Positions 1 through 64,000 of a stretch of 64,000 nucleotides of DNA are shown here, in pieces. This DNA comes from Candidatus Nealsonbacteria bacterium. GTDB lineage: Bacteria; Patescibacteriota; Minisyncoccia; Minisyncoccales; RBG-13-36-15. How positions within the stretch are numbered: position 1 is the first letter of the stretch; every line of letters starts with the position of its first letter. Location of the stretch: assembly GCA_011050465.1 (NCBI GenBank), contig DRFQ01000009.1, positions 192,334 through 256,333 on the forward strand, in the 5' to 3' direction. A program made the position numbers and the translations under genes. The notes beneath the pieces are model-generated. The model ran no database searches. It saw only the letters and a program-made list of their open reading frames with translations, and was not told the DNA's origin.

Positions 1-193
1 AAAGGTCGATCAAAAAGTTGTACTGTCTACCTGGATCCTTGGCAAGAATGGCGTCGCCCCTCGCATCAACAAGCTCTGCGATGCGCTCTCGATCCTTTGG
101 ATCATCCAATAAAACTAAAAATTCGAGGTTTATAATTCCATCCTTACCAATATAGAATCGGTACGCCTTCTTCAATTCTTCATCAGACTTCAT
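1..193 (-). CDS. hypothetical protein, N-terminal part only (continues past left edge)
   Basis: Not in the ORF track. A minus-strand ATG at 191-193 opens MKSDEELKKAYRFYIGKDGIINLEFLVLLDDPKDRERIAELVDARGDAILAKDPGRQYNFLIDL with no stop before position 1. Confidence 0.4.
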   Translation of the reverse strand, partial: MKSDEELKKAYRFYIGKDGIINLEFLVLLDDPKDRERIAELVDARGDAILAKDPGRQYNFLIDL

Positions 194-247
194 AGTTCAT
201 AGAATCAATTTATTTTTTTTATTTATAACGCTTTCTTATAAAATGAA

Positions 248-730
248 TCAATCTCTTAATTCCTCCATTTTCTTTCTTATAAGATAAGGGTCCTCTATAT
301 GGGAAAAAATTATTTCAGTACCTGAAATACCTGCGGTATCTATTTTAAGATAACCCGTATTGGTTATGAATTTATCCCAGAAGGATTGCACTACCACCAC
401 ATGGGTAATCTTTTTATATCCCACTACTGTAAGGCGAGTGCCGAGCCAACCCCTTCTGCATAATATACGTTTATTGGTAAAAGCAAAATTATTAGCTTTT
501 TTTAAATACCAGTAGTCAAACCATCCGAGAGCTGTTAAGAAAATCCCCACTAGAACTAAAACAGTAAAGAGCAAAGAGAACAGCATACCCAAAAGGCCTG
601 CAAAGATAACTAGAATCCCAGGTATGACGATTTTTAGACTTTGTAATAGACGGTATTTTTTTCCCACCGAAAACCCCCATTTAATCTCCTCTCCTTCCTC
701 TAATATGTTAGCCCAAATATTCTTAGCCAT
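248..730 (-). CDS. membrane protein with bacterial PH (bPH_2 / YdbS-YdbT-like) domain
   Basis: 160-aa ORF with two TM helices followed by FTNKRILCRRGWLGTRLTVVGYKKITHVVVVQSFWDKFITNTGYLKIDTAG. This is the typical bPH_2 pattern; the family call is from memory. Confidence 0.6.
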   Translation of the reverse strand: MAKNIWANILEEGEEIKWGFSVGKKYRLLQSLKIVIPGILVIFAGLLGMLFSLLFTVLVLVGIFLTALGWFDYWYLKKANNFAFTNKRILCRRGWLGTRLTVVGYKKITHVVVVQSFWDKFITNTGYLKIDTAGISGTEIIFSHIEDPYLIRKKMEELRD

Positions 731-810
731 AATATTTTGTTTTTAGGATTTTACATTTTTAATTTTAACAGAAAATTGCCTTCCTGCCCACCTAAATTCG
801 CCGTCAAATT

Positions 811-1338
811 TTAAGAATCGAGCCACTTCTGGAAAAAATTGAAAATATTTTGAAAAAAATTAAAACGGGGTCTTTCCCCGGGAGCAGCTTTTTCTTTTAT
901 CTTTACCTTGATGGTGATTGATTCTTTGCTTAATTCTTTTCCTTCTATCTCCCCGGAAGCTTTAACTGAAATAAGATAATAACCGAGTTCCTCTCCTTTC
1001 ACTGACCAGGAACCCCTTTTTTCTTTCTTGCCGGAAATTATTCCTATTTTTTGGATCGGAGATTTTTTAAGTAAAGTTAATCCTGAAGGAAGAAAAATTT
1101 CTCCTCTGGCATTTTCAATTTTCTCTTCTCCTTTATTAATTAATTTTGCCTCCACTTTAAAAACTTTGTTTATTTCTGCTTCTTCGGGGGCAGAAATATC
1201 AACCTCTAAAGGATTAATGGTCACCCAAGCTCTAATCATGTCCCAGAAAGAGGCTTGGGCAGAGCCAGAGAAAAAAACAGCAGTTAAAATAAAAACTGCT
1301 AAAAGAAAAATGGTAGTTTTTTTAAAATAATTCAGCAT
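811..1338 (-). CDS. secreted beta-sandwich (CARDB/NEW3-like) protein
   Basis: Signal peptide MLNYFKKTTIFLLAVFILTAVFFSGSAQA and a beta-rich body. Its ATG overlaps the upstream stop (TAATG at 1336-1340), which suggests translational coupling. Confidence 0.5.
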   Translation of the reverse strand: MLNYFKKTTIFLLAVFILTAVFFSGSAQASFWDMIRAWVTINPLEVDISAPEEAEINKVFKVEAKLINKGEEKIENARGEIFLPSGLTLLKKSPIQKIGIISGKKEKRGSWSVKGEELGYYLISVKASGEIEGKELSKESITIKVKIKEKAAPGERPRFNFFQNIFNFFQKWLDS

Positions 1339-1940
1339 TATTTTCTTCTAATTCCGATTTGGAAGGCGAAAAACTTTCTAAATATGGTAATGATTATTGC
1401 CCCGGCTATTATTGATAAAACGACATAAGTCCAGGGAGCATACATTGTAAAAAATGAAGATACTCTCCAAATCACTGCCTGTAAGAGATTGGCCGGAACG
1501 ACTGAGAAATAAGTCTTGGTGGCGGCAGCCACTCCAATGGTGGTTCCCGGCCCGGCTTTAATAATTGGGTGGGCCTCCAAATAGGCGAAATAATCTCCCG
1601 GTTTTGTTTTTACCGGCAGGGTTAATTTAATTGCCACGCTTTGAGATTGGCCTGGCTCTAAATTAAATTGCTGGGGCTCAAAACTGAACCATTCTTGGGC
1701 TGGCCTAAGTTGAGGCTGGTCTTGATGATAAGTTACTTCAACTTCATAATCCCCCGCCTCATCTCCGGTATTAATTACTCCGATAATGGGAAAATTATAA
1801 ATTCCACCTGGTTTCAAGGGTTCATCAATTTCTATTTTTCCGAGATTCACTCCAACGCCAATGCGGGCCACAACTGGCAGAGCTATCAAAAAACCAACTG
1901 TTAAAAAGATTAAACTTAGTAAAATTTTATTTGTTTTCAT
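1338..1940 (-). CDS. cell-surface Ig-like protein with C-terminal membrane anchor
   Basis: N-terminal signal peptide, an Ig-like segment (WFSFEPQQFNLEPGQSQSVAIKLTLPVKTKPGDY), and a C-terminal TM helix with a basic tail (IIITIFRKFFAFQIGIRRK). Confidence 0.55.
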   Translation of the reverse strand: MKTNKILLSLIFLTVGFLIALPVVARIGVGVNLGKIEIDEPLKPGGIYNFPIIGVINTGDEAGDYEVEVTYHQDQPQLRPAQEWFSFEPQQFNLEPGQSQSVAIKLTLPVKTKPGDYFAYLEAHPIIKAGPGTTIGVAAATKTYFSVVPANLLQAVIWRVSSFFTMYAPWTYVVLSIIAGAIIITIFRKFFAFQIGIRRK

Positions 1941-1955
1941 ATATTTAATTATACA

Positions 1956-4214
1956 TTATGGAGCCGTCGTGGCTACTATTGTAACTATTGAACTATATTG
2001 AGCGGAAGAATCGGTGGCAGTAGGCATGGTTATTCTTAAATATAGATTTTGAGTGTTCCCCTGAGCCACATTATTTGCCAAATCATAAAGAATGTCTGGA
2101 GTTGAAAAAGTATTCCAAGTACTGGCATCCGGGGAAAATTCCCATTTAACTTGATTTGCTCCATTAGTTGAGTCTAAAGACCAGGAATTTCCATTGTCAG
2201 AAAAAACCGTACTTTTGACATCTAAATTAACAGGTCCTGTATTCACACTTACAGTTTGAACATCGCCGGAACTATCTACCATTACTCCAAGAGCAACAAC
2301 ACCAAACTCAACTAATCCATCGGTGGTCAAAGTAATGGAAACAGCCGGTGCATACGTTAAAGCAGCATAGGCATCAACTAATCCCCAACCATAATATTGA
2401 TCCCAGCCAGAACCTCCTTTATCTTCGGCGGTTGTTTGAAGAATATTTCTTATATCATCTGGAGTACGAGTAGAATCTTGGGCTAAAAGCAAAGCGACTA
2501 CCCCAGAAACGTGAGGAGTACTCATTGATGTCCCCTGGAAAAACCAATAAGCCCAATCAACTGGTGTGTCGCCAAAAGTGTTTTGCAGAATCCCATCAAC
2601 ATAACCGTCTCCATTTTGATCAACTCCAGTATTACCCCCAGGGGCCACAATGTCTAAACTAGACCCATAACTTGAATAAGGCGCTCTGGTCTCATTATAC
2701 TGTGTCGCCCCCACAGCAATCACATAATCATTATAGGCAGCCGGGTAATCGCAGCTACTAACATTACTATTACCACAAGCAGCAATTACCGTTACTCCAT
2801 TAGTATAAGCATAGGCAACAGCATTTTCTAAAACAGAGGAACTGGGACCACCCAAGCTCATATTAATTACTTTTGCTCCATTATCAACAGCATAATAAAT
2901 ACCATCTGCTACCTGTGGCCAAGTCCCAGAGCCAGCAGCATCTAAAACTTTAATTGGCATAATTGTAGTATTAAAAGCTACTCCAGCTACTCCCAAACTA
3001 TTATTGGTAGTCTGAGCTATAGTTCCTGCCACATGAGTTCCGTGAGAGTTATCGTCATTGGCATGGGTATCGCCATTAATATAATCGTAACCAGCTACAA
3101 AATTAGTGCCGGCTAAATCTGGTGCCTGCTTATATTGAGTTGCTTCCCAGGTTCCTGGCCCTAACTCAACATCATCGTAAAAGAGATTGCCCGAACCGTC
3201 TTCTAATGTAATTTCATCAACAAAAAATGCTCCATCTGAATTAAAAAACCCGTCTTCGTCGCTATAGGTTTCATCAGTATAAACTCTAAATCGTATTAAA
3301 ACATTTTGGCCAGCGTAACTGGTTAAATTTAAAGATTCGGCTTTCCAGCCAACCTGACCCTGCACCTTACTGTCTTTGGTATAGGTTTTTAAAATGATCC
3401 AGTTATCGCCTCCATCGGTTAAAATTTCAGTAAAGGCCTTATCATAGGCGGTTCCGGCTGTCACCTCCAGGTCGTGCCGGTATTGGTAAGAAAAAGTAAT
3501 AGTTCCGCTCGCTCCTGTTAAATCAAAGGAATGCTGTAAATAATCCTTCCAGCTATTGCCATAACCGGGTGGCGTTGACCAATTGGGGTTATTCAAGCCA
3601 CACCACCAGGAATTGCCAGAACCGCCGTAGGCCTGATAAGTATCAATATGGCAGTGGCCAGGAGCTGGGTAATCTTCATAAGCTACTCCAGTATCAACTA
3701 CTGCCACTATTACGCTTGAGCTTCCAGTGGTTATATCCCAGGCCTGTTCCATCTGGATACCGCCATAAGTTGCGTTATCAAAATGCCATTGTAGGGAATA
3801 GTAGGGGTCATTGGGAACCATGGTGGCATAGGCATAATAATTTGGTTCAGCGTATTCAATGTTTGGGTTTTTTTTATAAATTTCAACCATTTCTTCCACA
3901 GTTTTTAATGGAGGAATCTTCAAGACTTTAAAATGAGTATAAGGACTCTCGTATTTTTCCTCGACTCCTTTCTGGCGATTAAAATTCTCTACATCTTCTT
4001 TTTTTACTCCTGGCTTAAATTTGACAACAATTTCATCAGGAACATAAAGAGGCCTAGCTATCTTTTCTGAGGGTTCTTCTTTAACAAAAATTGGTAGCTC
4101 TTCCTGGGCTGCACCTTGACCAAAACCAACCCCCATTAGAAATTCCATTTCTAACGGGGCAAGCATTCCACCAATAATTAAAATCAATACGAAAATTTTA
4201 AATGTTTTTGACAT
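1956..4214 (-). CDS. secreted subtilisin-like serine protease (peptidase S8) with propeptide, large insert and C-terminal surface domain
   Basis: Catalytic triad motifs VAVVDTGV (D174), HGTHVAGTI (H391) and GTSMSTPHVSG (S563). It also has an N-terminal signal anchor and an I9-like propeptide (VVKFKPGV...YAEPNY). Confidence 0.9.
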   Translation of the reverse strand: MSKTFKIFVLILIIGGMLAPLEMEFLMGVGFGQGAAQEELPIFVKEEPSEKIARPLYVPDEIVVKFKPGVKKEDVENFNRQKGVEEKYESPYTHFKVLKIPPLKTVEEMVEIYKKNPNIEYAEPNYYAYATMVPNDPYYSLQWHFDNATYGGIQMEQAWDITTGSSSVIVAVVDTGVAYEDYPAPGHCHIDTYQAYGGSGNSWWCGLNNPNWSTPPGYGNSWKDYLQHSFDLTGASGTITFSYQYRHDLEVTAGTAYDKAFTEILTDGGDNWIILKTYTKDSKVQGQVGWKAESLNLTSYAGQNVLIRFRVYTDETYSDEDGFFNSDGAFFVDEITLEDGSGNLFYDDVELGPGTWEATQYKQAPDLAGTNFVAGYDYINGDTHANDDNSHGTHVAGTIAQTTNNSLGVAGVAFNTTIMPIKVLDAAGSGTWPQVADGIYYAVDNGAKVINMSLGGPSSSVLENAVAYAYTNGVTVIAACGNSNVSSCDYPAAYNDYVIAVGATQYNETRAPYSSYGSSLDIVAPGGNTGVDQNGDGYVDGILQNTFGDTPVDWAYWFFQGTSMSTPHVSGVVALLLAQDSTRTPDDIRNILQTTAEDKGGSGWDQYYGWGLVDAYAALTYAPAVSITLTTDGLVEFGVVALGVMVDSSGDVQTVSVNTGPVNLDVKSTVFSDNGNSWSLDSTNGANQVKWEFSPDASTWNTFSTPDILYDLANNVAQGNTQNLYLRITMPTATDSSAQYSSIVTIVATTAP

Positions 4215-4446
4215 TATTTACTTTCTTTTAGTATAAACCCTTGTTAGAAGTCTGTCTTTCCCCCTAAATAATAATTTATTAAAACTGGTCATAGTTGAAA
4301 GATATCCCCGTTAATCTCAAGCAGAAAAAAATTCTAGAATTTTTTTCTGCCCAAGACTTCTAACTGGGTAAACCTCAAGCACTGTAACCGCTAGGGACTT
4401 GACTTGCCTCCAGCGGTTACAGCTTAATTAAGAATGCTTAGGGTGA

Positions 4447-4950
4447 TTAAATTGTTGCCTGAACGGTAACAGTAATCGTTTTTTCCACATTGTCAGTGGA
4501 AGCAGTCGGAGTACCAATCTTCAAGTCAAACGTCTGATTGCCGCTTGCGGCAACATTGTTTACAAGAGTTGAATAGGTAACGTTATCAACATTAAAGGCG
4601 GCCCACGAAACACCAGCATCGATGGAAAATTCATGAATAAATGCATCGCTGCCGGCTGAAACTGCAAGTTCCCAAGTTGTACCACCTACTGCATCAGAGC
4701 TTCTAATACTTAAGTCTGCCGCAACATTACCGTCGTTTGTCGCAGTCTGCGTATCAACTAATGTCACAGTATCTTCGGTGGTATTCAGAGCCAAGATTCC
4801 ATACTCAACAATTCCATCGGATACTGAAACGGAGACGAGCTGCGCAGTAACTGTGGCACTTACATCGTCTGTGGTAGCTCCTTGAACCGCCACTCCCACG
4901 ACCATACCAACTAATCCTAAAATCATAATTGAAGCGATTAAAGATTTCAT
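4447..4950 (-). CDS. small secreted surface-subunit-like protein (homologous to the C-terminal domain of the S8 protease)
   Basis: Signal peptide MKSLIASIMILGLVGMVVGVAVQG. The body aligns with residues ~623-752 of the protease (VEYGILAL/VEFGVVAL, TTWELAVSAG/NSWSLDSTNG, NNVAASGNQ/NNVAQGNTQ, ITVTVQAT/IVTIVAT). Confidence 0.6.
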   Translation of the reverse strand: MKSLIASIMILGLVGMVVGVAVQGATTDDVSATVTAQLVSVSVSDGIVEYGILALNTTEDTVTLVDTQTATNDGNVAADLSIRSSDAVGGTTWELAVSAGSDAFIHEFSIDAGVSWAAFNVDNVTYSTLVNNVAASGNQTFDLKIGTPTASTDNVEKTITVTVQATI

Positions 4951-5118
4951 TTTTTTGCTTTTTACTTATTAATTATTTATTAAGTTCGACCTTTACCCTA
5001 TTAAATGCCGCTTTGCGGCAATTTCGCTTTTGGCGAAATTATTTAACAGGGTTAAGCCTCGTATCTGAGGCAAATCAAAAAGAGGGCAAACCCTCCTTGA
5101 TTTTTTAAATAATAATTT

Positions 5119-5178
5119 ACCCCGTTAGAGATTTGTTCTCTTTGCATTTCTTCTTGCTCCCGGAATCTCTAACGGGGT
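5119..5178. repeat. palindromic element, ccccgttagag family (intergenic copy)
   Basis: Perfect 15-bp inverted repeat accccgttagagatt / aatctctaacggggt. The left arm plus the inner tgttctctttg is shared with the copy inside rsmH at 46376-46442. Confidence 0.7.
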
Positions 5179-5189
5179 CTGTTTTTAAG

Positions 5190-5480
5190 CTACTGGCTTA
5201 GCCAAGGTTTGTTAGGATGATTTCTCAAAATGTATTCGTATTTATCAATGCTTTCACCGGTTTTTTCATCAAAAAGCGGGGTCCCTCCAATATAAACTGT
5301 GTCTTTAGAATCCCCGTATTGATTTAAATCATTTTCAAGAATCCAGGCCTCAATTTGCTGATTTTCTTCAAAAGAAATTTCACTTTCTTTGGCCTCATCT
5401 CCCGGTCTCAAAATAACAAACCCTGCTATTAAAATCAAGACTACAAGCCCGAAAACAAGCGCTATTTTGTTCATCATCAT
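5190..5480 (-). CDS. small membrane-anchored hypothetical protein
   Basis: 96-aa ORF with one N-terminal TM helix (IALVFGLVVLILIAGFVIL). No recognisable family. Confidence 0.5.
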   Translation of the reverse strand: MMMNKIALVFGLVVLILIAGFVILRPGDEAKESEISFEENQQIEAWILENDLNQYGDSKDTVYIGGTPLFDEKTGESIDKYEYILRNHPNKPWLSQ

Positions 5481-5641
5481 ATGCCATATTATATATTTTT
5501 TTTTAAAGTTTTGTCAATCTTTTAGGTATCAAAAAACCGTCAAAAAGGCGATTTTTTATTAGATCCCTGGGCCCGAGGGTGAAGGAGGATTTTTCGAGGG
5601 TTTTGGGGTTAAAACATTAGCTTAGGACGATTTTAGTGCTC

Positions 5642-5670
5642 TTGACTTTTTCTAATTAAGTCTATATAAT
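5642..5670 (+). promoter_or_regulatory. sigma70-type promoter (TTGACT-17 nt-TATAAT)
   Basis: TTGACT at 5642-5647, a 17-nt spacer, and TATAAT at 5665-5670, about 70 nt upstream of the only plus-strand gene in this region. Confidence 0.45.
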
Positions 5671-5741
5671 AAATAACATTGCTCTTTAAAATCCCGGCTT
5701 AAAAGAATAAACGAGGGAGAAGGCCTGAAAGGAGAGAACTC

Positions 5742-6518
5742 TTGGAAAGGAAAAAGATTAATAATATAGCGAGCGTGGCAATAATCATTAGAGCCTCAAA
5801 CCCAAGTCAGATTTTTATTGAATTAAAAGATGACGGTTACCCCATGAAGACGTTTCGCCGATGCCTCTGCCCTATTGGAGGCAATTGGATCGGTGAAGCG
5901 GCTAAATGCGACCAAAACCCGCTAGACACAGTCCGTCGCGAAATAATGGAAGAAATTTGCCTTGAAAAAAGAACGGCTTCTACGATCGAACTTGACCTGC
6001 TCGGCATCAAGCCGGGTAGAAGTTTTTACCAAGTTCCCACAATTGACCAAATTCCGACAAGCGATGATATCAAAATACTCGATGAGCTAAAACAAGTTAT
6101 TGCCGAGGGACTGGTGCCGTTCGGCGACTACATTAACACTATACCGAAATCGGTGCTGGATCGAAGTGACCCGGAAAACGAACGCGACGGTTTTAGTGCC
6201 CTTGTATCCTACTGGGCCGTTGCCCTTGACGAACAACGTTGGAAAGAAATCACTGCTCTTCAGGAAAAATTTGGGAACCTTTCCAATGAATCAATTACAC
6301 TCGTCACTTCGGTTGATGAAATCATCGAAGTGGGAGTGAAAACTGCCTTCGGGCACGATAGGCCGCTAAAGGAATTCTTTCTCTGTTACGGCCTTCATTC
6401 AGCCCAACAATTCCCGTTGATAAACGGGATTTCAAGCCAGGAAATCGGAAAACCATTGGCTTCTTATCAAGAATATCTTGAAAGATATGAAATTCTGAAA
6501 AAGCCGAAGTTCTTGTAG
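5742..6518 (+). CDS. hypothetical protein with divergent Nudix-like box
   Basis: TTG start preceded by aaaggagag. GGNWIGE...REIMEEICL resembles a Nudix box (Gx5E...REUxEExGU) but has about 6 extra residues and C in place of G. By eye the gene is GC-richer than its neighbours. Confidence 0.4.
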   Translation: MERKKINNIASVAIIIRASNPSQIFIELKDDGYPMKTFRRCLCPIGGNWIGEAAKCDQNPLDTVRREIMEEICLEKRTASTIELDLLGIKPGRSFYQVPTIDQIPTSDDIKILDELKQVIAEGLVPFGDYINTIPKSVLDRSDPENERDGFSALVSYWAVALDEQRWKEITALQEKFGNLSNESITLVTSVDEIIEVGVKTAFGHDRPLKEFFLCYGLHSAQQFPLINGISSQEIGKPLASYQEYLERYEILKKPKFL

Positions 6519-6673
6519 AAATCATGGTTTTTATTAATAAAAGTCACTGTTCGGGAATTAAACATTCCACTCAGCGGCTTTTTTGTTTTATCTAAGAAAT
6601 CACTAATTTACCCACCTAAATTATAATATGAGATTCGGGTATAGTAAATTTGAGTTCAAGTTTCTTAAATACA

Positions 6674-6696
6674 AAAAGCCCCTTTAGGGGCTTTTT
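6674..6696. terminator. bidirectional intrinsic terminator
   Basis: aaaagcccc-ttta-ggggctttt hairpin with A/T runs on both sides, between convergent genes 5742-6518(+) and 6718-6978(-). Confidence 0.6.
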
Positions 6697-6717
6697 GTTC
6701 ATCGGTTTAGGAGTTTT

Positions 6718-6978
6718 TTAAAACCTTTCTTTCATTGGCTTTGCTTCGTTCACTACAATGGTTCTTCCATCTAATTCTTTTCCATCAAGCGTTTCTATCG
6801 CCTTTTTCGCGTCATCCTCTGAAGACATTTCCACAAAACCAAATCCTTTTGATCTACCGGAAATTTTATCCATAATAACATTCGCTGACTCTACTTTACC
6901 TGCTTTTGCAAAGTGATCACGAAGACCATCTTCAGTAGTATCGAAGGAAAGACTTCCTACATAAAGTTTTTTATTCAT
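6718..6978 (-). CDS. RNA-binding protein with RRM domain
   Basis: RNP-2 (KLYVGSL) and RNP-1 (KGFGFVEM) motifs. The 86-aa size is typical of bacterial single-RRM proteins. Confidence 0.9.
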   Translation of the reverse strand: MNKKLYVGSLSFDTTEDGLRDHFAKAGKVESANVIMDKISGRSKGFGFVEMSSEDDAKKAIETLDGKELDGRTIVVNEAKPMKERF

Positions 6979-7215
6979 TTTTTAGCAAATTTATTAATTA
7001 AATTTTAACGCTTCGGCTTTGCTCAGTATTAACCCTGAGCTTTGTCGAAGAGTTAACGACCTTGTTCTCAACGTAGAGATTACGGCACTTCTTTTGATTC
7101 TATACTTGTGCTTGAGAAAAAAAGAACTGCTATTCTCCAATATACAGGAAATATTTTCCTCTGTCAAACTGTTTAGTGATTGGAATTACAAAAGAATAGA
7201 TTAGTCAATAATCAC

Positions 7216-7833
7216 CTATCCTTCAGGGCTTATTTCTTTATATTTTAATTCAGACTTTTGCCACCTCCAGAACATATCCGAATGCTCTTGATATCCCATG
7301 CGCGCAAAAGTTGATATATCTCTATGTCCGTCTGTTTTAGAATCTTCTACCTCGTAATCCATGCCCCATATATCTCCGCCTATGCTAATCCACGAATCAT
7401 TTATCTTTTGATATATAAAAAAGGGGCCATTTCCCGAAGCACCACGGATAGACTCACCACAAATCCATCCAGGCGTGAAAATAAATTCCTCTATACCGTC
7501 GCTATTTAAATCTATACGCTCGGAATCGAAACCGTAGTCTTGGTTAGTAAGTCCTTCTTTCCCTTTTTGTTTACAATCCTCAGAACCAAACCTCTCAATG
7601 ACCTCACCAAACATAGTGGAAATAAGTCCATTTGGAGTTTCTTCTTTCGTCGAAGATACTTCAGTTTCTTCCGGCCCCACTCCTTCTGGTGGTTTTACTT
7701 CTGGTGTCTCAACTTCCTCTCTTGGAACAAGCCAAGACTGATAAGCCAGAATCCCTCCGCCAATAATAACAGCCAGAATAACAATAGTTAAAACGTATTT
7801 TAAGTTAATTTTGCCTTGAGCAATGAATGGCAT
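7216..7833 (-). CDS. membrane-anchored hypothetical protein (MPFIxxGKxNLKY anchor family)
   Basis: The N-terminus MPFIAQGKINLKYVLTIVILAVIIGGGILAYQSW is paralogous to that of 47821-48543. It is followed by a P/E-rich linker and a unique C-terminal domain. Confidence 0.6.
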   Translation of the reverse strand: MPFIAQGKINLKYVLTIVILAVIIGGGILAYQSWLVPREEVETPEVKPPEGVGPEETEVSSTKEETPNGLISTMFGEVIERFGSEDCKQKGKEGLTNQDYGFDSERIDLNSDGIEEFIFTPGWICGESIRGASGNGPFFIYQKINDSWISIGGDIWGMDYEVEDSKTDGHRDISTFARMGYQEHSDMFWRWQKSELKYKEISPEG

Positions 7834-7835
7834 AA

Positions 7836-8066
7836 TTATTTGCTGGGTTCATTAAGATTTAATAATTTTTTAGCCTTTTCTAAAGATTCTTTAGGAACAC
7901 GCACTTGATAAAGAAGGTTGCCGTGAACGGCCTGACCTGCAAGAACATCCGCCATAGGAGATGGATGTAATTCAGAAGGTATCTCCTGTTTTTTTAATAA
8001 TTCTTGAATCATTCTCGCTTCTGCTTCGCTGATTGTTATTAAAAGAATATAATCTTTTGACTTCAT
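7836..8066 (-). CDS. small DUF2007-like protein
   Basis: 76 aa. ILLITISEAEARMIQELLKKQEIPSEL resembles the DUF2007 beta-alpha-beta pattern (from memory). Its stop is 2 nt from the downstream start. Confidence 0.45.
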   Translation of the reverse strand: MKSKDYILLITISEAEARMIQELLKKQEIPSELHPSPMADVLAGQAVHGNLLYQVRVPKESLEKAKKLLNLNEPSK

Positions 8067-8306
8067 CTTTTCTCATCATACCTTCTTCCCCCACAAGCAA
8101 CAATACGGGTCAATCCTTCGATAAACTCAGGACACTTCGCCTTCGTTCCACGAAGTCAAAGTGCTGGGGGTCGTGGACGACCTACCTCGCCGGCAAGGCG
8201 GGCCTTCGAACATTTGAGTGGGCTAATTTTATTCGAGAACCTGAGTTAATTCTGAATCAATCAAGGGAGTTGTTGTAAATCCTATGATGTTTTCAATAAA
8301 ACAAAA

Positions 8307-8330
8307 GGCGGTGTGATGTTATCGCACCGC
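8307..8330 (-). terminator. intrinsic terminator (family T2)
   Basis: 10-bp stem gcggtgtgat/atcgcaccgc. On the minus strand it is followed by cttttgtttt. It lies immediately after the stop of 8335-8916 and is near-identical to 15079-15102. Confidence 0.6.
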
Positions 8331-8334
8331 TTAC

Positions 8335-8916
8335 TTATTTATATCTCCTAAATGAAATAACAACGCTGTGAAGTTTGTGCTCTGAATAATCTCTCCGACA
8401 GAGCGACCATTTATTAATGCCCTTTAAAAATACTTCTTCAAAACCAGGATGGTATTTCCATGTCTTATCGCTTCCACAGCATCCACGATAAGATTCTCCA
8501 ATAAGAATATACTCTTTGACATATTTGGGCCTCCGAAAAGCAGGAGTCCAATCTTCTTGGTAAGGCATCCACGAGCAAATAACTATATTGGGCCTAAAAC
8601 GACGAATAGCCTCATGATAATCAAGAAGTTTTACTGGGGCAACGGGTACAATTTCCTCATACCCGTCATCGGTGGCTATTATATTAATTCCCCGCTTTCT
8701 TAGTTCTTCACTTAGTAAACCACTGCCAGCTCCAACTTCAAGGATTATTCTTCTGCTTTTCGAGATTTTTTTTCTTTCTTTTAAATAGTGCGCCAATGCA
8801 TCCACAAACTCTCTATTGAAAAACTGGAAGATAGGTTGTTGCGTGTTGAAGCAAGCGCTCCACCATTCAGTGTGGTTTCTAAGTAAAGCTACAGCTTCCT
8901 CAAAAGTAAGGAGCAC
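8335..8916 (-). CDS. class I SAM-dependent methyltransferase
   Basis: Motif I is ILEVGAGSGLLSEEL, followed by an acidic residue at the strand end (IIATDD). GTG start preceded by aaggaggt. Confidence 0.8.
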   Translation of the reverse strand: MLLTFEEAVALLRNHTEWWSACFNTQQPIFQFFNREFVDALAHYLKERKKISKSRRIILEVGAGSGLLSEELRKRGINIIATDDGYEEIVPVAPVKLLDYHEAIRRFRPNIVICSWMPYQEDWTPAFRRPKYVKEYILIGESYRGCCGSDKTWKYHPGFEEVFLKGINKWSLCRRDYSEHKLHSVVISFRRYK

Positions 8917-8990
8917 GACTTACCTCCTTCTGTGTTAAAAGAACTTTCCCCCTTCAACTAAACAAATTTTAACAATACTAGTAAAAAAAT

Positions 8991-9013
8991 CAAGTCGCCT
9001 TCTTGACGACTTG
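8991..9013 (-). terminator. intrinsic terminator (family T1 variant)
   Basis: 7-bp stem caagtcg/cgacttg around ccttcttga. The minus strand continues atttttttac. It lies just after the stop of 9017-10015. Confidence 0.5.
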
Positions 9014-9016
9014 CCA

Positions 9017-10015
9017 TTACCTTGCCTCTAAGAATTTTATATAGTATTCCTTTGGTTGTAAGTATTTATTTTTAAGATTAATAAATTCAGGATCTAATTC
9101 AGAAAGTTTTTTAAGATGATTATTTACCAGGATTAGAGGATCTACTGCTCGTGATTTGACTTGGGCATATAGGTCATAATTATTTTTATCACTCACTTTA
9201 TATTTAAATTTGTTATCCGCTCTCTCAATTAAACGAGCCAAATGATTGTCCTGAGCTGTCCCAGCCCTTATTTTTGTCCATACATTACTATCTGTTGTGA
9301 ACAAATCATCCTTACTGATAACTTGTTTATTAATAGCATACTTTAATAGTTCCCCCATAGTCTTAAGCATTACCGCAGATTCCAATCCTGACCAAAACCA
9401 ATTATTCATTTTTAGATATAACAAGGAGTATTCCCTGGCTAAATTCTTGTCTTTAAAAACCCAGAGGTTATCAATAATTACCAAATTATCCAGGAAATTG
9501 TTTATTTTTTCAAGGCTAACCTTTCCAGTCAATACAGCGTCTCTTAAAAAATAATCGATCCTATCTGCGCATAGATTTGGCAACGGACTTTCTTTTAAGG
9601 GGAAATTAGTTTCGTCCAAGATAAACTTATAATCAATTCCGTATCTGTTTAAAATTTCAGGAATTTTTGAATTTTCGATAAATTCTTGGTGGTAACTATC
9701 CTGAAAATCATGGCTTACTTCAGAACCATAAACATAGTCCCCTACGTGAGAGAATACGGTATGAGAAACATCATGGATTAAACCGGCGACCTGTTCCTCC
9801 AGGGAGGCTCCAAATCTTTTAAGCAAGATTAATACACCAACCGAATGTTCAAACCTATCGCATTTAGTGTCGGGAAAATATGGTTCAAAATGTCCGTGCT
9901 GATCTATACCTTTCAGTCTTTGCATACTTTTGCTTTTCATTAATTCCAGAATAATCGGTTCCCCTATCTCATTTTTTCCATAAATTCGATCTTTATACTC
10001 CATAATATATCTCAT
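9017..10015 (-). CDS. HD-domain metal-dependent phosphohydrolase
   Basis: DRFEHSVGV ... GLIHDVSHTVFSH carries the H...HD...D signature of HD superfamily (COG1078-like) proteins. Confidence 0.8.
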   Translation of the reverse strand: MRYIMEYKDRIYGKNEIGEPIILELMKSKSMQRLKGIDQHGHFEPYFPDTKCDRFEHSVGVLILLKRFGASLEEQVAGLIHDVSHTVFSHVGDYVYGSEVSHDFQDSYHQEFIENSKIPEILNRYGIDYKFILDETNFPLKESPLPNLCADRIDYFLRDAVLTGKVSLEKINNFLDNLVIIDNLWVFKDKNLAREYSLLYLKMNNWFWSGLESAVMLKTMGELLKYAINKQVISKDDLFTTDSNVWTKIRAGTAQDNHLARLIERADNKFKYKVSDKNNYDLYAQVKSRAVDPLILVNNHLKKLSELDPEFINLKNKYLQPKEYYIKFLEAR

Positions 10016-10025
10016 TTTATCAAAA

Positions 10026-10044
10026 AACCGCCTTCTTGGCGATT
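10026..10044 (-). terminator. hairpin of family T1 (aaccgccttcttggcgatt)
   Basis: On the minus strand this reads aatcgcc-aagaa-ggcggtt (7 bp including one G-U) followed by ttttttg. The same sequence recurs at 16108-16127 and 17328-17348, with variants at 13727-13800, 20929-20951 and 23372-23418. Confidence 0.5.
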
Positions 10045-10170
10045 CAAGAATTTAAGTATACCCTGCCCTGCTACTCACTATTTTTAAACTGCGGATGCCT
10101 GGAGAATTGTGGGGTTATAAAAGAGGCACCAACCTATTGCTGATGCCTTTGTCAATGAGTATCCAATAAG

Positions 10171-10461
10171 CTATCGTTCTGCGTAATCATACCTAACGCT
10201 TGCGATTGCTTCTTTAATGGCAATTATGATCTTTGTGACCTTGCCGTCCAAGATTGCTTCTCGCCATTCATCGGTAACAGTCTGAGTGATTGGTCCTTTA
10301 GAAGTAGAAAGTGTCATCGTGTTCTGGTTCCCATCACGGGGCGGTTTAGACATATCTCTTGGTGAATCTTCCAGGACTCCCAAAACATCTATTTCTTCTT
10401 GTCTTACACCTAGCTCTTTTTCCAGGTGTTTTCCCCAACCATCAAAGAAGTGGTTGCTCAT
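10171..10461 (-). CDS. hypothetical protein
   Basis: 96-aa ORF with SD aggaggg 5 nt upstream of the ATG. No recognisable motif. Confidence 0.5.
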   Translation of the reverse strand: MSNHFFDGWGKHLEKELGVRQEEIDVLGVLEDSPRDMSKPPRDGNQNTMTLSTSKGPITQTVTDEWREAILDGKVTKIIIAIKEAIASVRYDYAER

Positions 10462-10693
10462 CTTTTCCCTCCTAACTGATTGTTAAGGATTCTATGAGTA
10501 ATCCTATAATTCTCATATTAAAAGTCAAGTCAGAGGCTCTTCAACAAATTCAGGTAAAATTAACTCTCTTTAGAAACAAAAAGGCGGAGTGCAATTTGCC
10601 CCCGCTCTTTGATTCTAAAAAACTACCATTTCTCTGACCAAGTGTTACCTCCGAGATAGTTACCGTCAGAGTCATAAGCAAAATAAAGCGTTG

Positions 10694-10768
10694 CTATGCA
10701 CCATAATCATCTTTTCTTGGAAAAGATACTTCTACCCGTAATTTCTCAGTATGATCGTATGGCGTCAT
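10694..10768 (-). CDS. possible 24-aa micro-ORF
   Basis: Not in the ORF track. ggaggag lies 7 nt upstream of an ATG; the peptide is MTPYDHTEKLRVEVSFPRKDDYGA. It sits 28 nt downstream of 10797-11186. Confidence 0.25.
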   Translation of the reverse strand: MTPYDHTEKLRVEVSFPRKDDYGA

Positions 10769-10796
10769 TTCCTTTCTCCTCCGTGCGTGGCTATTT

Positions 10797-11186
10797 CTAA
10801 CGGACCAGGCTAGTTAAAGACTCTACACGTACCAGAATATCTGATGAATGGGAAGGAAAATGAACCATCCCATCTACTTTTTCTATTAACTCTTTCGCTT
10901 GCTCAGGATCATCATGGGTGAAGAATACTACAATTGGCGTATTGAAAGATACTTCTTCTTCTGGGGTTCTTTCTCTGATTTTCGCTATCAAATCTGGAGA
11001 TTGAGAAACAAGAGACGCTTCCAGAACAATAGCGTCATAGACCCAGAGTTCCCTTATTTCAGGAGGAGGAAGCATTTCAATTATTTCTTCGGGTGAATGC
11101 CTAATTTCTACCCTATGTCGTGTGGCCAGTCCTAAAGAGTAATAATGTTTTTGCTCGGAATCGGTTATTCCCATCAGTATTCTCAT
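10797..11186 (-). CDS. hypothetical protein, possibly a degenerate receiver-like alpha/beta fold
   Basis: The start is moved to the ATG at 11186 (MRILMGITD) because the track's TTG start lies inside the SD gaggagg. The fold guess rests only on an alternating beta/alpha pattern. Confidence 0.4.
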   Translation of the reverse strand: MRILMGITDSEQKHYYSLGLATRHRVEIRHSPEEIIEMLPPPEIRELWVYDAIVLEASLVSQSPDLIAKIRERTPEEEVSFNTPIVVFFTHDDPEQAKELIEKVDGMVHFPSHSSDILVRVESLTSLVR

Positions 11187-11326
11187 GTCGTAACCTCCTC
11201 TCTTACTCAATCTCTATTGAATTGACAAGGTGCCGCCTCCTTTGTATCTTATACTTTAATGGGCTTTATTAAAAAAGGCAAGCCGAGATGACAACCCGTG
11301 GGCGATGGACTATGAGTTATAATTTT

Positions 11327-12079
11327 TTAGAGATTATCTCCTTTTTGCCATTGAATTGCTTTAAGCAAGGGAGCGTAAATATCATCGTCTCTATCTATGT
11401 CTAACGGATTAGAATCTGTGGGGTTAAATTCTTCAAATCTTATAAAATTAATATCTTCTATAATCGCAATTGGAGTTTGTTCGTTACCTTCTCCCATAAT
11501 AAAAACAGCTGAGGCAGCTAAAGAATCGGCTATATTAGATTGAGAAACTTCCATTTCTCTGCCGAATATATCTTTAGTTCCCCGATAGTCTTTTACGGGA
11601 AAAAAACCATAATAGGCTATTGAGATTCCCGTAGTTCCGCACCTTGAGGGGGTGCAATGACTATCAGCGATAATTATTCCGAAATTATTTAAATGATAAT
11701 TTTCTTTAATAAAACTATAAATTTGTTTTGCTGCCTGAAATGGTTTCTTTGGCCATAAAATAAAATATCCGTTGCCATTACTTTCATCAATGCCTGCTGT
11801 CGGGATTAAGACATTATCTTTCATTGTCAACATCACATAACCTTTGGGCACTTTGTCTCTATCAAGATACAAATCAGCTTCTTTTTTAATTAAGTCATCT
11901 TTGTTTTTAATTGAATCAATCTTCAGGCATTGCCCTTGCCAGATAGAAACGATTTTGGAAGCTAAAACTATTATTGATTTTTCTTTTAAATTTAAATCTG
12001 AAAAACTTTCCTTGATAAGAGAAAATAAATCATCTTTAGGGGGCATAAATGGCCTGGTTTTGATTGATTTAACGAACAT
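11327..12079 (-). CDS. CofE-like F420-0:gamma-glutamyl ligase family protein
   Basis: IVLASKIVS..., PTAGIDESNG, IIIADSHCTPSRCGTTGISIAYYG and IADSLAASAVFIMGEGNEQTPIAII match the conserved blocks of the CofE family. Confidence 0.7.
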   Translation of the reverse strand: MFVKSIKTRPFMPPKDDLFSLIKESFSDLNLKEKSIIVLASKIVSIWQGQCLKIDSIKNKDDLIKKEADLYLDRDKVPKGYVMLTMKDNVLIPTAGIDESNGNGYFILWPKKPFQAAKQIYSFIKENYHLNNFGIIIADSHCTPSRCGTTGISIAYYGFFPVKDYRGTKDIFGREMEVSQSNIADSLAASAVFIMGEGNEQTPIAIIEDINFIRFEEFNPTDSNPLDIDRDDDIYAPLLKAIQWQKGDNL

Positions 12080-12164
12080 AAGGATTAATAGCTTTTATTA
12101 AAAATCAAGGCCTTTTTATTTTACCATAAAAAGGCCGTATCTAAAGACAAAGAATAGACAGATT

Positions 12165-12848
12165 TTAAGCGTGAGATTTAAAGAATCTTGGAGAAATAAG
12201 ATAATTTTTGTTAACCAGGGGTCTTAAAATATGAACTCCTTTAATCGCAGTTAGTTTGTCCAACACGGTATTCATCACCAAATAACTTGCCCAAATGCCT
12301 ATGGTAAAGAAACCACGCTCAATAAAAACTACAGGAATTAAGGCCAACCAAATCTGAGGGGTCAAGCCAAAAGCGTAGAGAAAAATTGTTGAACCGACAG
12401 CGTGGGCAGTAAAAGTAGCACCCAAGCTATTTAAAATTAACCTTTTCTTTCCAAATGTAGCAGCTAAAGGAATTAGCCAAATAAGAGGAAAAAGCCAGGC
12501 TTGTTGGCCAATAGGATGAACTAAAAATAAAATAATGCAAATAGGAAAAATTATAGCCATCTTTTTTCCTTTCATTCCAAAGTAAACGGCCGCCAGCATC
12601 ATCGGCAGAAAACGCATAACAGTCAAGAAATCTAAAGTTTGCTGAGTAATAATTATATTTGCCCCTCTGACGATAAAAGCTGAGAGGGCACCAAAAAACG
12701 GTCCCAAAAACATTCCACCAAGAGGAGCAATAAGTTCAAAAAGAGTAAAGTTTTGGTCTGAACCGATAATCCCGGAAATAGGAATCTGAAAAACAATTAA
12801 ACTTAAAACAATAAAGATGATTAGAAATAAAACTTTCTGTTTAGCCAT
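12165..12848 (-). CDS. polytopic membrane protein (6-7 TM), function unknown
   Basis: 227 aa and hydrophobic throughout. A vague ECF S-component-like appearance only. Confidence 0.55.
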   Translation of the reverse strand: MAKQKVLFLIIFIVLSLIVFQIPISGIIGSDQNFTLFELIAPLGGMFLGPFFGALSAFIVRGANIIITQQTLDFLTVMRFLPMMLAAVYFGMKGKKMAIIFPICIILFLVHPIGQQAWLFPLIWLIPLAATFGKKRLILNSLGATFTAHAVGSTIFLYAFGLTPQIWLALIPVVFIERGFFTIGIWASYLVMNTVLDKLTAIKGVHILRPLVNKNYLISPRFFKSHA

Positions 12849-13148
12849 TTTCTATTAGTTAATAATTAAAAACTCATTTTTATTATATGATAGAGTGTAA
12901 TTTTCGTAAAGGCAATTCGGTGTATCAATTTAGAAACAAAAAGGCGGTTTGGCTTTATGTCACACCGCCTTGATTAATATTTTTCGCCAACGCAATTTGG
13001 GCTACTGCCGCTCCACAGAAACGATGAAGACGGGGTACTACTGATAGGTCGGTCAACTCAGGGTAGGCCGCGCTCAAGGTGGCTGGCCATCGTAAAGGAT
13101 GCTAGAACCGTGCTTCAGAGATTAGATAGATATGTTTGTATTTCAGAC

Positions 13149-13715
13149 TTAAGCTCTGTTTAATTTTTTGTATAACATTCTTGGGTAGCCCATTTCCTTC
13201 TGAATCTCGTATTCAACATTCAAGTTATTCAGAAAATCAGAACAGGCTTTTCTTGTTTTGTCTACACCACCAAAATCCTTTTTTGCTTCAACTTCCATAA
13301 AATCACCCAAATCTTCAATCTCGTCCAAGGTTACCTCAAAATCACCACAATCAAAGTATTTTCGTGTCTTTTTAACAGTAACTTTAAGAATCAATCCAAT
13401 TTTCTTAAAAATTTCCTCAGCAATTTCTGGTTTATCAACAAAGGTTTCGTATTCATCTGTTGACCTTAACCAACCGTCCTCACTAAAATGCAAAAAAGAA
13501 TAATTTAGATGATTTCTGCCTTCTTCATATCTTACCCTTAAATATTCGTCTGGCATATTTTTAGCAAAAAAATCTCTCTGTGGCGGCACAAAGTATTTAT
13601 CAATTTGTTTGCGAGACTTAACAAATTTCCCTACTTCATTTAATCTCTTTTCAATCTTTTCTGGGTTTTTAATTATAACTTGGATTTCAACTTCAACGTT
13701 TTTCATATAATTCAT
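13149..13715 (-). CDS. CYTH-domain protein (CyaB / thiamine-triphosphatase-like)
   Basis: The N-terminal VEVEIQV sits where the ExExK motif would be. LRVRYEEGRNHLNYS and FEVTLDEIEDLGDFMEVEA are typical CYTH strands. Confidence 0.7.
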   Translation of the reverse strand: MNYMKNVEVEIQVIIKNPEKIEKRLNEVGKFVKSRKQIDKYFVPPQRDFFAKNMPDEYLRVRYEEGRNHLNYSFLHFSEDGWLRSTDEYETFVDKPEIAEEIFKKIGLILKVTVKKTRKYFDCGDFEVTLDEIEDLGDFMEVEAKKDFGGVDKTRKACSDFLNNLNVEYEIQKEMGYPRMLYKKLNRA

Positions 13716-13930
13716 CTTACCAAAAAAACCGCCTTCTTGCCCACCTAAATTCGCCGCAGAGGCGAACTTGGGCGGGCTTAGCGATTTTTTAGCTTAGCTT
13801 GGCGGTGGAACGTAATTCGAGCTTGATCTTGGGTAACTTACCCAAACGACAAAGCCCACTGAATCGCTTCACGTTCCTTTTGCGTTAAGCAAAAGTTCTA
13901 AGCGAAATCGAGAGAGTCCACTTTAGCCAC

Positions 13931-14110
13931 CTACTCACTAACACATGTACACAATACTTCCGCTTGCCCACATCCAGCACACTTAGGCATACAATGACGG
14001 TCAGATGGTGGATCACCATGCGTATGGCCGGAATCATGCTGATCCGCATCCTCACCGCAGATTGCACACTTCCAGTTCTCGGCAGGACTATTACATTTTG
14101 CACATTTCAT
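13931..14110 (-). CDS. 59-aa Cys/His-rich metal-binding-type protein
   Basis: Not in the ORF track (below the size cutoff). SD aggag lies 10 nt upstream of the ATG. The peptide is MKCAKCNSPAENWKCAICGEDADQHDSGHTHGDPPSDRHCMPKCAGCGQAEVLCTCVSE. It replaces the implausible 72-aa ORF in another frame. Confidence 0.55.
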   Translation of the reverse strand: MKCAKCNSPAENWKCAICGEDADQHDSGHTHGDPPSDRHCMPKCAGCGQAEVLCTCVSE

Positions 14111-14162
14111 ATTTTTTCATCTCCTTTCTTAATTATCTAATTATCGACCTTTTAATTATAAT

Positions 14163-14366
14163 TTAACATTCTTTATAAATTTTTAAAACTGTTGGGTGGA
14201 GGCTCCGAAACCCAAATTTTTTAATCACATTCTCTTTAGTATCTTTTTTAGCAACGTAAATATAAAACCAACCTCTGTGATTGGTATTCTTTGTTCTTAC
14301 CTCAATCTTTTTCTTCCCGGAGACAAGCAACTCTGCCCAAGGTTGGCTCATTGTGAGACCATTCAT
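14163..14366 (-). pseudogene. ASCH (PUA-like) domain protein, apparently truncated
   Basis: MSQPWAELLVSGKKKIEVRTKNTNHRGWFYIYVAKK matches the N-terminal strands of ASCH domains. The ORF ends after 67 aa, whereas typical ASCH proteins are 100-150 aa. Confidence 0.4.
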
Positions 14367-14498
14367 ATTTTACTATTTTTTCCCCACCCTGCTACTCACT
14401 ATTTTTTAAATCAAAACAGCCCAGCGATATGATTTCCCATATTATCTTGCTTCTCTTTTAAATATAAAACTATCAAATCAATACTTCAATCAAAACTT

Positions 14499-14765
14499 CT
14501 ATTCAGTTTTTCCTAACTTTCCGGTTAATTTGTTATATAACCAGCCGAATTTGTAGATCAAGATGAAGCTAATAACGGCTGCTTCAATTATGCCGGCGAT
14601 TATTCCACCTATACTTAACGAGAAAAAAATGTGCCACTGTTGCATCATTTCGACAGCTCCGGTATACATTCCTAAATTGCCAAGTATTCCCAGTAATAAC
14701 ATAATTAATGCAGAAATGATCGCTGCTGCATATCCTAGTGCCAATGGATTTAATTCTTTATTCAT
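14499..14765 (-). CDS. small two/three-TM membrane protein
   Basis: 88 aa with glycine-rich TM helices (LLLGILGNLGMYTG, IGGIIAGIIEAAVISFILIY). Confidence 0.5.
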   Translation of the reverse strand: MNKELNPLALGYAAAIISALIMLLLGILGNLGMYTGAVEMMQQWHIFFSLSIGGIIAGIIEAAVISFILIYKFGWLYNKLTGKLGKTE

Positions 14766-14997
14766 ATTTTCCGAGATTAAATTATTAAATATAAATACGA
14801 CCTTTTTTTCTTTATTTCATTATACCTCCCTCTCTGCAAAACAAAAATCCCGAGGTCACATACCTCGGGCATGAGGCGGCTCGGTCCCCCTTCGCCAAGA
14901 TTACGGACGGATAAATCCTCCTTCGCTAAAGCTACGGAGGAACAAGTCGGGGCTATTTTAAGCTAAAACCTGTCCCGTAGTAAGCTCTGCTTTACTA

Positions 14998-15070
14998 CCG
15001 GGATGAGACAAATGGGACATTACTTGGGGGTATATTTTGGTGTCTCATTTTGGGTATACCCTACTACAAA
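14998..15070 (-). repeat. modular repeat, copy D (H2 module only)
   Basis: ccgggatgagacaaatgggacat...tatattttggtgtctcattt...taccctactac aligns with the right part of copies A-C. Confidence 0.7.
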
Positions 15071-15078
15071 AACAAAAG

Positions 15079-15102
15079 GCGGTGTGATATTTATCGCACC
15101 GC
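15079..15102 (-). terminator. intrinsic terminator (family T2)
   Basis: gcggtgtgat-attt-atcgcaccgc. On the minus strand it is followed by cttttgttttt. It lies after the stop of 15123-15335. Confidence 0.6.
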
Positions 15103-15122
15103 TTAGGTTATTGATGTCTGGG

Positions 15123-15335
15123 TTATGCAAGCCTTATTGATTTATCCTTGAAAAGAGTTACTGTGTCATCTACTGGTATATAGCCTCCTCGCATATTAGC
15201 GGTCGGCTGGAGCGGCCTAACGGGGATACATTCCTTTTCCTCAATAATATTAATTGGCCCTGGTAACCTTTGAAATACTCTCCAGTCAGGTGGCCATTTA
15301 AACCAAGCGTTTTCAGCGAGTTCTCTTGCCTTCAT
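15123..15335 (-). CDS. hypothetical protein
   Basis: 70-aa ORF, last gene of a tightly spaced trio (15579-16031, 15361-15564, 15123-15335). Confidence 0.45.
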   Translation of the reverse strand: MKARELAENAWFKWPPDWRVFQRLPGPINIIEEKECIPVRPLQPTANMRGGYIPVDDTVTLFKDKSIRLA

Positions 15336-15360
15336 TCTTTCACCCTTTCTTCTTGGAAAT

Positions 15361-15564
15361 CTACTCGGTATCTTCTAATTTCCATTTAGTTTCACCACCT
15401 CGTCTTTCAAGGCAGTAAACTTGGCAGAGAGCTCCTAATGATTGGGCGACTCCATTAACGTGTAGCCCTGTCCTTTTTGCAATTTGTCTTGTTGTGGCTG
15501 TTCCGCCTAATTCTTTTAGAGCTGCTAATATCTCTTTTTGGCGTTTTTTGAGAGATGCCATCAT
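15361..15564 (-). CDS. small winged-helix DNA-binding protein
   Basis: KEILAALKELGGTATTRQIAKRTGLHVNGVAQSLGAL...RRGGETKWKL reads as an HTH plus a wing. SD aaggagg. Confidence 0.6.
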   Translation of the reverse strand: MMASLKKRQKEILAALKELGGTATTRQIAKRTGLHVNGVAQSLGALCQVYCLERRGGETKWKLEDTE

Positions 15565-15578
15565 TCTTCCTCCTTCTT

Positions 15579-16031
15579 TTAATTCTCTGGGAAATGGAAT
15601 TGTGATAAGTCTGGACTCCAGTAAGAAATAATTAACACGGGGTGATTATTCCCGATAGAATTCAACACTTCCCTGGTTTCGTTTTCCCATCTGGAATCGC
15701 TTGGTTCTAAATCCTCTGAATCAAGACAGGTCGTAGCTTTATCTTTACTTAAAAAAAGAGCAATTATCGGAGTGGTCTTTCCTCCATAAAACGCAATATT
15801 TACCTCTTCTGGTTTTTGGGGTGACCTTTCAATTCCTCTTGGATGATCTTCATCATATAGGATAATTCCACAAGGAGTAATGCCCACATATCTACCATTC
15901 TTAAGTCTTTGTCCGACAGAAATCTTACTTTCCCCTCTTAATACGATTTTCTCAATGATAGGGATACCTTCTTCATCTTTTTCGTCTTTCACCAAATAGA
16001 CAGATGTAGTTGTTACTGCAAAGAACTCCAT
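15579..16031 (-). CDS. hypothetical protein
   Basis: 150-aa ORF with SD aaggaggg 5 nt upstream of the ATG. No recognisable family. Confidence 0.55.
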   Translation of the reverse strand: MEFFAVTTTSVYLVKDEKDEEGIPIIEKIVLRGESKISVGQRLKNGRYVGITPCGIILYDEDHPRGIERSPQKPEEVNIAFYGGKTTPIIALFLSKDKATTCLDSEDLEPSDSRWENETREVLNSIGNNHPVLIISYWSPDLSQFHFPEN

Positions 16032-16107
16032 TTTTACCCTCCTTTTTTGTACACTAGGACTATCTTTAGTTTAATCAGATTTGATAAAAAATCAACCCTT
16101 ATCAAAA

Positions 16108-16127
16108 AAACCGCCTTCTTGGCGATT
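16108..16127 (-). terminator. hairpin of family T1
   Basis: aaaccgccttcttggcgattt with a T-run on the minus strand, downstream of 16221-16529. Confidence 0.5.
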
Positions 16128-16220
16128 TTTAATACTAGGGTCATCTAGCGGATGAGATTAGAACCTGTTTAGTAGGTTAAAAACAAAAAAGCCCCGAAGG
16201 GCTTAACGGTTGTTTCTTTT

Positions 16221-16529
16221 TTATTCTTTTATTGGTGCGAGGATGGCATTAAGAACATTGCCTGGAAAATGGCAGTTCGGACAATCGTGGGGGATAATAT
16301 TGCTTGAAAAGCAACCCTCTCTACGGCTTGCAGTAAATACAAACTGGCAATAAGGGCATTGCCTCTGTAAGATACTTAAGGCTACACCGCCAGGATGATA
16401 TTCGCCGCCAGTATAAGCATCAACTGCTGCGCTTTCGTTTAGAATGGTAAAATCTTTTTTCAACAAATCGTTCAATTCTGCTCTGTTTTTCGGCAGTTCG
16501 GGTATCGCAGGTTTCACGCTATCCAGCAT
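16221..16529 (-). CDS. hypothetical protein with C-terminal zinc-ribbon-like CxxC pairs
   Basis: CPYCQF ... CPNCHF motifs. SD gggaggtg upstream of the ATG. Confidence 0.55.
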   Translation of the reverse strand: MLDSVKPAIPELPKNRAELNDLLKKDFTILNESAAVDAYTGGEYHPGGVALSILQRQCPYCQFVFTASRREGCFSSNIIPHDCPNCHFPGNVLNAILAPIKE

Positions 16530-16648
16530 TTATGCACCTCCCTTAATGACTAAATGAACTAAGTTAATTTTATATAAATTAATTTATTTGTCAAGTAAAA
16601 AAGCTCCAAAAAGGGCTAAAAAACAAATATTTATTTAGAAACAAAAAG

Positions 16649-16670
16649 GCCTCTGGCTAGTGCCTGAGGC
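16649..16670 (-). terminator. intrinsic terminator (family T3)
   Basis: gcctctggc-tagt-gcctgaggc (one mismatch). The minus strand continues cctttttgtttctaaa. A related copy lies at 23003-23026. Confidence 0.5.
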
Positions 16671-16690
16671 TGAAAAAAGATAATGAAGGT

Positions 16691-16933
16691 TTATTTTAGA
16701 TACGAGAGTATTTGAATGGCAGTGATACCAAACGCTATCATCCCAAAAGAAAATGTTATATCTTGTCTTCGAGTTTCTATCCAGCAGATAATCACTACTA
16801 TATATAAGATTCCTATTAAAGCGAAATTCGAAAAATCAAGATTGAGGGCAAGATTAGCTGTTGCCAAGATAATTGTCAAAAGAAAGAGTATAAATGCAAT
16901 AAACGGAAACGGCTTTCTTCTTTCTCGTATCAT
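16691..16933 (-). CDS. small three-TM membrane protein
   Basis: The start is moved to the ATG at 16933 (MIRERRKPF) because the track's TTG start lies inside the SD ggaggtgg. Confidence 0.5.
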   Translation of the reverse strand: MIRERRKPFPFIAFILFLLTIILATANLALNLDFSNFALIGILYIVVIICWIETRRQDITFSFGMIAFGITAIQILSYLK

Positions 16934-17110
16934 TTCCACCTCCAAGTTGGGAAAGGGCTATATTAGAGGATGAGGTTGATTGGCAAATAGATAATTGGGG
17001 GTGTGGCCCTCCTTTCTTTCACCTCCCAACCCCATCCGTAGTTAATTTAACTTAGATTAGAATTGTTGTCAAAACAAAAACCCCTACTACTAAGTAGGGT
17101 GTTATACTTT

Positions 17111-17315
17111 GCTGGCATCCTCGGTCTAGAACCCACAATTTAAGAGGAAATTCGGAGGTTTGAGGCGTGTCTCATTGACGCGTCTCGGTCAGGGTGTCCC
17201 GCCCTCTAAGCAAATAGATAAACATACAGCATAGAGGGCCGGGATGAGACAAATGAGACACTATTTAAGGGTATATTTTGGTGTCTCATTTCGGGCGTTC
17301 TATACCCTGCTACTT
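17111..17315 (-). repeat. modular repeat, copy A (full: L + H1 + H2 modules)
   Basis: ctggcatcctcggtctagaacc...gtgtctcattgacgcgtctcggtc, then hairpin cccgccctcta...tagagggccggg (17198-17243), then aaatgagacac-n19-gtgtctcattt (17251-17291). Confidence 0.8.
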
Positions 17316-17327
17316 AATATTTCTTAA

Positions 17328-17348
17328 AAATCGCCTTCTTGGCGATTT
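17328..17348 (-). terminator. hairpin of family T1 (perfect 8-bp stem)
   Basis: aaatcgcc-ttctt-ggcgattt. Confidence 0.5.
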
Positions 17349-17656
17349 CTTTTCATAACTGGGAGTCGTGGTACAGAACTAGCCGGTTCGTACCTACACC
17401 GTATCATATGGTACTGGGGTGGACGATTTTCCTTGTCCGTCCGAAGTCCCGCAAGGCGGGACGAAGAAGGAGAACAACAAATTGGGTGGAACTTATCCTC
17501 TATCCTCAATTAACTTTATTACAATCTCAAGAATTATTATCCCCTACCTAATATTTTTGGTAAATCCTTCAATTTAACCGTGATGCTTCACGAAATGTGA
17601 AATCGTGCTCAAGAATTTCTGTCAAAGAACTCTTCGATTCCCCCTGAGGAAAACCA

Positions 17657-18256
17657 TTAGAATGCTCTTTTACACTTTGGGCATACAAAATGTGCTACAA
17701 ACCAATGGCCATTAGTGCGCGTATAGTCAGGAATCAGCTCTAAAGCCATTTTTGTTTTACAATGAGAACATCGAAACCCTTTTGAAAAATCAATATCCTG
17801 TTGTAATTTTGCCGCATCCGCTCTACCTTCTTTTACCTCAAGCTTGTAAGAATTAATATTTTTTGTAATATCCACTTTTGTTAATAACGCATGGATCTTG
17901 CTTAATATTTCTCGCGGTGAATAAAAGCCCTTTACCGTATAATCGTTTGCCCCTAATTCGAGACCTTTTTGAATATTTTTTTGTCCTCCCAATACTGAAA
18001 AAATAATAACAGGGATATCCTTTATTGCTGCGTCAGCACGAATATTTTTTAAGACTTCAAATCCATGCAGTTTCGGCAAAATCAAATCCAATAAAACCAG
18101 GTCTGGTCTTTTTGATTTTACTAACTGCCATCCACTCTCCCCATCTTCAGCTTCTAAAACCTCGTACCCATCATTTTCAAGAACGTCTCGATAAATACGC
18201 CGGAATCCTGCTTCGTCTTCAATAATTAAAATGGTCCCCTTGTCCTTTTTATTCAT
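17657..18256 (-). CDS. response regulator: receiver domain fused to a C-terminal zinc ribbon
   Basis: ILIIEDE...DLVLLDLILPKLHG...ANDYTVKG gives the receiver D/D/K pattern. The C-terminus has CSHCKTK...CPKCKRAF. Confidence 0.8.
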   Translation of the reverse strand: MNKKDKGTILIIEDEAGFRRIYRDVLENDGYEVLEAEDGESGWQLVKSKRPDLVLLDLILPKLHGFEVLKNIRADAAIKDIPVIIFSVLGGQKNIQKGLELGANDYTVKGFYSPREILSKIHALLTKVDITKNINSYKLEVKEGRADAAKLQQDIDFSKGFRCSHCKTKMALELIPDYTRTNGHWFVAHFVCPKCKRAF

Positions 18257-18290
18257 ATGTTTCTTTATGCATAACTTTGCAATTCAGTTA

Positions 18291-18674
18291 TCAAGTGTTT
18301 ATTAAATTTCTTAACCTCTCAACCAATTCTCGTGGCGTTGTTTTATCTTTAACTATGTACTCTTTGGCGCCAGCGTTTAGAGCCTCTTTAATGTCTAATT
18401 CTTGCCCTAATGCGCTCAAAATAATAACTTGTAAAGTATCTAGCTTATTGTTGGCTCTTATTTTTTTTAAAACCTCGACTCCAGTCATGTCAGGCATCAC
18501 CACATCAAGCAGAACAAAATCATAGTCTCCAGAATTAACTTTTTCCAAACCGTCTCTCCCATTCTCCGCTTCATCAACTATAAAGCCATCTGCCAAAAGT
18601 CTCTCCTTATACATCTTTCTTATAAAAGAATCGTCGTCAATAAGGAGTATTCTTTTCTTTATTTTTTTAATCAT
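18291..18674 (-). CDS. single-domain response regulator (CheY-like)
   Basis: ILLIDDD, FVLLDVVMPDMTG and AKEYIVKD. It overlaps the kinase stop by 4 nt (ATGA). Confidence 0.85.
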   Translation of the reverse strand: MIKKIKKRILLIDDDSFIRKMYKERLLADGFIVDEAENGRDGLEKVNSGDYDFVLLDVVMPDMTGVEVLKKIRANNKLDTLQVIILSALGQELDIKEALNAGAKEYIVKDKTTPRELVERLRNLINT

Positions 18675-20776
18675 TTTTTCTTGAAATAAATATAAAATGT
18701 AGTTCCTTCCCCAGGCTTTGTATCAAAGTTTATTTTTCCACCCTGAAGATCGATGAACTGTTTTGCAAGGTAGAGTCCTAAACCCGCACCGGCAGCTTTC
18801 ACTTTCCCGCCTAAAACCTTCTCTTTGGCAAAGAGCGTTTTTTGATTCTCTGGTGTTATACCCTCACCTTCATCCTGAACTGACATCACAACATCTTTTC
18901 GATCCTTATGCAAGCTTATTGTAACAGAGCTGGACGGCTTAGTAAATCCAATCGCATTATGTATTATATTCCTAATAATCTCTACTGATTTGTCAAAATC
19001 TGCCAAAATATAAAAATTTTCCTCGGGATACTCTTTTTTAATTGTAACGCCTTTTTCTTTCGCCATTTTCATAAGAGGAGACAAAGCAATCTCAAGTATT
19101 TTCCTGATTTGTACATTTTTTATATCAGCTGTCAGCATTCCTCGTTCAAGGCGCGAGACATTAAGAAGATCATCAATAAGTTTTGAGTTTCTGTCAGCAA
19201 TAGCAAACATATCGTTTAAATACTCTTTTTGCTTTTTGTTCAAAGGACCAGTAAGACCACTAAGCATATTATCAATAAACCCTTTTATCTGCGCAGAAGG
19301 AGTTTTTAGTTGATGGGAAGCCAATGAAACAAACTCAGTTTTGGCGCGATCAATTTCTTTTTCCTTGGTAATATCCCTCTCAATGCCGACAAAAAACATT
19401 ACATTGTTTTCTTGATCAAGCACCGGAGCAATATGCGTTTCAGCATCATATATCTCTCCATTTTTTCTTTTATTACTAAGCTGATCGATAAAATGCTCCT
19501 TTTTAACCTTAAGAGTATTCCACATTTTCTTATAAAATTCCGGCTTCATCCGCTTCCCCCACAAAGACGGCCTTTGACCAATCATTTCTTTCTTTGAATA
19601 ACCAGTTATTTTCTCAGCTGCCTTGTTAGCATATAAAATAAAACCGTCGATATCGGTGATAATAATATGGTCGGAAGCATGTTCTACGGCCAGCTGAAAT
19701 TTCTTCAAATCTTTAGTAAGGCGATCAGCAATCCTTTCAGCTCGTACTTGTGTTCGGGTAAAAGAATACAAAACAAAGAACAACAAGACGCTGAAAGAAA
19801 CTCCTCCTACGGCAACCGCAAGCGGTGTATATTTTTCAGTGCCAATCAAAGTGGCAAAGCTCGGAAGGTCATGAAAAGAAAGCTTCCAATCCCTGCCCCC
19901 GACATTAATTATTCGCTCCGCATTAAATTCCGGCACAACCTTATGTTCAAAATCTTTACGAACAAAAAGTATCGACCCTGATTCATCCACCGCTTCAACG
20001 TGCAAGTTTTGGGATTCTGGAAATACGCTCAAAAGCGATTCAAAAAAATCACTAGCCCGAAACACAGCAAGCACAAAACCATTAAGCGCTTCTCTCCTTT
20101 CTTGGACTGTTTTTATAGATATGCCCTCTTCATACAATGGAAGGAATATAAGAAATCCTGCCTGCTCTTCTTTTTCCTGCACTAATCGGATAGGCGCTGT
20201 AGTAACAGGAGTATTTGTGTCTCTCGCTTCTTCAAGAGCCATTTTCCTCGCTGGATTTGAAAAAAGATCAAAACCAAAAGCCTCCTCGTTTCCCTTGAAA
20301 GGCTCAATGTATGTAACTACAAAGTACTCTTCGCGCTCTCCTTCAGGATAAATGATAAAATCAGGATAGCCTTCGGATATCATACCTTCTATATCATCCC
20401 GCACATCTTGCATGAAGGTCTCTTTATCTTCTAGGGGCACTCGAGCGATAAATTCAAGCGCCTGGATTCCCGGGAATTTTTCCTCAATCGACAAAGAGTT
20501 TACGTAGGCACGAAAATCATTGCGGTCAACTTTCTGGCTTGCTGCAAAAAGACCGCGCATGCCATACAGTATATTTATATATTTATCAATACTTTCTTGA
20601 ATATGGATATGGGTCTCTGTAACTATCGCAATAAATTTCTCCTCCTTTTCCAGATTCAAAATTTCTTTTGTTTTATACCAGGCAAAACCAGTCAATATGA
20701 AGAAAATCATAAAAAGCAGCAACGGAAGAAATAGTTTTTTCAAACTGATTTTAAATTGTGGAGTTTTCTTCATCAT
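18671..20776 (-). CDS. sensor histidine kinase with extracytoplasmic CHASE domain, PAS, HisKA and HATPase_c
   Basis: N-terminal TM helix. CHASE-like block (YFVVTYIEPFKGNEEAFGFDLFSNPARKMALEEARDTNTPVTTAPIRLVQ), then a second TM helix and a PAS domain (IIITDIDGFILYANKAAEKITGYSKKEMIG). H-box EFVSLASHQLKTP and G-box GAGLGLYLAK. Confidence 0.9.
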   Translation of the reverse strand: MMKKTPQFKISLKKLFLPLLLFMIFFILTGFAWYKTKEILNLEKEEKFIAIVTETHIHIQESIDKYINILYGMRGLFAASQKVDRNDFRAYVNSLSIEEKFPGIQALEFIARVPLEDKETFMQDVRDDIEGMISEGYPDFIIYPEGEREEYFVVTYIEPFKGNEEAFGFDLFSNPARKMALEEARDTNTPVTTAPIRLVQEKEEQAGFLIFLPLYEEGISIKTVQERREALNGFVLAVFRASDFFESLLSVFPESQNLHVEAVDESGSILFVRKDFEHKVVPEFNAERIINVGGRDWKLSFHDLPSFATLIGTEKYTPLAVAVGGVSFSVLLFFVLYSFTRTQVRAERIADRLTKDLKKFQLAVEHASDHIIITDIDGFILYANKAAEKITGYSKKEMIGQRPSLWGKRMKPEFYKKMWNTLKVKKEHFIDQLSNKRKNGEIYDAETHIAPVLDQENNVMFFVGIERDITKEKEIDRAKTEFVSLASHQLKTPSAQIKGFIDNMLSGLTGPLNKKQKEYLNDMFAIADRNSKLIDDLLNVSRLERGMLTADIKNVQIRKILEIALSPLMKMAKEKGVTIKKEYPEENFYILADFDKSVEIIRNIIHNAIGFTKPSSSVTISLHKDRKDVVMSVQDEGEGITPENQKTLFAKEKVLGGKVKAAGAGLGLYLAKQFIDLQGGKINFDTKPGEGTTFYIYFKKK

Positions 20777-20965
20777 TCCAATTGTTTTTCTGAATCTTCA
20801 AAAATATTGATAAAAGTGTGGCTTATAGTAATTTTATTATACCACTGCCTAGGAATTTTGTTGATCCGCTGCTACCTATATTCAACCCCGAAATGCAACA
20901 CTTGAGGATTGAATTCATGGATATTAAAAAAATCGCCTTTTAGACGATTTTAAAATTCGTAAATA

Positions 20966-21079
20966 ACGCGTCTCGGTCGGGGTGTCCCGCCCTCTAAGCA
21001 AATAGATAAACATACAGCATAGAGGACCGGGATGAGACAAATGGGACACTATTTAAGGGTATATTTTGGTGTCTCATTT
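20966..21079 (-). repeat. modular repeat, copy B (H1 + H2)
   Basis: acgcgtctcggtcggggtgtcccgccctctaagcaaatagataaacatacagcatagaggaccgggatgagacaaatgggacac...gtgtctcattt. Near-identical to copies A and C. Confidence 0.8.
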
Positions 21080-21141
21080 TTAGCTTATCCTACTGATGCC
21101 TGAAGGGATATTTCGCTATTTCAGAAATTTGTAGCCAACTA

Positions 21142-22455
21142 TCAACATTTCTGTATAAATTCTTTTTGTAGTCTCCTTTTCCTAAAAATACTCAATGTTT
21201 TAATATGTTGCTGTGCTTCTTCTGATTGTCGAATCAAATTTATTTCTAGATCAATGACCTTTGGGTTTACCTCTAGCGCTGTTTCATTAAAACCTATAAG
21301 TTTTAGACTATCTAATGTTTTTACTCTTGATAGAGCGACATATCCCATTCCTCTTTCGAATGCTTTACTAAGATCAATTTCGGCAGCATCTAGGGTCATC
21401 CCTTGGCTTTTATGAACGGTAATCGCCCAGGCAAGCCGAAGAGGTATTTGACTAATTTCAGCTTTTACCACATCGTCCTCTTTGATTGTCCAACTCGCAT
21501 GGGTAGCGATGATTTTTTTACCGGAAAATATTTTCACTATAGGATATTCATTATTATCAAACCCAACTACCTTGCCAAGTGTGCCGTTAACATACCCTTT
21601 GTCAACATTATTTTTCAAAAACATAACCTTAGCGCCTTTCTTAAGCGTTAGTTCCTCAGACGCCAAACAGTTTCTTTTCAATAACTCTACAAGTTTAGGC
21701 TCTCCTTTCAAATGCATATCATATACAAACTCTTTTCCTTCTATTTTATCTAACTGAAGATGATTTATGGCATCAACGTCTATATTATGAGTATATAGCT
21801 TGGTCGGTTTAATGACAGATGATAGTTCTTTGTTTTCTCTACCCGACAATAACTGAAATGATTCATCTCTTATTTTATTGTTCCTTATGTCAAATAGTAT
21901 TTTTGATAGTCTTGGATCTACATGTCGGTGCTGTTCTTGTAGATAACAGACTTTCATGTCCATATTTCGCCACACCTCGGACTCTGTAACAAATTTTGCC
22001 CCATCACCTCCGCCTTTCTGCACAGGGGGTAATTGAAAAAAATCCCCCGAACAGATTATTTGCATGTTTCCGAATGGTGTCAAATTATTTTTAAATGCCT
22101 GACATATATTATTTATAAGATCAAACTGGAAAGAATGAAGCATAGATATTTCATCAATAATAATAATATTAGTATTCCGGAATCTCTTTTGCAAATAGCT
22201 CCTCTTCAATAAATTTCGTATATTGCTGTCTGTTAGTTTTTCTTTAATGCCTAGCCCAGACCATGAATGAATGGTAACCCCATCCATATGTGTTGCGGCT
22301 ATTCCAGTTGATGCTGTTACAGCTACCTTTACTTTATTTTTTTTAAGATACGAAATATATTTGTTCAATAAAAAAGTCTTGCCGCTTCCAGCCTGACCCG
22401 TTAGATAAACATTATACCCTAATTTTAATATATCTAATGCTTCTTTTTGTGTCAT
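21142..22455 (-). CDS. PIF1/RecD-family (SF1B) DNA helicase
   Basis: Walker A GQAGSGKTF, Walker B IIIDEISML, GDFFQLPPV, and the C-terminal WAITVHKSQGMTLD. Confidence 0.85.
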   Translation of the reverse strand: MTQKEALDILKLGYNVYLTGQAGSGKTFLLNKYISYLKKNKVKVAVTASTGIAATHMDGVTIHSWSGLGIKEKLTDSNIRNLLKRSYLQKRFRNTNIIIIDEISMLHSFQFDLINNICQAFKNNLTPFGNMQIICSGDFFQLPPVQKGGGDGAKFVTESEVWRNMDMKVCYLQEQHRHVDPRLSKILFDIRNNKIRDESFQLLSGRENKELSSVIKPTKLYTHNIDVDAINHLQLDKIEGKEFVYDMHLKGEPKLVELLKRNCLASEELTLKKGAKVMFLKNNVDKGYVNGTLGKVVGFDNNEYPIVKIFSGKKIIATHASWTIKEDDVVKAEISQIPLRLAWAITVHKSQGMTLDAAEIDLSKAFERGMGYVALSRVKTLDSLKLIGFNETALEVNPKVIDLEINLIRQSEEAQQHIKTLSIFRKRRLQKEFIQKC

Positions 22456-22506
22456 ATTTTATAATTTTACTCTACCAAAAAATCACCCTCCCTTAAAGGT
22501 GAAGAA

Positions 22507-22620
22507 CGACGTCTCGGTCGGGGTGTCCCGCCCTCTAAGCAAATAGATAAACATACAGCATAGAGGGCCGGGATGAGACGAATGAGACACTATTTAAGGG
22601 TATATTCTGGTGTCTCATTT
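22507..22620 (-). repeat. modular repeat, copy C (H1 + H2)
   Basis: cgacgtctcggtcggggtgtcccgccctctaagc...catagagggccgggatgagacgaatgagacac...gtgtctcattt. Confidence 0.8.
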
Positions 22621-22721
22621 CTAGGGAATTATTGGCTGTTTAAAAAGAAAAGAGCCACCGTAGTTGAAGAGTGTTTGTGCTCTTTTCATCGGGTGGCTTG
22701 GGCCGAAGCCCTTAATGATGG

Positions 22722-22934
22722 CTACGATTTAGTGGACTCCTGAGACAGTCCCAAGTAGAGACTGATTGGCCAGACAGCGGCGCATATCGCTCCTGCCACG
22801 GCAAGGATAATCCAGTGCCATCTCGAAGGTGTTGAACCATCCTCTAATTTCAGCCCTACGGCCGAAATGTACCCCATGGCAACGGAGAAGTATATGGCCG
22901 CGATAACCGCGTAGCCTAAAATGAGCCAATGCAT
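22722..22934 (-). CDS. small two-TM membrane protein
   Basis: SD aaggaggg 8 nt upstream of the ATG. Hydrophobic helices. By eye the patch is GC-rich. Preferred over the overlapping 85-aa ORF in another frame. Confidence 0.5.
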   Translation of the reverse strand: MHWLILGYAVIAAIYFSVAMGYISAVGLKLEDGSTPSRWHWIILAVAGAICAAVWPISLYLGLSQESTKS

Positions 22935-23002
22935 TATGCTGCCCTCCTTTTACCTTTATTATACACCCACATTTCCGTTTTGTCAAGCCCGCAAAACAAA
23001 AG

Positions 23003-23026
23003 AGCCTCTAGCTGGTGCCTGAGGCT
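23003..23026 (-). terminator. intrinsic terminator (family T3)
   Basis: agcctctagc-tggt-gcctgaggct. The minus strand continues cttttgttttg. It lies after the stop of 23053-23298. Confidence 0.5.
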
Positions 23027-23052
23027 ATGAATGATAAAGAACTATATCAAAA

Positions 23053-23298
23053 TTAACTTTCTTTCTCTTTTTCAAGAAGAACACGAAGATATATTGTCAT
23101 TCGCCACAGAGAGAACAAAGTCATAAAAGATGATATCGCAAGAATCCCATAAGAGGCAGTAAGGTTTCTTGTTTCCGTTGTGCCAGTTACCATCAAAATT
23201 GCCATGACAAGAAAAAACAAGAAAACGGCCGCCAAGATAACATATATCCTTATATAGAATTTCGCTCTTTCTTTCGAGCTATCGACTATCTCCGTCAT
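23053..23298 (-). CDS. small two-TM membrane protein
   Basis: The start is moved to the ATG at 23298 (MTEIVDSS) because the track's GTG start lies inside the SD gggaggtg. Confidence 0.5.
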   Translation of the reverse strand: MTEIVDSSKERAKFYIRIYVILAAVFLFFLVMAILMVTGTTETRNLTASYGILAISSFMTLFSLWRMTIYLRVLLEKEKES

Positions 23299-23422
23299 AT
23301 TCTTCACCTCCCGAGTTGTATAAGAACTATTTGATACTTAACCCTATTACATCCTTAGTTATTCGTCAATGAAAAACCGCCTTCTCCTCCATAGGCGGAC
23401 AGGTTGGCGATTGATTTATACC

Positions 23423-23446
23423 GGGCTTGGAGTCTCACTGCTCGCT
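23423..23446. repeat. 24-nt direct repeat, copy 1 (gggcttggaRtctcactgctcgct)
   Basis: Identical to 23883-23906 except for one base. Together the two copies flank the GIY-YIG gene. Confidence 0.75.
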
Positions 23447-23492
23447 CGATTAAAATAATTGTCCTTCGATTTAACTCAGGACAACCCTGAGT

Positions 23493-23756
23493 TTACCGAA
23501 GGGTTGGTTTGCCGAACTTAATAAGATTTAATTTCTTTTCTCTTCTCCATCCCTTAATTTCAGACTCTCGATGCATAGCCTCTTTTAATGTTTCAAATTC
23601 TTCTGAATATCTTAAAACAACTGGTCTGTGAATCTTAGTGTAATGAGCTCCCCATTTCGATTCGTTATGCTGTTTTACACGTTTTTCTAAGCTATTAGTA
23701 CAACCGACATAGAAAGAATAATCGGAACATTCAAGGATGTAAACGTAAAATACCAT
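23493..23756 (-). CDS. GIY-YIG nuclease family protein (small stand-alone type)
   Basis: MVFYVYILECSDYSFYVGCTNSLEKRVKQHN...EIKGW carries the GIY/YVG motifs, the conserved R and the conserved E. The start is taken at the internal ATG; the track's 25-aa extension runs through repeat sequence. Confidence 0.85.
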   Translation of the reverse strand: MVFYVYILECSDYSFYVGCTNSLEKRVKQHNESKWGAHYTKIHRPVVLRYSEEFETLKEAMHRESEIKGWRREKKLNLIKFGKPTLR

Positions 23757-23877
23757 ACTATTTGTCACTTCGTCGTTCCTCTCTTCGAGCCTGAGGCTCT
23801 CAGAGCCGAACGGCCTCAGTGCCTTCTTCAATATTATTTATAGTGCCAAAGGCCCTGATGAATGAAGTGAAGAAGGG

Positions 23878-23906
23878 CTGCGGGGCTTGGAATCTCACTG
23901 CTCGCT
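23878..23906. repeat. copy of the tRNA-Gln 3' end (14 nt) fused to the 24-nt direct repeat, copy 2
   Basis: ctgcggggcttgga at 23878-23891 is identical to 26409-26422, the 3' end of the intact tRNA-Gln. 23883-23906 repeats 23423-23446. Confidence 0.75.
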
Positions 23907-24124
23907 TCGCTGCGCTTTAGACACCCACGGGTTCTAAGTATTACCCCAAATTCGCTTCGCTAGAATTTCGGGGACCCCAAACGTTTCTGCCTCAACGGCA
24001 GAAGCCTGTTTTCCTACACGGGGAGATACCCAATCTCCCCGACCCCCTCTGTGCGGTTCTCATCCAATCCCCTACGCATTAATTCAAACCAGTAACACCC
24101 ATAAAGGGTGTTCTGTTTTCAATA

Positions 24125-24208
24125 CTGGCATCCTCGGTCTAGAACCTGTGTTTTGAAGGGAAATTAGGGGGTTTGAGGCGTGTCTCATTGACGCGTCTCG
24201 GTCGGGGG
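24125..24208 (-). repeat. modular repeat, copy E (L module only, truncated at cgtctcggtcgggg)
   Basis: ctggcatcctcggtctagaacc...ggtttgaggcgtgtctcattgacgcgtctcggtcgggg aligns with 17113-17193 of copy A and then breaks off. Confidence 0.75.
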
Positions 24209-24239
24209 GTAATCTTTTTTTTATTAGAATTTTTCTATC

Positions 24240-25046
24240 TTACGCGAGCTCTTGTTGGATATCTTGCAACTGTTTCTTAACCTTTATGTCTTTTTCCTGC
24301 CTTTGAAGTGTCTCAATTTTCTGATCAAGTATGAGCTCTATTGATAATTTAATTGGTGCAAAATATCTCAAACATTCTTCCTCGGTCAACTCATGAACAC
24401 CTTTGCTTAAAATTGAATAAATACTTTTCATCTCCACAAGTTGACTTGGTAAAAATGCTTTAAGTGTTTCCACTTTATCCATCATCCTTTGTTGTTTAAA
24501 ATCAGCTTCAGCAACTCCGATAGAGACTGCATTTTTTGTATACGTCTCGAAAATGAGGTTTTCGAAGATCTTACGTAAATACACAAAAGACCCCGCACCA
24601 GCACCGTGTGCAACCAAACCAATTGCTTTTTTCAGATTCTTTAAGTCTTCGGTTAGAAGTACTTTGTCGTATTTCTTACCAATCTCGGAGAACTGTAAAT
24701 CCGCAAGCGACGGGTATTGCCCAACCTTAAAAATGATTTCTCTATTTTTATAAACAATGAATCTCAGAATATCTTCTGATTTTCTCTTGCAAGTGAGAGT
24801 TATTAGATAAAATCCAATGTTTACATGTTCACGGATATCACTAGCCCATATATCCCAAGTATCAATTTCATCCATATTTATATTGTATGTAGTTTCCGAA
24901 CTATTCTTGGCACTATACGCGTCTACGTCACCATTGAATGTATTTTGTTCGAGTTGCGCTAAAACCACTTCTTCATACAAAGGAGTCTCAAAATAGAAAT
25001 TATGTTTACTTATTATATTCTCTTCAGTTGTAGTTTCTTCTGCCAT
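24240..25046 (-). CDS. hypothetical protein, C-terminal half DUF4145-like (tentative)
   Basis: 268-aa ORF. AIGLVAHGAGAGSFVYLRKIFENLI...LPSQLVEMKSIYSILSKGVHELTEEE resembles the helical DUF4145 pattern seen in restriction/Abi-type proteins (from memory). The N-terminal half is unrecognised. Confidence 0.45.
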   Translation of the reverse strand: MAEETTTEENIISKHNFYFETPLYEEVVLAQLEQNTFNGDVDAYSAKNSSETTYNINMDEIDTWDIWASDIREHVNIGFYLITLTCKRKSEDILRFIVYKNREIIFKVGQYPSLADLQFSEIGKKYDKVLLTEDLKNLKKAIGLVAHGAGAGSFVYLRKIFENLIFETYTKNAVSIGVAEADFKQQRMMDKVETLKAFLPSQLVEMKSIYSILSKGVHELTEEECLRYFAPIKLSIELILDQKIETLQRQEKDIKVKKQLQDIQQELA

Positions 25047-25139
25047 ATTCTTTATAAAACAATTGTTCTATTTCATTGATGTGTTTCGGTCGGAATATTT
25101 TTAAATTAAAAAGATGTTAGTGCTTTATGAAGTATGTTT

Positions 25140-25694
25140 TTATGGTCGAACGATTAAATGACAGTAGAGTGGCCGACCACTATAAATCCTATCGCTAACT
25201 ATTTCTTCACGAAGGGCGACGACATCAGGGATTGAAGAATCTGGATCGTAGATAAAAAATACTAGATGCTCACAATGCTGATGGTGACGGTATACTTCAA
25301 TATCATCATGAAGTTCTTTCGATATTTGTTTTCCATGTACCTTATCGCGAATAAACTTTGCCTCAATAACTGTTTTGGCAGATTTTGAAAGAAAATCTTT
25401 AATAGCAAATCTGTTACCTACTTTTTCTGTTGGATTCTCATAAATCAAGTCAGTTACCCAAGGACGTAACATTAGATAGATCGCGTCTTGAACATCATTT
25501 TCCCCTTCAAGATTTAATTTTGCACCAGTAGAACGCCGAGTATTTAAATACCGGACACATTCCGTAAACTGCTCTAAAGCAGACACAATATCTATATAAG
25601 ATAATTCTGTCTTTAATTTTTCCTCGAGGTGAGGCCGGAATTCTGCTAAACTTGCGCAAATCTCCGCTTGTTGTTTTATGTTTTTATTCACCAT
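25140..25694 (-). CDS. hypothetical protein with PD-(D/E)XK nuclease-like core
   Basis: ...NDVQDAIYLML...FAIKDFLSKSAKTVIEAKFIRD...LVFFIYDP gives D-x12-E-x-K in a beta-strand context. Its ATG overlaps the upstream stop by 11 nt. Confidence 0.5.
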   Translation of the reverse strand: MVNKNIKQQAEICASLAEFRPHLEEKLKTELSYIDIVSALEQFTECVRYLNTRRSTGAKLNLEGENDVQDAIYLMLRPWVTDLIYENPTEKVGNRFAIKDFLSKSAKTVIEAKFIRDKVHGKQISKELHDDIEVYRHHQHCEHLVFFIYDPDSSIPDVVALREEIVSDRIYSGRPLYCHLIVRP

Positions 25695-26346
25695 TAATCT
25701 TATAAAGACGATTTGCGATACTCTCTATAATTGCATCGTAATCGGCCTTGCTTTTGTTTTCTGGTAAATGAATGTGTAGATCAATTCTTAAAACTGGTTC
25801 ATTTGTAGACTTACTTACACCATTATCGCCTACGGTGGGAGCGCTTGATTGTCCCGATTGACTGACACCATCAAACGTGGCGTGATCAGCTAACGCTTTA
25901 AAGGTATCAACTTGAAAGCGAATTGTCTTTTCTCCGCCACCAGAATTGATATTAAAAAAGCTTGTCAGTTCCTCAGTTGCTGCCTTCTCTGGATTCTTCA
26001 CATTCTGAAAGAGGGTCTCGTAAACGACTTTAATTCGTTCGCCAAGTACAGAAGCACCAGTCTCTTTTTTCATAAATTCCGTATAGTGAGTAGTCGGTTC
26101 ACCTGCAGCCGATAAAAGATCAAGTTTTTTAAGAACGCGTAAAATTGATTGGTCGTTTGCGTTTCTGAGCCCCCATACCTTTAGGGTCCCACCATTAATT
26201 TTGGGTGGTTTTGGTTTTCCTGGAATCATTTCAAGAAATTTCCGTAGCGACTTAGGAACCGTACAATAAGGAAACTGTGGATTACCATAGGTAGTTTCCT
26301 TAGTTTTTTTATCTAGTTTACTATATTTTTTTTGTTCTTTAGCCAT
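25684..26346 (-). CDS. DUF5343-like protein (tentative)
   Basis: The start is taken at MAKEQKKYS. PKSLRKFLEMIPGKPKPPKINGGTLKVWGLRNANDQSILRVLKKLDLLSAAGEPTTHYTEF matches my recollection of the DUF5343 N-terminal pattern. Confidence 0.45.
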   Translation of the reverse strand: MAKEQKKYSKLDKKTKETTYGNPQFPYCTVPKSLRKFLEMIPGKPKPPKINGGTLKVWGLRNANDQSILRVLKKLDLLSAAGEPTTHYTEFMKKETGASVLGERIKVVYETLFQNVKNPEKAATEELTSFFNINSGGGEKTIRFQVDTFKALADHATFDGVSQSGQSSAPTVGDNGVSKSTNEPVLRIDLHIHLPENKSKADYDAIIESIANRLYKINGE

Positions 26347-26408
26347 GATTATATAACGATTTAATGTTAATGACCCGTCTCGGTCGACCGATACCGAGCA
26401 CAAGACTG

Positions 26409-26479
26409 CTGCGGGGCTTGGACTCGAACCAAGATTGACGGCTTCAAAGGCCGCTGTCCTACCTTTAGACGACCCCGCA
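26409..26479 (-). tRNA. tRNA-Gln (anticodon UUG)
   Basis: Cloverleaf read by hand. Acceptor TGCGGGG/CCCCGCA with U1-A72 and discriminator G. Anticodon loop CTTTGAA. T-arm CTTGG-TTCGAGT-CCAAG. No encoded CCA. Confidence 0.85.
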
Positions 26480-26483
26480 CCGT

Positions 26484-27605
26484 TTAAACAACACTACAGG
26501 CATCAATAACTGCCAATTCCAGAGGTAATTGCGGTATTGACGAATACTTTATTTTATTTTCAGCTTCCAGAAAAAGATTTAAAATATTCTGAATATCCCG
26601 TTCTTTAAAATTTGCTATTTGAGCCTGGAGTTTCGATTTCTCCTCCGAAGACAGGCCGGAAATTATTGGATTGGACAAATCAGGATTAATCTTCAAGATC
26701 AATCCCTGCCTTAAGTAATTGATAAACTGTTTGGTGAACTCTTGAATGTCCAATCCTTGCTCTATTTTTTCCTGTAGAAACTGGAGGGCCCGGGGGGGTT
26801 GTTTCTTTGAGATGAAATCTAAAAATTGGCTGATTAAAGCAATATCAACAATACCCAAAAGCTCTTTAATGTCGTTTTTTTTAATTTCTTTTGTTTGACC
26901 AGAGAAAGTAATTAACTGATCCAGCAAACTTTCTGCGTCTCTTAAAGAACCTCCTGAATTTAAAGCAATTATTTCCAATGCTTCTTTTTCAATCTTCACG
27001 TTTTCTTTTTTAGAAATTATTTCTAATCTTTTCAATATCTCCGGCAAGGTTAATCTTCTAAAGTCAAATCTTTGACAACGAGAAAGAATCGTTGGAATCA
27101 TTTTATGGATTTCGGTTGTTGCCAGAATAAAAATAACATGACCCGGAGGTTCTTCTAATGTTTTCAAAAGAGCGTTAGCTGCATCCTTTGTAATCTGATG
27201 ACTTTCATCAATTATATATACCTTATATTTTGCTTTTGCCGGGACAAATCGTGTACTTTCTCTTAATTCTCTTATCTCATCAATTCCCCGGTGGGAGGCC
27301 GCATCAACTTCGATTAAATCAATTAATTTTCCTTGATTAATTTCTGAACAGGTTGAACATTGATTACAAGGCTCAAAGTTCCCGCCTCCATCATGGCGGG
27401 CAGGCTTCCTATTCTCGCAATTAATCGCTTTGGCAAAAAGTCTCGCCATGGTGGTCTTTCCACTGCCGCGGGGACCGGAAAATAAATAAGCATGGGATAT
27501 CATCCCAGCAGAAATAGCATTAGTTAAGGTTTGAACAATATGTTCCTGGCCAATAATGTCAGAAAAGCTTTTTGGCCTGTATTTGCGATAAAGAACCAAA
27601 CCCAT
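26484..27605 (-). CDS. dnaX: DNA polymerase III subunit gamma/tau
   Basis: LYRKYRPKSFSDIIGQEH, Walker A GPRGSGKTT, Walker B YIIDESH, SRCQRF. The start is taken at the ATG at 27605, adjacent to the upstream stop. Confidence 0.9.
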   Translation of the reverse strand: MGLVLYRKYRPKSFSDIIGQEHIVQTLTNAISAGMISHAYLFSGPRGSGKTTMARLFAKAINCENRKPARHDGGGNFEPCNQCSTCSEINQGKLIDLIEVDAASHRGIDEIRELRESTRFVPAKAKYKVYIIDESHQITKDAANALLKTLEEPPGHVIFILATTEIHKMIPTILSRCQRFDFRRLTLPEILKRLEIISKKENVKIEKEALEIIALNSGGSLRDAESLLDQLITFSGQTKEIKKNDIKELLGIVDIALISQFLDFISKKQPPRALQFLQEKIEQGLDIQEFTKQFINYLRQGLILKINPDLSNPIISGLSSEEKSKLQAQIANFKERDIQNILNLFLEAENKIKYSSIPQLPLELAVIDACSVV

Positions 27606-27606
27606 A

Positions 27607-28203
27607 TTATTTAAAAACGATAAATTTGTAACCGAGGAAATTCCAGGCCATACCAAAGAAAGCAGCCGTTATTGCGCCAATATTCAGCCAAATCTTTTCT
27701 GATAAACCGAATTGCGGGCCTATTACAATCACAACCAAAGAAGCTACTCCAACATTTATCCCAAACCCTATTAAGCTAACAATAAAAAACTGGGTAAATT
27801 CTTTCTTTGGTTCAGTTGATTCTTTTTTTCTAAAAGTCCAAAATTTATTCCAAAAATAACTATTAGTTACAGCAACAATGAAAGAAATCCCTTTTAAAAC
27901 ACTAAAACCAAAACCTGTGGTAATTCCTAATATTAAGCTCAAAACATTTAGAACTCCTAAATCTACAAGAGTATTCAGAATGCCCACCAAAGCGAATTTT
28001 GCTGCCTGCCATAAAATGAGAAATTTCTTGCCGATTAAAGAAGCTATCCAAAGCCCGAATAACGTCAAGATTGGCAGAATAATTATTAAAGACCAGAAAA
28101 AAGGTATTTCCAAGCGAATGTTTTTGAAGATAACCAAAGCCAATAAGGCCGATGCCTCACCGATAATTAAAGCTGCTAAAATATCAATTTTCTTCATGTT
28201 CAA
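27607..28203 (-). CDS. GtrA-family membrane protein
   Basis: Four TM helices with FALVGILNTLVDLGVLNVL and the FWNKFWTFRKK signature. Confidence 0.75.
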   Translation of the reverse strand: MNMKKIDILAALIIGEASALLALVIFKNIRLEIPFFWSLIIILPILTLFGLWIASLIGKKFLILWQAAKFALVGILNTLVDLGVLNVLSLILGITTGFGFSVLKGISFIVAVTNSYFWNKFWTFRKKESTEPKKEFTQFFIVSLIGFGINVGVASLVVIVIGPQFGLSEKIWLNIGAITAAFFGMAWNFLGYKFIVFK

Positions 28204-28255
28204 TTATTTTATCACGAATTTCCAAAAAAATCAAAGCATGATAAAATAGATTAAT

Positions 28256-29644
28256 ATGCTGAAATTCTATAATACCCTATCTCGAAAAAAAGAGGCTTTT
28301 AAACCAAGTGGATCGCTTCAAATAGGAATGTACATTTGTGGTCCTACGGTCTATGGTCCCGGACACATTGGCCATGCTAGGACTTATATTGCCTTTGATG
28401 TGATTAGAAGATATTTGGAGCATAAGGGATATAAAGTGAAATTCATAATGAATATTACTGATGTTCACGATGATGTAATAAAAGAATCGAAAAGATTAAA
28501 AGTCCCCTTTTTAAATTTATCTGAAGAATATACAAAATTATTTTTGAAAGATATGCGCCTTCTCGGGATCAAAGAAGCAAATCATTATCCCAGAGTAACA
28601 AAACATATTAAAGAAATAATTAAATTCATTACAAAGCTTATCGAGAAAGGGTGCGCTTATAAAGAGAAAAATTCTGTTTATTTCGATGTTTCAAAATTCA
28701 AAGATTATGGCAAACTTTCGGGGATTAAATTGAAGAAAACTTTGGCAGGAACCAGGGTAGAAACCGATAAATATGAGAGGGAAGAAGCTTCGGACTTTGC
28801 CCTTTGGAAAGCATCATCCTCTAAAGAACCAGGCTGGTCAAGTCCCTGGGGAAAAGGCCGGCCAGGCTGGCATATTGAGTGTTCTGTAATGTCTCAGAAA
28901 TATTTAGGAAGACAGATTGATATTCACGGGGGAGCTAAAGACTTAATTTTCCCTCACCATGAAAACGAAATTGCCCAATCAGAGTCTTTAATTTCAAAAA
29001 AACCTTTTGTTAAATATTGGCTGCATTCTGGTTTATTGACTATCAAGGGTCAAAAAATGGCAAAATCTCTGAAAAATTACATTACTATTGAAAAAGCTCT
29101 CGAAAATTGGCCCACTAGAGTTCTTCGCCTATTTATAATTAGCAGCCATTATCGATCTCCCCAGGACTTTAATGAAAAGGCATTGAGGCAGGCCCAAAAA
29201 GGGATAGAAAGAATTGATGAATTTTTAGACAAACTAAAGAGATTAAGAGGTAGAAAACGACCGGCTAAAAATTCAGCTTTGCAGGCTCAGAAAGAATTCG
29301 AAAAAGCAATGAATGATGATTTTAACACTCCGGTTGCCTTAGCCTCACTTTTCCGCCTCATCACTCAAGGAAACTATCTCCTGGACAAAGAAAGATTAAC
29401 TTTTGCAGATGCCCAAGATATTTTAAAATTTTTAAGAGAAATAGATAAAATTTTCGACTTTATCTTTTGGAAGGAATCTAAAAAAGAAAAAGTTCCTGAA
29501 AATATTTTGATATTAATCAAAGAAAGAGAAAAATATCGGAAAAGAGGAGATTATAAAAAAGCTGACCAGATAAGAAAAAAAATAAAAAAAGAAGGTTATT
29601 GGCTTAAAGACACTAAAAAGGGACCAAAAGTTAAAAAACTATAA
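28256..29644 (+). CDS. cysS: cysteine--tRNA ligase
   Basis: HIGHARTY (HIGH motif), KMAKS (KMSKS motif), WHIECS zinc site, and the full-length class I architecture. Confidence 0.95.
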   Translation: MLKFYNTLSRKKEAFKPSGSLQIGMYICGPTVYGPGHIGHARTYIAFDVIRRYLEHKGYKVKFIMNITDVHDDVIKESKRLKVPFLNLSEEYTKLFLKDMRLLGIKEANHYPRVTKHIKEIIKFITKLIEKGCAYKEKNSVYFDVSKFKDYGKLSGIKLKKTLAGTRVETDKYEREEASDFALWKASSSKEPGWSSPWGKGRPGWHIECSVMSQKYLGRQIDIHGGAKDLIFPHHENEIAQSESLISKKPFVKYWLHSGLLTIKGQKMAKSLKNYITIEKALENWPTRVLRLFIISSHYRSPQDFNEKALRQAQKGIERIDEFLDKLKRLRGRKRPAKNSALQAQKEFEKAMNDDFNTPVALASLFRLITQGNYLLDKERLTFADAQDILKFLREIDKIFDFIFWKESKKEKVPENILILIKEREKYRKRGDYKKADQIRKKIKKEGYWLKDTKKGPKVKKL

Positions 29645-29694
29645 ACTTTAACTTATAAACAATATGAAAGGGCGCCACGCGGGGCGCCTTATTG

Positions 29695-30507
29695 TTAATT
29701 AGTTTCTTCTTTTGTCATTTCTAGGGCCTGGCTGATCAACAAGAATGATTTTTGACCGAGATTTCTGATTGCGGCAATGTTCACTTCATTAAAGTCCATT
29801 ATCGCTCTTAACTGAGAAAGGGAGTCAATTCCGTTTTGCACTAGTCTGTTGTAGGCTATAACTACAAGTCTTGGAGTAGTTCCGGGGCGGCGTAAAGCCG
29901 CTCTCTGAAGGGCATCCCGAAGTCCGCTTCTAGTTCTTGTTCTAGTTCTTGGATCAAGATCTTTTAGTGTAAGACTAAATCTTTTTAAGAAGATTTCCAG
30001 TCTCTTCCTTTCCTCTCTTATATCTCTAATTTCCTCTCCTAGTGTTTGAATTGTTGTTTCTAATCCTTCTTTTTTCTCTTCCAGTTCTTTGAATCTTCGG
30101 AGATTTTCTGCTTCTTGTTCTGGTGTGGGAAGAAGAAATCTCACGAGAAACCTTGATCTGCTTGGATGACGCAACACCCGAAGAATCCTAGCTTCAACCT
30201 GGCGAATTCTTTCGCGAGTTATTTCAAATTCCTTGGCAACTTTGGCCAATCTCCGTGCTTCCCCATCTTCCAGGCCAAATCTAAGATTTAATAATTGGAT
30301 TTGTTTTTCTTTTGGCCAAGAAGGAAAATCAGGCAGGGTTTCGAAAACCTTCTTCATTCCTTCTTCCAAAGATACTTCCTCTTCTTCTTCGATAATATAA
30401 GGGTAACAAATTAGAAAACGGGCATCACGCATCATTCTAAAGATGGCCATCATCAGTCTTTGATAAAACTGATATTTCTCTTCAGCTGAAAATTCGGTCT
30501 CTCCCAT
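29695..30507 (-). CDS. protein with sigma-70 region-4-like HTH and C-terminal RpoA-CTD-like helix-hairpin-helix
   Basis: LAKVAKEFEITRERIRQVEARILRVLRHP resembles sigma region 4.2. AIRNLGQKSFLLISQAL resembles the alpha-CTD NxGxKS motif. A coiled-coil segment lies between the two. Confidence 0.5.
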   Translation of the reverse strand: MGETEFSAEEKYQFYQRLMMAIFRMMRDARFLICYPYIIEEEEEVSLEEGMKKVFETLPDFPSWPKEKQIQLLNLRFGLEDGEARRLAKVAKEFEITRERIRQVEARILRVLRHPSRSRFLVRFLLPTPEQEAENLRRFKELEEKKEGLETTIQTLGEEIRDIREERKRLEIFLKRFSLTLKDLDPRTRTRTRSGLRDALQRAALRRPGTTPRLVVIAYNRLVQNGIDSLSQLRAIMDFNEVNIAAIRNLGQKSFLLISQALEMTKEETN

Positions 30508-30588
30508 TATCTCCCCTCCTCTTTTGTTAAATAGCTATTTCCTCTTGATATTAATTTTATACAAGTTATCAAAGAATTTGTCAAAACT

Positions 30589-30617
30589 TTGACACGGTTT
30601 TTAACCTCTGCTATATT
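30589..30617 (+). promoter_or_regulatory. sigma70-type promoter of dnaB (TTGACA-17 nt-TATATT), near-leaderless
   Basis: TTGACA at 30589-30594 and TATATT at 30612-30617. The ATG lies only 9 nt after the -10 element and there is no SD. Confidence 0.5.
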
Positions 30618-30626
30618 AGAAATGTA

Positions 30627-31997
30627 ATGGAACAAAATTCTACCACTAACCTTAAGCTGCCAGATAAGCTCCCTCCTCAAAGCATTGAGGCTGAAAAATG
30701 TATTTTGGGCTCTTTAATGCTGGATAATTCAGCCATCCTAAGAGTAGCTGACTTCTTAGAGGCCCGTGATTTCTATCAGGCGGTTCATCAGGGAATTTAT
30801 CAGGCAATAAACGATCTTTTCGAAAAAAGAGAACCTATTGATTTACTCTCGGTCTCTAACCGCCTTAAAGAAAAAGACCAACTAGAAGTAGTTGGAGGAA
30901 ATAGCTATCTAACAGAGTTGATCAACTCTGTTCCGACGGCTGCTCATGCTTTGAATTATGCTAAAATAGTCCAGAGAAAAAAACTACTGAGAAACTTAAT
31001 TGATGCCAGCCATGAGATTGGACTTTTAGGTTTCGACGAGACAGAAGATATAGACGTATTGCTTGATAAAGCCGAAAAAAGAATTTTTAGTGTTGCCCAA
31101 AGAAATTTAAGCCAAGATTTTGTGCCAGTAAAAGCTACTTTAGAAGAAGCCTTTGAAAGAATTGATAAATTATCCAAACAAAAAGGAGGAATAAGAGGAT
31201 TGCCAACTGGTTTTGCTAAGTTGGATAATTTAATCTCTGGTTTTCAAAAATCTGATCTTATTATTTTGGCTTCTAGGCCCACAATGGGAAAATCTGCTAT
31301 TTCTTTAGACTTTGCCAGACATGCAGCAGTTGATGGAGGAGTACCGGTGGGAATATTTTCTCTGGAAATGGCAAAAGATCAGGTTGTTGATAGGTTGATT
31401 GCCGCTCAAGCCAATGTTGATTTGTGGAAATTGAGGACAGGACGGCTCTCCAGCGAAGGAGAAGAAAATGACTTTTCACGAATCCAACAAGCCTTGGGAG
31501 TGTTATCTGAAGCTCCAATTTATATTGATGATGCTGCTACTTCAAATATTTTACAGATGAGGGCAATGGCAAGAAGGCTGCAGGCATCTAAGGGTTTAGG
31601 ATTACTTATTATTGATTATCTTCAGTTAATTGATCCCAGAAATATAGCTGCCAGTCCGGTTCAACAAATGACTGAAATCTCCCGTTCATTGAAAGCTTTA
31701 GCCAGAGAACTAAATACCCCCGTTTTGGCTATTTCTCAACTATCTCGAGCGGTGGAGCAAAGGTCTCCCCAAATCCCCAGACTTTCTGATTTACGAGAAT
31801 CGGGTTCCATTGAGCAGGATGCCGACGTTGTTTTATTTATCTATCGTGAAGATCGCTATCGTTCCGAAACCTTGAAGAAAAATATTGCTGATCTTATTGT
31901 GGCTAAACACCGCAATGGCCCCGTTGGTAAGGCTGAACTTTATTTTGACGAAGGAAAAGTAAGTTTCCGAAGTTTGGAAAAAACTTACGAAGAATAA
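30627..31997 (+). CDS. dnaB: replicative DNA helicase
   Basis: LPPQSIEAEKCILGSLM N-terminal signature, Walker A SRPTMGKSA, IIDYLQL and IAKHRNGP. Confidence 0.95.
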   Translation: MEQNSTTNLKLPDKLPPQSIEAEKCILGSLMLDNSAILRVADFLEARDFYQAVHQGIYQAINDLFEKREPIDLLSVSNRLKEKDQLEVVGGNSYLTELINSVPTAAHALNYAKIVQRKKLLRNLIDASHEIGLLGFDETEDIDVLLDKAEKRIFSVAQRNLSQDFVPVKATLEEAFERIDKLSKQKGGIRGLPTGFAKLDNLISGFQKSDLIILASRPTMGKSAISLDFARHAAVDGGVPVGIFSLEMAKDQVVDRLIAAQANVDLWKLRTGRLSSEGEENDFSRIQQALGVLSEAPIYIDDAATSNILQMRAMARRLQASKGLGLLIIDYLQLIDPRNIAASPVQQMTEISRSLKALARELNTPVLAISQLSRAVEQRSPQIPRLSDLRESGSIEQDADVVLFIYREDRYRSETLKKNIADLIVAKHRNGPVGKAELYFDEGKVSFRSLEKTYEE

Positions 31998-32275
31998 TTC
32001 GAGCGAGCGTAACGAGCGAGAACCCCGCCCTCTATGCTATATGTATTATGTTTATATCTTGCAAAGAAAAAGAAACAGTCATTTTTATATAGGTTATACT
32101 AATAATTTAAAAAAGAGGGTTAAACAACACCAAAGAAAAGATCAATCTCGGTTAATTTATTACGAAGCTTATCTGTCAGAAAAAATAGCAAGGATAAGAG
32201 AAAGAAGATTAAAACATTATGGAAGTGCCTGGCGAGCCCTCAGAAAGAGAATTGGTGCTTAGAGGGCGGGGTGTC
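31998..32275 (+). mobile_element. hairpin-bracketed GIY-YIG element (candidate autonomous copy)
   Basis: Inverted arms ccccgccctctatgc (32023-32037) and gcttagagggcgggg (32257-32271) enclose the ORF. The flank ttcgagcgagcgtaacgagcgagaa is shared with the ORF-less copy at 47291-47382. Confidence 0.5.
32041..32262 (+). CDS. GIY-YIG nuclease family protein
   Basis: MYYVYILQRKRNSHFYIGYTNNLKKRVKQH...RERRLK carries the GIY/YIG motifs with the conserved R and E. Confidence 0.8.
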   Translation: MYYVYILQRKRNSHFYIGYTNNLKKRVKQHQRKDQSRLIYYEAYLSEKIARIRERRLKHYGSAWRALRKRIGA

Positions 32276-32301
32276 CATCTAGCCCTTTGGGCTATCTGAA
32301 C

Positions 32302-32958
32302 ATGTATCCTCCTTTAATTCAAAAGCTTATTAAACAGTTCTCAAAATTTCCTACCGTAGGGCCACGGACAGCTACCCGCTTTGTTTTTTATTTGTTAAGA
32401 ATGGGAGAAACAGAAGTGGAAGAGTTTGTTTCTTTAATTTCTCAACTTAAAAAAAGGATAAAATCCTGTTCTTTTTGTTTTAATCCTTTTGAGCCCGTCC
32501 AAATTTTGCCGGGCAAAATTTCTGCGGATGAAGAAGGAAAAAATCTTTGCCTGATCTGCCGGAATCCTTCCCGAGAAAAATCCCTGCTATGTGTCGTAGA
32601 GAAAGAATCCGACTTAGCTTCTTTGGAAAAGATAAAAAAATACAAAGGTCTTTATTTTATTTTAGGCGGAAATATTTCCAGTTTAAGGAAAAAAGACTTT
32701 GAAAAATTAAAGATAAATAAACTGATAGAAAGAATAAAAAATCCTGCAGAATTTGGCCTTCGAGACGCTGATTTTCAGGAAATCATTTTAGCTATAAATC
32801 CAACCACGGAAGGAGAAGCTACGGCCTTATACCTTGAGAGAAAACTTAAACCTTTAAATAAAAAAATCACCCGGCTTGGCCGGGGGCTACCAGTGGGAGG
32901 AGAATTAGAATATGCTGACGAGGAAACGCTTGAGAGCGCTTTAGAAGGGCGAAAATAA
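32302..32958 (+). CDS. recR: recombination protein RecR
   Basis: LIKQFSKFPTVGPRTATRFVFYLL (HhH), a C4 zinc finger (CSFC...CLIC), and Toprim (LCVVEKESDLASLEK ... AINPTTEGEATA). The start is taken at the ATG at 32302. Confidence 0.9.
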   Translation: MYPPLIQKLIKQFSKFPTVGPRTATRFVFYLLRMGETEVEEFVSLISQLKKRIKSCSFCFNPFEPVQILPGKISADEEGKNLCLICRNPSREKSLLCVVEKESDLASLEKIKKYKGLYFILGGNISSLRKKDFEKLKINKLIERIKNPAEFGLRDADFQEIILAINPTTEGEATALYLERKLKPLNKKITRLGRGLPVGGELEYADEETLESALEGRK

Positions 32959-32974
32959 AATTAGCCAATAATCA

Positions 32975-33295
32975 TTATTGGCTAAGTACAATCTTGGTTA
33001 TTTCTACTTCGGTAAAAGGCTGTCTGTGGCCTTTTTTCTTTTTATATCGTTTCTTGGATTTATATTTAAAAATAATTACTTTTTTCCTTTTGCCGTGAGA
33101 TAAAACTTTCCCGGTCACTTTTGCTCCTTTTATAAATGGAGTGCCAATCTCTATTTTTCTGCCTTTCTCCAATAACAAAACTTCATTGAAAGTGGTTTCT
33201 TTTCCTTCTTTAACCTCTAATTTCTCAATTTTGATTTTATCTCCCGGGGAAACAATATATTGCTTACCTCCTGTTTTAATCACTGCTAAGGTCAT
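32975..33295 (-). CDS. rplU: 50S ribosomal protein L21
   Basis: AVIKTGGKQYIVSPGDKIKIEKL ... KKKKGHRQPFTEVEI. Confidence 0.9.
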   Translation of the reverse strand: MTLAVIKTGGKQYIVSPGDKIKIEKLEVKEGKETTFNEVLLLEKGRKIEIGTPFIKGAKVTGKVLSHGKRKKVIIFKYKSKKRYKKKKGHRQPFTEVEITKIVLSQ

Positions 33296-33399
33296 ATTTT
33301 TTGTGATACTGCCTGCCCCGTGCAGTAAGCCGTCGAAAACGGATATACCTTTTGGGCTTACTGCCGTTTTAATGACTGCCAGTATGTTCTTATATTATA

Positions 33400-34431
33400 T
33401 TAATCTTGTTCTCTTGGTCTATCTAATTGTTTAATCTTTATTTGCGATTTCCCACCCGCAATTTTCACCACGTCTTTATCAATTTTTTCAAATTCTTTAC
33501 CAGCTTTATTATAGCTACCCACGGTTGTTCCCAGATGATTGCCAAGTCTTTTCATGTATTCGCTATAGGTCGATAAATGTTTGCCCAGTCTCTCCACTTC
33601 TTTGATGATTTCCTGAGCCTGCTCGGAAATCTTTTGATTTCTCAGGCCCTGTAAAACAGTTTGTAAATACGCCAGAAAGGATGTCGGAGAAACAACTATA
33701 ACTTTTTTCTTTCCGGCATAGTGAATTAGATTGTTTGTGTCGTCGGTAACTACTCCTACCTTATTAATAAGTAAATCATAGAAAACGGCCTCTGAGGGAA
33801 TAAACATAAAAGCAAAATCCATTGTGTTTTCTTCCGGTTTTACGTATTTGGCCGTTTCATCAATCCGAGCCTTAAGGTCACCAATAAAAGACAATTCATA
33901 TCTTCTCTTGTCTTCGGGATTATGCGATTCCAGTATACGGTTATAATTTTCCAGACTAAACTTTGAATCAATAGGAATAATCCGTTTGTTGGCAAATACT
34001 ACAGCATCAACTATACTGCCATCCTTAAATGAATATTGCATTTGATAAGAACTTGGCGGTAAAACATTTTTCAGAACAGTCTCCAGGTAATACTCGCCCA
34101 AAACACCTCGTTGTTTGGGATTCTTCAGAATATCTTGAAGGTTGCGCAGTTGATCGGCAAAGCTTACAACCTGACGATTGGTTTCGTCTAGCCTTGTTAA
34201 CTTCTCGGTAACATCCTGAATAATTTTGGTACTTTGGCCGAATTGAGTCTGAATAGCTTTTGTTGATTCGGATAATTTGCTATCTAAAACCTGAGCAATA
34301 TTATTTAACTGTTGCTGGAGTATTACGAATGATTCTGACTGTTTCTCCGGTTTTTTCCTTGATACCAGAAAAATCACTATCATCAATCCTACAATAACTA
34401 AAACTAAAAGGCCAGTTACTATCTCTGTCAT
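33400..34431 (-). CDS. rmuC: DNA recombination protein RmuC
   Basis: N-terminal TM helix, a coiled coil, RGVLGEYYLETVLKNVLP, and FMFIPSEAVF in the C-terminal nuclease-like domain. Confidence 0.85.
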   Translation of the reverse strand: MTEIVTGLLVLVIVGLMIVIFLVSRKKPEKQSESFVILQQQLNNIAQVLDSKLSESTKAIQTQFGQSTKIIQDVTEKLTRLDETNRQVVSFADQLRNLQDILKNPKQRGVLGEYYLETVLKNVLPPSSYQMQYSFKDGSIVDAVVFANKRIIPIDSKFSLENYNRILESHNPEDKRRYELSFIGDLKARIDETAKYVKPEENTMDFAFMFIPSEAVFYDLLINKVGVVTDDTNNLIHYAGKKKVIVVSPTSFLAYLQTVLQGLRNQKISEQAQEIIKEVERLGKHLSTYSEYMKRLGNHLGTTVGSYNKAGKEFEKIDKDVVKIAGGKSQIKIKQLDRPREQD

Positions 34432-34482
34432 TAAATTATTCTATAATAATTTAAAGAAAAAATCAACGAACGATGCTTGAGT

Positions 34483-35439
34483 TTATGTAAAAAATATTTC
34501 GGAGACTAAAAAAATCAAGTAAATCAGAAGTAAAAATAGGGCTTCTTTTCTGGTAATCTTCCGGCCAGTTCGGATAAAGAAGAAGAAGAATATGGCTGAA
34601 ATTATCAGAAAGAGCCTGGCAATGGCAAATGGGGAGAAATCTGAAATTTCAATGGGGTGGATTAAAGCCACGGTTCCCAAAACAAGAGTGGCTGCAATAA
34701 TAACAGAACCCATTAAATCCCCTAAAATCATCCGGGTTCGACCCTTCCTGGCAGAAGCTATGGCGAAATAGATTTCAGGCAACGCGTTTCCGGTGCCAAC
34801 AATCAAAACCCCAATTATTGGTAAAGATAAATTAAAACTGATGGCAAAAAAGCTGGCCGACCTAACAATTCCTTCTGCTCCCAATAATAGCAATATTATA
34901 CCGATAGCCACTCTCCCAATATCCTTAAAGAAGGTCTTTAGTTCTTTCACAATGGGGAGTTTCTGTCCATCATATACTTTAATAAATCTTTCTTTTTTGG
35001 AAAAAAGCCAAAAAACATAAAAGAAAAAGAATCCGATCAATAAGATCCCGTCTACCCTGCCCAATGTCCCATCTAAAATCAAAACAACGGGCAATATGGC
35101 AATTAAGATTGTGAATAATGAAGAAACCTGGATTAAATTGCTTGTAGTTGGCAAACCTTTGGTGATTAAAACCACTAAAGCAACAGCCACCGTTAAATCG
35201 ACTATATTGCCCCCAACCACATCACCAAAGGAAAGTTGAGGAATTCCATGTAAAGCTGAACTTATTCCAACAAAAAAATTAGGAATAGAAGAGGCTATGG
35301 CTATAACAAAAAAAGCTACCACAAATTCTTTCCATCTTAGAAATTTGGCTATTCTCATTAAACTATCAATAATAAAAGTGCCTGCCCAGAAAAGCAAAAG
35401 AACGGAAATAATGAAAATTAAAATATAGACAAAAGTCAT
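34483..35439 (-). CDS. Ca2+/cation antiporter (CaCA, YrbG-like)
   Basis: About 10 TM helices with two alpha-repeat motifs (ASSIPNFFVGISSAL; GTGNALPEIYFAI). Confidence 0.75.
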   Translation of the reverse strand: MTFVYILIFIISVLLLFWAGTFIIDSLMRIAKFLRWKEFVVAFFVIAIASSIPNFFVGISSALHGIPQLSFGDVVGGNIVDLTVAVALVVLITKGLPTTSNLIQVSSLFTILIAILPVVLILDGTLGRVDGILLIGFFFFYVFWLFSKKERFIKVYDGQKLPIVKELKTFFKDIGRVAIGIILLLLGAEGIVRSASFFAISFNLSLPIIGVLIVGTGNALPEIYFAIASARKGRTRMILGDLMGSVIIAATLVLGTVALIHPIEISDFSPFAIARLFLIISAIFFFFFIRTGRKITRKEALFLLLIYLIFLVSEIFFT

Positions 35440-35447
35440 GTTGTAGA

Positions 35448-36578
35448 TTAAAACACCTTTAAGAAATAAAATATTTCATATAAAACTCCGAGAATAAAAA
35501 TTAAAATTAGAAAAGATGTTAAAAAATAAAAGAGGGAGAAACGACTGATTTTCTTGCAGGCCCGGTACATTAAAAGAATTAAGATTCCGTTGATGCCAAT
35601 CATTATTCCTCCAACAAAAGATATTACTGGGATAAAATCTTTAATACCAACTAAAAAAAAGGCCAAAGGAAAAAAACAAGTAATTGCCCAGGCCAAGTTT
35701 TTCCCTATTTTCAGATCATACCAAAAAACCTTCTTTAAGGTTAGCCCCAAAGCAATAAAAGAAGTAAAAGTCGTCAGAACGCCAAAGAGCAGCCCCAATG
35801 AAACTATTCCATCGCCTAAAAAATTCCGCAAGCCAAGCAAGGCAGATTCGGTGGTTTGAGGTCCGGTAATTCCTAAAATTATATAAATAAAAAAAATATA
35901 AACTAAAATTGGAATTAAAATGGCAACGGGAATTATTTTTTTCAGCAAGTCTTTTCTTCTTCCCAACATCTCCTCTACTTCGGGAATTAAGGATGCCCCC
36001 CATAAAGAAAAAAGAATAACACCGTAGGGCAAGAAAAAATTATTTAAATTTAAAGTCGGGGCAATAAAAAGATTTTTCATTTCGAAAAAAGGCTGGCCAC
36101 GTAAAAATATAATAACTAAAACAATAAAGAATAAAATTAATCCCCAAAATTCTATTTTAGAGATAGCTTTAATTCCAAAGAAAATTAAAATAGCCCCGAA
36201 AGCAAAATAGAAAAAAGTATAAAACAACGAATTACCGCCCAAGAATGGTGACAATAAACTTTCTAAAAACTGTCCGCCAATAATTAAATAAGCCAGAAGT
36301 GCTCCAAATAATCCCAAGATTGTTGAGATATAGGCTACGAGTTGACCCCATTTTCCAAGGTAAATCTTAGCAAAGCCAGGTAATCTCTTAAAATCTGGTG
36401 TTCTTAGAGATAATTCGCCAAAAAATAAATGCAAAATAATAACCAAAGCCCCCAAAACTAAAAAATAGCCCAACATTACAAAAATCCCAACTTTTGAAGT
36501 AATATAAGGCAAAGAAAAAAGACCGACTCCGATAATGGTGCCAGAAAGAATAGATATAGCGTAAATTACTTTTTTCAT
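35448..36578 (-). CDS. amino-acid permease-like transporter (about 11 TM)
   Basis: The N-terminal SGTIIGVGLFSLPY motif and overall topology resemble aromatic/neutral amino-acid transporter families. Confidence 0.6.
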   Translation of the reverse strand: MKKVIYAISILSGTIIGVGLFSLPYITSKVGIFVMLGYFLVLGALVIILHLFFGELSLRTPDFKRLPGFAKIYLGKWGQLVAYISTILGLFGALLAYLIIGGQFLESLLSPFLGGNSLFYTFFYFAFGAILIFFGIKAISKIEFWGLILFFIVLVIIFLRGQPFFEMKNLFIAPTLNLNNFFLPYGVILFSLWGASLIPEVEEMLGRRKDLLKKIIPVAILIPILVYIFFIYIILGITGPQTTESALLGLRNFLGDGIVSLGLLFGVLTTFTSFIALGLTLKKVFWYDLKIGKNLAWAITCFFPLAFFLVGIKDFIPVISFVGGIMIGINGILILLMYRACKKISRFSLFYFLTSFLILIFILGVLYEIFYFLKVF

Positions 36579-36587
36579 TTATTTTCT

Positions 36588-39302
36588 TTAATCAAATTTT
36601 TTCTTTCTTATAAAATAGTATTTAGCGCCCTCAATTAACAGCAGATTCAATAACCCCAAGCTTAAAAGAAGTACCCAGTCGAAAGGATTCAATAAAGGTT
36701 CTGTACCTAAAAGTTTCTGAAGGGGCTCAAGATAAAGAGCGGCCAGTAAAGCTATTACTCCAATAAACCAACTAAAAATCAAAAATTTATTAGAGAATAT
36801 ATTGATAGACCAAATATTCTTTCTCAAACTTTTACAAGAAAAAACATAAAAAAGTGAACCTATGGTTAATCCAACAAAAATCATTGACTGAATATGAGTG
36901 ATTCTGTATCCCGAATATTTAATTAACCAGAAAAACAATCCCAAAAGAATAATATCGGTTATAATGCCGATAATGAAAATTAAAACTTTCATTTCCTTGG
37001 TCATTAATGGAATACGATGTCCATAGGGTTTTCTTTCCATTAAGTCTTTGTCTTTTGGCTCAAAAGCTAAAGCTACGCTTGGCAAGCCATCTTCAATCAA
37101 GTTCACCCATAAAATCTGGACGGCTGTAACCGGCAGAATGAAAGAATTGCCAGTAATCCTGCTTATCATTATAGCTGTTCCGATTAAAATCACTTCAGTA
37201 AAACTATCAGAAAGTACATAAGTAATAACCTTTCTGATATTATCGATAATTGCTCTTCCCTCTTCAATTGCAGCGACAATGATATCAAAAGAATCTGACA
37301 GAAGGATTAAGTCAGAGGTTTCTTTGGCAACATCGGTCCCTGAGCCTAAAGCTATGCCGATATCAGCCTTTTTTAGGGCTGGGGCATCATTTATACCATC
37401 GCCGGTCATTGCCACCACCTCTCCCTTATCCTGCCAGGCCTTAATAATTCTTATCTTATGTTTAGGTTCAACTCTGGCGTAAATCTGAATTTCTTTTAAT
37501 CTCTTTGCAAACTCTTCGTCGGATAGTTTATCTAAATCTTCTCCTTCAAAAATATTTTTCTCTGAGATTTTAAATCCTATCTCAGTAGCTACGGCTTTTG
37601 CGGTTAACCTGTGGTCCCCGGTAACCAAAATAATCCTTATTCCTGCCTGACGACAAATTTTAATTGCCCTTTTCGCTTCTTTTCTTAAGGGATCTCTTAA
37701 GGCAATAAAGCCTACAAAAATTAAATCTTGGGAAAATTCTTCAAATGATTCTAAGCTTGGCGCTTTTTCCTTAGAGACGGCTATTTTCCTATAAGCTGTA
37801 GCTAAAATCCTTTGTCCCTGAACAGCTAATGTCTCATATTTTTTGTTTAATTCTCTGATTTTTTCTTCTGATAATAATTTTTGCTTTCCATCTATCTCTA
37901 TATATCTTGATTTCTCTAGAATTTTCTCCGGGGCTCCTAAAATATAAAGGATATTTTCTCTCTCTGAAAAACGGTGGAGAGAAGCAGAGTGTCTCAGGCT
38001 TGAACTAAAAGGAAGATCTATAATTTTTGGCTGCTCTTTTTCTAACTCTTTTTTATCCAGACCAGCCTGGATGCCGGCTACTAATAAAGCCTTATCGGTT
38101 GGCCTGCCCCGAATAATCCATTCTTCCAGGGGTTTATCAGGATTTTCAATGAAAGCTTCGCCGCATAAAGTAGCAATTTTTAGAGCTAAAATATGAGACT
38201 CAACCCCATCTCTATCAACTCGTTCTGAATATTTTTGTCCGTCGCTTAAAAGTTCTTTAGTGCCGGTATAAATTCCAGCCACCTGCATGTTTCCTTCGGT
38301 CAAAGTTCCGGTTTTATCTGTGCAAATTACAGAAGTTGAACCTAGGGTTTCAGCTGCTAAAAGTTTTCTGACCAATCCTCTTCTTTTCAAAATTCTTTGC
38401 ATTCCCAGAGAAAGAACAACAGTAATGGCAATCGGCAAGCCCTCTGGAATGGCAGCTACTGCTACAGCTACCGCCACCGTAAACATTTCTATGAATTTTC
38501 CACCCGTCAATATTCCTTCAAGAAAAATAAAGATGGACATTATTATAACTATGAGACCGATAATTTTTGTGAAATGGAGTAATCTTTTTTGATAAGGAGT
38601 TTTTTCCTCTTTTGTCTCTTTAACCATTTGGGCAATTTTCCCAACCTCAGTCTGGATTCCAATACCACTCACTACTACCCTTCCTTTTCCTTCTTCAATA
38701 ATTGTTCCCATATAAACCATATTATCTCTGTCGGCTAAGGGTGTCTTTTTTGGAAAAATATCTATTTTTTTTTCAGCTGATATCCATTCTCCGGTCAGGG
38801 TGGCTTCGTTGACCTTCAAATTATAAGCTTCGATTAGCCTTCCGTCAGCCGGAATCTTGTCTCCCGGATCTAAAATAAAAACATCTCCCAGAACGAGATC
38901 TGATGAATTTATAACTTTTTCATTTCCCCCTCTGAGTACTTTAGCTTCCGGCATAATTGTTTTCTTAAGTTCCCTTAAAGCTTGATTAGCTTTATTCTCT
39001 TGAAAAAAACCAACAATTGTGTTCAGAATTACAGCGCCGAAAATAACAATAGAATCTGTATATTCTTTTAAAAATAGGGTTATTACTCCGGCAATAACTA
39101 AAATATAAATTAAGGGGCTTCTAAATTGCTCCAAAAATATCTTAACACCTGATAAAGGTTTTTCTGTGGGGAGTAAATTTTTTCCAACTTTCTTTTGACG
39201 ATCTTTTGCTTCTTCTTCGCTTAAGCCTTTTTTCAAATCGGTCTTTAGAATTATCCCCGTTTCTCTGATTGAGAGATTGTGCCAAAATGTTTCTTTAATC
39301 AT
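36588..39302 (-). CDS. cation-transporting P-type ATPase (type II, Ca2+-ATPase-like)
   Basis: ICTDKTGTLT phosphorylation site, the TGES-type A-domain motif (LTGEW), TGDGINDAPALKKADIGIA, and 10 TM helices. Confidence 0.9.
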   Translation of the reverse strand: MIKETFWHNLSIRETGIILKTDLKKGLSEEEAKDRQKKVGKNLLPTEKPLSGVKIFLEQFRSPLIYILVIAGVITLFLKEYTDSIVIFGAVILNTIVGFFQENKANQALRELKKTIMPEAKVLRGGNEKVINSSDLVLGDVFILDPGDKIPADGRLIEAYNLKVNEATLTGEWISAEKKIDIFPKKTPLADRDNMVYMGTIIEEGKGRVVVSGIGIQTEVGKIAQMVKETKEEKTPYQKRLLHFTKIIGLIVIIMSIFIFLEGILTGGKFIEMFTVAVAVAVAAIPEGLPIAITVVLSLGMQRILKRRGLVRKLLAAETLGSTSVICTDKTGTLTEGNMQVAGIYTGTKELLSDGQKYSERVDRDGVESHILALKIATLCGEAFIENPDKPLEEWIIRGRPTDKALLVAGIQAGLDKKELEKEQPKIIDLPFSSSLRHSASLHRFSERENILYILGAPEKILEKSRYIEIDGKQKLLSEEKIRELNKKYETLAVQGQRILATAYRKIAVSKEKAPSLESFEEFSQDLIFVGFIALRDPLRKEAKRAIKICRQAGIRIILVTGDHRLTAKAVATEIGFKISEKNIFEGEDLDKLSDEEFAKRLKEIQIYARVEPKHKIRIIKAWQDKGEVVAMTGDGINDAPALKKADIGIALGSGTDVAKETSDLILLSDSFDIIVAAIEEGRAIIDNIRKVITYVLSDSFTEVILIGTAIMISRITGNSFILPVTAVQILWVNLIEDGLPSVALAFEPKDKDLMERKPYGHRIPLMTKEMKVLIFIIGIITDIILLGLFFWLIKYSGYRITHIQSMIFVGLTIGSLFYVFSCKSLRKNIWSINIFSNKFLIFSWFIGVIALLAALYLEPLQKLLGTEPLLNPFDWVLLLSLGLLNLLLIEGAKYYFIRKKKFD

Positions 39303-39497
39303 TATCTTATTGTAAATAAAAAATTGACTTTTTGAAAGCCAATCGGTATCGGCTGTGTCGATGTCCGCAAATTTGAACTTAAAATGCGGAGATCTTTTTT
39401 AAAAATTCCATAAATCTATGAATTAACGAATTAGTAATTAAATTTGTAATTTTGTAGATTTATCTTAAATCAATATTAAATAAAATGCAATATAGAG

Positions 39498-40982
39498 TTA
39501 CTGTACTTTATCTCCTGTTAATTTTTCATAGAGATTTGAAGCAAAGGATATTATTGGAGCAAAACCAGGCAAAAAGCTTGCCGCGCCAATATAATACATA
39601 TTTTTGAAGGGACTTTTATGTCTAAGACGGTTTATATTAACATTAGCCGGATCTAAACTAGTGCCATAACTGCTTCCTTGAGGCGCAAAAACAAAATGTT
39701 CGCTTGTTGTCGGAGTACCGACTATTCTTAAAACAATGTGGGATTTTAATCCAGGGACAAATTTTTCTTCTATTGTATCTATAAGTTTATCGGCATATTT
39801 TTCCTTCACTTTAATATATTCTGCTCTGCTCTTAGACCTTAAATCAGCAAAATATTGATAATTGCAAGGAGCTATGGCAACTAATTGATGACATCCCGGG
39901 GGACATAAAGCATCTGAACGTAAAGATGGCGCATTGCAAAAGAGCTGCAGTTCTTTGGGAATGCCCTGGGCAAAGTGCTGCTCATAAAGACTGTTTATAT
40001 CTGGATCTGAATAATAAAATATATTTTCTTTGCCCATATATTTACTTAAGTCTATATCCTTCAAGCCTAAAAAGACGCTTAACACGCCTGATGAATAATC
40101 ATAATCTAATTTTTTTTGAAATTTTTCAGGAAAATATTCTTTACCAATTAAATCCATGCTGAGCTTTGGATCTCCATTGAAAATAAAATTATCTGCCGAA
40201 AACATCTCTCCATTTTTAGTCTCTGCTGAAATAACTCTTGTATTATCATCGTTTAAATTTAATTTTACAATTTCTGTAGAAAGATGTGTACTGCATTTTT
40301 TACTATCTTTGATTTTATTAAACAAGCCATTTACCGCCTTTTCAAAATGCTCTGTTGGATAGTATGCTCCGGAGTCATAAGAGGCAATGCCCCACGCGTG
40401 AACAACTAAAGATAATTTATTAGGCGGCAAAAGAAAAACTGGACTTTGACCCGATAATATTAATTGAAGCTTAGGAGGAAATTGAAAATGGTCAAAAAGA
40501 TTTTGGAGCGTCCATTTAAGGTACTTATAAATATAAGCGAAGCATAATAGTTTTTCGACGTTGTTTTTGTGTTGATTAAACTTCTCTATTATAGAGAAGT
40601 ATTTTTTTATTTGTTTGCCGTGATTGGGGAACATTACTGATAATCGCGAACATTCACGTTCAAATCCACTGCCAATCTTGTAATCGATTCCTTTTGAAAC
40701 TACTCTATCAAATCCTTTTGGGTCAAGTTTCTCAAATGTAACTTCCTTTTCTAATCCTAATTTTTTTAGCATATTATAGACTGCCTCGCCTTTTCCGCAA
40801 TTCCAAACATAATGCCATCCGGGACAGAATGAAAAACCTTCTCGTTTAAAAGTATGGCCATAACCTCCCGGAAGATAATGCTGTTCGAAAATAATCACTT
40901 TTTTTCCTGCTTCCGCAAGCAAAGCGCCTGTTGTTAATCCTCCTATTCCCATGCCAATAATAGCGTAGTCGTATTTTTCCAT
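39498..40982 (-). CDS. FAD/NAD(P)-dependent oxidoreductase, phytoene desaturase (CrtI)-like family
   Basis: N-terminal dinucleotide fold YDYAIIGMGIGGLTTGALLAEAGKKVIIFEQHYLPGG. Length and C-terminal motif are typical of the family. Confidence 0.75.
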   Translation of the reverse strand: MEKYDYAIIGMGIGGLTTGALLAEAGKKVIIFEQHYLPGGYGHTFKREGFSFCPGWHYVWNCGKGEAVYNMLKKLGLEKEVTFEKLDPKGFDRVVSKGIDYKIGSGFERECSRLSVMFPNHGKQIKKYFSIIEKFNQHKNNVEKLLCFAYIYKYLKWTLQNLFDHFQFPPKLQLILSGQSPVFLLPPNKLSLVVHAWGIASYDSGAYYPTEHFEKAVNGLFNKIKDSKKCSTHLSTEIVKLNLNDDNTRVISAETKNGEMFSADNFIFNGDPKLSMDLIGKEYFPEKFQKKLDYDYSSGVLSVFLGLKDIDLSKYMGKENIFYYSDPDINSLYEQHFAQGIPKELQLFCNAPSLRSDALCPPGCHQLVAIAPCNYQYFADLRSKSRAEYIKVKEKYADKLIDTIEEKFVPGLKSHIVLRIVGTPTTSEHFVFAPQGSSYGTSLDPANVNINRLRHKSPFKNMYYIGAASFLPGFAPIISFASNLYEKLTGDKVQ

Positions 40983-41130
40983 ATACTTTATTCTATCAAA
41001 ACATTTACCCCGTATAAAGCCCCGAAATAGAACGAAGTTCAGTTCGGGACTAGTCCGGCACCGTGCTATGCTCTGGTGCTGGGCTATGCCTCTGCTTCTG
41101 TACGGGGCCGCCTTTTTAGAGATTTTCTTG

Positions 41131-41203
41131 CGGCCCCAACGGGATTTGAACCCGTGTTACCAGATTGAGAACCTGGCGTCCTAAGCCTCTAGACGATAGG
41201 GCC
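41131..41203 (-). tRNA. tRNA-Glu (anticodon CUC)
   Basis: Acceptor GGCCCTA/TGGGGCC, anticodon stem CCAGG/TCTGG with loop TTCTCAA, T-arm ACGGG-TTCAAAT-CCCGT (read by hand). Confidence 0.85.
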
Positions 41204-41225
41204 ATAAAAAAAGAGGATTGATCCC

Positions 41226-41624
41226 CTATTCTTTCCTCTTTTTAAATAGTCGCTGAGCAAAATCTTCCAATTGACCGGTCTGGTCTTTCTGTAAAACTAT
41301 ACGATTAATGGCCTGCATTTGTCTCTCGCTGAATCCCAGGCGGTGTCCTTTCTTTCTGTGTTTCTGAATAACTATCATTACTGTGTTTTTTTCTATAATT
41401 GATGCCTGTCGAAATTTAGCTGCCAAAATAGCTTGTGTTATTATCCAGCTGCTTATCTCGTCTAAAACTTGGTTATTGCTGAGAATATCTTCAATGACTT
41501 GTTCCATCTTCTGAATTGTTCTCTGTGGAAAGTTGTTATCTAAAGATGGAACGGAAAATAGTCTCAGACCTCTTTTCATTGTTTTCGTTCTCTTCTTGGG
41601 TTTGGTCGATTTAACTCTAGCCAC
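41226..41624 (-). CDS. basic hypothetical protein
   Basis: The start is moved to the GTG at 41624 (aggagg + 8 nt) because the track's TTG start lies upstream of the SD. Lys/Arg-rich N-terminus. Confidence 0.5.
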   Translation of the reverse strand: MARVKSTKPKKRTKTMKRGLRLFSVPSLDNNFPQRTIQKMEQVIEDILSNNQVLDEISSWIITQAILAAKFRQASIIEKNTVMIVIQKHRKKGHRLGFSERQMQAINRIVLQKDQTGQLEDFAQRLFKKRKE

Positions 41625-41753
41625 TTTTTTTACCTCCTTTCTTGTCGAGATCGACAATTTGAAATTGAATGTTCTATCTTGAAATTAACACGATTATAAC
41701 AAAAAGCCAAGGACATGGTCCTGGCTTTGGGGGATAAAATCTTTATCTAGGAT

Positions 41754-41978
41754 CTACTTCTTTTTGCCAACTAGACTAATCTGAGCATGCTTGAGGTCAA
41801 CCTTAGACCTCATAAACTCGGTTCCGTTTCTTCCTTCAAATAGAAAGGATCCCTCTTTGGATTTGCTAATAAAAATGCCCAAATATCTTTTACCTCTAAA
41901 TAAAAACATCACTGGTGCTCTTTTTTCTATCGCTTCTAGGGCCTCTTCTTCTGTCATCCCCTCTTCTTGTGTTGTCAC
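41754..41978 (-). CDS. hypothetical protein
   Basis: 74-aa ORF with SD ggagg upstream of the ATG. Confidence 0.45.
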   Translation of the reverse strand: MTTQEEGMTEEEALEAIEKRAPVMFLFRGKRYLGIFISKSKEGSFLFEGRNGTEFMRSKVDLKHAQISLVGKKK

Positions 41979-42187
41979 CTTTATACCTCCTTCAGATGAC
42001 CAACTATCACGAAAGAGCCATTCCTTTTAATCAGGCAAACCTGAAATTAAAAGGCCGATTCTGATGATCGGTTGAGCTTTCAAAATATTTTAATTGACAA
42101 CTCAACCAATCTTCTGATGAATAGCTCGAAATAGCCTCCCTGACCGGAATCACCCAAAGTCAGGGAGGCCTGTGGTGGTAGTTACTG

Positions 42188-42508
42188 CTAGGCGATAAGT
42201 CGCCCGATAGCTTCTATCAATTCAGCAAGGCTGGAAATGACAGAAGCTAAGGCGAGGAGCAGCAGGGTGAGAACAAGACTGATACACCCCGCAAAGACAC
42301 CGATCCTGAACCAGAAGCGGACAGGAGAATTCTGGATCGACGTCCTAACCCTATTTTCATGGCAAGCACACCTTTGTGAATCATGGGCGAAACCATGATA
42401 CACCAACCAATGCGCAATGTTAGAAACATACACAAATCGGCTGTTAAGGAAGTCTGCCAGAATCCAGGTAACGCCTAGCGCTACCAAGCTCCAGAATAGG
42501 GCTTCCAT
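42188..42508 (-). CDS. hypothetical membrane protein
   Basis: SD aaggaggtg 5 nt upstream of the ATG. Two or three TM helices. By eye the patch is GC-rich. Preferred over the nested 62-aa ORF. Confidence 0.5.
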   Translation of the reverse strand: MEALFWSLVALGVTWILADFLNSRFVYVSNIAHWLVYHGFAHDSQRCACHENRVRTSIQNSPVRFWFRIGVFAGCISLVLTLLLLALASVISSLAELIEAIGRLIA

Positions 42509-42625
42509 AGTTTCACCTCCTTTCTTAATCTTTCAGCAACCACCCCCCATATTCTTTTTAGAATATCAACTCTGTTTTGTCAAGCCCCAACCAAAAATAA
42601 GGATATTCGAATACACTATTTTATT

Positions 42626-44332
42626 TTATTCGTAATCTGGAGGAATTTGCCAATAATCAATGATATATTTTGCCAAATCGTGAAAAATTGGCACAGCTGA
42701 ATATTCAGCGGTCTTAGTTTTTGGGTTGTTAAGTTTAACTAAAATTTGGAAACGAGGATTATAGGCTGGAGCGAATCCAACAAAGCTCTGAATGGTTTTG
42801 TCTGAATAGCCTGATTTATTCATTCCCAAAGCAGACCAAGCAATTTGGGCAGTACCGGTCTTTCCGGCAATATAATAACCGGGGATTTTCGCGCTCTTGG
42901 CATAACCTTGTTCCACCACATTGACTAGCATTTTTATTAATTGTGAGGCGGTTTGAGAGGAAATAATTTGAGAGCCTGCTATGACAGGCTGTGTCTCTTT
43001 TTCTTCCCCATTGGTTAAAACCTTTTTCACCATATAGGGTTTCACCAACCTTCCTTTGTTGGTGATAGCTGAAAAGGCTCTAAAAAGTTGGATGGGTGTC
43101 ATCTCGATTCCTTGACCAAAAGAAGCTGTAGCGAAATTGATTTCATACCCTTTTTTAAACTCCTTATTTTCTGAAAAAACTTCTCCTTCTAGATCAATTC
43201 CGGTTGGTTTGAAAATGGCAAATTTTTCAAGATATTTCAAGAAAAGCTCATGACCAACCTGACTTTCAGCAAAAACTGCTCCGGTATTTATCGATCTTTC
43301 TAAGACTTCGGTCATTGTTCTTTGACCCCAAACTCTATTGTCGTAATTGTAAATTGTATAACCTCCGACCTTAACAAATCCCTTATCTTCATAAGTTGTC
43401 TGTGGGGTCAGTTTTTTTTCGTTCAAACCGGCGGCCATGACTATAGGCTTAAAAACAGAGCCTGGTTCAAAGATTTTTTGAATAGCTGAGTTCTGAAAAA
43501 TTTCCCAATTTTCAACTTTTGAATACTGATTAGGATTAAAATTAGGAAAGTTAGCTATTGCCAGTATTTCACCGGAGATAGTATCTCCAACTATAATTGT
43601 CCCTTCCTCGATATCGAAATTTTCTTTAGCTTCCCATAATAACTTTTCTGCCATAAATTGGATATTATAATCCAAAGTTAAAACAAGATCGGAGCCTCCT
43701 TCGGCCGGCAGAAATTTTTCAGCAAAGGCTAAAAAAAATCCTTGAGCACTTCTTTCTCCTTCTTGAAAACCTTCCCTGCCTTCTAAAATATCATTATAAT
43801 AACCCTCTATTCCGTATTCTCCACCTCCATCTGCTTGTAAAAAACCTATTGTTTGGGAAGCTAAAAACTTTTGAGGATAAAACCTGCCTTTTTCTTTCTC
43901 CAGATAGACGCCCGTTAAATCTAATTCCTTTAATTCTTTTAATTCTTCTTCTGTTAATTTCTTTTTTATGATTGTATAGAAAGTTTCTCTGCTTAATCTT
44001 TCTAAAATAAAGTCTTGATCTAATTCAAGAATTCCGCTTAATTGTTGAGCTATGCCTGTTTTATCCTGGACTTCATTTGGAGCAGCATAAACCAAAGACC
44101 ATTCTTTATTGATTGCCAAAGGATAAAGATTGTCATTCTTATCTCTTAAAAAAATTTCCCCTCTTGTGCTGGGAATTTTTAAAAAAATTTTTTGCTGCCC
44201 CTTGGCTAAGGCCCGCCAATAATCTTGATTTAAAACTTGAAGAAAAAATAAGCGGCTAATGATTACCGCTCCAAAAAAAATAATAAAGATAAAGATTAAA
44301 TTAATCCGCCATTGCTTCATAAAAAAAATCAA
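42626..44332 (-). CDS. ftsI: class B penicillin-binding protein / peptidoglycan D,D-transpeptidase FtsI
   Basis: N-terminal TM helix, SVFK (SxxK), SIN (SxN) and KTGT motifs, in the dcw position after the ftsL-like gene. Confidence 0.9.
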   Translation of the reverse strand: MIFFMKQWRINLIFIFIIFFGAVIISRLFFLQVLNQDYWRALAKGQQKIFLKIPSTRGEIFLRDKNDNLYPLAINKEWSLVYAAPNEVQDKTGIAQQLSGILELDQDFILERLSRETFYTIIKKKLTEEELKELKELDLTGVYLEKEKGRFYPQKFLASQTIGFLQADGGGEYGIEGYYNDILEGREGFQEGERSAQGFFLAFAEKFLPAEGGSDLVLTLDYNIQFMAEKLLWEAKENFDIEEGTIIVGDTISGEILAIANFPNFNPNQYSKVENWEIFQNSAIQKIFEPGSVFKPIVMAAGLNEKKLTPQTTYEDKGFVKVGGYTIYNYDNRVWGQRTMTEVLERSINTGAVFAESQVGHELFLKYLEKFAIFKPTGIDLEGEVFSENKEFKKGYEINFATASFGQGIEMTPIQLFRAFSAITNKGRLVKPYMVKKVLTNGEEKETQPVIAGSQIISSQTASQLIKMLVNVVEQGYAKSAKIPGYYIAGKTGTAQIAWSALGMNKSGYSDKTIQSFVGFAPAYNPRFQILVKLNNPKTKTAEYSAVPIFHDLAKYIIDYWQIPPDYE

Positions 44333-44350
44333 GAAAAGAGAAAAGAAACT

Positions 44351-44704
44351 TTATTTTGTCACTACTTGAGATCCTACTAATTGAATATATCTTATCTCTT
44401 CTATCTTTTCGTAACTTAAATCTTTAATCAATGATTCAATATTTTCTAAGGTATTTGCTTGGGCAAATTTTACCCCTAAAGCTTGAGTCTCTTCGGAGAG
44501 AAAGTTAAATTCTGCTTCATAATTTTTGAGAAGATAAGTTTTCTGAATAACTGAATTAATCTGAAAAATATAGAGGACAAAAAAGATGCCAATTAAACCA
44601 AAACATAAAAGATAAAAAATTCTAAGGTTGAACTTCCATTTTAAACCAGGGATAAAAGGACGGATGGTTAAAATAAATGAATTAATAGCTAAAATATTAT
44701 TCAT
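44351..44704 (-). CDS. FtsL-like cell-division protein (by position and topology)
   Basis: 117 aa with a single TM helix and then a coiled-coil-like segment, located between rsmH and ftsI. Confidence 0.5.
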   Translation of the reverse strand: MNNILAINSFILTIRPFIPGLKWKFNLRIFYLLCFGLIGIFFVLYIFQINSVIQKTYLLKNYEAEFNFLSEETQALGVKFAQANTLENIESLIKDLSYEKIEEIRYIQLVGSQVVTK

Positions 44705-44789
44705 ACATTATTTGAATATTTAAACATCCAAGTATTAAGTAGAATCCAAGATGTTTAAATGTTTAGGTATTAATATGTTAATATGTTTA

Positions 44790-44918
<129 letters not shown>

Positions 44919-44940
44919 TTATAAGTTGACACTTTTTCTA

Positions 44941-45750
44941 TCAGAAGAAGAGGGGTAATATTGAGAAGTTTCCTAAGGAAACAGCTAGTCGCACTATTTT
45001 ATTGATTGGTGAATCAAGTTCTAAAGCTGCTTTTAGATTTCCTGTTTGAGAATCAAATACAAATAAAACTCCAGGTTTTTCACCCCGATGACTGCGTCCA
45101 GTGACATAGACTATGTCAGAGGCGTCAACCCAGAGGCTTTCACCAAAGGTACCAAAATGTGGAACGAAATCTATATGGAATTGATAAAAAGGATCCTCAG
45201 ATAAATTAAATTTACGAATTTCATAACTTTCCCTATTTACAGCAGTAATTTTGACCGGAAAGCTTGTTAGCCATAGCCCATATGGTTTCCCTCTGGTTAC
45301 TCCATATGGAAAAATAAAAATTTCATTTCCTGTATCATAAGAGTAAATTGCCCCTGAAAAAATTTTCTTTGAAAGAGATTCGTCTGTCGTTTCAATTAAA
45401 GAAATCATATCAGATGGCAGTTCGTCTAAATACAATCTTTCTTCCTCATTATCCAAAATCCATCTTTTTGTGGAATTAAATTCTGAATCAGATACTTTAA
45501 TATGCCTTAAAATTTTCCAGTTTTTTGTGTCTATCAGCCAGATGGTTGGTTGAAAAGTACTCTTCCCATGATAAACGCAAAAGCAGTCTGAAGAGTAGTG
45601 CACACCACTATCAAAAACATAGAGTATATCTCCCTTTTTCGCTAAAGCTTCTGGACTACTACCTACCCCAATATTCATAATTGCTAAAAAGTAGGAACCG
45701 AAGATTAGAAAAAGAATTACTGGTAAAGCTATTAAGAACTTTTTTATCAT
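44941..45750 (-). CDS. hypothetical membrane-anchored protein inserted in the dcw cluster
   Basis: 269-aa ORF with an N-terminal TM helix and a beta-rich body. No recognisable family. Confidence 0.6.
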   Translation of the reverse strand: MIKKFLIALPVILFLIFGSYFLAIMNIGVGSSPEALAKKGDILYVFDSGVHYSSDCFCVYHGKSTFQPTIWLIDTKNWKILRHIKVSDSEFNSTKRWILDNEEERLYLDELPSDMISLIETTDESLSKKIFSGAIYSYDTGNEIFIFPYGVTRGKPYGLWLTSFPVKITAVNRESYEIRKFNLSEDPFYQFHIDFVPHFGTFGESLWVDASDIVYVTGRSHRGEKPGVLFVFDSQTGNLKAALELDSPINKIVRLAVSLGNFSILPLFF

Positions 45751-45767
45751 AATATATTTTAGTATGT

Positions 45768-46823
45768 CTATATTTTTACTGCTGCTCTTAATTTAGCCGA
45801 CCTTGATCGAGGATTGACTCGAATTTCTTCAGGGCTTGGCCTGACCGGCTTTTTTGTTAAAATTCTAAGCCTCGATACTATTCGCCTTTGGCGAAAGTAC
45901 GGGGCAGGCAATCCCGCCTTCGATAAATCTTCGGCGGACAAGTCGGCGGGCAAGCCCTCCTTAGCTTTCTCAAATTTTGTTTCGCAAACTTTGAGAGGAT
46001 TAGCCATTTTTTTGAAGAAATTTTTTACAATCCTATCTTCCAAAGAATGGAAAGAAATTATAACTAATCTTCCGCCTTTCCTTATGCTTTCCAGAGCCTG
46101 AGGAAGGGTTCTTTCTAGATTATTTAATTCGTCATTAACGGCGATCCTTAAGGCCTGAAAAGTTCTAGTGGCAAAATGGATACGGTTCCTCAAATATCTC
46201 TTTGGCACAACATATTTTATGGTTTCTGCCAGCTGGAAGGTGGTTTTAATAGGCCTTATGTTTCGTTTTTCAATAATACTTTCGGCAATAATCCGGGCAT
46301 ATCTTTCTTCTCCATAGTCCTTTAAGATTTTCTCTATTGCATCTTTTGACCAAAAATTGAGAATCTTCTCAGCAGTTAACCCCGTTAGAGGTTTGTTCTC
46401 TTTGTGCTTCCGCCAAGCCCCGTTGACCTTTAACGGGGTTAAAGGATTCTGAGGATTGTATCTCATGTCCAGGGGTTCATTTCTCAAAAAGCTGAATCCA
46501 CGACCCGACTCTTCCAAATGCCAGCTGGACATTCCTAAATCAAACAAAATTCCAGAGATTGGCCTAATTTTTTTAATGATCTCTTTTAGGTTGATATAGG
46601 AGTCTCGAACTAAAGTTAATCGTTTCCTAATTCCTGTGGCTTTCAACTTTTTATATAATTCCTGGTCTATTTCAATCCCTAATACTTTTCCTCTGGGTCC
46701 ATTTTTCTCCAATATGGCTAAACTGTGTCCTCCTTGGCCAAACGTACAATCAATAAAATTTTCGTTTGATTTTGGGTCAAGATATTCAAGAATTTCTTTC
46801 TGGAGAACAGGGATATGAATCAT
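45768..46823 (-). CDS. rsmH: 16S rRNA (cytosine1402-N4)-methyltransferase
   Basis: HIPVL, DCTFGQGGHS, FDLGMSSWHLE, GRGFSF, RTFQALRIAVNDEL, ISFHSLEDRIVK and [10 protein letters not shown]. Carries two extra in-frame segments. Confidence 0.9.
   Translation of the reverse strand: MIHIPVLQKEILEYLDPKSNENFIDCTFGQGGHSLAILEKNGPRGKVLGIEIDQELYKKLKATGIRKRLTLVRDSYINLKEIIKKIRPISGILFDLGMSSWHLEESGRGFSFLRNEPLDMRYNPQNPLTPLKVNGAWRKHKENKPLTGLTAEKILNFWSKDAIEKILKDYGEERYARIIAESIIEKRNIRPIKTTFQLAETIKYVVPKRYLRNRIHFATRTFQALRIAVNDELNNLERTLPQALESIRKGGRLVIISFHSLEDRIVKNFFKKMANPLKVCETKFEKAKEGLPADLSAEDLSKAGLPAPYFRQRRIVSRLRILTKKPVRPSPEEIRVNPRSRSAKLRAAVKI
45872..45956. repeat. about 84-nt GC-rich repeat inserted in frame in rsmH (C-terminal region)
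   Basis: Present in rsmH but absent from the duplicated remnant at 44794-44914. Contains sub-palindromes ttcgcctttggcgaa and ggcaggcaatcccgcc. Encodes LPADLSAEDLSKAGLPAPYFRQRRIVSR. Confidence 0.7.
46376..46442. repeat. palindromic element, ccccgttagag family, inserted in frame in rsmH
   Basis: 17-bp inverted repeat ttaaccccgttagaggt / acctttaacggggttaa (one mismatch). Shares ccccgttagagRtttgttctctttg with 5119-5178. Encodes about NPLTPLKVNGAWRKHKENKPLTG. Confidence 0.7.
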
Positions 46824-46847
46824 TAAATTCTAAATTTTAATTATATT

Positions 46848-47279
46848 TTAGACGCCGAGCTCTTTTAACCTTTCGGCTATATCACCTACTGCCATCTCAG
46901 TTTTCTTTTTATATTCCTGCCACTTCTTTTCGTCCCAGATTTCAATTCGATTATAAACTCCGGCAATAACTACTTTTTTTGTTAGTTGACCATATCTTTT
47001 TAAATAATCGGGAATTAGAATTCTTCCCAGACTATCTAATTTTGCATCCATAGCTCCTGTCAACATTAATCTGGCAAATCCCCTGGCGTCAGCCTGAGCC
47101 AAAGGAAGTTTGCTTAATTTTAGAGCTAAAGTTCGCCACTCTTTATTGGGGTAAAGAAAAAGGCAACTGTCTAATCCCCTGGTAATAATTGCCTGCTTTC
47201 CTAAAAGCTGCCGGAATTTTGCCGGTATAGCTAATCTTTTCTTTTCATCAATTGAATATGTATATTCGCCTATGAACAT
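46848..47279 (-). CDS. mraZ: transcriptional regulator MraZ
   Basis: Two SpoVT/AbrB-like halves with DEKKRLAIP and DSLGRILIP (DxxxR motifs). First gene of the dcw cluster. Confidence 0.9.
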   Translation of the reverse strand: MFIGEYTYSIDEKKRLAIPAKFRQLLGKQAIITRGLDSCLFLYPNKEWRTLALKLSKLPLAQADARGFARLMLTGAMDAKLDSLGRILIPDYLKRYGQLTKKVVIAGVYNRIEIWDEKKWQEYKKKTEMAVGDIAERLKELGV

Positions 47280-47290
47280 GTTAGATAGTG

Positions 47291-47382
47291 AGCTCGGGAG
47301 CGAGCCGGTTAATACCCCGCCCTCTAAGCTTAATGAAATATTACATAGGAGGCGGGGTTCTCGTTCGCTACGCTCACTCGAA
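47291..47382 (-). repeat. ORF-less copy of the GIY-YIG hairpin element
   Basis: Arms ccccgccctcta (47315-47326) and taggaggcgggg (47346-47357) with a 19-nt loop. The flank ggttctcgttcgctacgctcactcgaa is the reverse complement of the flank at 31998-32022, with a few mismatches. Confidence 0.65.
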
Positions 47383-47441
47383 GTTATCCCCCATTACATA
47401 TAGTTTTCCCACAGTTATCCACAATCCTCCATTCCACTTCC

Positions 47442-47471
47442 TTTATACCCCACTCCATTACCACAAGTCAA
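47442..47471 (-). promoter_or_regulatory. candidate mraZ promoter (TTGACT-18 nt-TATAAA) embedded in GTGG repeats
   Basis: The minus strand reads ttgacttGTGGtaatggaGTGGGgtataaaggaaGTGGaatggaggattGTGGataactGTGGGaaaac. The GTGG(G) direct repeats resemble MraZ operator repeats. Confidence 0.4.
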
Positions 47472-47820
47472 CATAAAATAACCCTGCTTAAAATAGCTTT
47501 GAGTCTTATAATTTATCCACAGGTTATTAACACCCCGCACCAATTTTACCGTTAATTCTAAATAACACCCGTTTTTAGAAATATAAGCTCTATAAAACTC
47601 TCGCGACGATCGGGATCGGATCAAACCAGTCGGTGCTTCGCCCCTCCTTGTAATTGCTTCGCAATTAAGAGGCCTTTCCCGTGGAGAGAGTGTCGCCATA
47701 GTTTTTCTCGCAAAATTAAGGCGGGACACACCCAAAAAAATTAGTGCGGTGCAGGCACCCAAATAAAAAACCTTGAGTTTTTAAACTCAAGATGTTTTTC
47801 CTAGAAAATTCCTATTCTCT

Positions 47821-48543
47821 CTAAAACTTCAAGCTTGTATAAATTTTTTCAACCACCTCTAAGTGTCTCTCCCTTTCACCTTCAGCCAACCCATAGTATA
47901 AATCTATTTCTAAAGCCCCCTCCCACCCAGGGTATAGCTCAGAATCTGGTACAAACTCAGGAAATGGTAAATAGATAATGTATAAAGGCGTAAGCCCAGG
48001 TATTTCAGTTGCTATATAAATCCCTTCTCTATTGTCAATGATTACATTTTTTTCTGAGATAAGTTTCAAACCCATAAGTTGTAATCTATTTAATACGGTC
48101 CCTCTAAAGGTAGAGGAGAGCTCTTCGGGCATGAAAGCGGTATTTAGGAAGGAAAGCCCATAACCTCTCTGCAATTCCGTTTCCGTATAATCGGGTAAAT
48201 AAAAATTTACGTCGCTTAAATCTCCAGAAAGGCTTTCTTCGACAATTAAACCCTTTGGGTATTTAATTGTATAACCAAATTTTTTATCAGTATATAATTT
48301 CCAATTGGCTGTTTCATCTACTGGAACCTTTTCTTCTGGGACTTCTACCTCTCCTGGAATTTCTACGGAGGGTTTTACTCCTGGCACTTTAGCTTCTTCT
48401 TTTGGCGACCACCAACCTTCCGGCGCTAAAGCTTTGGAGGACAAGTACTGATAACCTAAAATCCCGCCGCCCACAATAACAGCCAGCACAACAACAATTA
48501 ATATATATTTTAAGTTAGTTTTACCTTCCGTAATAAAGGGCAT
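47821..48543 (-). CDS. membrane-anchored hypothetical protein (MPFIxxGKxNLKY anchor family)
   Basis: MPFITEGKTNLKYILIVVVLAVIVGGGILGYQYL is paralogous to the N-terminus of 7216-7833. The C-terminal domain is unique. Confidence 0.6.
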   Translation of the reverse strand: MPFITEGKTNLKYILIVVVLAVIVGGGILGYQYLSSKALAPEGWWSPKEEAKVPGVKPSVEIPGEVEVPEEKVPVDETANWKLYTDKKFGYTIKYPKGLIVEESLSGDLSDVNFYLPDYTETELQRGYGLSFLNTAFMPEELSSTFRGTVLNRLQLMGLKLISEKNVIIDNREGIYIATEIPGLTPLYIIYLPFPEFVPDSELYPGWEGALEIDLYYGLAEGERERHLEVVEKIYTSLKF

Positions 48544-48642
48544 GTTACATTATTATACATGTTTAACACCCGACATTAAACAACCAAACAGTGGATAATT
48601 CCTATGTGAATTGTTGTTCTCGAGAACTGTTCCCGTGATGTT

Positions 48643-51228
48643 TTATCTAATTATTAACTTAAATTCTTTAGGTTCTATTTCTACCTTATCTCCTCTCTTT
48701 AGTTCATCTCTTAAAATGGCTTCGGCTAAAACATCTTCTACTTTATCTTGAATAACTCGTCTCATTTCTCTGGCCCCGAAGATGGGATTATAACCTAGTT
48801 CAACTATTTTTTCTTTTAGTTGAGGAGTAATTATGAATTCAATATATTTTTTGGCCAAATTCTTTTTTAACCTTGAAAACAAAATCTCTGAAATATCAAG
48901 TAAGTTCTGACGGGTTAGAGGTCTAAAAATTACCATGGCATCGAATCGGTTAACAAGCTCTGGCCGAAAAATTCCTTTAGCAAAGAGATAATCCAAGAGT
49001 TCTTTTTTTACACCCTGCCATGCTGTCTTGGTTTTAATTGCCTCTAAAATAATCTTGTAGCCGGCATTGGAGGTGGCAATTATGATTGTATTTGAAAAGC
49101 TAACTTTTCTTCCCAAACCATCTGTCACATAACCTTCATCTAAAATCTGTAAAAATAAATTCAAGATATTATGATGAGCTTTCTCAATTTCATCTAATAA
49201 AACCAAAGAAAAAGGATTCTCTCTGACAGGAGTGGTTAAGAGCCCCTCTTCACCGGCCGAACCCAATAACCTGGAAATATCTTCAATCGCTTGGAATTCT
49301 GACATATCCAGCCTTATCATTCGCTTCTCAGACCCAAAATATGTTGCAGCCAACGCCTTTGAGGTTTCTGTTTTGCCAACTCCGGTGGGCCCTAAAAACA
49401 GGAAAGTACCCATAGGACCCCTCCTAACTGTAATATCGGCCCGAGCCCTTCTTAAAGCTTCTGAAATTGCCCTAACTGCTTCTTCTTGATTAATAATCCT
49501 TTGATGAATTAGTTTTTCCAGATTTAATAAAATTTCTTTTTCCCGAGCTGCTACCTCTCCCACCGGAATCTGGGTTTTTTCAGAAACAATTTTAGCTATG
49601 TGTTCTGGCAAAATTAACTTTCCCTTTATATAACGGGAAACATAAACCATTATTTCGTCTAAAAGGTCAATTGCTTTCTTGGGAAAAGGGACTGTCTGGA
49701 TATAACGACTAGCATAAACAATAATATCCCGAAGGGCCAGATAGCTTATGAACTTTTTATATTTTTTCTCGAATGATGGAACTAAACTCTCTAAGATTAA
49801 AATCGTCTCTGTTTCCGAAAGTTCAGAAGCTTCAATCTTGCCAAAAAGATTCAGAAGAGAAGGATTTTGCTCTATATACTTGTGAAGACCAGTAAAAGAA
49901 GTTATTCCTATGATTCGAAAAGAAGGTAAACGCAGATAGGAAGAAAGAGCGCCCGAAATATCAATTATTCCGGGCCTGGCAAGCTGGCCAATATAATTGT
50001 GAAACTCATCAATAACCAGAATAATATTTCCTGCTCTAACTACTTCTTTAAAAATTCTATCTAAAACAGCTTCAACTTCTTCAAGGGAGGTTATCTCCGA
50101 TAAAAGAGAAGTAAGATCCAGCTCCACTACCCTTTTATAATTCAATTCCGGCAGACTTTGGCCATAAAGAACTCTCAAAGTTAAACCATGAATAATGCTC
50201 TTTCTGCCAATCCCTGGTTCTCCTATAAGCAATACATTATTAATCTCTGTACGGGCCAAAACTCTTTCTATCGCCTCCAGAGCATCCTGATGGCCAATAA
50301 TTTCTTCAAAACCTCTTTTTTTCGCTACTTCTGTCCAGTCTGTTGAATACCGATCCAAGGTAACCGTATAGCCCGCCGCCCAATCTCTGGCAATAGATCC
50401 TTTCCTTTTTAAGTTTTCTATTTCCCAAAATCTTTCAGCTAAAGCTGATCTTTTTTCTAAAGATTCTAACCACCAGGTCAAATTTTCAATATCTTGGGAT
50501 ACAAGCTTAGTTTCAATCAAAATCCTCCTAAAAAATTGGTTATACTTAGAAAGAGCAGTTAACATGTCCCCCAATTCAACTCTTTGATGTCCTTTTTTTT
50601 GGGCAATCCTGAAAGATTCAAAAATTGTTTCTTGAAAATCAATGGAATAGCCGGAAGTTTCCTTCTCCGGAGAAAGTTTTTCTGTTTTTAATTCTTTTTT
50701 TAGTGCCGCCTTAACTTCGTTCAGATTCAACATAGCTCGAGAGAATATAAAATTTAATTTTGGATTGTCTTTTAAAAGAAAATAAAAAAGATGATCTGAA
50801 GTAACTTTGGAGAATTTTCTGGATTTAGTAAAATTACTAGATTTTGAAACTGCCCTGGCTATCTCAAAACTTAAGAATTCAGCTAAATTGTATTGTTCAG
50901 ATTTCGCAATTAACCCTTCAATAATCTTTACTTGCAGGTTTAAGTCTAAAGGATAAAGACGGGGCTTCTTTAATTTTACATTAAAAAAGCTTTCTTGAAG
51001 ACGGAAAAATATCCAGAAAACCAAAGAGATTACTGATAATCCTAAGGCTGAAGAAAGAATTTCATCAGAAAAAAGTTGTCCCAAAAGTCCGGCTAAAAAG
51101 AATAAAAATACAAAAAGAAAAAAGTAAAAAGAAACTCTTTTAAGATTTCTGGCATACTTAAAAAATGGATGTCTTTCCCATTTTACCGCCTGAAAAATTT
51201 TAGCTGCCTCTAAGTTAAAATAAAACAT
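48643..51228 (-). CDS. Clp/Hsp100-family AAA+ ATPase with two nucleotide-binding domains and N-terminal TM segments
   Basis: NBD1 GEPGIGRKS / ILVIDEFH. NBD2 GPTGVGKTETSKALA / LVLLDEIEKAH. Hydrophobic N-terminus (FYFFLFVFLFFLAGLLG, LGLSVISLVFWIFF). Confidence 0.85.
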   Translation of the reverse strand: MFYFNLEAAKIFQAVKWERHPFFKYARNLKRVSFYFFLFVFLFFLAGLLGQLFSDEILSSALGLSVISLVFWIFFRLQESFFNVKLKKPRLYPLDLNLQVKIIEGLIAKSEQYNLAEFLSFEIARAVSKSSNFTKSRKFSKVTSDHLFYFLLKDNPKLNFIFSRAMLNLNEVKAALKKELKTEKLSPEKETSGYSIDFQETIFESFRIAQKKGHQRVELGDMLTALSKYNQFFRRILIETKLVSQDIENLTWWLESLEKRSALAERFWEIENLKRKGSIARDWAAGYTVTLDRYSTDWTEVAKKRGFEEIIGHQDALEAIERVLARTEINNVLLIGEPGIGRKSIIHGLTLRVLYGQSLPELNYKRVVELDLTSLLSEITSLEEVEAVLDRIFKEVVRAGNIILVIDEFHNYIGQLARPGIIDISGALSSYLRLPSFRIIGITSFTGLHKYIEQNPSLLNLFGKIEASELSETETILILESLVPSFEKKYKKFISYLALRDIIVYASRYIQTVPFPKKAIDLLDEIMVYVSRYIKGKLILPEHIAKIVSEKTQIPVGEVAAREKEILLNLEKLIHQRIINQEEAVRAISEALRRARADITVRRGPMGTFLFLGPTGVGKTETSKALAATYFGSEKRMIRLDMSEFQAIEDISRLLGSAGEEGLLTTPVRENPFSLVLLDEIEKAHHNILNLFLQILDEGYVTDGLGRKVSFSNTIIIATSNAGYKIILEAIKTKTAWQGVKKELLDYLFAKGIFRPELVNRFDAMVIFRPLTRQNLLDISEILFSRLKKNLAKKYIEFIITPQLKEKIVELGYNPIFGAREMRRVIQDKVEDVLAEAILRDELKRGDKVEIEPKEFKLIIR

Positions 51229-51231
51229 TTG

Positions 51232-51633
51232 TCACGAAATAATTAAAAGTGTGCCCAATACTAGTCCTGAGATCAATAAAACCGGCAATAAAATCCATCC
51301 CAGAAATATAATAAATCCGCCAATAATTATAAAAAGTTCAAGAATTAAACCAACTATAATCAAGGCTATCCTTATTAAAGCCCCTAAAAATCGGGACATC
51401 AAGTTAGACAAAAGAACATTAAAATACTCCCCAATAGTAAAACCCCTGCCCCTTATCCAATAATATCTTTTCCAATGAGAAAAGAGGGTTTTTAAAAGTA
51501 AAGGAATGGAAAAATAATTTAAATTAAACAAGAGAAAATTTCTCCAGCCCTTCAAAATTTCTTTTGGTATTTCAAAGAAATACCAGAAAAACCAAAGCCA
51601 AATTATATTATCCTCTAAGATAGATATTTTCAT
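51232..51633 (-). CDS. small polytopic membrane protein
   Basis: 133 aa with 3-4 TM helices. Its stop is 3 nt from the Clp start. Confidence 0.5.
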   Translation of the reverse strand: MKISILEDNIIWLWFFWYFFEIPKEILKGWRNFLLFNLNYFSIPLLLKTLFSHWKRYYWIRGRGFTIGEYFNVLLSNLMSRFLGALIRIALIIVGLILELFIIIGGFIIFLGWILLPVLLISGLVLGTLLIIS

Positions 51634-51745
51634 AAGCTCTTTTGGTATATTAACATAAAAAATAAAAAAACAGCATCCAAGGAATAAAAACTCGCTATTG
51701 CTTGGTTTTAATGGTATAAAAAAGCGAAATTAACCTAATAATCTC

Positions 51746-52924
51746 ATGCGAGTTATTTTTGCTTTTTTAACTATTATTGCTGTCATTGCGATTTTTTACT
51801 CTTTTGGAAAGACTTCCTTTCAGGAAATTGGTGAATGGGAAAATGTCCGAGACTACCTTGCTAGTTTTCAGATTCAAACGAAAACTTCACAAAAGAAATC
51901 TTTAAAAACTCAATCTACAAATATAAAATCTGTAGGAACAGCATCGGTTGTCCCGCTAAAATCAGAACCATTTATTTTAATCGACACCTATATAACTTCC
52001 GGGCCAGAAGAAGGAGAGATTATAGAAGATACTAATAAAGTTACTTTTGAATTTGATGGAGAGATCTTGATAGGTGGAGCTAAAGAACGAATATCGTTTG
52101 AAACAAAATACGAAGGATTTGATGATGATTGGGTAAAAACCTCTTCCAAAAAAAGAACGGTAAATCTTCCTCCGGGGCCAAAAGAATATAAGTTTTTAGT
52201 CAGAGCAAAAACAAAAAATTCAGCTGATTTAACTCCGGCCAGCAGAACTTTTAAGATAAATACCTCTCCTTATTTTGGCAAAGTAAAAATTTCCGGAACA
52301 AGGGCCAAAACCTCCTCTCGTCCTTCTTTAATTACTTTAAGCTCTCGGCTCAAGAAAGAAGAGAAAATCAATATTACCGGTTGGCGTATTAAAGGAAGGC
52401 AAGGAAAAATTGTTATTCCTCAAGGCAGAGAGAAACTTCTTCCAGGTCCTTATGGTTTTATACCTAAAGGAAATATTTTTATTAAAAAATCTGACACAAT
52501 ATACCTATTAAGTAGCTCCAATCCTCTGGGAGGAACTAAGAATGGTTTCCGTTTAAATAAATGTTTTGGTTATTTCTTGAATTATCAGAGTTTTTATCCC
52601 TCTTTTTCGAAAAGATGCCCAAGACCAACTTTAGAAGAGATTCCTCATCTTGGCCCATATTGCCAGGATTTTGTTCTTCGCGTTTCTCGCTGCTCAGTCC
52701 CAGATTATTCTGATAATCCAGAAGTAGCTGATAGTTCACAATGTACATCTTATATCCAAGATCGCTTTAATTACAACGGCTGTTTTAAATATCATTCCAG
52801 AGACGAAGATTTCCTAAAAAATTCTTGGTATATTTATATAGGCAGCGACATTATCAATAAACTACACGATACGCTCTATTTACTCGATCAAAACGGACTC
52901 ATTGTAGATAAACGTCTTTATTAA
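51746..52924 (+). CDS. hypothetical secreted/anchored protein, possible lamin-tail-like domain
   Basis: N-terminal TM helix. FGKVKISG...KINITGWRIKGRQGKIVIPQG resembles the LTD pattern (tentative). The C-terminal part is Cys-rich. Confidence 0.5.
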   Translation: MRVIFAFLTIIAVIAIFYSFGKTSFQEIGEWENVRDYLASFQIQTKTSQKKSLKTQSTNIKSVGTASVVPLKSEPFILIDTYITSGPEEGEIIEDTNKVTFEFDGEILIGGAKERISFETKYEGFDDDWVKTSSKKRTVNLPPGPKEYKFLVRAKTKNSADLTPASRTFKINTSPYFGKVKISGTRAKTSSRPSLITLSSRLKKEEKINITGWRIKGRQGKIVIPQGREKLLPGPYGFIPKGNIFIKKSDTIYLLSSSNPLGGTKNGFRLNKCFGYFLNYQSFYPSFSKRCPRPTLEEIPHLGPYCQDFVLRVSRCSVPDYSDNPEVADSSQCTSYIQDRFNYNGCFKYHSRDEDFLKNSWYIYIGSDIINKLHDTLYLLDQNGLIVDKRLY

Positions 52925-53113
52925 AAACCTTACTTAAAAATTTTTACCTTAAAAACCCATCTTGCTTACGATGGGTTTTGAAATTTTAAGCCCGAGGCAA
53001 CCTTGTCCGCCGTAGCTTCGGCGAGGATGAAAACGAAGGAGGACTTGTCCGTCCGACTGGTCCGCCGAAAGTTTACTGAAGGTGGAAGCTTAAGCGAAGG
53101 AGGAAAGCCTGTT

Positions 53114-54712
53114 TTACTCATATTCAATGGTGGCTGGAGGTTTCTGAGAAATATCGTAAAGAACTCTATTAACGCCTTTTACTTCATTAATAATTCTATT
53201 TGAAATTTTCTCTAAAACATCTCCGGGAATTTTTGCCCAATCGGCCGTCATTCCATCTTTAGAACTAACTGCTCGCAAAGAAACGATGTATTCATAAGTT
53301 CTGGTATCCCCCATTACTCCTACACTTTTAAGCGGCAGCAAGGAGGCAAATGCTTGCCAAATTTTATCGTATAGTTTGGCTTTTTTTAATTCAGCGATAA
53401 AAATACTGTCAGCTTCTCTTAAAATTGATAATCTTTCTTTGGTAACCTCACCCAGTATTCTTATAGATAAGCCTGGGCCCGGAAAGGGATGTCTTTTAAT
53501 AATGGATTTTGGCAGTCCTAATTTTTCTCCCAACTTTCTTACTTCGTCTTTATAAAGATCCTTAATCGGTTCAATAATTTGGAACTTTAATTTCCTTGGC
53601 AAGGCAATATTATGATGGCTTTTAATTTTCGCTGCTTTGTTAAAAGGTTGGGCGGATTCAATCCGGTCCGGATAAATAGTTCCTTGAGCCAAGAATTTAA
53701 TTTTTACTTCTTTTTCTATTTCTTTAACTTTTCTTTCAAAAACTTTTATAAAGGTTTTGCCAATTATTTTTCTTTTCTTTTCAGGATCAATAACATTATT
53801 TAAATTAGCAAGAAATTCGTTTGAAGAATCAACGAAGGAAAAATTTTTAAATCCTACTTTTTTGAAAGTTTTTCTAATTTCATCTGCTTCTTTCTTTCGA
53901 AGCAAACCGTTATCAATAAAAACAGCGTAAAGATTATCCCCTATTGCCTTCTGTAATAAAACTGCTGCAACGAAAGAATCGACCCCTCCTGAAACTCCTA
54001 TGAGAACTGGCTTTTTCCCTATTTGTGCCTGTATCTTGGCGATAATATTGTCTTTAATGTCTCCGATTTTCCAAACTTTCTTTTCCCTGCAAATGTCATA
54101 AATAAAATTCTTTAGGATATCTAATCCGTGGACAGTGTGGGTAACCTCCGGGTGAAATTGAACTCCAAAAATTTTATTATCATCATCGGCAAAAGCAGCT
54201 ATTCTACAGGTCCTGCTTTCGGCAATTCTCTTAAAATTTTGAGGTAATTTTATGACTGAATCGCCATGAGAAAACCACACTTTCTCTTTTTTATTAAGCC
54301 CTTTAAATAACCCCCCACCACTTTTCGTGTGGTCTGTTTGGCCAAATTTATCTCCTTGAAAAGTGGTGGGGGGTAAATTACTTTTTTCTAAAATTGTGAT
54401 GGTTTCTCTGCCATATTCTCCTGATTTTCCTCTTTTGACTTTTCCGCCAAGCATTTTAGTTATGAGTTGCTGGCCATAACAAATTCCTAAAATTGGGATA
54501 TTTAGTTTAAAAATTCCCTTCGTAGGAAAAAGAGCGTCTTTGTCGTAAATAGAAAAAGGACCACCAGAAAGAATCAGTCCTTTGGGGTTAAACTTTTTAA
54601 TTTGAGATACTTTGGAGTCAAAAGGCAGAATTTCCGAATAACACCCCAGCTCTCTTATTCTTCGAGAAATTAAATGAGTATATTGACTTCCAAAATTCAA
54701 AACAATTATCAT
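53114..54712 (-). CDS. guaA: GMP synthase (glutamine-hydrolysing)
   Basis: GATase block (ILGICYGQQL, FGVQFHPE), ATP-PPase P-loop (GVSGGVDS), and the C-terminal dimerisation domain ending PPATIEYE. Confidence 0.95.
   Translation of the reverse strand: MIIVLNFGSQYTHLISRRIRELGCYSEILPFDSKVSQIKKFNPKGLILSGGPFSIYDKDALFPTKGIFKLNIPILGICYGQQLITKMLGGKVKRGKSGEYGRETITILEKSNLPPTTFQGDKFGQTDHTKSGGGLFKGLNKKEKVWFSHGDSVIKLPQNFKRIAESRTCRIAAFADDDNKIFGVQFHPEVTHTVHGLDILKNFIYDICREKKVWKIGDIKDNIIAKIQAQIGKKPVLIGVSGGVDSFVAAVLLQKAIGDNLYAVFIDNGLLRKKEADEIRKTFKKVGFKNFSFVDSSNEFLANLNNVIDPEKKRKIIGKTFIKVFERKVKEIEKEVKIKFLAQGTIYPDRIESAQPFNKAAKIKSHHNIALPRKLKFQIIEPIKDLYKDEVRKLGEKLGLPKSIIKRHPFPGPGLSIRILGEVTKERLSILREADSIFIAELKKAKLYDKIWQAFASLLPLKSVGVMGDTRTYEYIVSLRAVSSKDGMTADWAKIPGDVLEKISNRIINEVKGVNRVLYDISQKPPATIEYE
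54310..54374. repeat. palindromic element inserted in frame in guaA
   Basis: Perfect 16-bp inverted repeat accccccaccactttt (54310-54325) / aaaagtggtggggggt (54359-54374). Encodes LPPTTFQGDKFGQTDHTKSGGG within the GATase domain. Confidence 0.75.
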
Positions 54713-54935
54713 TGATTTATTTTACCATAATTAAAAAGCCCCGAGAATAACTCTCGGACAGCCAATTCCCCTGGCCGGACGATGCTGAGAAACTTTATCG
54801 TTCCTTTCAAAACAGACCTTCACATTGGTATTCCTTCTGAAATTTATGAAGAAAGTCTTGTGAAATTGCTTTATTTTTGCTATTATACGGTTGCTTTTCC
54901 ATTATTTTACCTTATTGTAACAAAAAATCTAAAAA

Positions 54936-55778
54936 ATGCTTGACTTCATTAATAATCTCAATTTAGATTCTGGTATAAAACTCCTGAGATCGGTTTTAAT
55001 ATTTGTAATCTTAATTTCGCTATCTAATATTCTCCTCGGAATGGCAAAACGAAGGATCCTCAAAAGAACTAAATCAAAAAAACAACAGTCAAACATCGAA
55101 ATTCTCTCACGGGCAATCAAGTATTTTATCTTTGTTATAGTATTCATCTTTGCCATTCTGGTTTATACCGGCTCTCTGGGTGGAATAGGATTAGCTGCAG
55201 GTTTTCTAACGGCTGCCTTGGGTTTCGCTCTCCAAAAACCAATTAGCGGGGTTGCTGCCTGGTTAATGGTAGTCATTAACAGGCCCTTTGAAATCGGAGA
55301 CAGAATAAGTATCGGCGAGGTAAAAGGCGATGTATTAGGTATAACCCTATCTCACACTCATATTGGAGAAATTGGCGGAACCATAGAAGCTGAAGAAAAA
55401 TCGGGAAGAGTTATTTTAATTCCAAACTCTAAGTTATTTGAACAAAATGTCATCAATTACACAAAAACGGGAGAAACTATTTTAGATGACGTAAAGCTCT
55501 CTATAACTTTTGAGTCTGATCTGGAGAAAGCGAAAGAAATTGCTCTTCAGTCTGCAAAAAAAATCCTTAAAGATTTTATCGAAAAAACAGAGGAATCATA
55601 CTTAAGAATTTCGTTCCAACCCTCCGGAATAGATATTATCGTCCGGTATCATGCCCCGGCTGACTCTCGAGTAAAAATAGAAAGCTTAATTACCGAAGAA
55701 ATATTTAAGAAAATTCAGAGCTCCAAAAATATAGAATTTGCTTATCCTCATATGGAAGTTTTGCTTAGACAAAAATAA
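54936..55778 (+). CDS. small-conductance mechanosensitive channel (MscS family)
   Basis: Three TM helices, then PFEIGDRISIGEVKGDVLGITLSHTHIGE...VILIPNSKLF. Confidence 0.8.
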   Translation: MLDFINNLNLDSGIKLLRSVLIFVILISLSNILLGMAKRRILKRTKSKKQQSNIEILSRAIKYFIFVIVFIFAILVYTGSLGGIGLAAGFLTAALGFALQKPISGVAAWLMVVINRPFEIGDRISIGEVKGDVLGITLSHTHIGEIGGTIEAEEKSGRVILIPNSKLFEQNVINYTKTGETILDDVKLSITFESDLEKAKEIALQSAKKILKDFIEKTEESYLRISFQPSGIDIIVRYHAPADSRVKIESLITEEIFKKIQSSKNIEFAYPHMEVLLRQK

Positions 55779-55956
55779 ATAATTTTATACTTCTTTTAAG
55801 GAACAAATTAATTTTAGCAAGCACAAGAAGAAAGATTCAGCATTATTATCAACTAGCCAAAGTCCAAAAAATTTTAACAAAAAGCCCTGATTGAGGGCTT
55901 TTTTTGTTTTCCGGGACTTATCTATTTTTTCTTCTTACCATCCCGGAAAAAATTTG

Positions 55957-56028
55957 TGGGTGAGGCAGGATTTGAACCTGTAACCCCTGCGATGTGACCG
56001 CAGTGCTCTGCCATTGAGCTACTCACCC
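55957..56028 (-). tRNA. tRNA-Val (anticodon CAC)
   Basis: Acceptor GGGTGAG/CTCACCC, D-arm GCTC-AATGGC-AGAGC, anticodon stem CTGCG/CGCAG with loop GTCACAT, T-loop TTCAAAT. One A-C mismatch at the top of the T-stem. Confidence 0.8.
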
Positions 56029-56184
56029 AAGAAAGAGAAGACGCTCCCCGCCCCGTAGTCAAATAACGAAACATTTGTGCTATGGGGTAACCGGTCGAAC
56101 TATACGCCCTCACCAATTTTTTAGCATTTTTATTTTTATGTGTAAAGGATATAATAAATTAAGGCATTATGCCTTATAAAAAAC

Positions 56185-58173
56185 ATGCAAGTTTTTGAAT
56201 TTCATTTTAATCCGAAAGCCAAAGAAGATGTCATTTACGATAGCTTTGTTTTTGAGCCGGAAAATATCTGGGAAAGAAAAATGGGCAAGCTTTATATGGT
56301 AGGTACTCTCTCTAATGTTTTACCTCAGAATACCAGATTCCTAGAACAATTAAGCGCTCAAATTAAAAAAGAATATTATCGGGTTACAGAACGTTCTCCG
56401 GAACTCTCTCTCGGAGAATGTTTAAAGGAAGCTAATGAATTTTTGGCAGAAGAGACCAAGAAAGGAAATGTTAGTTGGCTGGGAAATCTTGATTTTGCCG
56501 TTCTTTCTTTAAAAGACAATACTATCAATTTCACAACCACGGGAGATATTTCACTTTTTATTCTAAGAGAAGGGCAAATAACCGATATTAATCAAACCTT
56601 AAGGCTGCAGGAAATAGAACCATATCCGCTAAAAATTTTTAGCAATACTGTTTCTGGAAAAATTTCTTCCGATGATAGAATAGTGATTTTAACCAAAAAA
56701 GTCTCTGATTTTTTTGCTGCTGAAAATCTATTAGAAGATATTGCTAAGCTGGAAAAAATCGGAGAAAAAGAACTCAAAAAGATATTTCAAAAGAAAGAAT
56801 TTATTTCTTCAGAAATTTCTGGAATTTGCTTTTTAGTTGATTTGGTTGGAGAAGAAACTGCTAAAGAAAGGGTGACTCTTGAAAAAAAGATATTACCTTT
56901 TTCAATTTGGCAAATTTCGAACTTCTTTTCAAAAGAAAAAATTCGAAAGTTATTGTTGAAATTAAAGCCTTCTCAAATTCAAGTAAAAATTCCTCAGGAG
57001 CTAAAATTCCAACTTCCTGTCTTCAGCTTATTTAAACTGCCGGTTCTCAATTTGCTTACAAGATTACCAAAAGTCAGTATTTCCCAGGCTTCCAAAAGAA
57101 ATTCACTATTAATCTTAATCCTTATTTTCGTCCTTACTGTAGGAGGATTTTTGGCGAATCTTGAAAGAAAAGGAGAGATCGAAAAAATTCAGCTTATCTT
57201 AGTTGAGGTGGAAGAAAAGATTCAATCAGCCCAAGAAGCTCTAATTTCGGAAAATAGAGAAAAGGCCAATACACTCTATCAACAGGCCTGGGACATAATT
57301 CTACCTTTAGATAAAACTGACAGTCCGGTAGAAAATAAAGTTTTTCAATTAAAAAACTTAATTGAATCCCAGCTTATTCCTTTAAATAAACTGGAAATAA
57401 TCGATAATCCAGAAATAATTTTTGATTTTGGAACAGTTAATTTTACTCCCCAGAAAATGGTTGGATTTAAAGAAAAACTCTATTTATTTAATCCTTATTT
57501 GGCGGATATTTATCGATTAGAACCAAAAGAAAAAGGAGTTGATGCCATTCAGGTTGAAGACAAATTTAATTTAGCGGCTGCCTTAGAAAAAAAGGGTATG
57601 CTTCTATTTTTTTCCCGGCCCAATAAATTATTTTCTTTTGAAGAAAATCAGTTTAGACGGGCCTTCTTCCTTAAAGACCCATATCCTGATTATCAATTCA
57701 ATGATTTCGCTATTTTTCAGTTAAACCTTTACTTCCTGGATAATAAAAAGGGAGAAATTTTAAAATATTCTTTCAATGAAAATCGGATTGAATTTCAGGG
57801 AAGTCTCTGGCTTAGCTTAGCGACGAAAAAACCAATTGATGCAAAATCAATGGCAATAGATGGTTCAATTTGGATTTTAACTAAAGGGTATGAAATCGAG
57901 AAATACACCAAGGGCTTCTTTGAAGAAAAACTTGAGTTTAATTTCTTTCCTTACATTGAAAAGCCAACTAAAATCTTTACCGCAGACAATCTTCCTTATC
58001 TCTATATTTTAGAGCCGGCAGAAAAAAGAATCATCATTACAACTAAAGAGGGGGAAATTTTGCAACAATTTCAGTCAGACCAATTCAATAATTTAAAAGA
58101 TTTTTCAGTATCAGAAGATGGTAAAACAATTTATCTTTTAAACGGAATTAAGGTTTATAAAGTCGGATTTTGA
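56185..58173 (+). CDS. hypothetical membrane protein (N-terminal PP2C/SpoIIE-like segment tentative; C-terminal beta-rich domain)
   Basis: 662-aa ORF with a central TM helix (LLILILIFVLTVGGFLANL). FTTTGDISLFILREGQI...SSDDRIVILTKKV vaguely recalls PP2C-type strands. Confidence 0.55.
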   Translation: MQVFEFHFNPKAKEDVIYDSFVFEPENIWERKMGKLYMVGTLSNVLPQNTRFLEQLSAQIKKEYYRVTERSPELSLGECLKEANEFLAEETKKGNVSWLGNLDFAVLSLKDNTINFTTTGDISLFILREGQITDINQTLRLQEIEPYPLKIFSNTVSGKISSDDRIVILTKKVSDFFAAENLLEDIAKLEKIGEKELKKIFQKKEFISSEISGICFLVDLVGEETAKERVTLEKKILPFSIWQISNFFSKEKIRKLLLKLKPSQIQVKIPQELKFQLPVFSLFKLPVLNLLTRLPKVSISQASKRNSLLILILIFVLTVGGFLANLERKGEIEKIQLILVEVEEKIQSAQEALISENREKANTLYQQAWDIILPLDKTDSPVENKVFQLKNLIESQLIPLNKLEIIDNPEIIFDFGTVNFTPQKMVGFKEKLYLFNPYLADIYRLEPKEKGVDAIQVEDKFNLAAALEKKGMLLFFSRPNKLFSFEENQFRRAFFLKDPYPDYQFNDFAIFQLNLYFLDNKKGEILKYSFNENRIEFQGSLWLSLATKKPIDAKSMAIDGSIWILTKGYEIEKYTKGFFEEKLEFNFFPYIEKPTKIFTADNLPYLYILEPAEKRIIITTKEGEILQQFQSDQFNNLKDFSVSEDGKTIYLLNGIKVYKVGF

Positions 58174-58251
58174 CAGTTATTGTTTTGATTAAAATAAAGT
58201 AAAAGCCGGGCTCAGCCCGGCTTTTACTTTACAAGATATTACTGAATATTC

Positions 58252-61200
58252 TTAGAAAAAAGGTCTTTTTTTCTTTTCTTCCTCTTTTTTTCTTTTACCG
58301 AAAAATAACAAAATAATCAATAGAATAATTGGAAAAAACAGAATCCAGTAATATTGCATAAGGAAAGCCATAATAACAGATATTGCTGCAGCAGTAATTA
58401 ATATCAACCAAGTATTTTCATCTTCTTTTTTTATTCCTTTTTTCGTTAAGTAGAATAAAATAAACAATGCAACTAAAGCTAAAAGTAAAATCCAAAAGAG
58501 ATTTCCTGAGAAGTCTTTTAGATTGAAGATACCACTAATTGCTGCTAAGAACTGATTGAAACCTAATCCTCCCTCTTCTTCGGCTTCAGCAGTGATAACT
58601 TCTTCTTCCTCTTCTTCTTCCTCTTCAATCTCTTCTTCAATCTCTTCTTCAATCTCTTCTGCCTCGGTTTCAACCACTGGAGTCTCAGTTGGAACCTGAG
58701 GAGAAATTATCTCTATCTCTGCTCTTAATGTCTCTATCCTATCCCCTATTTCCTTTAGTCCTTTTTCTATGTCCTCAAGAGGAATTTCTTCTGCTTCTTC
58801 TTCAACACCTTCTTCTTGAACACTTCCAGTAGTAAAGGTCAGCTCTCTGCCTAAAATTTCGGGCGGTGAACTATGTGAGATTGCCCGCCAGAAATAAGTA
58901 GTGTTTGGAGTTAAACCTATAATTATTACTGTATGGAAAGTAACTTTATTTACATCTTCAGTTATTGAGAAAGCGTAGCCATAATTCGGAGAATCATTTA
59001 AGGTAGAATGAAAAACGGTGTCATAAACAACTCGGCTGGTAGCCGGCATATTAGTAAACCAAGTAACAGTAACTGTATCTGTTAAGACTTCCTCGTTTTT
59101 CTCATTAAATACAGTTAATCCAAAGATTACAACCGAACCGCCTCCGCCACTGACAGGCGGACTTACTTGACAATCAGAATCATCTCCATCAACGTTTCCA
59201 TCACTATCATCATCTATACCGTTGTCGCAAATTTCTTCAACGCCCGGATTAACATCCGGGTTATTGTCATCGCTGTCTATTAAACCGCAATCACCTCCTT
59301 CTACCGCATAACCATCGCCATCATTGTCTGTGCAGGATAAATAATTCGCGAAATCAATATCTGACAAGGTCTCATTTTCATCAATAGAAACTATGTATGA
59401 AAGGCTGCCCGGGTAGGTCTGAATCCAACCAGTCTGACCCGCCATAGATTCGCTTACCCTGTAGTTCCCTGCCTCTAGTCCGTCAAAAAGATAACATCCT
59501 TGGTTGTCTCCTTCCTGCGGGGTGATAGCAGAGGTAACCTGTTCCCAATCTTCGCCGTTTTGTTTTTCCAAAACGATTGTCCAGCCGCCCAGTTTTTCTT
59601 CTTCCTGGTCAATTTGGCCGTTATTATTAATATCATTATATTTACAACCAGAAATGATAGTGTCTTCTGGCTCTGGTTCTGGCTCTGGTTCTTCTGCACA
59701 ACTATCATTTACGGCCCCCGGAGTCCCTAAGTCTCCATCTCCGAAAGAAGAAGTAGAAACACACCAATTAGCTCCTACATTATTATCTAAAACAGGGTCA
59801 GCTAAGATCATTGAAGCTCCTGTGGGATTCGGGAAGTCAGGGCCGCCGTCATATTCGACACGGTCTATTTCGGTATCATCGCATTCAAGGATAATTTCAT
59901 CTGCAGTATTAACCAAAAAGAAGCTAGAGTAAACATAATCCGGGGTTATACCTCCGTTTTCTCCGGGATTACCGTTTCTGGCTAAAACTGCATAGCTGGC
60001 AGCTGGCACCACTAAAGAAGAATTAATTGTATGGCTGTTTATGTCATCATCTCGAATTAAGCATCCTTCAAGATCAATATCGCTGTCGGTAGTATTATAA
60101 ATTTCAAACCACTCTCCATCCGAATCAGAAACAGTATCTGGATTTTGTATTATTTCATTAATGACAATATCACCGGGTTGAACGCCTTCTTCTGGCTCTT
60201 CTTCTTCGGAAGCATTGAAAGCTATACAGTAATATGTTTCTCCTAATTGCGGAGCTCTAATATAGTCATAATTATCATAATTCAGTATATCATCATGGCA
60301 TAACATTTCTGCTGAAACATCGTCTTGTAAGCCACCGTAAAAATTAGCAAAAGGACTATAATTTTCTTTTAGATTCTCTCTAACCCAAATTTTTGAAACA
60401 CCTTCTTCTATCTCATTAATCTGAACTTGGGCAGGAATATCTATTCCTGTTGAAAAACTAAAATCATTCCATCCTGTTCCTTCGGGAGCTGGACCAATAT
60501 GGTCGCCTGCCTGCTTTTGGGCTTGTCCGTTAAATCCCCATTGAAAGTCCCAATCAGCTTCAAGCCAACATTTACCATTACTGGCTGTCACATAATCTTG
60601 AGCAGTGTTCTCGGTAATTATGTCCGGCTTTCCTGACTGGACTCCCAAAGTAGCCCAATTCGGCAGATCCTCTTCGCTCTCACAAACTACCTTGTAGGCA
60701 AGAATAGTTAAAGACTCTTGCTGAATCTCTTGATATTGATTAAGAACCACCAATGTTCTGTCTGGCCAGTTTTCAGTTAAAACAATGTGGCCATCAACAT
60801 TTTTATCACGGGAACCGTCATTTGAATAATCTTCATCAAAGAGCTTATCATCATATTCGAAGAAATCATCCAAGCTTGTTACTTGTATAGTAAATTGGTC
60901 ATTATATAAAGGTTCTTCCCAGCCAGAATCCGGACTCGTTTCCTCTCCATAATAATAACCGCCCAGGGTAAGATCAGTGTAGGTAATACATTGGGCGTCA
61001 TTAGCTTCATCATCACCAATTAAATCATCAGTGAATAATAATGGAGTTGTAAATGTTGAAGTTGGTATTTCGCCTGCCGGTGAGCCGGTTGAAAGTTCAG
61101 GATCTGGCGTAAGTCCAGAGATATTAAATTCAGCGCCAAAAAGCTCAGAACCATCTACTATATTTTCCTCAGAATCAATAATAATTTTACAAACAGTTAT

Positions 61201-61722
61201 TGAACCAAGTGTTTCAGGTTCTTCTTCGATTGGTGCCTGATAATTACCAAAATCTACTCCGTCCGCATCTTCATCTTCTATTTCTATAATATGACAGCCA
61301 TTATTATCGGCAGGATAAGTTTGTTCCCAATCCTCTTGCTGGGTTTCACAAACCGTATAACTGCCAGAAGACAAGTCAGAGAAGTTGTAATTACCCTCTT
61401 CGTTAGTGGTAGTAGAGTCGTTAAGTTGGTCAGGGCCTTCAATGTTTATAGTCCAACCTTCGAGGCCTGGTTCTTCATCATTGACGCCATTCTCGTTCTC
61501 ATCATTAAACTTCATTCCTGAAATAGCATAGGTTGGTTCGGGTGGTTCTTGGCAACTTGGCCCGGGAACAGTTAAATCAAAATGAGGCTGGTTACCATAC
61601 TCATGATCTTCATCATGATCTCCTGCTTGGCCGGCCTTAATAACAGCTACAGCGCCGATGTAATCAACGGCTGGCTGGCCTGTGATAGTAACAGTAAATG
61701 TTGCATCTGATTCGTGTCCCAT
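58252..61722 (-). CDS. giant surface protein (SdrD-B-like x2, lamin-tail domain, Cys/Asp metal-binding-like repeats, FN3-like, poly-Glu, C-terminal TM helices); downstream frame of a split gene
   Basis: SdrD-B-like GMKFNDENENGVNDEEPGLEGWTINI...GNYNFSDLSSGSYTV and GCKYNDINNNGQIDQEEEKLGGWTIVL...GNYRV. LTD IVINEIIQNP...GEWFEIYN...DLEGC. CTDNDGDGY...CDNGIDDDSDGNVDGDDSDC. FN3-like VTVTWFTNMPATSRVVY. Confidence 0.8.
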   Translation of the reverse strand: MGHESDATFTVTITGQPAVDYIGAVAVIKAGQAGDHDEDHEYGNQPHFDLTVPGPSCQEPPEPTYAISGMKFNDENENGVNDEEPGLEGWTINIEGPDQLNDSTTTNEEGNYNFSDLSSGSYTVCETQQEDWEQTYPADNNGCHIIEIEDEDADGVDFGNYQAPIEEEPETLGSITVCKIIIDSEENIVDGSELFGAEFNISGLTPDPELSTGSPAGEIPTSTFTTPLLFTDDLIGDDEANDAQCITYTDLTLGGYYYGEETSPDSGWEEPLYNDQFTIQVTSLDDFFEYDDKLFDEDYSNDGSRDKNVDGHIVLTENWPDRTLVVLNQYQEIQQESLTILAYKVVCESEEDLPNWATLGVQSGKPDIITENTAQDYVTASNGKCWLEADWDFQWGFNGQAQKQAGDHIGPAPEGTGWNDFSFSTGIDIPAQVQINEIEEGVSKIWVRENLKENYSPFANFYGGLQDDVSAEMLCHDDILNYDNYDYIRAPQLGETYYCIAFNASEEEEPEEGVQPGDIVINEIIQNPDTVSDSDGEWFEIYNTTDSDIDLEGCLIRDDDINSHTINSSLVVPAASYAVLARNGNPGENGGITPDYVYSSFFLVNTADEIILECDDTEIDRVEYDGGPDFPNPTGASMILADPVLDNNVGANWCVSTSSFGDGDLGTPGAVNDSCAEEPEPEPEPEDTIISGCKYNDINNNGQIDQEEEKLGGWTIVLEKQNGEDWEQVTSAITPQEGDNQGCYLFDGLEAGNYRVSESMAGQTGWIQTYPGSLSYIVSIDENETLSDIDFANYLSCTDNDGDGYAVEGGDCGLIDSDDNNPDVNPGVEEICDNGIDDDSDGNVDGDDSDCQVSPPVSGGGGSVVIFGLTVFNEKNEEVLTDTVTVTWFTNMPATSRVVYDTVFHSTLNDSPNYGYAFSITEDVNKVTFHTVIIIGLTPNTTYFWRAISHSSPPEILGRELTFTTGSVQEEGVEEEAEEIPLEDIEKGLKEIGDRIETLRAEIEIISPQVPTETPVVETEAEEIEEEIEEEIEEEEEEEEEVITAEAEEEGGLGFNQFLAAISGIFNLKDFSGNLFWILLLALVALFILFYLTKKGIKKEDENTWLILITAAAISVIMAFLMQYYWILFFPIILLIILLFFGKRKKEEEKKKRPFF

Positions 61723-62141
61723 TCAAAACCATCTTCAATGTTCCATTTGACGCCGTAATGGCCAGTAGATCCGTCAGAATCAACCCACTGGGTCTCTGGA
61801 GTTGTGCTTACAACGCGCTCCCCTTCAGATTCAGAAAAACAGGGCTCCCAAATCCAATGAGAAAGGTCGGGACCCTCACTCGTCTTATCAACGGTATAGC
61901 TCCATGTTGAAGTGTTGTTTTGGCTGTCAGTTGTCCGCTCGTTGAATACAACGTTATACGGATTATCGGAAGCTAACGTAGAAGAAGGAACGCTAAGGAC
62001 AGTAAAACCAAGACCTGCCGCCAAAATTACAGCAAATATTAATTTAAGAGTTTTTTGAAGATAATATGTTCTTGCATCGGAGGTAAAAACAAGAAAGTCG
62101 TTCATATAGTTGTTCATAAAATCACGAAATAACTCGAACAC
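61647..62141 (-). CDS. N-terminal (signal-anchor) fragment of the same surface protein, upstream frame
   Basis: It has a signal anchor LKLIFAVILAAGLGFTVLSVPSSTLA. The frame changes at GAATGGGAC (about 61715-61725), and the 1156-aa ORF resumes in the -1 frame. Confidence 0.6.
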   Translation of the reverse strand: MFELFRDFMNNYMNDFLVFTSDARTYYLQKTLKLIFAVILAAGLGFTVLSVPSSTLASDNPYNVVFNERTTDSQNNTSTWSYTVDKTSEGPDLSHWIWEPCFSESEGERVVSTTPETQWVDSDGSTGHYGVKWNIEDGFEWDTNQMQHLLLLSQASQPLITSAL

Positions 62142-62367
62142 ATCAAAAAAAGGCTAAGGTGAAATGTGCTTAGTTTTTAATCGTTGAGTTATATGTTAAT
62201 GATTTCTCTCTCCTCTATGAAAGAACAAATAAAGAACAATTACCTCCTTAGATATCCTGAAGAACAAACTTTTTTATAAAAAATTTATCCTTTAACGGGA
62301 TAATAAAACTTAATATACTATAATATTTTCGTCAATAGTCGCCCCCCCCCTTAAAATCAACAGGATA

Positions 62368-62916
62368 TCACTCTAAAATATCAATTGAAACATCGCAGCC
62401 GTATTCACCGTTAGAAGCAATAACTCCACCAATATGATCTTGGGCAACATGGCCTACAATGGCCGGCACCTCAAAATAGATTATCCAAACATCAGATAAG
62501 TCGTTGTTTCCAACAAAAGCTTGATTTTCAGTATCCCCTTCTCCTTCAATGCTTACTTTAGTTAAAAAAGGGCAAAGGTTGCGGTAAAAACCTGGCATTG
62601 CCGGATCACCGCCATTTGGATATTCTGGATGTTCTGGCGGTAATGGTTTTCTCTTTTGAATAATTCTATAATTTATCCCGTCTTCCTCGTATTCTTCAAC
62701 AAAATAAATAGTAAAATTGCCCTGATGTTCTTCTCCAGGAAAAACCGTACCAAAATCTAAATTCTCTTCCTGGACTAAGATTGGTAAAATCTGAGCAGAA
62801 ACTTTTGTAGTATCTGCCACTAAACTTGCTAAAACCAAAATGAAACCAACTACTATTGTTAGTAGAATTATCGTCCTTCCTGGTTTTTTTAATATATTGC
62901 TTAACAGCAGGTTCAT
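62368..62916 (-). CDS. hypothetical secreted/anchored protein
   Basis: The start is taken at the ATG at 62916 (MNLLLSNILKKPGRTIILLTIVVGFILVLA). Beta-rich body with LDFGTVFPGEEHQGNFTIYF. Confidence 0.5.
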   Translation of the reverse strand: MNLLLSNILKKPGRTIILLTIVVGFILVLASLVADTTKVSAQILPILVQEENLDFGTVFPGEEHQGNFTIYFVEEYEEDGINYRIIQKRKPLPPEHPEYPNGGDPAMPGFYRNLCPFLTKVSIEGEGDTENQAFVGNNDLSDVWIIYFEVPAIVGHVAQDHIGGVIASNGEYGCDVSIDILE

Positions 62917-62938
62917 CGTTAACAGGTTCGTTATTAAA

Positions 62939-63982
62939 TTAATTAGGTTCTGGGGTAGATTCTGAAGTAGATTCATCGGCTGGTGGTGGCTCATCGGCAA
63001 GTGGCTCGCCCTGAGCCGGGTCGAAGGGTTCTTCTTCTGGTGGCTCTTCTACTGATGGTGATTCCTCGGCAGGAGGTTCCTCTACTGGTGGCTCGCCCTG
63101 AGCCGGGTCGAAGGGTTCCTCTACTGGAGGCTCTTCAACAGGCGGTTCTTCTTCAATTAAAGGCTCTTCAACTGGCGGTTCTTCTGTCGACGGTTCCTCT
63201 GCTGGGGTTGGTTCTTCGGCTGGAAGTTCTTCAGCTGGAGGCTCTTCAGTAGGTGGTTCTTCTTCAACTGGAGGCTCTTCGGCTGGTGGAGGTTCCTCTG
63301 CAGGGGGTTCCTCTGCTAGTGGCTCGCCCTGAGCCGGGTCGAAGGGTTCTTCGGTAGGCATTTCTTCGCTTGGAGCTTCTTCCCCGGGATTATCATTAAT
63401 TAATTGGGCTGATTGCGTTCCTAGTAAAAAGTTATCTCCTGCTAATAAAAATGATTCAAAAACTAGTTCTGGCTGCGGAGTATCAAACGCAAGAGTTGCC
63501 CCTAAACATTGTCTCGTATGGCCAAGATTATTTAAATAGTCTAAAGTATTTTTTATTTCCGCCTGTTCTTCTCTGGTTGAATTAGGGTCTCGCAAAATAT
63601 CATCTGCCCTGACTACGAGTTCATATATAGTTATATTCTCGCTTTCGACAACATAATTTCCTACTCCAAAATGGGCAATATTGAATTTCATTGCTAATAA
63701 CTGAGCTTTTAACATATCTCTCATTTCATCGGCATTAGCATTTTCGAAAACTTCATCAACCTTCTCTTGTGTATCGATTACATCATCTCCCAGCAATTGA
63801 GGCAGATAATTATTATCAACATAAATTTCGGGGTGATTCTTCCAGAAGCCAATTGTCCGGGTCTCTAAGGGTGTACATATATGAGCAGTGACATTAATTA
63901 CGTGAGCCTCAAAAGCAGATAACGCAAAAGCTTGGGCAAGAAATGCAAAAAGAATTAAGCCAAAGATAACGGCCTTTTTCAA
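62939..63982 (-). CDS. secreted protein with Pro/Glu-rich C-terminal tail containing three PFDPAQGEP units
   Basis: Signal peptide MKKAVIFGLILFAFLAQAFA, a helical N-terminal domain, and then about 150 aa of (P/E)-rich repeats. Confidence 0.6.
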   Translation of the reverse strand: MKKAVIFGLILFAFLAQAFALSAFEAHVINVTAHICTPLETRTIGFWKNHPEIYVDNNYLPQLLGDDVIDTQEKVDEVFENANADEMRDMLKAQLLAMKFNIAHFGVGNYVVESENITIYELVVRADDILRDPNSTREEQAEIKNTLDYLNNLGHTRQCLGATLAFDTPQPELVFESFLLAGDNFLLGTQSAQLINDNPGEEAPSEEMPTEEPFDPAQGEPLAEEPPAEEPPPAEEPPVEEEPPTEEPPAEELPAEEPTPAEEPSTEEPPVEEPLIEEEPPVEEPPVEEPFDPAQGEPPVEEPPAEESPSVEEPPEEEPFDPAQGEPLADEPPPADESTSESTPEPN

Positions 63983-64000
63983 GAATCTTTTAGATAAACC

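Follow-up and report, generated by a model that had tools for sequence, protein, structure and literature searches.

The window analysed here, a stretch of 64 kb in full, contains five gene cassettes on the minus strand, arrayed beside a tRNA-Gln (TTG) gene (26408-26479, minus strand) that anchors the array and has dnaX directly upstream of it on the same strand. Cassette 1 (15123-16945) comprises five small genes, with products of 70 aa, 67 aa (HTH), 150 aa, 102 aa (zinc ribbon) and 84 aa (membrane). Cassette 2 (17657-20776) codes for a CHASE-PAS histidine kinase and two response regulators, and cassette 3 (21142-22455) for a Pif1-family helicase; both had been named as genes flanked by the repeat described below, and both were recovered as such. 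Cassette 4 (22722-23831) contains two small membrane-like ORFs and a 112-aa GIY-YIG protein, and cassette 5 (24240-26403), the closest to the tRNA gene, a 268-aa protein of unknown function, a DpnII/MboI-like endonuclease and a DUF5343 protein. Neither a recombinase of any kind, nor an integron integrase, nor an RNA family was found in the window.

Repeat finding and self-BLAST identified five intergenic copies of a repeat, all co-oriented on the plus strand, and no further copies elsewhere in the 64-kb window. Three segments (17178-17291, 20966-21079 and 22507-22620) share 95-97% identity; the L modules at 17112-17197 and 24125-24210 are 86% identical, and an alignment restricted to the H2 module at 14997-15065 shows 81-87% identity. 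Relative to shuffled sequences, GGTGTCTCATTT occurs five times in the window against 0.34 expected, and CGTCTCGGTCGG, at no more than one mismatch, five times against 0.01 expected (17181, 20969, 22510, 24194 and 26376). The modular, co-oriented repeat of the original prediction is therefore well founded, as is its placement of a further, sixth copy of the core at 26376, beside tRNA-Gln. The predicted minus-strand hairpin and T-run after the full copy corresponds to an intrinsic terminator located directly after it (17082-17099, minus strand), and equivalent terminators follow other copies (14849-14869, 20929-20951 and 22483-22502).

The ancestral order of the unit is a pseudo-tRNA 3' end (t3'), the L body, a core (CTCGGTC; plus-strand consensus CTCGGTC(G/A)GG), a short linker and the H2 palindrome. 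The full copy (17109-17292, plus strand; profile positions 3-152, E=4e-32) consists of t3' (17111-17133), an L body that includes GTGTCTCAT at 17167-17175, the core ACGCGTCTCGGTCAGGG (17178-17195), H1 (17198-17243) and H2 (17244-17291), the latter reading ATGAGACA-A-ATGAGACAC, a 19-nt loop and GTGTCTCATTT. H1 is indeed a GIY-YIG-type mini-hairpin, but it is a secondary insertion into the unit rather than one of its original modules. Two plus-strand copies lack L and retain the core, H1 and H2 (20966-21082, with core 20969-20980 and H2 21032-21079; 22507-22622, with core 22510-22521 and H2 22573-22620). A fourth (24124-24211, plus strand; profile positions 4-92) has t3', the L body and the core without H2, its similarity stopping after GGTCGGGG. 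The copy first taken for a right module alone at 14998 is a near-full unit (14873-15053, plus strand; nhmmer 14946-15052, profile positions 82-153), the oldest of the five and degenerate, split by two small insertions. It retains an L-end remnant and core gaggcggctcggtc (14873-14886), a 59-nt insertion between gaggcggctcggtc and gtcgggg, then gtcgggg with the linker ctattttaagctaaaa (14946-14968), an inserted mini-hairpin CCCGTAGTAA..TTTACTACCGGG (14969-15002) and H2 (15003-15053). Identity among the window copies falls away sharply at the right-hand end of H2; the similarity formerly placed beyond 17291 is of another kind, since 17304-17328 matches 14386-14410 and not the other copies of the repeat.

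H2 is an imperfect palindrome of 41-47 bp, built from the 8-mer ATGAGACA, which occurs twice in direct and once in inverted orientation. The inverted repeat that had been described as 11 bp and perfect does exist; it is imperfect in two window copies, in which the left arm reads AAATGGGACAC and produces a G.T wobble.

Copies of the module are far from confined to this locus. The family was collected with a 23-base H2 pattern, whose matches numbered at least 119 loci in metagenomes and at least 120 genomes among species representatives; among the matches listed, nearly all are from Patescibacteria, of many classes. The pattern fixes the H2 arms, so that estimates of conservation are biased; the L and core blocks upstream, although absent from the pattern, are also conserved among these matches. 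L is co-oriented with H2 in 93 of 93 L matches, and loci with multiple copies always carry them in direct orientation. About 55% of the listed copies are full, about 28% consist of linker and H2, about 6% of core and H2, and a few of L and core without H2; the truncated forms of the window are thus found again in other genomes.

The original prediction had offered a family of small RNA genes as one option; a related possibility is a structured 3' UTR, in either case with transcription confined to the interval between two terminators. Intrinsic terminators do bracket the element on both strands (17082-17099 and 17328-17348), folding z-scores are -6.1 (plus strand) and -4.7 (minus strand), and the A-to-G variants of the left arm would form G.U pairs on the plus strand. 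Stems had been proposed for both H2 and L: paralogous hairpins of the H2 type show compensating changes in their arms, with seven dinucleotide types, but neither L nor the core has compensatory pairs on either strand. RNAalifold gave -9.4 kcal/mol (plus) and -12.2 kcal/mol (minus), and beyond the H2 arms, fixed by the search pattern, compensatory pairs were absent. Rfam returned no match even at a permissive E-value, no convincing or conserved promoter was found at the module, and the inserted H1 hairpin accounts for most of the low folding energy seen in the window. Moreover, a direct arm copy upstream of the hairpin co-varies with its arms, which a simple hairpin would not need. An RNA gene is therefore highly improbable.

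The same arm variation may be considered at the level of DNA. The 8-mer is present in three to four copies per unit, in both orientations, with extra ones in loops and downstream, and all copies within one module vary in concert (NN = AG, TT, GC, GG, GT, GA or CA). Such an arrangement, conserved in sequence while L and core show no RNA covariation, leaves room for the predicted operator arrays as far as H2 is concerned: H2 and its paralogues would be cis-regulatory DNA, either an insulator or arrays of the operator or partition type to which a small DNA-binding protein attaches. The modular copies would in that case travel with the cassettes as regulatory regions and would not be recombination sites. 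The position of H2 directly upstream of a recombinase gene in 13 of the listed loci would suit this role. On the other hand, the neighbour survey revealed no consistently adjacent candidate binding protein, and one hairpin (L226) has nested arms of different types, which is more readily explained by base pairing than by one protein. The proposal also leaves t3', the tRNA linkage and the strain-to-strain replacement of cassettes unaccounted for, and we regard it as quite unlikely. H2 may nevertheless serve as a recognition site for a protein, be it the recombinase, a regulator or an accessory factor.

The link to tRNA genes is evident in the repeat itself. The pseudo-tRNA end t3' is in register with the 3' end of tRNA-Gln and preserves the T-loop invariants G53, T54, T55, C56, A58 and C61. 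Directly 3' of tRNA-Gln lies a trailer (26376-26407, plus strand) composed of a spacer and core0 CGTCTCGGTCGA, which forms a hairpin (CTCGGT..ACCGAG). Elsewhere, 13 of 67 typical copies have the core0-spacer motif in front of t3', compared to 2 of 56 control windows, and the native tRNA trailer occupies this position in L041, L021, L061 and others. The module borders had been placed at cgtctcggtcgg; this holds for secondary truncations only, and the main junction is probably the pseudo-tRNA 3' end, where L starts, or the tRNA itself.

The order of module, island of 3-8 kb, and tRNA-Gln with dnaX is repeated in eight other loci. In seven metagenome loci tRNA-Gln is located 3-8 kb downstream on the opposite strand, with dnaX in several, and L126 and L229 have the same tRNA-Gln synteny. 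Strain comparison was made with one close relative, L061, whose flanks are 94.8% and 93% identical to the window. From t3' (window position 23880) to tRNA-Gln the two share nothing: in place of cassette 5, the relative contains three cassettes of other content, with one full copy and one L-less copy of the module at their borders. Homology ends at a displaced tRNA-Gln 3' fragment, GCTGCGGGGCTTGGA (exact over 15 nt; 23877-23891, plus strand). Cassette content thus differs between strains at module borders, as anticipated, with the break at t3' and not at cgtctcggtcgg.

Among the matches listed, the largest cluster of neighbouring proteins has the Resolvase, Recombinase and Zn_ribbon_recom composition. 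A large serine recombinase, the commonest neighbour, is found near the module in 30 of 239 loci, and its genes are on the strand of the element in 33 of 33 cases. In 13 loci the gene follows H2, with its start at a distance of 23-160 nt; in seven it precedes H2 and ends 29-640 nt from it. In seven copies from six recombinase loci, homology begins precisely with TGGCGGTGTACACGCG, which is a tRNA 3' end in reverse complement, and the left flanks are all different. Locus L013 contains module-recombinase-cargo units at intervals of 2.93 kb, adjoining tRNA-Ser. Of 80 loci with a typical, window-type L, only 2 lie within 5 kb of a serine recombinase gene, and a Pfam census of 145 neighbouring proteins showed no enriched recombinase; the recombinase link consequently rests on a related, diverged subfamily.

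Where the crossover would occur is a separate matter, as the locus comparisons show homology breaks at t3', at the core, at both H2 edges and once inside H2. H2, with L and core, could be the serine-recombinase site itself (attB/attP/attL/attR), an integron-like landing pad at which circular cassettes enter and leave, generating a full copy followed by H2-only copies. Its size and dyad symmetry are those of a serine-integrase site, it abuts the recombinase gene on either side, and cargo genes converge on it as cassette ORFs do on attC. The sharp loss of identity at its right edge in the window, the homology break inside H2 between L044 and L106, the frequent linker-H2 copies and the arrays in which H2-only copies come after a full one (L044, L078 and L106, among the matches listed) point the same way. 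Yet in the recombinase subfamily homology passes through H2 and continues for about 150 nt, up to t3'; pairs that share only the right flank have the whole H2 loop in common (halves 0.80 and 0.89 identical); and arm spacing is unimodal among the family loci (19-23 nt), with no short/long dimorphism of the attB and attP type. Capture at H2 therefore appears doubtful.

Several known systems resemble the end module that we favour. The att sites of serine integrases of the phiC31, Bxb1 and A118 type are comparable to H2 in form and in adjoining a Resolvase-Recombinase-Zn_ribbon_recom gene. Large serine recombinases normally need sites of only 40-50 bp, whereas the module here is 150 nt; it differs further in the homology that extends past H2 to the tRNA-like end, in the extra direct arm copy and in the conserved L and core blocks, and a crossover in H2 is only a candidate. 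SCC composite arrays at orfX of staphylococci likewise involve serine-recombinase-driven tandem accretion at one chromosomal site, direct repeats bounding the units, and many units without recombinase genes. Their target is rlmH rather than a tRNA 3' end, and their integration site sequences are about 20 bp, compared to structured repeats of about 150 nt here. Integron cassette arrays also have co-oriented, structured, palindromic repeats (60-140 nt) between cassettes of one or a few genes, with repeats highly similar within an array and strain-variable cassette content. Unlike integrons, the present array has no IntI tyrosine recombinase, attI or Pc, its arms read ATGAGACA/TGTCTCAT instead of RYYYAAC/GTTRRRY, and it is tRNA-anchored, with pseudo-tRNA fragments.

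The tycheposons of Prochlorococcus (bioRxiv 10.1101/2020.12.28.424599) share with this family integration at tRNA genes, flanking partial tRNA repeats, the pushing of older elements into the island by newer ones, and islands with many recombinase-less remnants and cargo or defence genes. They mostly carry a tyrosine recombinase, and a minority large serine recombinases (bioRxiv 10.1101/2020.12.28.424599); in the present family it is of the large serine type, the host phylum is another, a conserved module of about 150 nt with the H2 palindrome accompanies the tRNA fragment, and no replication module is evident.

The repeat is probably the conserved end module of small integrative cassettes of Patescibacteria that insert at tRNA 3' ends. 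Of the options originally proposed, cassette-boundary recombination sites fit best, given the family-wide, co-oriented occurrence, the recurrent truncations, the serine recombinase and tRNA linkage and the cassette difference in the close relative; the position of the junction and the origin of H1 had to be revised. Autonomous members have the large serine recombinase gene beside H2 and a host junction located exactly at t3'; the recombinase would make the t3' junctions. Each integration at tRNA-Gln would add a module and its cargo and displace older units from the tRNA, a stepwise process that would account for the co-oriented array. The five units of the window (cassettes 1-5), none of which retains a recombinase, would be remnants or be moved in trans. 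The L-less and H2-less copies may derive from secondary recombination or deletion, core to core, between CTCGGTC repeats, which are present in the core, in core0 of the tRNA trailer and in the T-stem portion of t3'. H1 would have been inserted later and copied together with its block, hence the 95-97% identity of the three copies. In this reading, the window is a tandem array of cassettes that lack a recombinase and accumulated by site-specific integration at tRNA-Gln, marked by a previously undescribed module of about 150 bases in bacteria of the candidate phyla radiation.

The repeat that punctuates the window between 14873 and 24211 is a true, non-random feature. Repeat search and self-BLAST recover three copies with 95-97% identity (17178-17291, 20966-21079 and 22507-22620), the L part of the module (17112-17197) is found again at 24125-24210 with 86% identity, and the palindromic H2 part recurs at 14997-15065. 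Two motifs are far more frequent in the window than in shuffled sequence: GGTGTCTCATTT occurs five times (0.34 expected) and CGTCTCGGTCGG likewise five times (0.01 expected), one of the latter at 26376 beside tRNA-Gln. As the original prediction held, the copies are all intergenic and all on one strand, and the genes from 11 to 28 kb all lie on the opposite strand. Every copy in the 64 kb belongs to this one array and none occurs elsewhere in it. The window itself is chromosomal, carrying dnaX, cysS, dnaB and recR.

The most likely role of the repeat is that of a boundary module for tRNA-anchored integrative cassettes, the window holding five recombinase-less units at tRNA-Gln; on the same reading, autonomous members of the family carry a large serine recombinase. 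One cassette between the window copies consists of five small genes, another encodes two response regulators and a CHASE-PAS histidine kinase, and a third a Pif1 helicase; in a fourth, a GIY-YIG protein accompanies two small membrane-like ORFs, and the fifth encodes a 268-aa protein, a DpnII/MboI-like endonuclease and a DUF5343 protein. In the tRNA-proximal cassette (25140-26403), the DpnII/MboI-like restriction endonuclease and the DUF5343 protein occur with no methyltransferase. Four cassette borders (13724-13746, 16106-16128, 17326-17348 and 20928-20950) bear a near-identical bidirectional terminator hairpin, AAAAA(C/T)CGCCTTCTTGGCGATTT. A second common terminator, AAACAAAA.GCCTCT.GCT.GTGCCTGAGGCT, is located at 16639-16671 and 22994-23026, in each case after an 84-aa ORF; these two ORFs are not homologous to each other. 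The array also includes two non-coding stretches of ~230-300 nt (17350-17650 and 23892-24123) that are GC-richer and hairpin-dense.

Copies are not confined to this one locus, an outcome considered with the original prediction. A pattern consisting of the H2 arms alone (ATGAGACNAATGNGACA-N16-26-TGTCTCAT) matched at least 119 loci in JGI metagenomes and at least 120 in one-genome-per-species contigs; both figures are lower bounds, from a family sample collected with the H2 arms fixed. An earlier genome scan, with a pattern containing CCGGG, gave no match because CCGGG lies in the H1 mini-hairpin, an insertion. The hosts among the matches listed are nearly all Patescibacteria (the candidate phyla radiation, CPR) and span many classes, Saccharibacteria, Paceibacterota, Uhrbacteria, Peregrinibacteria and Yanofskybacteria among them. 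TerS/TerL-like neighbours are limited to a subset of loci, and the view that the module is a phage attP site was rejected, since 2.9 million viral contigs yielded a single match and the phage and plasmid collections none. In the searchable literature the motif appears in no paper, and no paper on CPR describes such elements; as far as the tools and libraries used show, the family of ~150-nt modules with an H2 hairpin is undescribed.

The sequence upstream of H2 is conserved although it lies outside the search pattern, and we therefore regard L, core (CTCGGTC) and H2 as one ancestral unit of ~150 nt, with the family consensus tGCTG..aCCtCGGTCTaGAACC – ttttaaggggaaatt.gggg.tttttgggg(tgtctcat)tgAcgcgTCTCGGTCGGGG – c.ttttaagctaaa – ATGAGACAAATGAGACAC – loop – GTGTCTCATTTt. 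Profile searches of the loci listed place L and H2 on the same strand in 93 of 93 L matches, and multi-copy loci are direct arrays in every case. Among the matches listed, ~55% of copies start at the tRNA-like left end (t3', described below), ~28% just past the core (linker and H2) and ~6% at the core; a handful have L and core without H2. The separate modules first proposed are thus truncation forms that recur across the family and are not particular to this locus. The copy at 14998, taken originally for a right module alone, is a near-full unit with two small insertions. A MITE or REP-like dispersed repeat was rejected, the ends of the block (ACGCGTCTCGG... and ...GTGTCTCATTT) not being mutual inverted repeats.

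H1 had likewise been counted as a module of the repeat and proves instead to be an insertion: in most relatives its place is taken by a 15-nt linker, and it is outside the ancestral unit. The inverted repeat that makes up its stem (CCCGCCCTCTA/TAGAGGGCGGG) also encloses a GIY-YIG ORF at 32023-32272 and occurs without a gene at 47316-47352. The framed ORF (73 aa, 32041-32262) lies between the arms of a 12-bp inverted repeat, CCCCGCCCTCTA / TAGAGGGCGGGG, and in three of the repeat copies the stem is empty (17198-17243, 20986-21031 and 22527-22572). A GIY-YIG ORF is found upstream of H2 in six metagenome loci, in five of them at 136-471 nt, the H1 position, and L049, one of the loci found with the H2 pattern, has the same empty hairpin there. 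By analogy with REP/RAYT, H1 looks like a non-autonomous derivative of a mobile GIY-YIG hairpin element. A GIY-YIG ORF or an empty hairpin at the H1 position was noted in other genomes as well (L049, L067, L068, L094, L115 and L123). Within the array, a 112-aa GIY-YIG gene (23493-23831) lies between 24-nt direct repeats, GGGCTTGGA(G/A)TCTCACTGCTCGCT, at 23423-23446 and 23883-23906; these are 96% identical and start with a tRNA-Gln-like T-stem fragment. A CTCGCT-rich flank also adjoins the other GIY-YIG hairpins (32000-32022 and 47353-47375).

On the minus strand the end of L reads GGTTCTAGA-CCGAG-GATGCCA-G-C, in register with the 3' end of the real tRNA-Gln, GGTTCGAGT-CCAAG-CCCCGCA-G-C, and the invariant columns in 28 diverse copies are the universal T-loop nucleotides G53, T54, T55, C56, A58 and C61. 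In copies with an imperfect T-stem, the mismatch is often a wobble pair on the minus strand. By sequence, L thus opens with a pseudo-tRNA 3' end (t3'), and the t3' copies at 17111 and 24125 both retain the tRNA 3'-end register and the T-loop invariants. An exact 15-nt fragment of the tRNA-Gln 3' end also lies inside the array (23877-23891). Furthermore, the pseudo-end is preceded in several loci (L041, L021, L061, L032 and others) by CTCGGTC and a ~22-nt spacer, which is the trailer of the window tRNA-Gln; this trailer motif accompanies 13 of 67 copies, compared with 2 of 56 control windows. Seven metagenome loci have an opposite-strand tRNA-Gln 3-8 kb downstream of the module, in several with dnaX next to it, and this synteny is also found at L126 and L229; at least eight loci besides the window have it. 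As in a tRNA-targeting array, the window array lies against tRNA-Gln (26408-26479), and its units are delimited by partial tRNA 3' ends in direct orientation.

CTCGGTC occupies three places, always in direct orientation: t3' (as the T-stem), the core, and the tRNA trailer (26376-26407), where the core-like motif is termed core0. In both the window and the close relative L061, L-less copies have a foreign left flank fused to the core, and the one in L061 shows the left context of a core0 (tgggcgtctcagtc|gggg). Such copies fit an origin by deletion or recombination between core0 and core, which may have been enzymatic or through microhomology.

Comparison with L061, the one close relative compared, shows how the array differs between strains. 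The two share 94.8% identity at 23671-23880 and 93% at 26378-26530, with an identical tRNA-Gln, and between these anchors they have only module copies in common. In the window this interval comprises one 2.2-kb cassette together with a t3'-L-core copy, 245 nt and the displaced tRNA fragment. In L061 it comprises t3'-L-core-linker and three other cassettes: one with a 219-aa ORF, another with two proteins of unknown function and a DnaA-like ATPase, and another with Dam, ParB_N and PRTase-CE. One full copy with trailer and one L-less copy divide these cassettes. High-identity homology stops at the GCTG that starts t3' (23880) and restarts at the tRNA, the core0 trailer being similar at the family level only. 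Cassette content differs between these close strains, with breakpoints at t3' and tRNA-Gln. Addition of units at the tRNA since the divergence of the strains would be expected to produce this pattern. The second hairpin-dense stretch of the window (23881-24125) is missing from L061.

Clustering of ORFs within 5 kb of the 239 listed loci gave as the largest family a ~450-aa protein with Resolvase, Recombinase and Zn_ribbon_recom domains. This serine recombinase is present in 30 of the 239 loci, with all 33 genes on the strand of the element; the gene starts 23-160 nt after H2 in 13 loci and ends 29-640 nt before H2 in seven. In seven copies of a diverged recombinase subfamily, from six loci (L013, L134, L144, L194, L230 and L231), TGGCGGTGTACACGCG marks the exact start of homology; it is a tRNA 3' end (...CCGCCA) in reverse complement, and the left flanks of these copies are all different, often a terminator. 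L013 contains two module-recombinase-cargo units 2.93 kb apart, the first with HNH cargo, and a third unit that lacks the recombinase, carries Fic and adjoins tRNA-Ser. The L body and core of the subfamily are recognizably homologous to those of the window type (TTTGAGGCATGTGGGTCGGG vs TTTGAGGCGTGTC..TCTCGGTCAGG).

Pfam scans of the array-flanking ORFs and most of the larger ORFs detected no recombinase in the window; a serine recombinase lies within 5 kb in two of the 80 listed window-type loci and is lacking in the other 78, and a Pfam census of 145 neighboring proteins showed no enrichment of any recombinase. In these window-type loci the first ORF to the right of H2 is usually an opposite-strand singleton, i.e., variable cargo converging on H2. 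Other recurrent neighbors in the family are a ParB_N-methylase, TerS-like and TerL-like proteins and a reverse transcriptase. The latter (RVT_1, ~344 aa) lies on the opposite strand, just to the right of H2, and ends ~40-55 nt from it in eight loci, including L234; it is either recurrent cargo or a partner. The third commonest neighbor is a ~206-225-aa CxxC family without a Pfam match (L018, L025, L052, L151 and 17 other loci), which starts 23-40 nt after H2 in three metagenome loci.

H2 is a 41-47 bp imperfect palindrome beside the recombinase gene, within the 40-50 bp expected of large-serine-recombinase sites, and its arms are AAATGAGACAC / GTGTCTCATTT in all copies. Its 8-mer is present inverted in L and twice in direct orientation on the left side of H2, with one inverted copy on the right side; some loci have further copies in loops or downstream. 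Paralogous modules keep the same frame with another central dinucleotide (ATG-NN-ACA-A-ATG-NN-ACAC ... GTGT-N'N'-CAT): AG with a matching right arm was counted 229 times and TT 11 times, and GC, GG, GT, GA and CA also occur. For each type the two direct copies and the inverted arm change jointly; L159, L210 and L217 have several types in tandem, and in L226 the arms of two types are nested, outer pairing with outer and inner with inner. H2-type hairpins include the ATGAGACA and ATGTTACA types. In the tandem arrays of H2-like modules (L159 5970-6270, L210 2200-2640, L217 1680-1950 and L125 2600-2860), the arms differ solely in the central dinucleotide (TGTTACA, TGGCACA, TGGGACA, TGCAACA and TGAGACA); every module comprises one inverted complementary copy and two direct ones, and three loci share the order in which the types follow each other. 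The co-variation of the arms is genuine, and it fits a hairpin (in ssDNA or RNA) and specificity-variant protein sites alike.

An sRNA, which the original prediction had offered as an option, found no support, nor did a described RNA family. Rfam, at both gathering and E<=10 thresholds, returned tRNAs only from the window and three family loci, and RNAalifold of 28 diverse full copies gave -9.4 kcal/mol on the plus strand and -12.2 on the minus strand with no compensatory pair on either, the H2 arms being fixed by sampling. Covariation across full copies was thus not observed, and it is the paralogous H2 modules that co-vary. A hairpin between L and core (GAGGCGTGTC..GACGCGTCTC) was rejected as it is lost in relatives, e.g., L029. 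H2 is not an ordinary intrinsic terminator, given its loop of 15-21 nt (3-8 nt is usual in such terminators) and its absence from the calls of the terminator scan; canonical terminators, distinct from H2, occur on the flanks of every window copy. A promoter was likewise rejected (36 hits in the sigma-70 scan vs 31 in shuffles, with no hexamer pair conserved in H2).

Homology breaks at t3', close to the core, at the left or the right edge of H2 and, in one pair, inside H2; pairs with only the right flank in common share the whole loop, and homology in the recombinase subfamily passes H2 to reach t3'. Association of the loop halves with the flanks is confounded on the left side by the family-wide conservation of the core. 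These breakpoint analyses do not fix the crossover in H2, and arm spacing as an attB/attP dimorphism was rejected, the spacing being unimodal. We consider it rather unlikely that H2-type hairpins, whose ATG-NN-ACA arms have a complementary partner and which exist in at least seven NN types, some of them arrayed side by side, form the recognition code of a CPR-wide, integron-analogous cassette-capture system run by large serine recombinases, in which the recombinase or a partner would read the folded or palindromic site, the central dinucleotide would set specificity and the tRNA-like end would be the chromosomal anchor.

The resemblance of the array to an integron is superficial. An integron should have IntI, attI and Pc, but neither Phage_integrase nor IntI was found in the window ORFs scanned or enriched among the 145 neighbors, and the module lacks the GTTRRRY boundary of attC core sites (RYYYAAC ... 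GTTRRRY); an integron reading was rejected on both counts. The array works more like the accretion of SCC-type elements and, judging from the published description alone, of the tycheposons of Prochlorococcus.

Patescibacteria have tiny genomes, and little is known of how they gain accessory genes. Across many CPR lineages, the module shows at the sequence level where variable cassettes are bordered; the contents of these cassettes include restriction and methylase genes, Fic, HNH, a reverse transcriptase, a sensor kinase and a helicase. Flexible islands in CPR genomes can be located with it as a simple marker, and it brings to light a palindrome family that is highly conserved and unannotated and that varies in its specificity dinucleotide. 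Its copies are also candidate attachment sites for a large serine recombinase family, and possible tools for organisms without genetics. If the cassettes are mobile in trans, tycheposon-like or integron-like gene exchange would extend to a third major lineage.

What the first reader, a model, noticed from the sequence alone, without database searches (positions are those of the whole stretch)
46376..46442. rsmH carries an in-frame palindromic element that has an intergenic sibling 41 kb away
Inside rsmH, ttaaccccgttagaggt (46376-46392) pairs with acctttaacggggttaa (46426-46442). The left arm and adjacent interior (ccccgttagagRtttgttctctttg) are shared with an intergenic palindrome at 5119-5178, which has a perfect 15-bp stem. 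The rsmH copy encodes about NPLTPLKVNGAWRKHKENKPLTG, between the conserved PLDMR block and LTAEKILN. In E. coli RsmH this span has only about 10 residues. The same short element therefore exists both as noncoding DNA and as translated sequence in an essential methyltransferase.
Basis: partly seen in the sequence, partly recalled or inferred. Interest (0 to 1): 0.6.

Follow-up and report, generated by a model that had tools for sequence, protein, structure and literature searches.

The report
Tiny transposon translated inside rsmH
The palindrome inside this essential rRNA methyltransferase gene is a 59-base mobile element that landed in frame and adds a 21-residue loop. It belongs to an apparently undescribed family of such elements found inside housekeeping genes of many uncultivated bacterial phyla.

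Summary
The rsmH palindrome is a 59-nt element (46380-46438). It has 13-bp terminal inverted repeats (CCCCGTTAGAG..) and a TTAA target-site duplication (46376-46379, 46439-46442), so 63 nt, or 21 codons, were added.

The closest rsmH alleles have the intact empty site CCT-TTAA-CTG. Two 2.5-kb contigs that are 99.9-100% identical differ only by this 63-bp indel.

The intergenic sibling (5120-5177) is a 58-nt copy of the same subfamily without a duplication.

The same termini bound at least 120 short elements (47-71 nt) in Patescibacteria, Omnitrophota, Planctomycetota, Nitrospirota and other phyla. Of 127 copies, 79 have exact 4-bp duplications, at a YNNR target. Of 121 distinct elements, 86 have a length of 3n+2, so element plus duplication stays in frame.

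About a third lie deep inside ORFs, including dnaE, ligA, recD, tsaD and ychF. They are read as ..TPLE..LTG.. or ..PVR..SNG..; the third frame has stops.

[quoted passage not shown] No description of it turned up in Rfam, Pfam, NCBIfam or the paper library.

The parts
46380..46438 (-). 59-nt MITE-like element inserted in frame in rsmH. On the coding (-) strand it reads CC CCG TTA AAG ... CTA ACG GGG, which is P-L-K-V-N-G-A-W-R-K-H-K-E-N-K-P-L-T-G.
   Evidence: Empty versus filled alleles; nhmmer with a profile of 38 copies of the 59-nt subfamily from other loci, E=1.4e-17.
46376..46379 (.). Target-site duplication, copy 1 (TTAA).
   Evidence: The empty alleles P0002, P0008 and P0051 have a single TTAA here.
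46439..46442 (.). Target-site duplication, copy 2 (TTAA).
46380..46392 (.). Terminal inverted repeat, one arm (CCCCGTTAGAGGT).
46426..46438 (.). Terminal inverted repeat, other arm (ACCTTTAACGGGG). It has one mismatch to its partner: T at 46430 where the other filled alleles have C.
45768..46823 (-). Host gene rsmH (16S rRNA m4C1402 methyltransferase), 351 aa, intact reading frame.
   Evidence: TIGR00006 E=6e-89; PF01795; PDB 1M6Y, 1WG8 and 3TKA.
5120..5177 (+). 58-nt intergenic copy of the same 59-nt subfamily. Its flanks are TTTA and TCTG, so there is no intact duplication. It lies 11 nt downstream of the stop codon of the 96-aa ORF at 5190-5480 (- strand).
   Evidence: nhmmer E=1.5e-13; an identical copy with the same flanks in SDBV01076179.1 (L152).

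Best explanation
The rsmH palindrome is a non-autonomous transposable element (a MITE). Shown: a 59-nt unit bounded by 13-bp terminal inverted repeats sits at a TTAA that is now duplicated on both sides, adding exactly 63 nt (21 codons). Related genomes keep the empty site. The same element type sits at many other places with other 4-bp duplications. Inferred: a DDE-type transposase supplied in trans recognises the CCCCGTTAGAG termini, makes 4-bp staggered cuts at YNNR targets and joins the element; gap repair then creates the duplication. Because element length (3n+2) plus the 4-bp duplication is a multiple of three, and two of the three phases on each strand read through the termini without a stop (..P-L-E..L-T-G.. 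or ..P-V-R..S-N-G..), many insertions into genes leave the frame open. Selection then keeps those that fall in tolerant surface loops. In RsmH the insert sits in the linker between the PLDMRY block of the methyltransferase fold and the first helix of the helical domain, and is most likely translated as a flexible, hydrophilic loop. The intergenic copy at 5120-5177 is an older or damaged sibling with no demonstrated function. The enzyme is not identified. A 4-bp duplication and CC-starting ends point, as a lead only, to IS1380/piggyBac-like transposases.
For: - Empty site AAT CCT TTAA CTG in the closest alleles, against TTAA[59 nt]TTAA in the window.
- L126 (filled) and L127 (empty), from different samples, are 99.87-100% identical over 2.5 kb apart from this indel.
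- Filled alleles are scattered in the RsmH tree, and each one's nearest neighbour is empty.
- Window versus L180: rsmH flanks are 63-64% identical, but the insert interior is 97% identical.
- The same interior type occurs in non-rsmH genes with other duplications, and as two identical copies 4 kb apart in L146. P0012 carries a second copy at another site, read in the other frame.
- Family level: at least 120 loci. 79 of 127 copies have an exact 4-bp duplication, against about 0.5 expected by chance. The target logo is YNNR.
- Length mod 3 is 86:18:17 over nine length classes, p=1.4e-17. Stop-free frames average 2.94 of 4, against 2.49 +/- 0.09 in shuffles.
- 38 of 124 copies lie at least 40 codons inside ORFs, and 37 of those are 3n+2. 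Hosts include DnaE, LigA, RecD, GltB, TsaD, Sua5, YchF and ComEC.
- At the rsmH phase the opposite orientation would give an in-frame TGA, which explains why all rsmH copies share one orientation (sequence).
- In the AlphaFold model, residues 128-147 have pLDDT below 50 while neighbouring segments exceed 90.
- The identical filled protein is assembled in 9 contigs from several projects.
Against: - No autonomous element or transposase with these termini was found in 1.3 Mb of fetched loci, so the mobilising enzyme and the cut-and-paste chemistry are inferred.
- Translation of the insert is inferred from frame statistics, not observed.
- The family was retrieved with a pattern that fixes the 11 terminal bases, so conservation of the termini across phyla is partly by construction.
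- Phylum labels are those of the MAG submitters.
- The window's intergenic copy has no duplication.
- Recurrent occupation of one rsmH site could partly reflect recombination rather than independent transposition.
Confidence: 0.85

Rival explanations
1. One ancient insertion, or an ancestral loop, in the RsmH of a Parcubacteria ancestor was inherited vertically and lost precisely many times. On this view the element is no longer mobile.
For: All rsmH copies occupy the same TTAA in the same orientation. The P0015 insert is strongly diverged, 60-73% identical to the others, as an old insertion would be.
Against: - Insert interiors are up to 97% identical between genes whose flanks are 63-64% identical.
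- The rsmH inserts are as close to copies in unrelated genes as they are to each other.
- Identical copies sit at different sites of one contig (L146).
- Empty and filled alleles occur at about 100% flank identity.
- The constant orientation is explained by a TGA stop in the other orientation.
Confidence: 0.06
2. The element entered rsmH once. The filled allele then spread between related lineages by homologous recombination or gene conversion, not by repeated transposition into the same TTAA.
For: The site and orientation are the same in at least 6 lineages. The flanking codons (PLDMRY, LTAEK) are conserved, which gives short stretches of homology.
Against: The flanks of filled alleles are only 61-77% identical at the DNA level right up to the insert, which is poor substrate for homologous recombination. 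The same subfamily demonstrably reaches many other genes. This rival concerns only the recurrence at one site, not the nature of the element.
Confidence: 0.08
3. The hairpin is a functional nucleic-acid structure, such as a regulatory or terminator hairpin, or an intervening sequence removed at the RNA level. It would be conserved for that role rather than being selfish DNA that is translated.
For: Both copies fold very stably. The 62-68-nt subfamilies show compensatory changes in two internal hairpins. Some copies sit just after stop codons, including the window's intergenic copy.
Against: - There is no Rfam match.
- Copies occur in both orientations, in many unrelated genes, with variable flanking duplications.
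- The 3n length bias and stop-codon avoidance are expected only if the copies are translated.
- The window's 59-nt type has no conserved internal hairpin.
- Bacteria have no known mRNA splicing of this kind (established knowledge).
Confidence: 0.05
4. Assembly or binning artefact.
For: All sequences come from metagenome assemblies.
Against: The identical filled RsmH is found in 9 contigs from independent projects. Filled alleles come from at least 8 separate assemblies. All keep an intact reading frame.
Confidence: 0.01

Closest known systems
Rickettsia palindromic elements (RPEs; Ogata et al., summarised in PMC10969869)
   Same: Both are short palindromic repeats found in intergenic DNA and inserted in frame in unrelated housekeeping genes. 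Both appear to be translated as extra surface segments, and neither has an identified transposase.
   Different: RPEs are about 100-150 bp and confined to Rickettsia. This family is 47-71 nt, has sharply defined 13-bp terminal repeats and a 4-bp duplication, and spans at least 8 phylum-level groups. It shows no sequence relation: the encoded peptides gave no NCBIfam or Pfam hit.
Ordinary prokaryotic MITEs (for example Correia, ERIC, and QMITE1 of Coxiella; PMC10969869, PMC11602168, PMC5896051)
   Same: Terminal inverted repeats, target-site duplication, no coding capacity, many dispersed copies, and occasional in-frame fusions.
   Different: A census of 183,232 genomes found about 90% of MITEs to be intergenic (PMC11602168). 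Here about a third to a half of copies lie inside ORFs. Nine length classes share the 3n+2 rule. The elements are at the very small end of the MITE size range.
IS1380 family / eukaryotic piggyBac transposons (candidate source of the transposase)
   Same: A 4-bp duplication (TTAA in piggyBac; 5 bp reported for the IS1380-family element IS1247, PMC3281130). Ends begin with CC/CCC (from memory of ISfinder and of the piggyBac terminal repeat CCCTAGAAAGATA). piggyBac is paired with IS1380-like transposases in PMC5718144. Clean empty sites would fit seamless excision.
   Different: No IS1380-like gene bounded by these termini was found. The target is YNNR, not strictly TTAA. This is a resemblance and a lead, not a demonstrated relationship.
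REP/BIME elements mobilised by RAYT transposases
   Same: Short, abundant, hairpin-forming repeats.
   Different: REPs are extragenic, have no target duplication, and carry a 5' GTAG-type motif. None of this applies here.
Integron attC sites
   Same: Imperfect palindromes of 50-140 bp containing GTTRRR / YYYAAC boxes, present in some of the same phyla.
   Different: The box order is inverted: GTTAGAG is at the 5' end and CTCTAAC at the 3' end. The outer pairs are CCCC/GGGG. Copies are single, inside conserved genes and flanked by variable 4-bp duplications, not in cassette arrays.

Membership tests
MITE (non-autonomous DNA transposon) | Terminal inverted repeats | tested here: met
   13-bp repeats. 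11 bases were fixed by the search pattern; positions 12-13 vary but stay complementary in 123 and 115 of 127 copies.
MITE (non-autonomous DNA transposon) | Target-site duplication of constant length | tested here: met
   An exact 4-bp direct repeat in 79 of 127 copies. Per-position agreement is 75-86% for a 4-bp model and falls off for 3-, 5- and 6-bp models. It is TTAA at rsmH.
MITE (non-autonomous DNA transposon) | Small size with no transposase gene, and multiple dispersed copies | tested here: met
   47-71 nt (relatives up to 281 nt). At least 120 genome loci and 29 distinct sites for the 59-nt subfamily.
MITE (non-autonomous DNA transposon) | Presence/absence polymorphism with an intact empty site | tested here: met
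   L126 versus L127; P0002 and P0008 versus the window.
MITE (non-autonomous DNA transposon) | A cognate autonomous IS with the same termini | tested here: inconclusive
   None was found in 1.3 Mb of loci, and no neighbouring protein family recurs. The public collections could not be scanned for elements longer than 600 nt.
Rickettsia palindromic elements | In-frame insertion of a palindromic repeat into unrelated protein genes | tested here: met
Rickettsia palindromic elements | Sequence membership in the RPE families, 100-150 bp, in Rickettsiales | tested here: not met
   The host is Candidatus Nealsonbacteria. Elements are 47-71 nt. The encoded peptides give no NCBIfam or Pfam hit. Whether those libraries hold RPE models rests on my memory.
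IS1380/piggyBac-type transposon derivative | 4-5 bp duplication and CC-starting ends | tested here: met
   A 4-bp duplication and ends CCCC...GGGG. The family traits come from PMC3281130, PMC5718144 and memory.
IS1380/piggyBac-type transposon derivative | Mobilisation by, or shared termini with, an IS1380-like transposase gene | not testable with these tools
   No such gene was found next to these termini. The scans cannot span 1.5-2 kb.
REP/BIME (RAYT-dependent) | Extragenic location, no duplication, conserved 5' tetranucleotide | tested here: not met
Integron attC | 5'-RYYYAAC ... GTTRRRY-3' order, at cassette ends in arrays | tested here: not met
   The box order is reversed and the copies are solitary, inside genes.
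Any Rfam RNA family | A covariance-model match | tested here: not met
   The window at gathering threshold gave only 3 tRNAs. Nine element-bearing loci searched at E<=1 gave nothing on the elements.

The most novel reading that the evidence does not exclude
This is a previously undescribed family of 'coding-competent' MITEs spanning several phyla. Its subfamilies have been selected for 3n+2 length and stop-free frames so that they can multiply in gene-dense genomes (CPR, Omnitrophota, Planctomycetota). They would insert, and possibly excise seamlessly in the manner of IS1380/piggyBac, at YNNR sites. This would reversibly add 17-25-residue loops to essential proteins and spread between phyla that share habitats.
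Probability: 0.3. Interest if true: 0.8.

Novelty: new variant of a known kind. Interest (0 to 1): 0.68.

Why it matters
In-frame 'selfish DNA in protein genes' has been treated largely as a peculiarity of Rickettsia. Here the same behaviour appears in a sharply defined element family with clear termini and a 4-bp duplication. Its length rule keeps reading frames open, and it occurs across Patescibacteria, Omnitrophota, Planctomycetota, Nitrospirota and other phyla, inside dnaE, ligA, rsmH, tsaD and similar genes.

If confirmed, it would:
- explain part of the many lineage-specific insertions seen in CPR proteins;
- offer natural presence/absence pairs for testing how essential enzymes tolerate new loops;
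- provide a marker for horizontal exchange among co-occurring uncultivated lineages;
- point to an unknown transposase with a very broad host range.

In practice, these inserts can mislead alignment, phylogeny and structure prediction for MAG-derived proteins.

Tried and rejected
**Searches that found nothing useful**
- Rfam on the window and on nine element-bearing loci: nothing on the elements.
- Pfam and NCBIfam on five insert peptides: no hit.
- Search for an autonomous element: long-range pairs of termini with matching duplications in all loci gave only non-coding relatives of 96-281 nt, one of them a nested pair. All-against-all BLAST of 706 neighbouring ORFs found no recurrent protein family; the largest cluster had 8 ORFs in 6 loci.
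- Viral contigs: only one match in 2.9 million, so phages are not obvious carriers.
- Protein-database searches with the insert peptide failed for technical reasons: the query was too short; a 44-aa natural tandem gave 3 word candidates, none scoring; a 30-aa window segment against 1.84 billion representatives gave 0 hits at E<=0.001. These say nothing about abundance.
- Literature: the exact terminus string matched only an unrelated paper. Searches combining palindromic or in-frame terms with CPR, Omnitrophota or MITE terms found no description.
- More copies in the window: only the two known ones were found, by nhmmer and by six-frame motif scan.

**Interpretations considered and rejected**
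- Integron attC: the box order is reversed, and the copies are solitary and inside genes.
- REP/RAYT elements: those leave no duplication.
- IS200/IS605-type palindrome-associated elements: here the flanking 4-mers vary and are duplicated.
- A 2-bp duplication with one extra terminal base: TSDs such as TCAG, TTAG and CTTA would then require mismatched termini.
- Hammerhead-like ribozyme for the three-way-junction subfamilies: the junction strands are too short, and there is no Rfam hit.

Full report
**Observation**

The window comes from a Candidatus Nealsonbacteria (CPR/Patescibacteria) genome. Its RsmH is 100% identical to a protein named that way by NCBI, and the same protein is assembled on 9 contigs from several projects.

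rsmH lies at 45768-46823 on the - strand, directly downstream of mraZ.
- Inside it, 46376-46392 and 46426-46442 form a 17-bp inverted repeat with one mismatch.
- At 5119-5178 there is a hairpin with a perfect 15-bp stem.
- The two sites share the 25-mer CCCCGTTAGAGRTTTGTTCTCTTTG, which no shuffle of the window reproduces even with three mismatches allowed.
- Both hairpins are much more stable than shuffled controls.

**Anatomy at rsmH**

An alignment of RsmH homologues shows that the 21 residues LTPLKVNGAWRKHKENKPLTG are missing from the closest relatives, P0002 and P0008. They are present in only 5 of the 120 best hits.

At the DNA level the empty alleles read AAT CCT TTAA CTG CCG. The window reads AATCCT-TTAA-[CCCCGTTAAAGG...CCTCTAACGGGG]-TTAA-CTGCTG. 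So a 59-nt unit with 13-bp terminal inverted repeats has been inserted at a TTAA that is now duplicated. That adds 63 nt, or 21 codons.

Two contigs from different samples, L126 and L127, are 99.87-100% identical over 2.5 kb and differ only by this 63-bp indel. This is a presence/absence polymorphism within one population.

The alignment to the solved T. maritima enzyme (1M6Y) breaks exactly at residues 127/149. In an AlphaFold model built on 119 sequences, residues 128-147 have pLDDT below 50, while the blocks from residue 150 onward exceed 90. The insert therefore sits in the linker between the PLDMRY block and the first helix of the helical domain, and is modelled as a floppy loop.

**The family**

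By submitter labels these break down as:
- 60 Patescibacteria
- 23 Omnitrophota
- 22 Planctomycetota
- 4 Nitrospirota
- 11 others (Elusimicrobia, Cloacimonadota, Ratteibacteria, Desulfobacterales, two contigs of one Methanosarcinales MAG, and unclassified)

Several sit on long contigs, including a 1.7-Mb Nitrospirota contig and a 160-kb Planctomycetaceae contig.

The elements are 47-71 nt with variable interiors that fall into subfamilies.

The four bases on either side are an exact direct repeat in 79 of 127 copies, where chance would give about 0.5. A 4-bp model fits far better than 3, 5 or 6 bp. The target is YNNR, mostly TNNA.

Element length is 3n+2 in 86 of 121 distinct elements, spread over nine length classes (47, 50... 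71; chi-square p=1.4e-17). Element plus duplication is therefore usually a multiple of three.

The termini read P-L-E ... L-T-G in one phase and P-V-R ... S-N-G in another. The third phase has TAG and TAA stops. Interiors carry fewer stops than shuffled interiors (2.94 open frames of 4 against 2.49 +/- 0.09; none of 500 shuffles reached the observed value).

Thirty-eight of 124 copies lie at least 40 codons inside long ORFs, and 37 of those are 3n+2. Many more sit within a few codons of an ORF end.

Hosts identified by Pfam include DNA polymerase III alpha, NAD-dependent DNA ligase, RecD, glutamate synthase, TsaD, Sua5, a class II aminoacyl-tRNA synthetase, YchF, ComEC, dihydroorotate dehydrogenase and GcvT.

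**The window's subfamily**

A metagenome scan with the shared 25-mer found 56 contigs, corresponding to 29 distinct insertion sites. Fifteen are deep in ORFs, five are near ORF ends, and 23 have an exact duplication.
- The interior type found in rsmH (..GCCCCGTTGACC) also occurs in many other genes with other duplications. It is read as NPVRGQRGLVEAQRKQTSNGV in the other phase.
- One contig (L146) carries two identical copies 4 kb apart in different ORFs, with duplications TTTA and TAAA.
- Another contig has a tandem pair inside one ORF.
- P0012's rsmH carries a second copy at a different site.
- The window's intergenic copy is 58 nt, has flanks TTTA/TCTG (no intact duplication) and lies 11 nt past the stop of a 96-aa ORF. 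It has an identical orthologue with the same flanks in another assembly (L152).
- Only these two copies exist in the 64-kb window.

**Why the same rsmH site recurs**

Filled alleles are scattered over the RsmH tree, and the nearest neighbour of each is empty. Between the window and L180, the 300-nt flanks are 63-64% identical while the insert interior is 97% identical. The rsmH inserts are as close to copies in other genes as they are to each other.

This favours repeated acquisition from a common pool over a single ancient insertion.

The constant orientation has a simple cause. At this codon phase the opposite orientation contains an in-frame TGA (sequence).

A different double-hairpin repeat (GAGCACAAAAT...) is inserted two codons away in other lineages. 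The loop is therefore a permissive site. Recombination may also have helped spread the filled allele; this cannot be excluded.

**Mechanism**

Shown: termini, duplication, empty sites, dispersal, frame statistics.

Inferred:
- A DDE transposase acts in trans with a 4-bp stagger.
- The insert is translated as a loop.
- Selection filters insertions by frame, orientation and structural tolerance.
- At the subfamily level, selection favours 3n+2 lengths in gene-dense genomes.

No transposase was found. A 4-bp duplication with CC-starting ends resembles IS1380-like elements and their eukaryotic relatives, piggyBac. The pairing of the two is stated in PMC5718144, and IS1247 (IS1380 family) has 16/13-bp repeats and a 5-bp duplication according to PMC3281130. 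The other family traits come from memory. piggyBac-style seamless excision would fit the clean empty sites, but this is speculation.

**Comparison with what is known**

The behaviour matches the Rickettsia palindromic elements and the occasional intragenic MITEs reviewed in PMC10969869.

It differs in size, in having explicit termini and a duplication, in the length rule and in phylogenetic breadth. A census of 183,232 genomes reports about 90% of MITEs as intergenic and does not mention these phyla (PMC11602168).

No Rfam, Pfam or NCBIfam model matches. Literature searches found no description. 'Undescribed' is limited to the libraries searched here.

**Verdict**

The finding is also an entry point to a large family of in-frame MITEs spanning several phyla that appears to be unreported. 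I rate it a new variant of a known kind.

Main open points:
- the transposase;
- direct proof of translation;
- an unbiased census of the family.

Noticed in passing
window 44794-44892 and 45772-45870; ORF 44941-45750 (-): The last 99 nt of rsmH are duplicated (97% identity) 978 nt downstream. The two copies flank a 269-aa ORF with an N-terminal membrane-like segment. In relatives (L124, L127, L128) rsmH is followed directly by the ~117-aa ftsL-like ORF. The 269-aa gene therefore looks inserted into the rsmH 3' end, with a duplication that keeps rsmH intact.
   Followed up: partly
window 45870-46010 (rsmH residues 273-316): This is a second insertion relative to solved RsmH structures. The segment AKEGLPAPYFRRRRIVSG is shared patchily with P0004, P0009 and P0109. 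The window has a nested 14-aa ADLSAEDLSKAGLP flanked by GLP repeats. DNA at 45911-45946 has siblings at 14914, 48414 and 53053 (D13/I5). This is probably another short repeat family that is translated.
   Followed up: partly
L186:1370-1430 (rsmH of P0005; also P0010, P0055): A different 54-nt insert (TRAQNYFVLGRAHKICAP) lies two codons upstream of the same loop. It is made of two hairpins, GAGCACAAAAT-T-ATTTTGTGCTC and GAGCACATAAAATATGTGCTC. An unrelated palindromic repeat is therefore translated in the same RsmH linker.
   Followed up: partly
L005, L016, L022, L044, L050, L070, L079 and others (62-68-nt subfamilies): Interiors form two hairpins on top of the terminal stem, giving a three-way junction. 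There are many compensatory changes: 7-10 of 21 sequences changed on both sides at most pairs of the first hairpin. The set was hand-picked, so this is biased. The reason for the conserved structure is unexplained.
   Followed up: partly
L138:2742-2870, L145:435-564, L153:13755-13865, L182:7133-7413: These are longer non-coding relatives (111-130 nt; one nested 281-nt composite) with termini CCCCGTTAGAAGTC and 4-bp duplications. Their lengths are not biased towards 3n+2.
   Followed up: partly
L146:8713 and 12857 (=L163); L149:1048 and 1111 (=L157): L146 has two identical 59-nt copies in different ORFs of one contig, with different duplications. L149 has a tandem pair sharing a TGAA inside one 527-aa ORF. 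Both are signs of recent activity.
   Followed up: no
L123:328-388 and 507-567 (rsmH of P0012): One rsmH gene carries two copies of the same sub-subfamily at different sites, read in different phases: PVRGQRGLVERQRKQTSNG and TPLEVNGARQKHKENKPLTG.
   Followed up: yes
window 8000-25000: This region is dense in other direct-repeat families: D2 and D4 (69-114 nt, 3-4 copies), D7, D9 and D11 (23-28 nt, 3-5 copies, spaced a few kb apart) and D8 (86 nt). None was examined.
   Followed up: no
L019 and L094 (Methanosarcinales MAG JAIWAR01): The same 49-nt element and flanks appear in reverse-complement orientation at the ends of two contigs of an archaeal MAG. This may be one repeat that breaks the assembly, or a mis-binned contig. 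It is the only archaeal label among the 120 loci.
   Followed up: no
L129:555-610 (IMG/VR contig): This is the only match among 2.9 million viral contigs. Its context was not examined.
   Followed up: no

What the first reader, a model, noticed from the sequence alone, without database searches (positions are those of the whole stretch)
45872..45956. Second in-frame repeat insertion in rsmH, with an internal empty-site control in the same window
The functional rsmH 3' region reads ...EKAKEG[LPADLSAEDLSKAGLPAPYFRQRRIVSR][12 protein letters not shown].... The duplicated remnant of the same region at 44794-44914 reads ...[19 protein letters not shown]... and lacks the bracketed segment of about 84 nt. 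The extra DNA (tcgatactattcgcctttggcgaaagtacggggcaggcaatcccgccttcgataaatcttcggcggacaagtcggcgggcaagcc) is GC-rich and contains small palindromes. It belongs to the same loose family as intergenic sequences at 8085-8235, 14870-14960, 17420-17470 and 52990-53110 (ccttcgataaa..., cggacaag..., gcgaaggagg motifs). The remnant shows the insertion happened after the duplication, or was lost from the remnant. Either way it is an indel of a repeat unit in a coding region that kept the frame.
Basis: seen in the sequence. Interest (0 to 1): 0.6.

Follow-up and report, generated by a model that had tools for sequence, protein, structure and literature searches.

The report
In-frame hairpin repeats inside rsmH
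Two short GC-rich hairpin DNA modules sit in frame in a flexible linker of an essential rRNA methyltransferase gene of a Nealsonbacteria (CPR) genome. One of them belongs to a 30-base hairpin family that I found in many unrelated environmental bacteria, often inside housekeeping genes.

Summary
Functional rsmH (45768-46823, minus strand) carries 84 extra bases (45870-45953) that the downstream 3' remnant (44787-44912) lacks. About 60 Parcubacteria RsmH have only an 8-residue linker at this site.

The block is two 42-nt modules, not one unit.
- Module 1 (45912-45953) belongs to a hairpin family that I call R1 (CTTG-TCCNCC-RWAGCTTTAGCGAA-GGN'GGA). The window holds five R1 copies. One is a clean 30-nt in-frame insertion in a second gene.
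- The R1 pattern matched at least 120 metagenome contigs (32-70% GC). Two base pairs covary. Copies lie inside DnaE, RecJ, NusA, DegT and other genes.
- Module 2 (45870-45911) is a separate hairpin. I found it only in rsmH orthologues, at the same site, 93-95% identical.

The remnant is the original 3' end, displaced when ORF269 was inserted. Its 27 bases next to the gap differ by 33%, so it does not date the insertion. Misassembly is excluded by six identical assemblies.

The closest known kinds are intragenic REPs and Rickettsia palindromic elements, but R1 lacks their terminal tags and no transposase was seen. I rate it a new variant of a known kind. The mobilising mechanism is inferred, not shown.

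The parts
45912..45953 (-). Module 1. A 42-nt in-frame insert encoding LPADLSAEDLSKAG (RsmH residues 291-304). It consists of an extra 12-nt 5' arm (CTTGCCCGCCGA) followed by a complete 30-nt R1 hairpin unit at 45913-45942.
   Evidence: It is the top hit in the window of covariance model R1, which was built only from unrelated metagenome contigs: 48.2 bits, E 1.7e-13. It is 81% identical over 57 nt to the intergenic copy 53029-53085, E 5e-9. No other RsmH examined carries it.
45870..45911 (-). Module 2. A 42-nt in-frame imperfect palindrome (GCCCCGTACTTTCGCC-AAA-GGCGAATAGTATCGAGG) encoding LPAPYFRQRRIVSR (residues 305-318).
   Evidence: It folds at -13.7 kcal/mol, z -2.7. The same sequence lies at the same rsmH site in L007/L008 (40/42) and L010 (39/42), where the rest of the gene is 70-72% identical in DNA. 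I found it nowhere else in the window or the related loci, nor in the viral contigs. Model R1 does not hit it.
45768..46823 (-). rsmH, the 16S rRNA m4C1402 methyltransferase gene. It encodes 351 aa, about 55 aa longer than most relatives.
   Evidence: Pfam Methyltransf_5, E 9e-96. Against the T. maritima structure 1m6y there are two extra segments, residues 128-148 and 273-316. The AlphaFold model has pLDDT below 50 at 127-147, 279-292 and 304-315 within an otherwise well-modelled fold (mean pLDDT 74).
44787..44912 (-). Remnant of the rsmH 3' end ([15 protein letters not shown]...AAVKIV plus stop), with neither module.
   Evidence: Translation. 44794-44888 is 100% identical to 45772-45866. It runs on into the ancestral stop, intergenic hairpin and ftsL exactly as in the closest relative L009.
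44941..45750 (-). ORF269, an orphan gene lying between rsmH and its displaced 3' end.
   Evidence: It is absent from the syntenic loci L007 and L009. It has no Pfam hit and no homologue other than itself among 5.8 billion proteins.
48416..48447 (-). A second in-frame R1 copy. It is a 30-nt insertion (YLSSKALAPE) in the membrane-protein ORF 47821-48543.
   Evidence: R1 hit of 39.1 bits, E 1.6e-10. There is a clean 10-residue / 30-nt gap against the paralogue 7216-7833. Orientation and reading frame are the same as in rsmH.
14916..14946 (-). Intergenic R1 copy, 31 nt long (one extra base), with a degenerate unit next to it at 14880-14913.
   Evidence: R1 hit of 43.3 bits, E 6.6e-12; sequence.
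53002..53086 (+). Intergenic cluster of R1 units between convergent genes. It holds 53002-53043 (with an expanded loop), an extra 5' arm at 53044-53056, and 53057-53086.
   Evidence: R1 hits of 35.6 and 28.7 bits; sequence.
46380..46442 (-). The other in-frame insertion in rsmH (LTPLKVNGAWRKHKENKPLTG, 63 nt). It belongs to a different palindromic family with CCCCGTTARAG...CTYTAACGGGG ends.
   Evidence: It is 73% identical over 60 nt to the intergenic copy 5120-5177, E 4e-6. It folds with z -2.8. It is present in P0006, P0012, P0015 and P0017 but absent from closer orthologues.

Best explanation
The 84 bases are two short palindromic DNA modules. They were added, at different times, to a tolerant linker of RsmH between the methyltransferase core and the C-terminal ILTKKP...[10 protein letters not shown] segment. 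They are simply translated as 28 extra, probably disordered, residues.

Module 1 is one extra 12-nt arm plus one unit of a REP-like hairpin family that I call R1. A unit has this layout:
- a weakly conserved CYTG tag;
- a 6-bp stem whose sequence covaries;
- a 3x3 purine-rich internal loop (GTA/GAA);
- a 2-bp inner stem;
- a TTTA loop.

The arms are 12 and 18 nt long and four of the six reading frames are open, so any combination of arms keeps the frame.

R1 spreads within and between genomes as a non-autonomous element. Copies that land in essential genes survive only in frame and in surface loops. Module 2 is a different hairpin that entered the same hot spot earlier and is shared with other Nealsonbacteria-like rsmH genes.

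Shown: the anatomy, family membership, the ancestral empty state, independent insertions at the same hot spot, and frame compatibility.

Inferred: that the modules move as hairpin-forming single-stranded DNA through a trans-acting enzyme (as REPs are thought to through HUH/Y1 transposases) or by recombination between copies; and that they are neutral or nearly neutral for RsmH.
For: Ancestral state. Most (about 60) of 65 Parcubacteria RsmH have a linker of 8 residues or fewer, typically [FL][KR]EKAKEG followed by xLKILTKKP. Only the window, L007, L010, L009 and L038 carry GC-rich inserts.

Rapid turnover at the site. L009 is 88% identical in DNA yet carries two other hairpin modules instead, one of them R1-like in the opposite orientation.

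Family.
- Model R1 finds five copies of at least 28 bits in the 64-kb window. It finds only four in 1.18 Mb from 83 other Parcubacteria loci.
- The R1 pattern matches 7 viral-collection contigs and at least 120 metagenome contigs of 32-70% GC.
- The two pairs left free by the search pattern covary with all four Watson-Crick types: pair 8-27 as GC18/UA14/CG5/AU3, pair 15-20 as CG48/UA10/AU2/GC1. No shuffle out of 500 reached the observed score.

In-frame insertions elsewhere.
- A 30-nt insertion in ORF 47821-48543 relative to its paralogue.
- 57 of 128 metagenome copies lie in ORFs of at least 120 aa. The hosts include DnaE, GltX, MiaA, POR, RecJ, NusA, DegT and an ABC ATPase.
- In DegT, a 69-nt insert sits between an invariant G and DEVITVSH. 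It is absent from 8 of 10 homologues at 72-78% identity, and a different hairpin insert occupies the same site in a ninth.

Tolerance. pLDDT is below 50 at the inserts within an otherwise well-modelled fold (mean pLDDT 74). The insert falls between residues 260 and 262 of T. maritima RsmH.

Precedent. REPs and RPEs inside genes are documented (PMC3733652, PMC10969869).
Against: - No transposase of any kind was seen. No protein family recurs next to R1 copies.
- No target-site duplication is evident.
- The window copies are only 75-82% alike, so there is no sign of recent bursts. The six assemblies show no presence/absence polymorphism.
- Module 2 has no second copy anywhere I could search, so calling it a repeat rests only on its palindromic form and on the hot spot.
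- The high conservation of module 2 (40/42 against about 72%) could reflect selection on an RNA or DNA structure rather than mobility.
- The loop conservation in R1 is partly imposed by the search pattern.
Confidence: 0.65

Rival explanations
1. The extra 28 residues are a lineage-specific functional extension of RsmH, for instance a contact with the 30S subunit or a partner protein. On this view they are kept by selection on the protein, and the resemblance to intergenic DNA is secondary.
For: RsmH of other bacteria also has a variable segment at this position; E. coli 3tka aligns end to end with extra length. Module 2 is conserved in three orthologues. In-ORF R1 copies favour the two frames that give amphipathic or hydrophilic peptides, LSAEALAKA and SFAKATEDK: 18 of the 20 long ORFs inspected.
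Against: The same 30-nt unit occurs in intergenic DNA and in both orientations in unrelated proteins. The closest relative, L009 (88% DNA identity), has quite different inserts at the site. Most (about 60) of the 65 RsmH examined lack any insert. Module 2 is conserved at synonymous positions too (40/42 against 54% third-position identity in the rest of the gene), which points to the nucleic acid rather than the peptide. pLDDT there is below 50.
Confidence: 0.1
2. The hairpins are kept for a function in RNA or DNA at this place. They could act as a transcript stabiliser, a pause or attenuator within the dcw operon mRNA, or a protein-binding site. R1 would then be a functional structured motif rather than a selfish element.
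For: Covariation preserves the stem and the inner pair. G-T wobbles are three times commoner on the forward strand than A-C mismatches: 18 against 6. The GUA/GAA internal loop resembles a loop-E / sarcin-ricin module (my knowledge). REPs are credited with such roles (PMC3733652). Module 2 is conserved well beyond the coding constraint.
Against: In genes, R1 occurs about equally in both orientations: 11 same-strand and 9 opposite in the long ORFs inspected. A single transcribed-strand structure is therefore not conserved. It is not tied to any gene class or to a fixed distance from genes. No Rfam family matches. Most rsmH orthologues manage without it.
Confidence: 0.15
3. The inserts arose locally, without any mobile family. 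Replication slippage or template switching at quasi-palindromes would have expanded the native GCTAAGGAGGG sequence into hairpins.
For: The native AKEG codons (GCTAAGGAGGG) resemble the 3' arm of R1 (GCGAAGGNGGA). Several modules are flanked by short direct repeats: TTGCC around module 1, and GCTAAG around the module in L010.
Against: Module 1 matches, at 48 bits, a model built from unrelated contigs. It is 29/30 identical to a copy in the unrelated contig L153. Local slippage cannot produce the same 30-mer in DnaE, RecJ, NusA and DegT of other organisms.
Confidence: 0.04
4. The duplicated remnant, and hence the filled/empty contrast, is an assembly artefact that mixes two strains.
For: None beyond the general risk that metagenome assemblies run at repeats.
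Against: Six contigs from different samples and assemblers (ENA, JGI and NCBI records) are 100% identical over the 2601 nt from mraZ to ftsL, or over the 1326 nt that the shortest contig covers. The five long enough include ORF269 and the remnant.
Confidence: 0.01

Closest known systems
REP elements (repetitive extragenic palindromes), including the intragenic REPs of Di Nocera et al. 2013 (PMC3733652)
   Same: Both are 20-40-nt imperfect palindromes with 6-9-bp stems whose bases covary between subfamilies. Both form singles, dimers and clusters and lie mostly between convergent or co-directional genes. A minority of copies sit inside known genes, often replication and repair genes, and are translated. 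From memory, the layout (tag, stem, 3x3 internal loop, short inner GC stem, TTTA loop) resembles E. coli REPs.
   Different: REPs have a terminal GTAG or CGTC tag. R1 has neither at its end: its 5' tag is CYTG, and GTAG occurs inside the loop. No RAYT gene was seen. The R1 loop is nearly the same in contigs from 32 to 70% GC, whereas REP families are mostly limited to a species or genus. The arm lengths are multiples of three.
Rickettsia palindromic elements (RPE; Ogata et al. 2000, as summarised in PMC10969869)
   Same: Palindromic repeats inserted in frame in unrelated housekeeping genes of a reduced genome. They are translated, compatible with the protein fold, and no transposase is known for them.
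   Different: RPEs are about 100-150 bp, are found in Rickettsia, and carry a CGTC tag (PMC3733652). R1 units are 30 nt with no sequence resemblance, and they occur in many lineages.
MITEs (Correia/NEMIS, ERIC, BOX, RUP and others)
   Same: Small non-autonomous repeats that can fuse in frame with host ORFs (PMC10969869).
   Different: MITEs are 70-300 bp with terminal inverted repeats and target-site duplications derived from a parent IS. R1 is 30 nt, and I found no target-site duplication and no parent element.
GC clusters and 'byp' elements of yeast mitochondria, and PARCEL palindromic coding repeats (recalled from memory, not tested here)
   Same: GC-rich palindromic mini-elements that invade AT-rich genomes, including coding regions. 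PARCELs are dyad-symmetric coding repeats spread patchily across taxa.
   Different: Different hosts, sizes and sequences. Byps are bypassed by the ribosome rather than translated. PARCEL units are 25 residues long and lie in surface proteins.

Membership tests
R1 hairpin family (defined here by model R1) | A match to the 30-position covariance model: CTTG tag, 6-bp stem, RWA/GAA internal loop, 2-bp inner stem, TTTA loop. | tested here: met
   Module 1 scores 48.2 bits, E 1.7e-13, over the full model length. Module 2 gives no hit at E up to 10.
R1 hairpin family (defined here by model R1) | The hairpin is supported by compensatory changes across members. | tested here: met
   Pairs 8-27 and 15-20 each show all four Watson-Crick types. 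38 cells have a change on both sides against 13.9 expected, and 0 of 500 shuffles reach the observed score. Secondary copies, which the search pattern did not select, add covariation at pairs 5-30 and 6-29.
REP (GTAG/CGTC-tagged palindromic repeats) | A short (20-40 nt) imperfect palindrome repeated many times in a genome. | tested here: inconclusive
   Size and palindrome are met. Copy number is 5 in 64 kb; the whole genome was not available to count.
REP (GTAG/CGTC-tagged palindromic repeats) | An unpaired GTAG or CGTC tetranucleotide at one end. | tested here: not met
   The 5' end is CTTG/CYTG and the 3' end is GGA. GTAG occurs only inside the loop, in about half of the copies. Definition taken from PMC3733652.
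REP (GTAG/CGTC-tagged palindromic repeats) | Association with a RAYT (Y1/HUH) transposase gene flanked by the repeats. | tested here: inconclusive
No gene family recurs near the copies. The rest of the genome was not searchable.
Rickettsia palindromic elements | A repeat of about 100-150 bp, inserted in frame in ORFs and encoding a conserved peptide. | tested here: not met
   In-frame insertion is met. Size is not: the unit is 30 nt and the modules 42 nt. No sequence comparison with RPEs was run.
MITE | Terminal inverted repeats with a target-site duplication, length 70-300 bp. | tested here: not met
   The unit is 30 nt. Copies sitting inside short tandem arrays (L094, L107, L138, L140, L211) have exact 30-nt boundaries with no duplicated flank. 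The paralogue comparison shows a clean 30-nt gap.
RsmH (Methyltransf_5) | A full-length match to the family profile. | tested here: met
   PF01795, E 8.8e-96. PDB 1m6y, E 4.9e-60, with both inserts falling outside the aligned blocks.

The most novel reading that the evidence does not exclude
R1 may be a previously undescribed, structure-conserved 30-nt hairpin element that is built to be compatible with coding sequence. Its arms are 12 and 18 nt, and four of its six frames are open. It occurs across many bacterial phyla (contigs of 32-70% GC). It repeatedly colonises hot spots in essential genes (rsmH, dnaE, recJ, nusA, degT) with exact boundaries and no target duplication. It would be moved by machinery that is not encoded nearby and is not the known REP/RAYT system.
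Probability: 0.35. Interest if true: 0.8.

Novelty: new variant of a known kind. Interest (0 to 1): 0.6.

Why it matters
If the reading is right, CPR and many other uncultured bacteria carry a class of tiny hairpin modules that add residues to essential proteins.
- This would explain many odd GC-rich 'insertions' and spurious peptides (LSAEALAKA, SFAKATADK) in metagenome annotations.
- It gives natural markers of surface loops that tolerate insertions.
- A 30-nt element with a loop conserved across phyla and no linked transposase poses a clear question of mechanism: what recognises it?
- For annotation pipelines, model R1 could flag such inserts.

Tried and rejected
- **Rfam:** the gathering scan of the window found only three tRNAs. 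The E-value scan of three R1-bearing contigs found nothing.
- **Literature:** full-text searches for the R1 sequence, its peptides, and a remembered IS608 hairpin sequence gave no paper. CPR plus palindrome or REP searches gave nothing relevant. The likeness to the IS608 TnpA hairpin (TAGCTTTAGC) therefore remains an unverified memory.
- **BLAST of R1:** no match in 72,556 plasmids or 50,697 phage genomes.
- **Module 2 pattern in viral contigs:** none.
- **Transposase hunt:** the IS200 TnpA probe gave one marginal hit, E 0.03. Clustering the ORFs near 128 R1 copies showed no recurrent neighbour.
- **ORF269 homologues,** sought to trace the donor of the insertion: none.
- **Misassembly:** rejected.
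- **Membership of 8085-8235 in the family:** rejected by the model.
- **MAFFT on the two rsmH 3' copies** misplaced the gap. The clean 84-nt gap comes from reading the sequences and translations.
- **Target-site duplication:** the TTGCC flanking module 1 is equally well explained as the start of module 2, so no claim is made.
Full report
**Setting.** The window has 37% G+C. Its RsmH is identical to a protein annotated from a Candidatus Nealsonbacteria MAG. The finding lies in the dcw cluster on the minus strand:
- mraZ, 46848-47279
- rsmH, 45768-46823
- an orphan ORF of 269 aa, 44941-45750
- a fragment of the rsmH 3' end
- an ftsL-like gene, 44351-44704
- a PBP gene, 42626-44332

**Check of the observation.** The functional gene reads ...EKAKEG LPADLSAEDLSKAG LPAPYFRQRRIVSR LRILTKKP.... 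The fragment reads [43 protein letters not shown], then a stop.
- 44794-44888 and 45772-45866 are identical over 95 nt.
- The functional copy has 84 extra bases, 45870-45953.
- MAFFT misplaced the gap, but the sequences and translations show one clean block.
- The block has about 57-60% G+C.
- The 27 nt around the gap are not identical. Nine bases next to it differ at five positions (RLR against QLQ). The 18 bases encoding EKAKEG differ at four positions, all third codon positions.

**Not an artefact.** Six contigs from different samples and pipelines (ENA, JGI, NCBI) carry the same RsmH. They are 100% identical to the window over 2601 nt from mraZ to ftsL, or over the 1326 nt that the shortest contig covers. 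The five contigs long enough include ORF269 and the fragment.

**It is an insertion.**
- Against the T. maritima structure 1m6y, the query has two extra segments, residues 128-148 and 273-316.
- Among 65 RsmH genes of Parcubacteria-type genomes, most (about 60) have a linker of at most 8 residues at this site. The typical form is [FL][KR]EKAKEG followed by xLKILTKKP.
- Only the window and four relatives (L007, L010, L009, L038) have GC-rich inserts there.
- An AlphaFold model built on the orthologue alignment gives an otherwise well-modelled fold (mean pLDDT 74). pLDDT falls below 50 at 127-147, 279-292 and 304-315, which is where the inserts are.

**Two modules, two histories.** The 84 nt split into two 42-nt parts that both begin TTGCC.

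*Module 2* (45870-45911) is an imperfect palindrome (z -2.7).
- It is present at the same place in rsmH of L007/L008 (40/42 identical) and L010 (39/42).
- Those genes are otherwise only 70-72% identical in DNA, with 54% identity at third positions.
- I found no other copy in the window, the related loci or the viral collection.

*Module 1* (45912-45953) is unique to this genome among the RsmH examined. Unlike module 2, it has relatives elsewhere in the window.

The closest relative, L009, has 88% DNA identity and 87% protein identity outside the site. It lacks both modules and carries two other hairpin modules instead. One of these (CCCTCCTTAGCTTCAGCTAAGGAGGA) resembles module 1 in the opposite orientation. 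The site is therefore a hot spot with fast turnover.

**The family of module 1 (R1).**
- Within the window the best match is the intergenic stretch 53029-53085: 81% over 57 nt, E 5e-9.
- The pattern CTTGTYCNCCNWAGNTTTANCGMMGG, taken from two window copies, matched 7 contigs of the viral collection and at least 120 metagenome contigs.
- By my calculation the pattern is expected about once per 10^12 bases.
- The contigs range from 32 to 70% G+C.
- The consensus is CTTG-TCCNCC-(G/A)(T/A)AGCTTTAGCGAA-GGN'GGA.
- The positions left free by the pattern behave as a hairpin:
  - The four bases after the pattern are CGGA, AGGA, TGGA or GGGA in 105 of 125 copies.
  - N/N' pairs are GC 45, TA 29, AT 6, CG 5, GT 11 and TG 7.
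  - The inner pair shows C-G, T-A, A-T and G-C.
  - On 67 distinct sequences, no shuffle out of 500 reached the observed covariation, and sliding the partner destroys it.
  - Eleven secondary copies, not selected by the pattern, add covariation at two more stem pairs. They show that the 5' tag is only loosely CYTG.
- A covariance model built from these unrelated contigs scored the window copies as follows:

| Window position | Bits | Context |
|---|---|---|
| module 1, 45913-45942 | 48.2 (E 1.7e-13) | in rsmH |
| 14916-14946 | 43.3 | intergenic |
| 48416-48445 | 39.1 | in ORF 47821-48543 |
| 53002-53043 | 35.6 | intergenic |
| 53057-53086 | 28.7 | intergenic |
| 17432-17460 | 13.1 (weak) | intergenic |
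| 8085-8235 | no hit | intergenic |

- In 1.18 Mb from 83 other Parcubacteria loci the model finds only four comparable hits. This lineage is therefore enriched about twenty-fold and the distribution is patchy.
- No Rfam family matches. No plasmid or phage genome holds the sequence. No paper in the library contains the sequence or its peptides.

**In-frame insertion is a habit of this family.**
- In the window, ORF 47821-48543 has a clean 30-nt (10-residue, YLSSKALAPE) insertion relative to its paralogue 7216-7833. Orientation and frame are the same as in rsmH.
- In the metagenome contigs, 57 of 128 copies lie in ORFs of at least 120 aa.
- In long ORFs they read as (D/Y)LSA(E/V)ALAKA(D/E) on the same strand or as SFAKAT(A/E)DK on the opposite strand. 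LVRRSFSEGG is rare.
- Pfam confirms that the hosts are ordinary genes: DNA polymerase III alpha, GltX, MiaA, POR, RecJ, NusA, DegT aminotransferase, an ABC ATPase and Wzy_C.
- For DegT, two units (69 nt) lie exactly between an invariant G and DEVITVSH. Eight of ten homologues at 72-78% identity are empty there, and one more has a different hairpin-type insert at the same site.
- The element is built from a 12-nt 5' arm and an 18-nt 3' arm. These also occur in nested or tandem combinations such as A-A-B-B. Both arm lengths are multiples of three, and four of the six frames are open. Module 1 is A-A-B, which gives 42 nt.
- Intergenic copies are not held to multiples of three: 31 nt at 14916-14946, and an expanded loop at 53002-53043.

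**What the fragment is.**
- Aligned with L009, the fragment runs on into the ancestral end of the gene (KIV plus stop), the intergenic hairpin and ftsL. The functional copy departs right after AAVK into new sequence and ORF269.
- L007 and L009 have mraZ-rsmH-ftsL with no ORF269.
- The fragment is therefore the original 3' end left in place when a 978-nt segment was inserted. That segment carried ORF269 and a piece of rsmH.
- Just upstream of the identical 95 nt, the functional copy (GCTTAGAATTTTA) agrees with L009. The fragment (GCTTCAGATTTTA) does not.
- The EKAKEG differences are all at third positions, so that stretch diverged while it was coding.
- Two scenarios fit:
  - a Campbell-type crossover with DNA that carried an insert-free rsmH allele;
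  - an older duplication followed by gene conversion that stopped at the 84-nt heterology.
- Both scenarios need the sharp step from 100% to 67% identity. Neither lets the fragment date the insertion.
- ORF269 has no homologue, so the donor cannot be traced.

**Mechanism.**
- Shown: the anatomy, the family, the empty ancestral state, independent hits at hot spots, frame compatibility, and placement in low-confidence loops.
- Inferred: R1 is a non-autonomous element of the REP kind. It would be moved in trans as a single-stranded hairpin, or copied between sites by recombination. Selection would then keep only in-frame copies in tolerant loops.
- Against the REP/RAYT version:
  - There is no GTAG or CGTC end tag (definition from PMC3733652).
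  - No gene recurs as a neighbour.
  - No target duplication was seen. Copies inside short tandem arrays have exact 30-nt boundaries.
- The native AKEG codons (GCTAAGGAGGG) resemble the 3' arm of R1. That may explain why this site is hit. This is a guess.

**Comparison with what is known.** REPs inside genes and RPEs are documented (PMC3733652, PMC10969869). The kind of event is therefore known. What differs here:
- a 30-nt unit with its own tag and a loop that hardly changes across very different genomes;
- arms that are multiples of three;
- occurrence in a CPR genome;
- a second, unrelated hairpin (module 2) kept almost unchanged in orthologues.

**Verdict.** The 'internal control' is weaker than it looks, and the block is composite. 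I rate it a new variant of a known kind, interest 0.6.

Noticed in passing
window 46380-46442 (in rsmH) and 5120-5177 (intergenic): This is the other in-frame insertion in rsmH (63 nt, LTPLKVNGAWRKHKENKPLTG). It belongs to a separate palindromic family with CCCCGTTARAG...CTYTAACGGGG ends and has an intergenic relative (73%, E 4e-6). It is present in four distant orthologues (P0006, P0012, P0015, P0017) but absent from closer ones.
   Followed up: partly
window 14997-15065, 17112-17306, 20966-21094, 22507-22635, 24125-24210; motif also at 26369, 31998-32042, 32227, 47280-47382: Families of 69-, 86- and 114-nt direct repeats, 81-97% identical, share the motif GCGTCTCGGTCGGGGTGTCCCGCCCTCTAAGC. 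They recur between small genes over about 10 kb. A 45-nt inverted pair links 31998-32042 with 47338-47382, just upstream of mraZ. Their nature is unknown.
   Followed up: no
window 62939-63982 (minus-strand ORF), repeats at 62966-63388: A Pro/Glu-rich ORF contains three in-frame copies of GGCTCGCCCTGAGCCGGGTCGAAGGGTTC (read as EPFDPAQGEP) within 15-nt tandem repeats. This may be another hairpin-type module in coding sequence.
   Followed up: no
window 44941-45750; loop-only match at 45638-45651: ORF269 has no homologue among 5.8 billion proteins and has an N-terminal membrane segment. It contains the R1 loop GAAGCTTTAGCGAA (read as PEALAKKG; E 0.005) without the stems. This may be a decayed copy.
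   Followed up: partly
L094, L096, L107, L138, L140, L211, L163, L186 (metagenome and viral-collection contigs): R1 hairpins often sit in phase inside arrays of 7-8-nt tandem repeats, many of which start with TTG (TTGAATA, TTGGCTGA, TTGTTGA, GGATTGAC). The repeat continues on both sides of an exact 30-nt unit. No explanation.
   Followed up: no
L193, about 20 nt upstream of TTTGATCCTGGCTCAG: One R1 copy lies immediately upstream of the 5' end of a 16S rRNA gene.
   Followed up: no
Alignment A2 of RsmH orthologues (P0005, P0010, P0055, P0012, P0006, P0015, P0095, P0026, P0030): Other RsmH orthologues carry further, unrelated short inserts at several fixed sites. Examples are ETRAQNYFVLGRAHKICAP, VHPVRGQRGLVERQRKQTSNG, SRMAEFPISNFQFS and TSFAKFRCRKHPVPDRCG. 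RsmH in this clade seems to collect such inserts repeatedly.
   Followed up: no
L217 (RecJ) and L111 (MiaB-MiaA): Host proteins with an R1 copy also hold other peptide signatures typical of hairpin repeats (ATAGKP; CHCEAESRDNPVTEASEHSRDRFATLAMT; SPKASAGK). This hints at several co-occurring families of coding-compatible hairpin modules.
   Followed up: no
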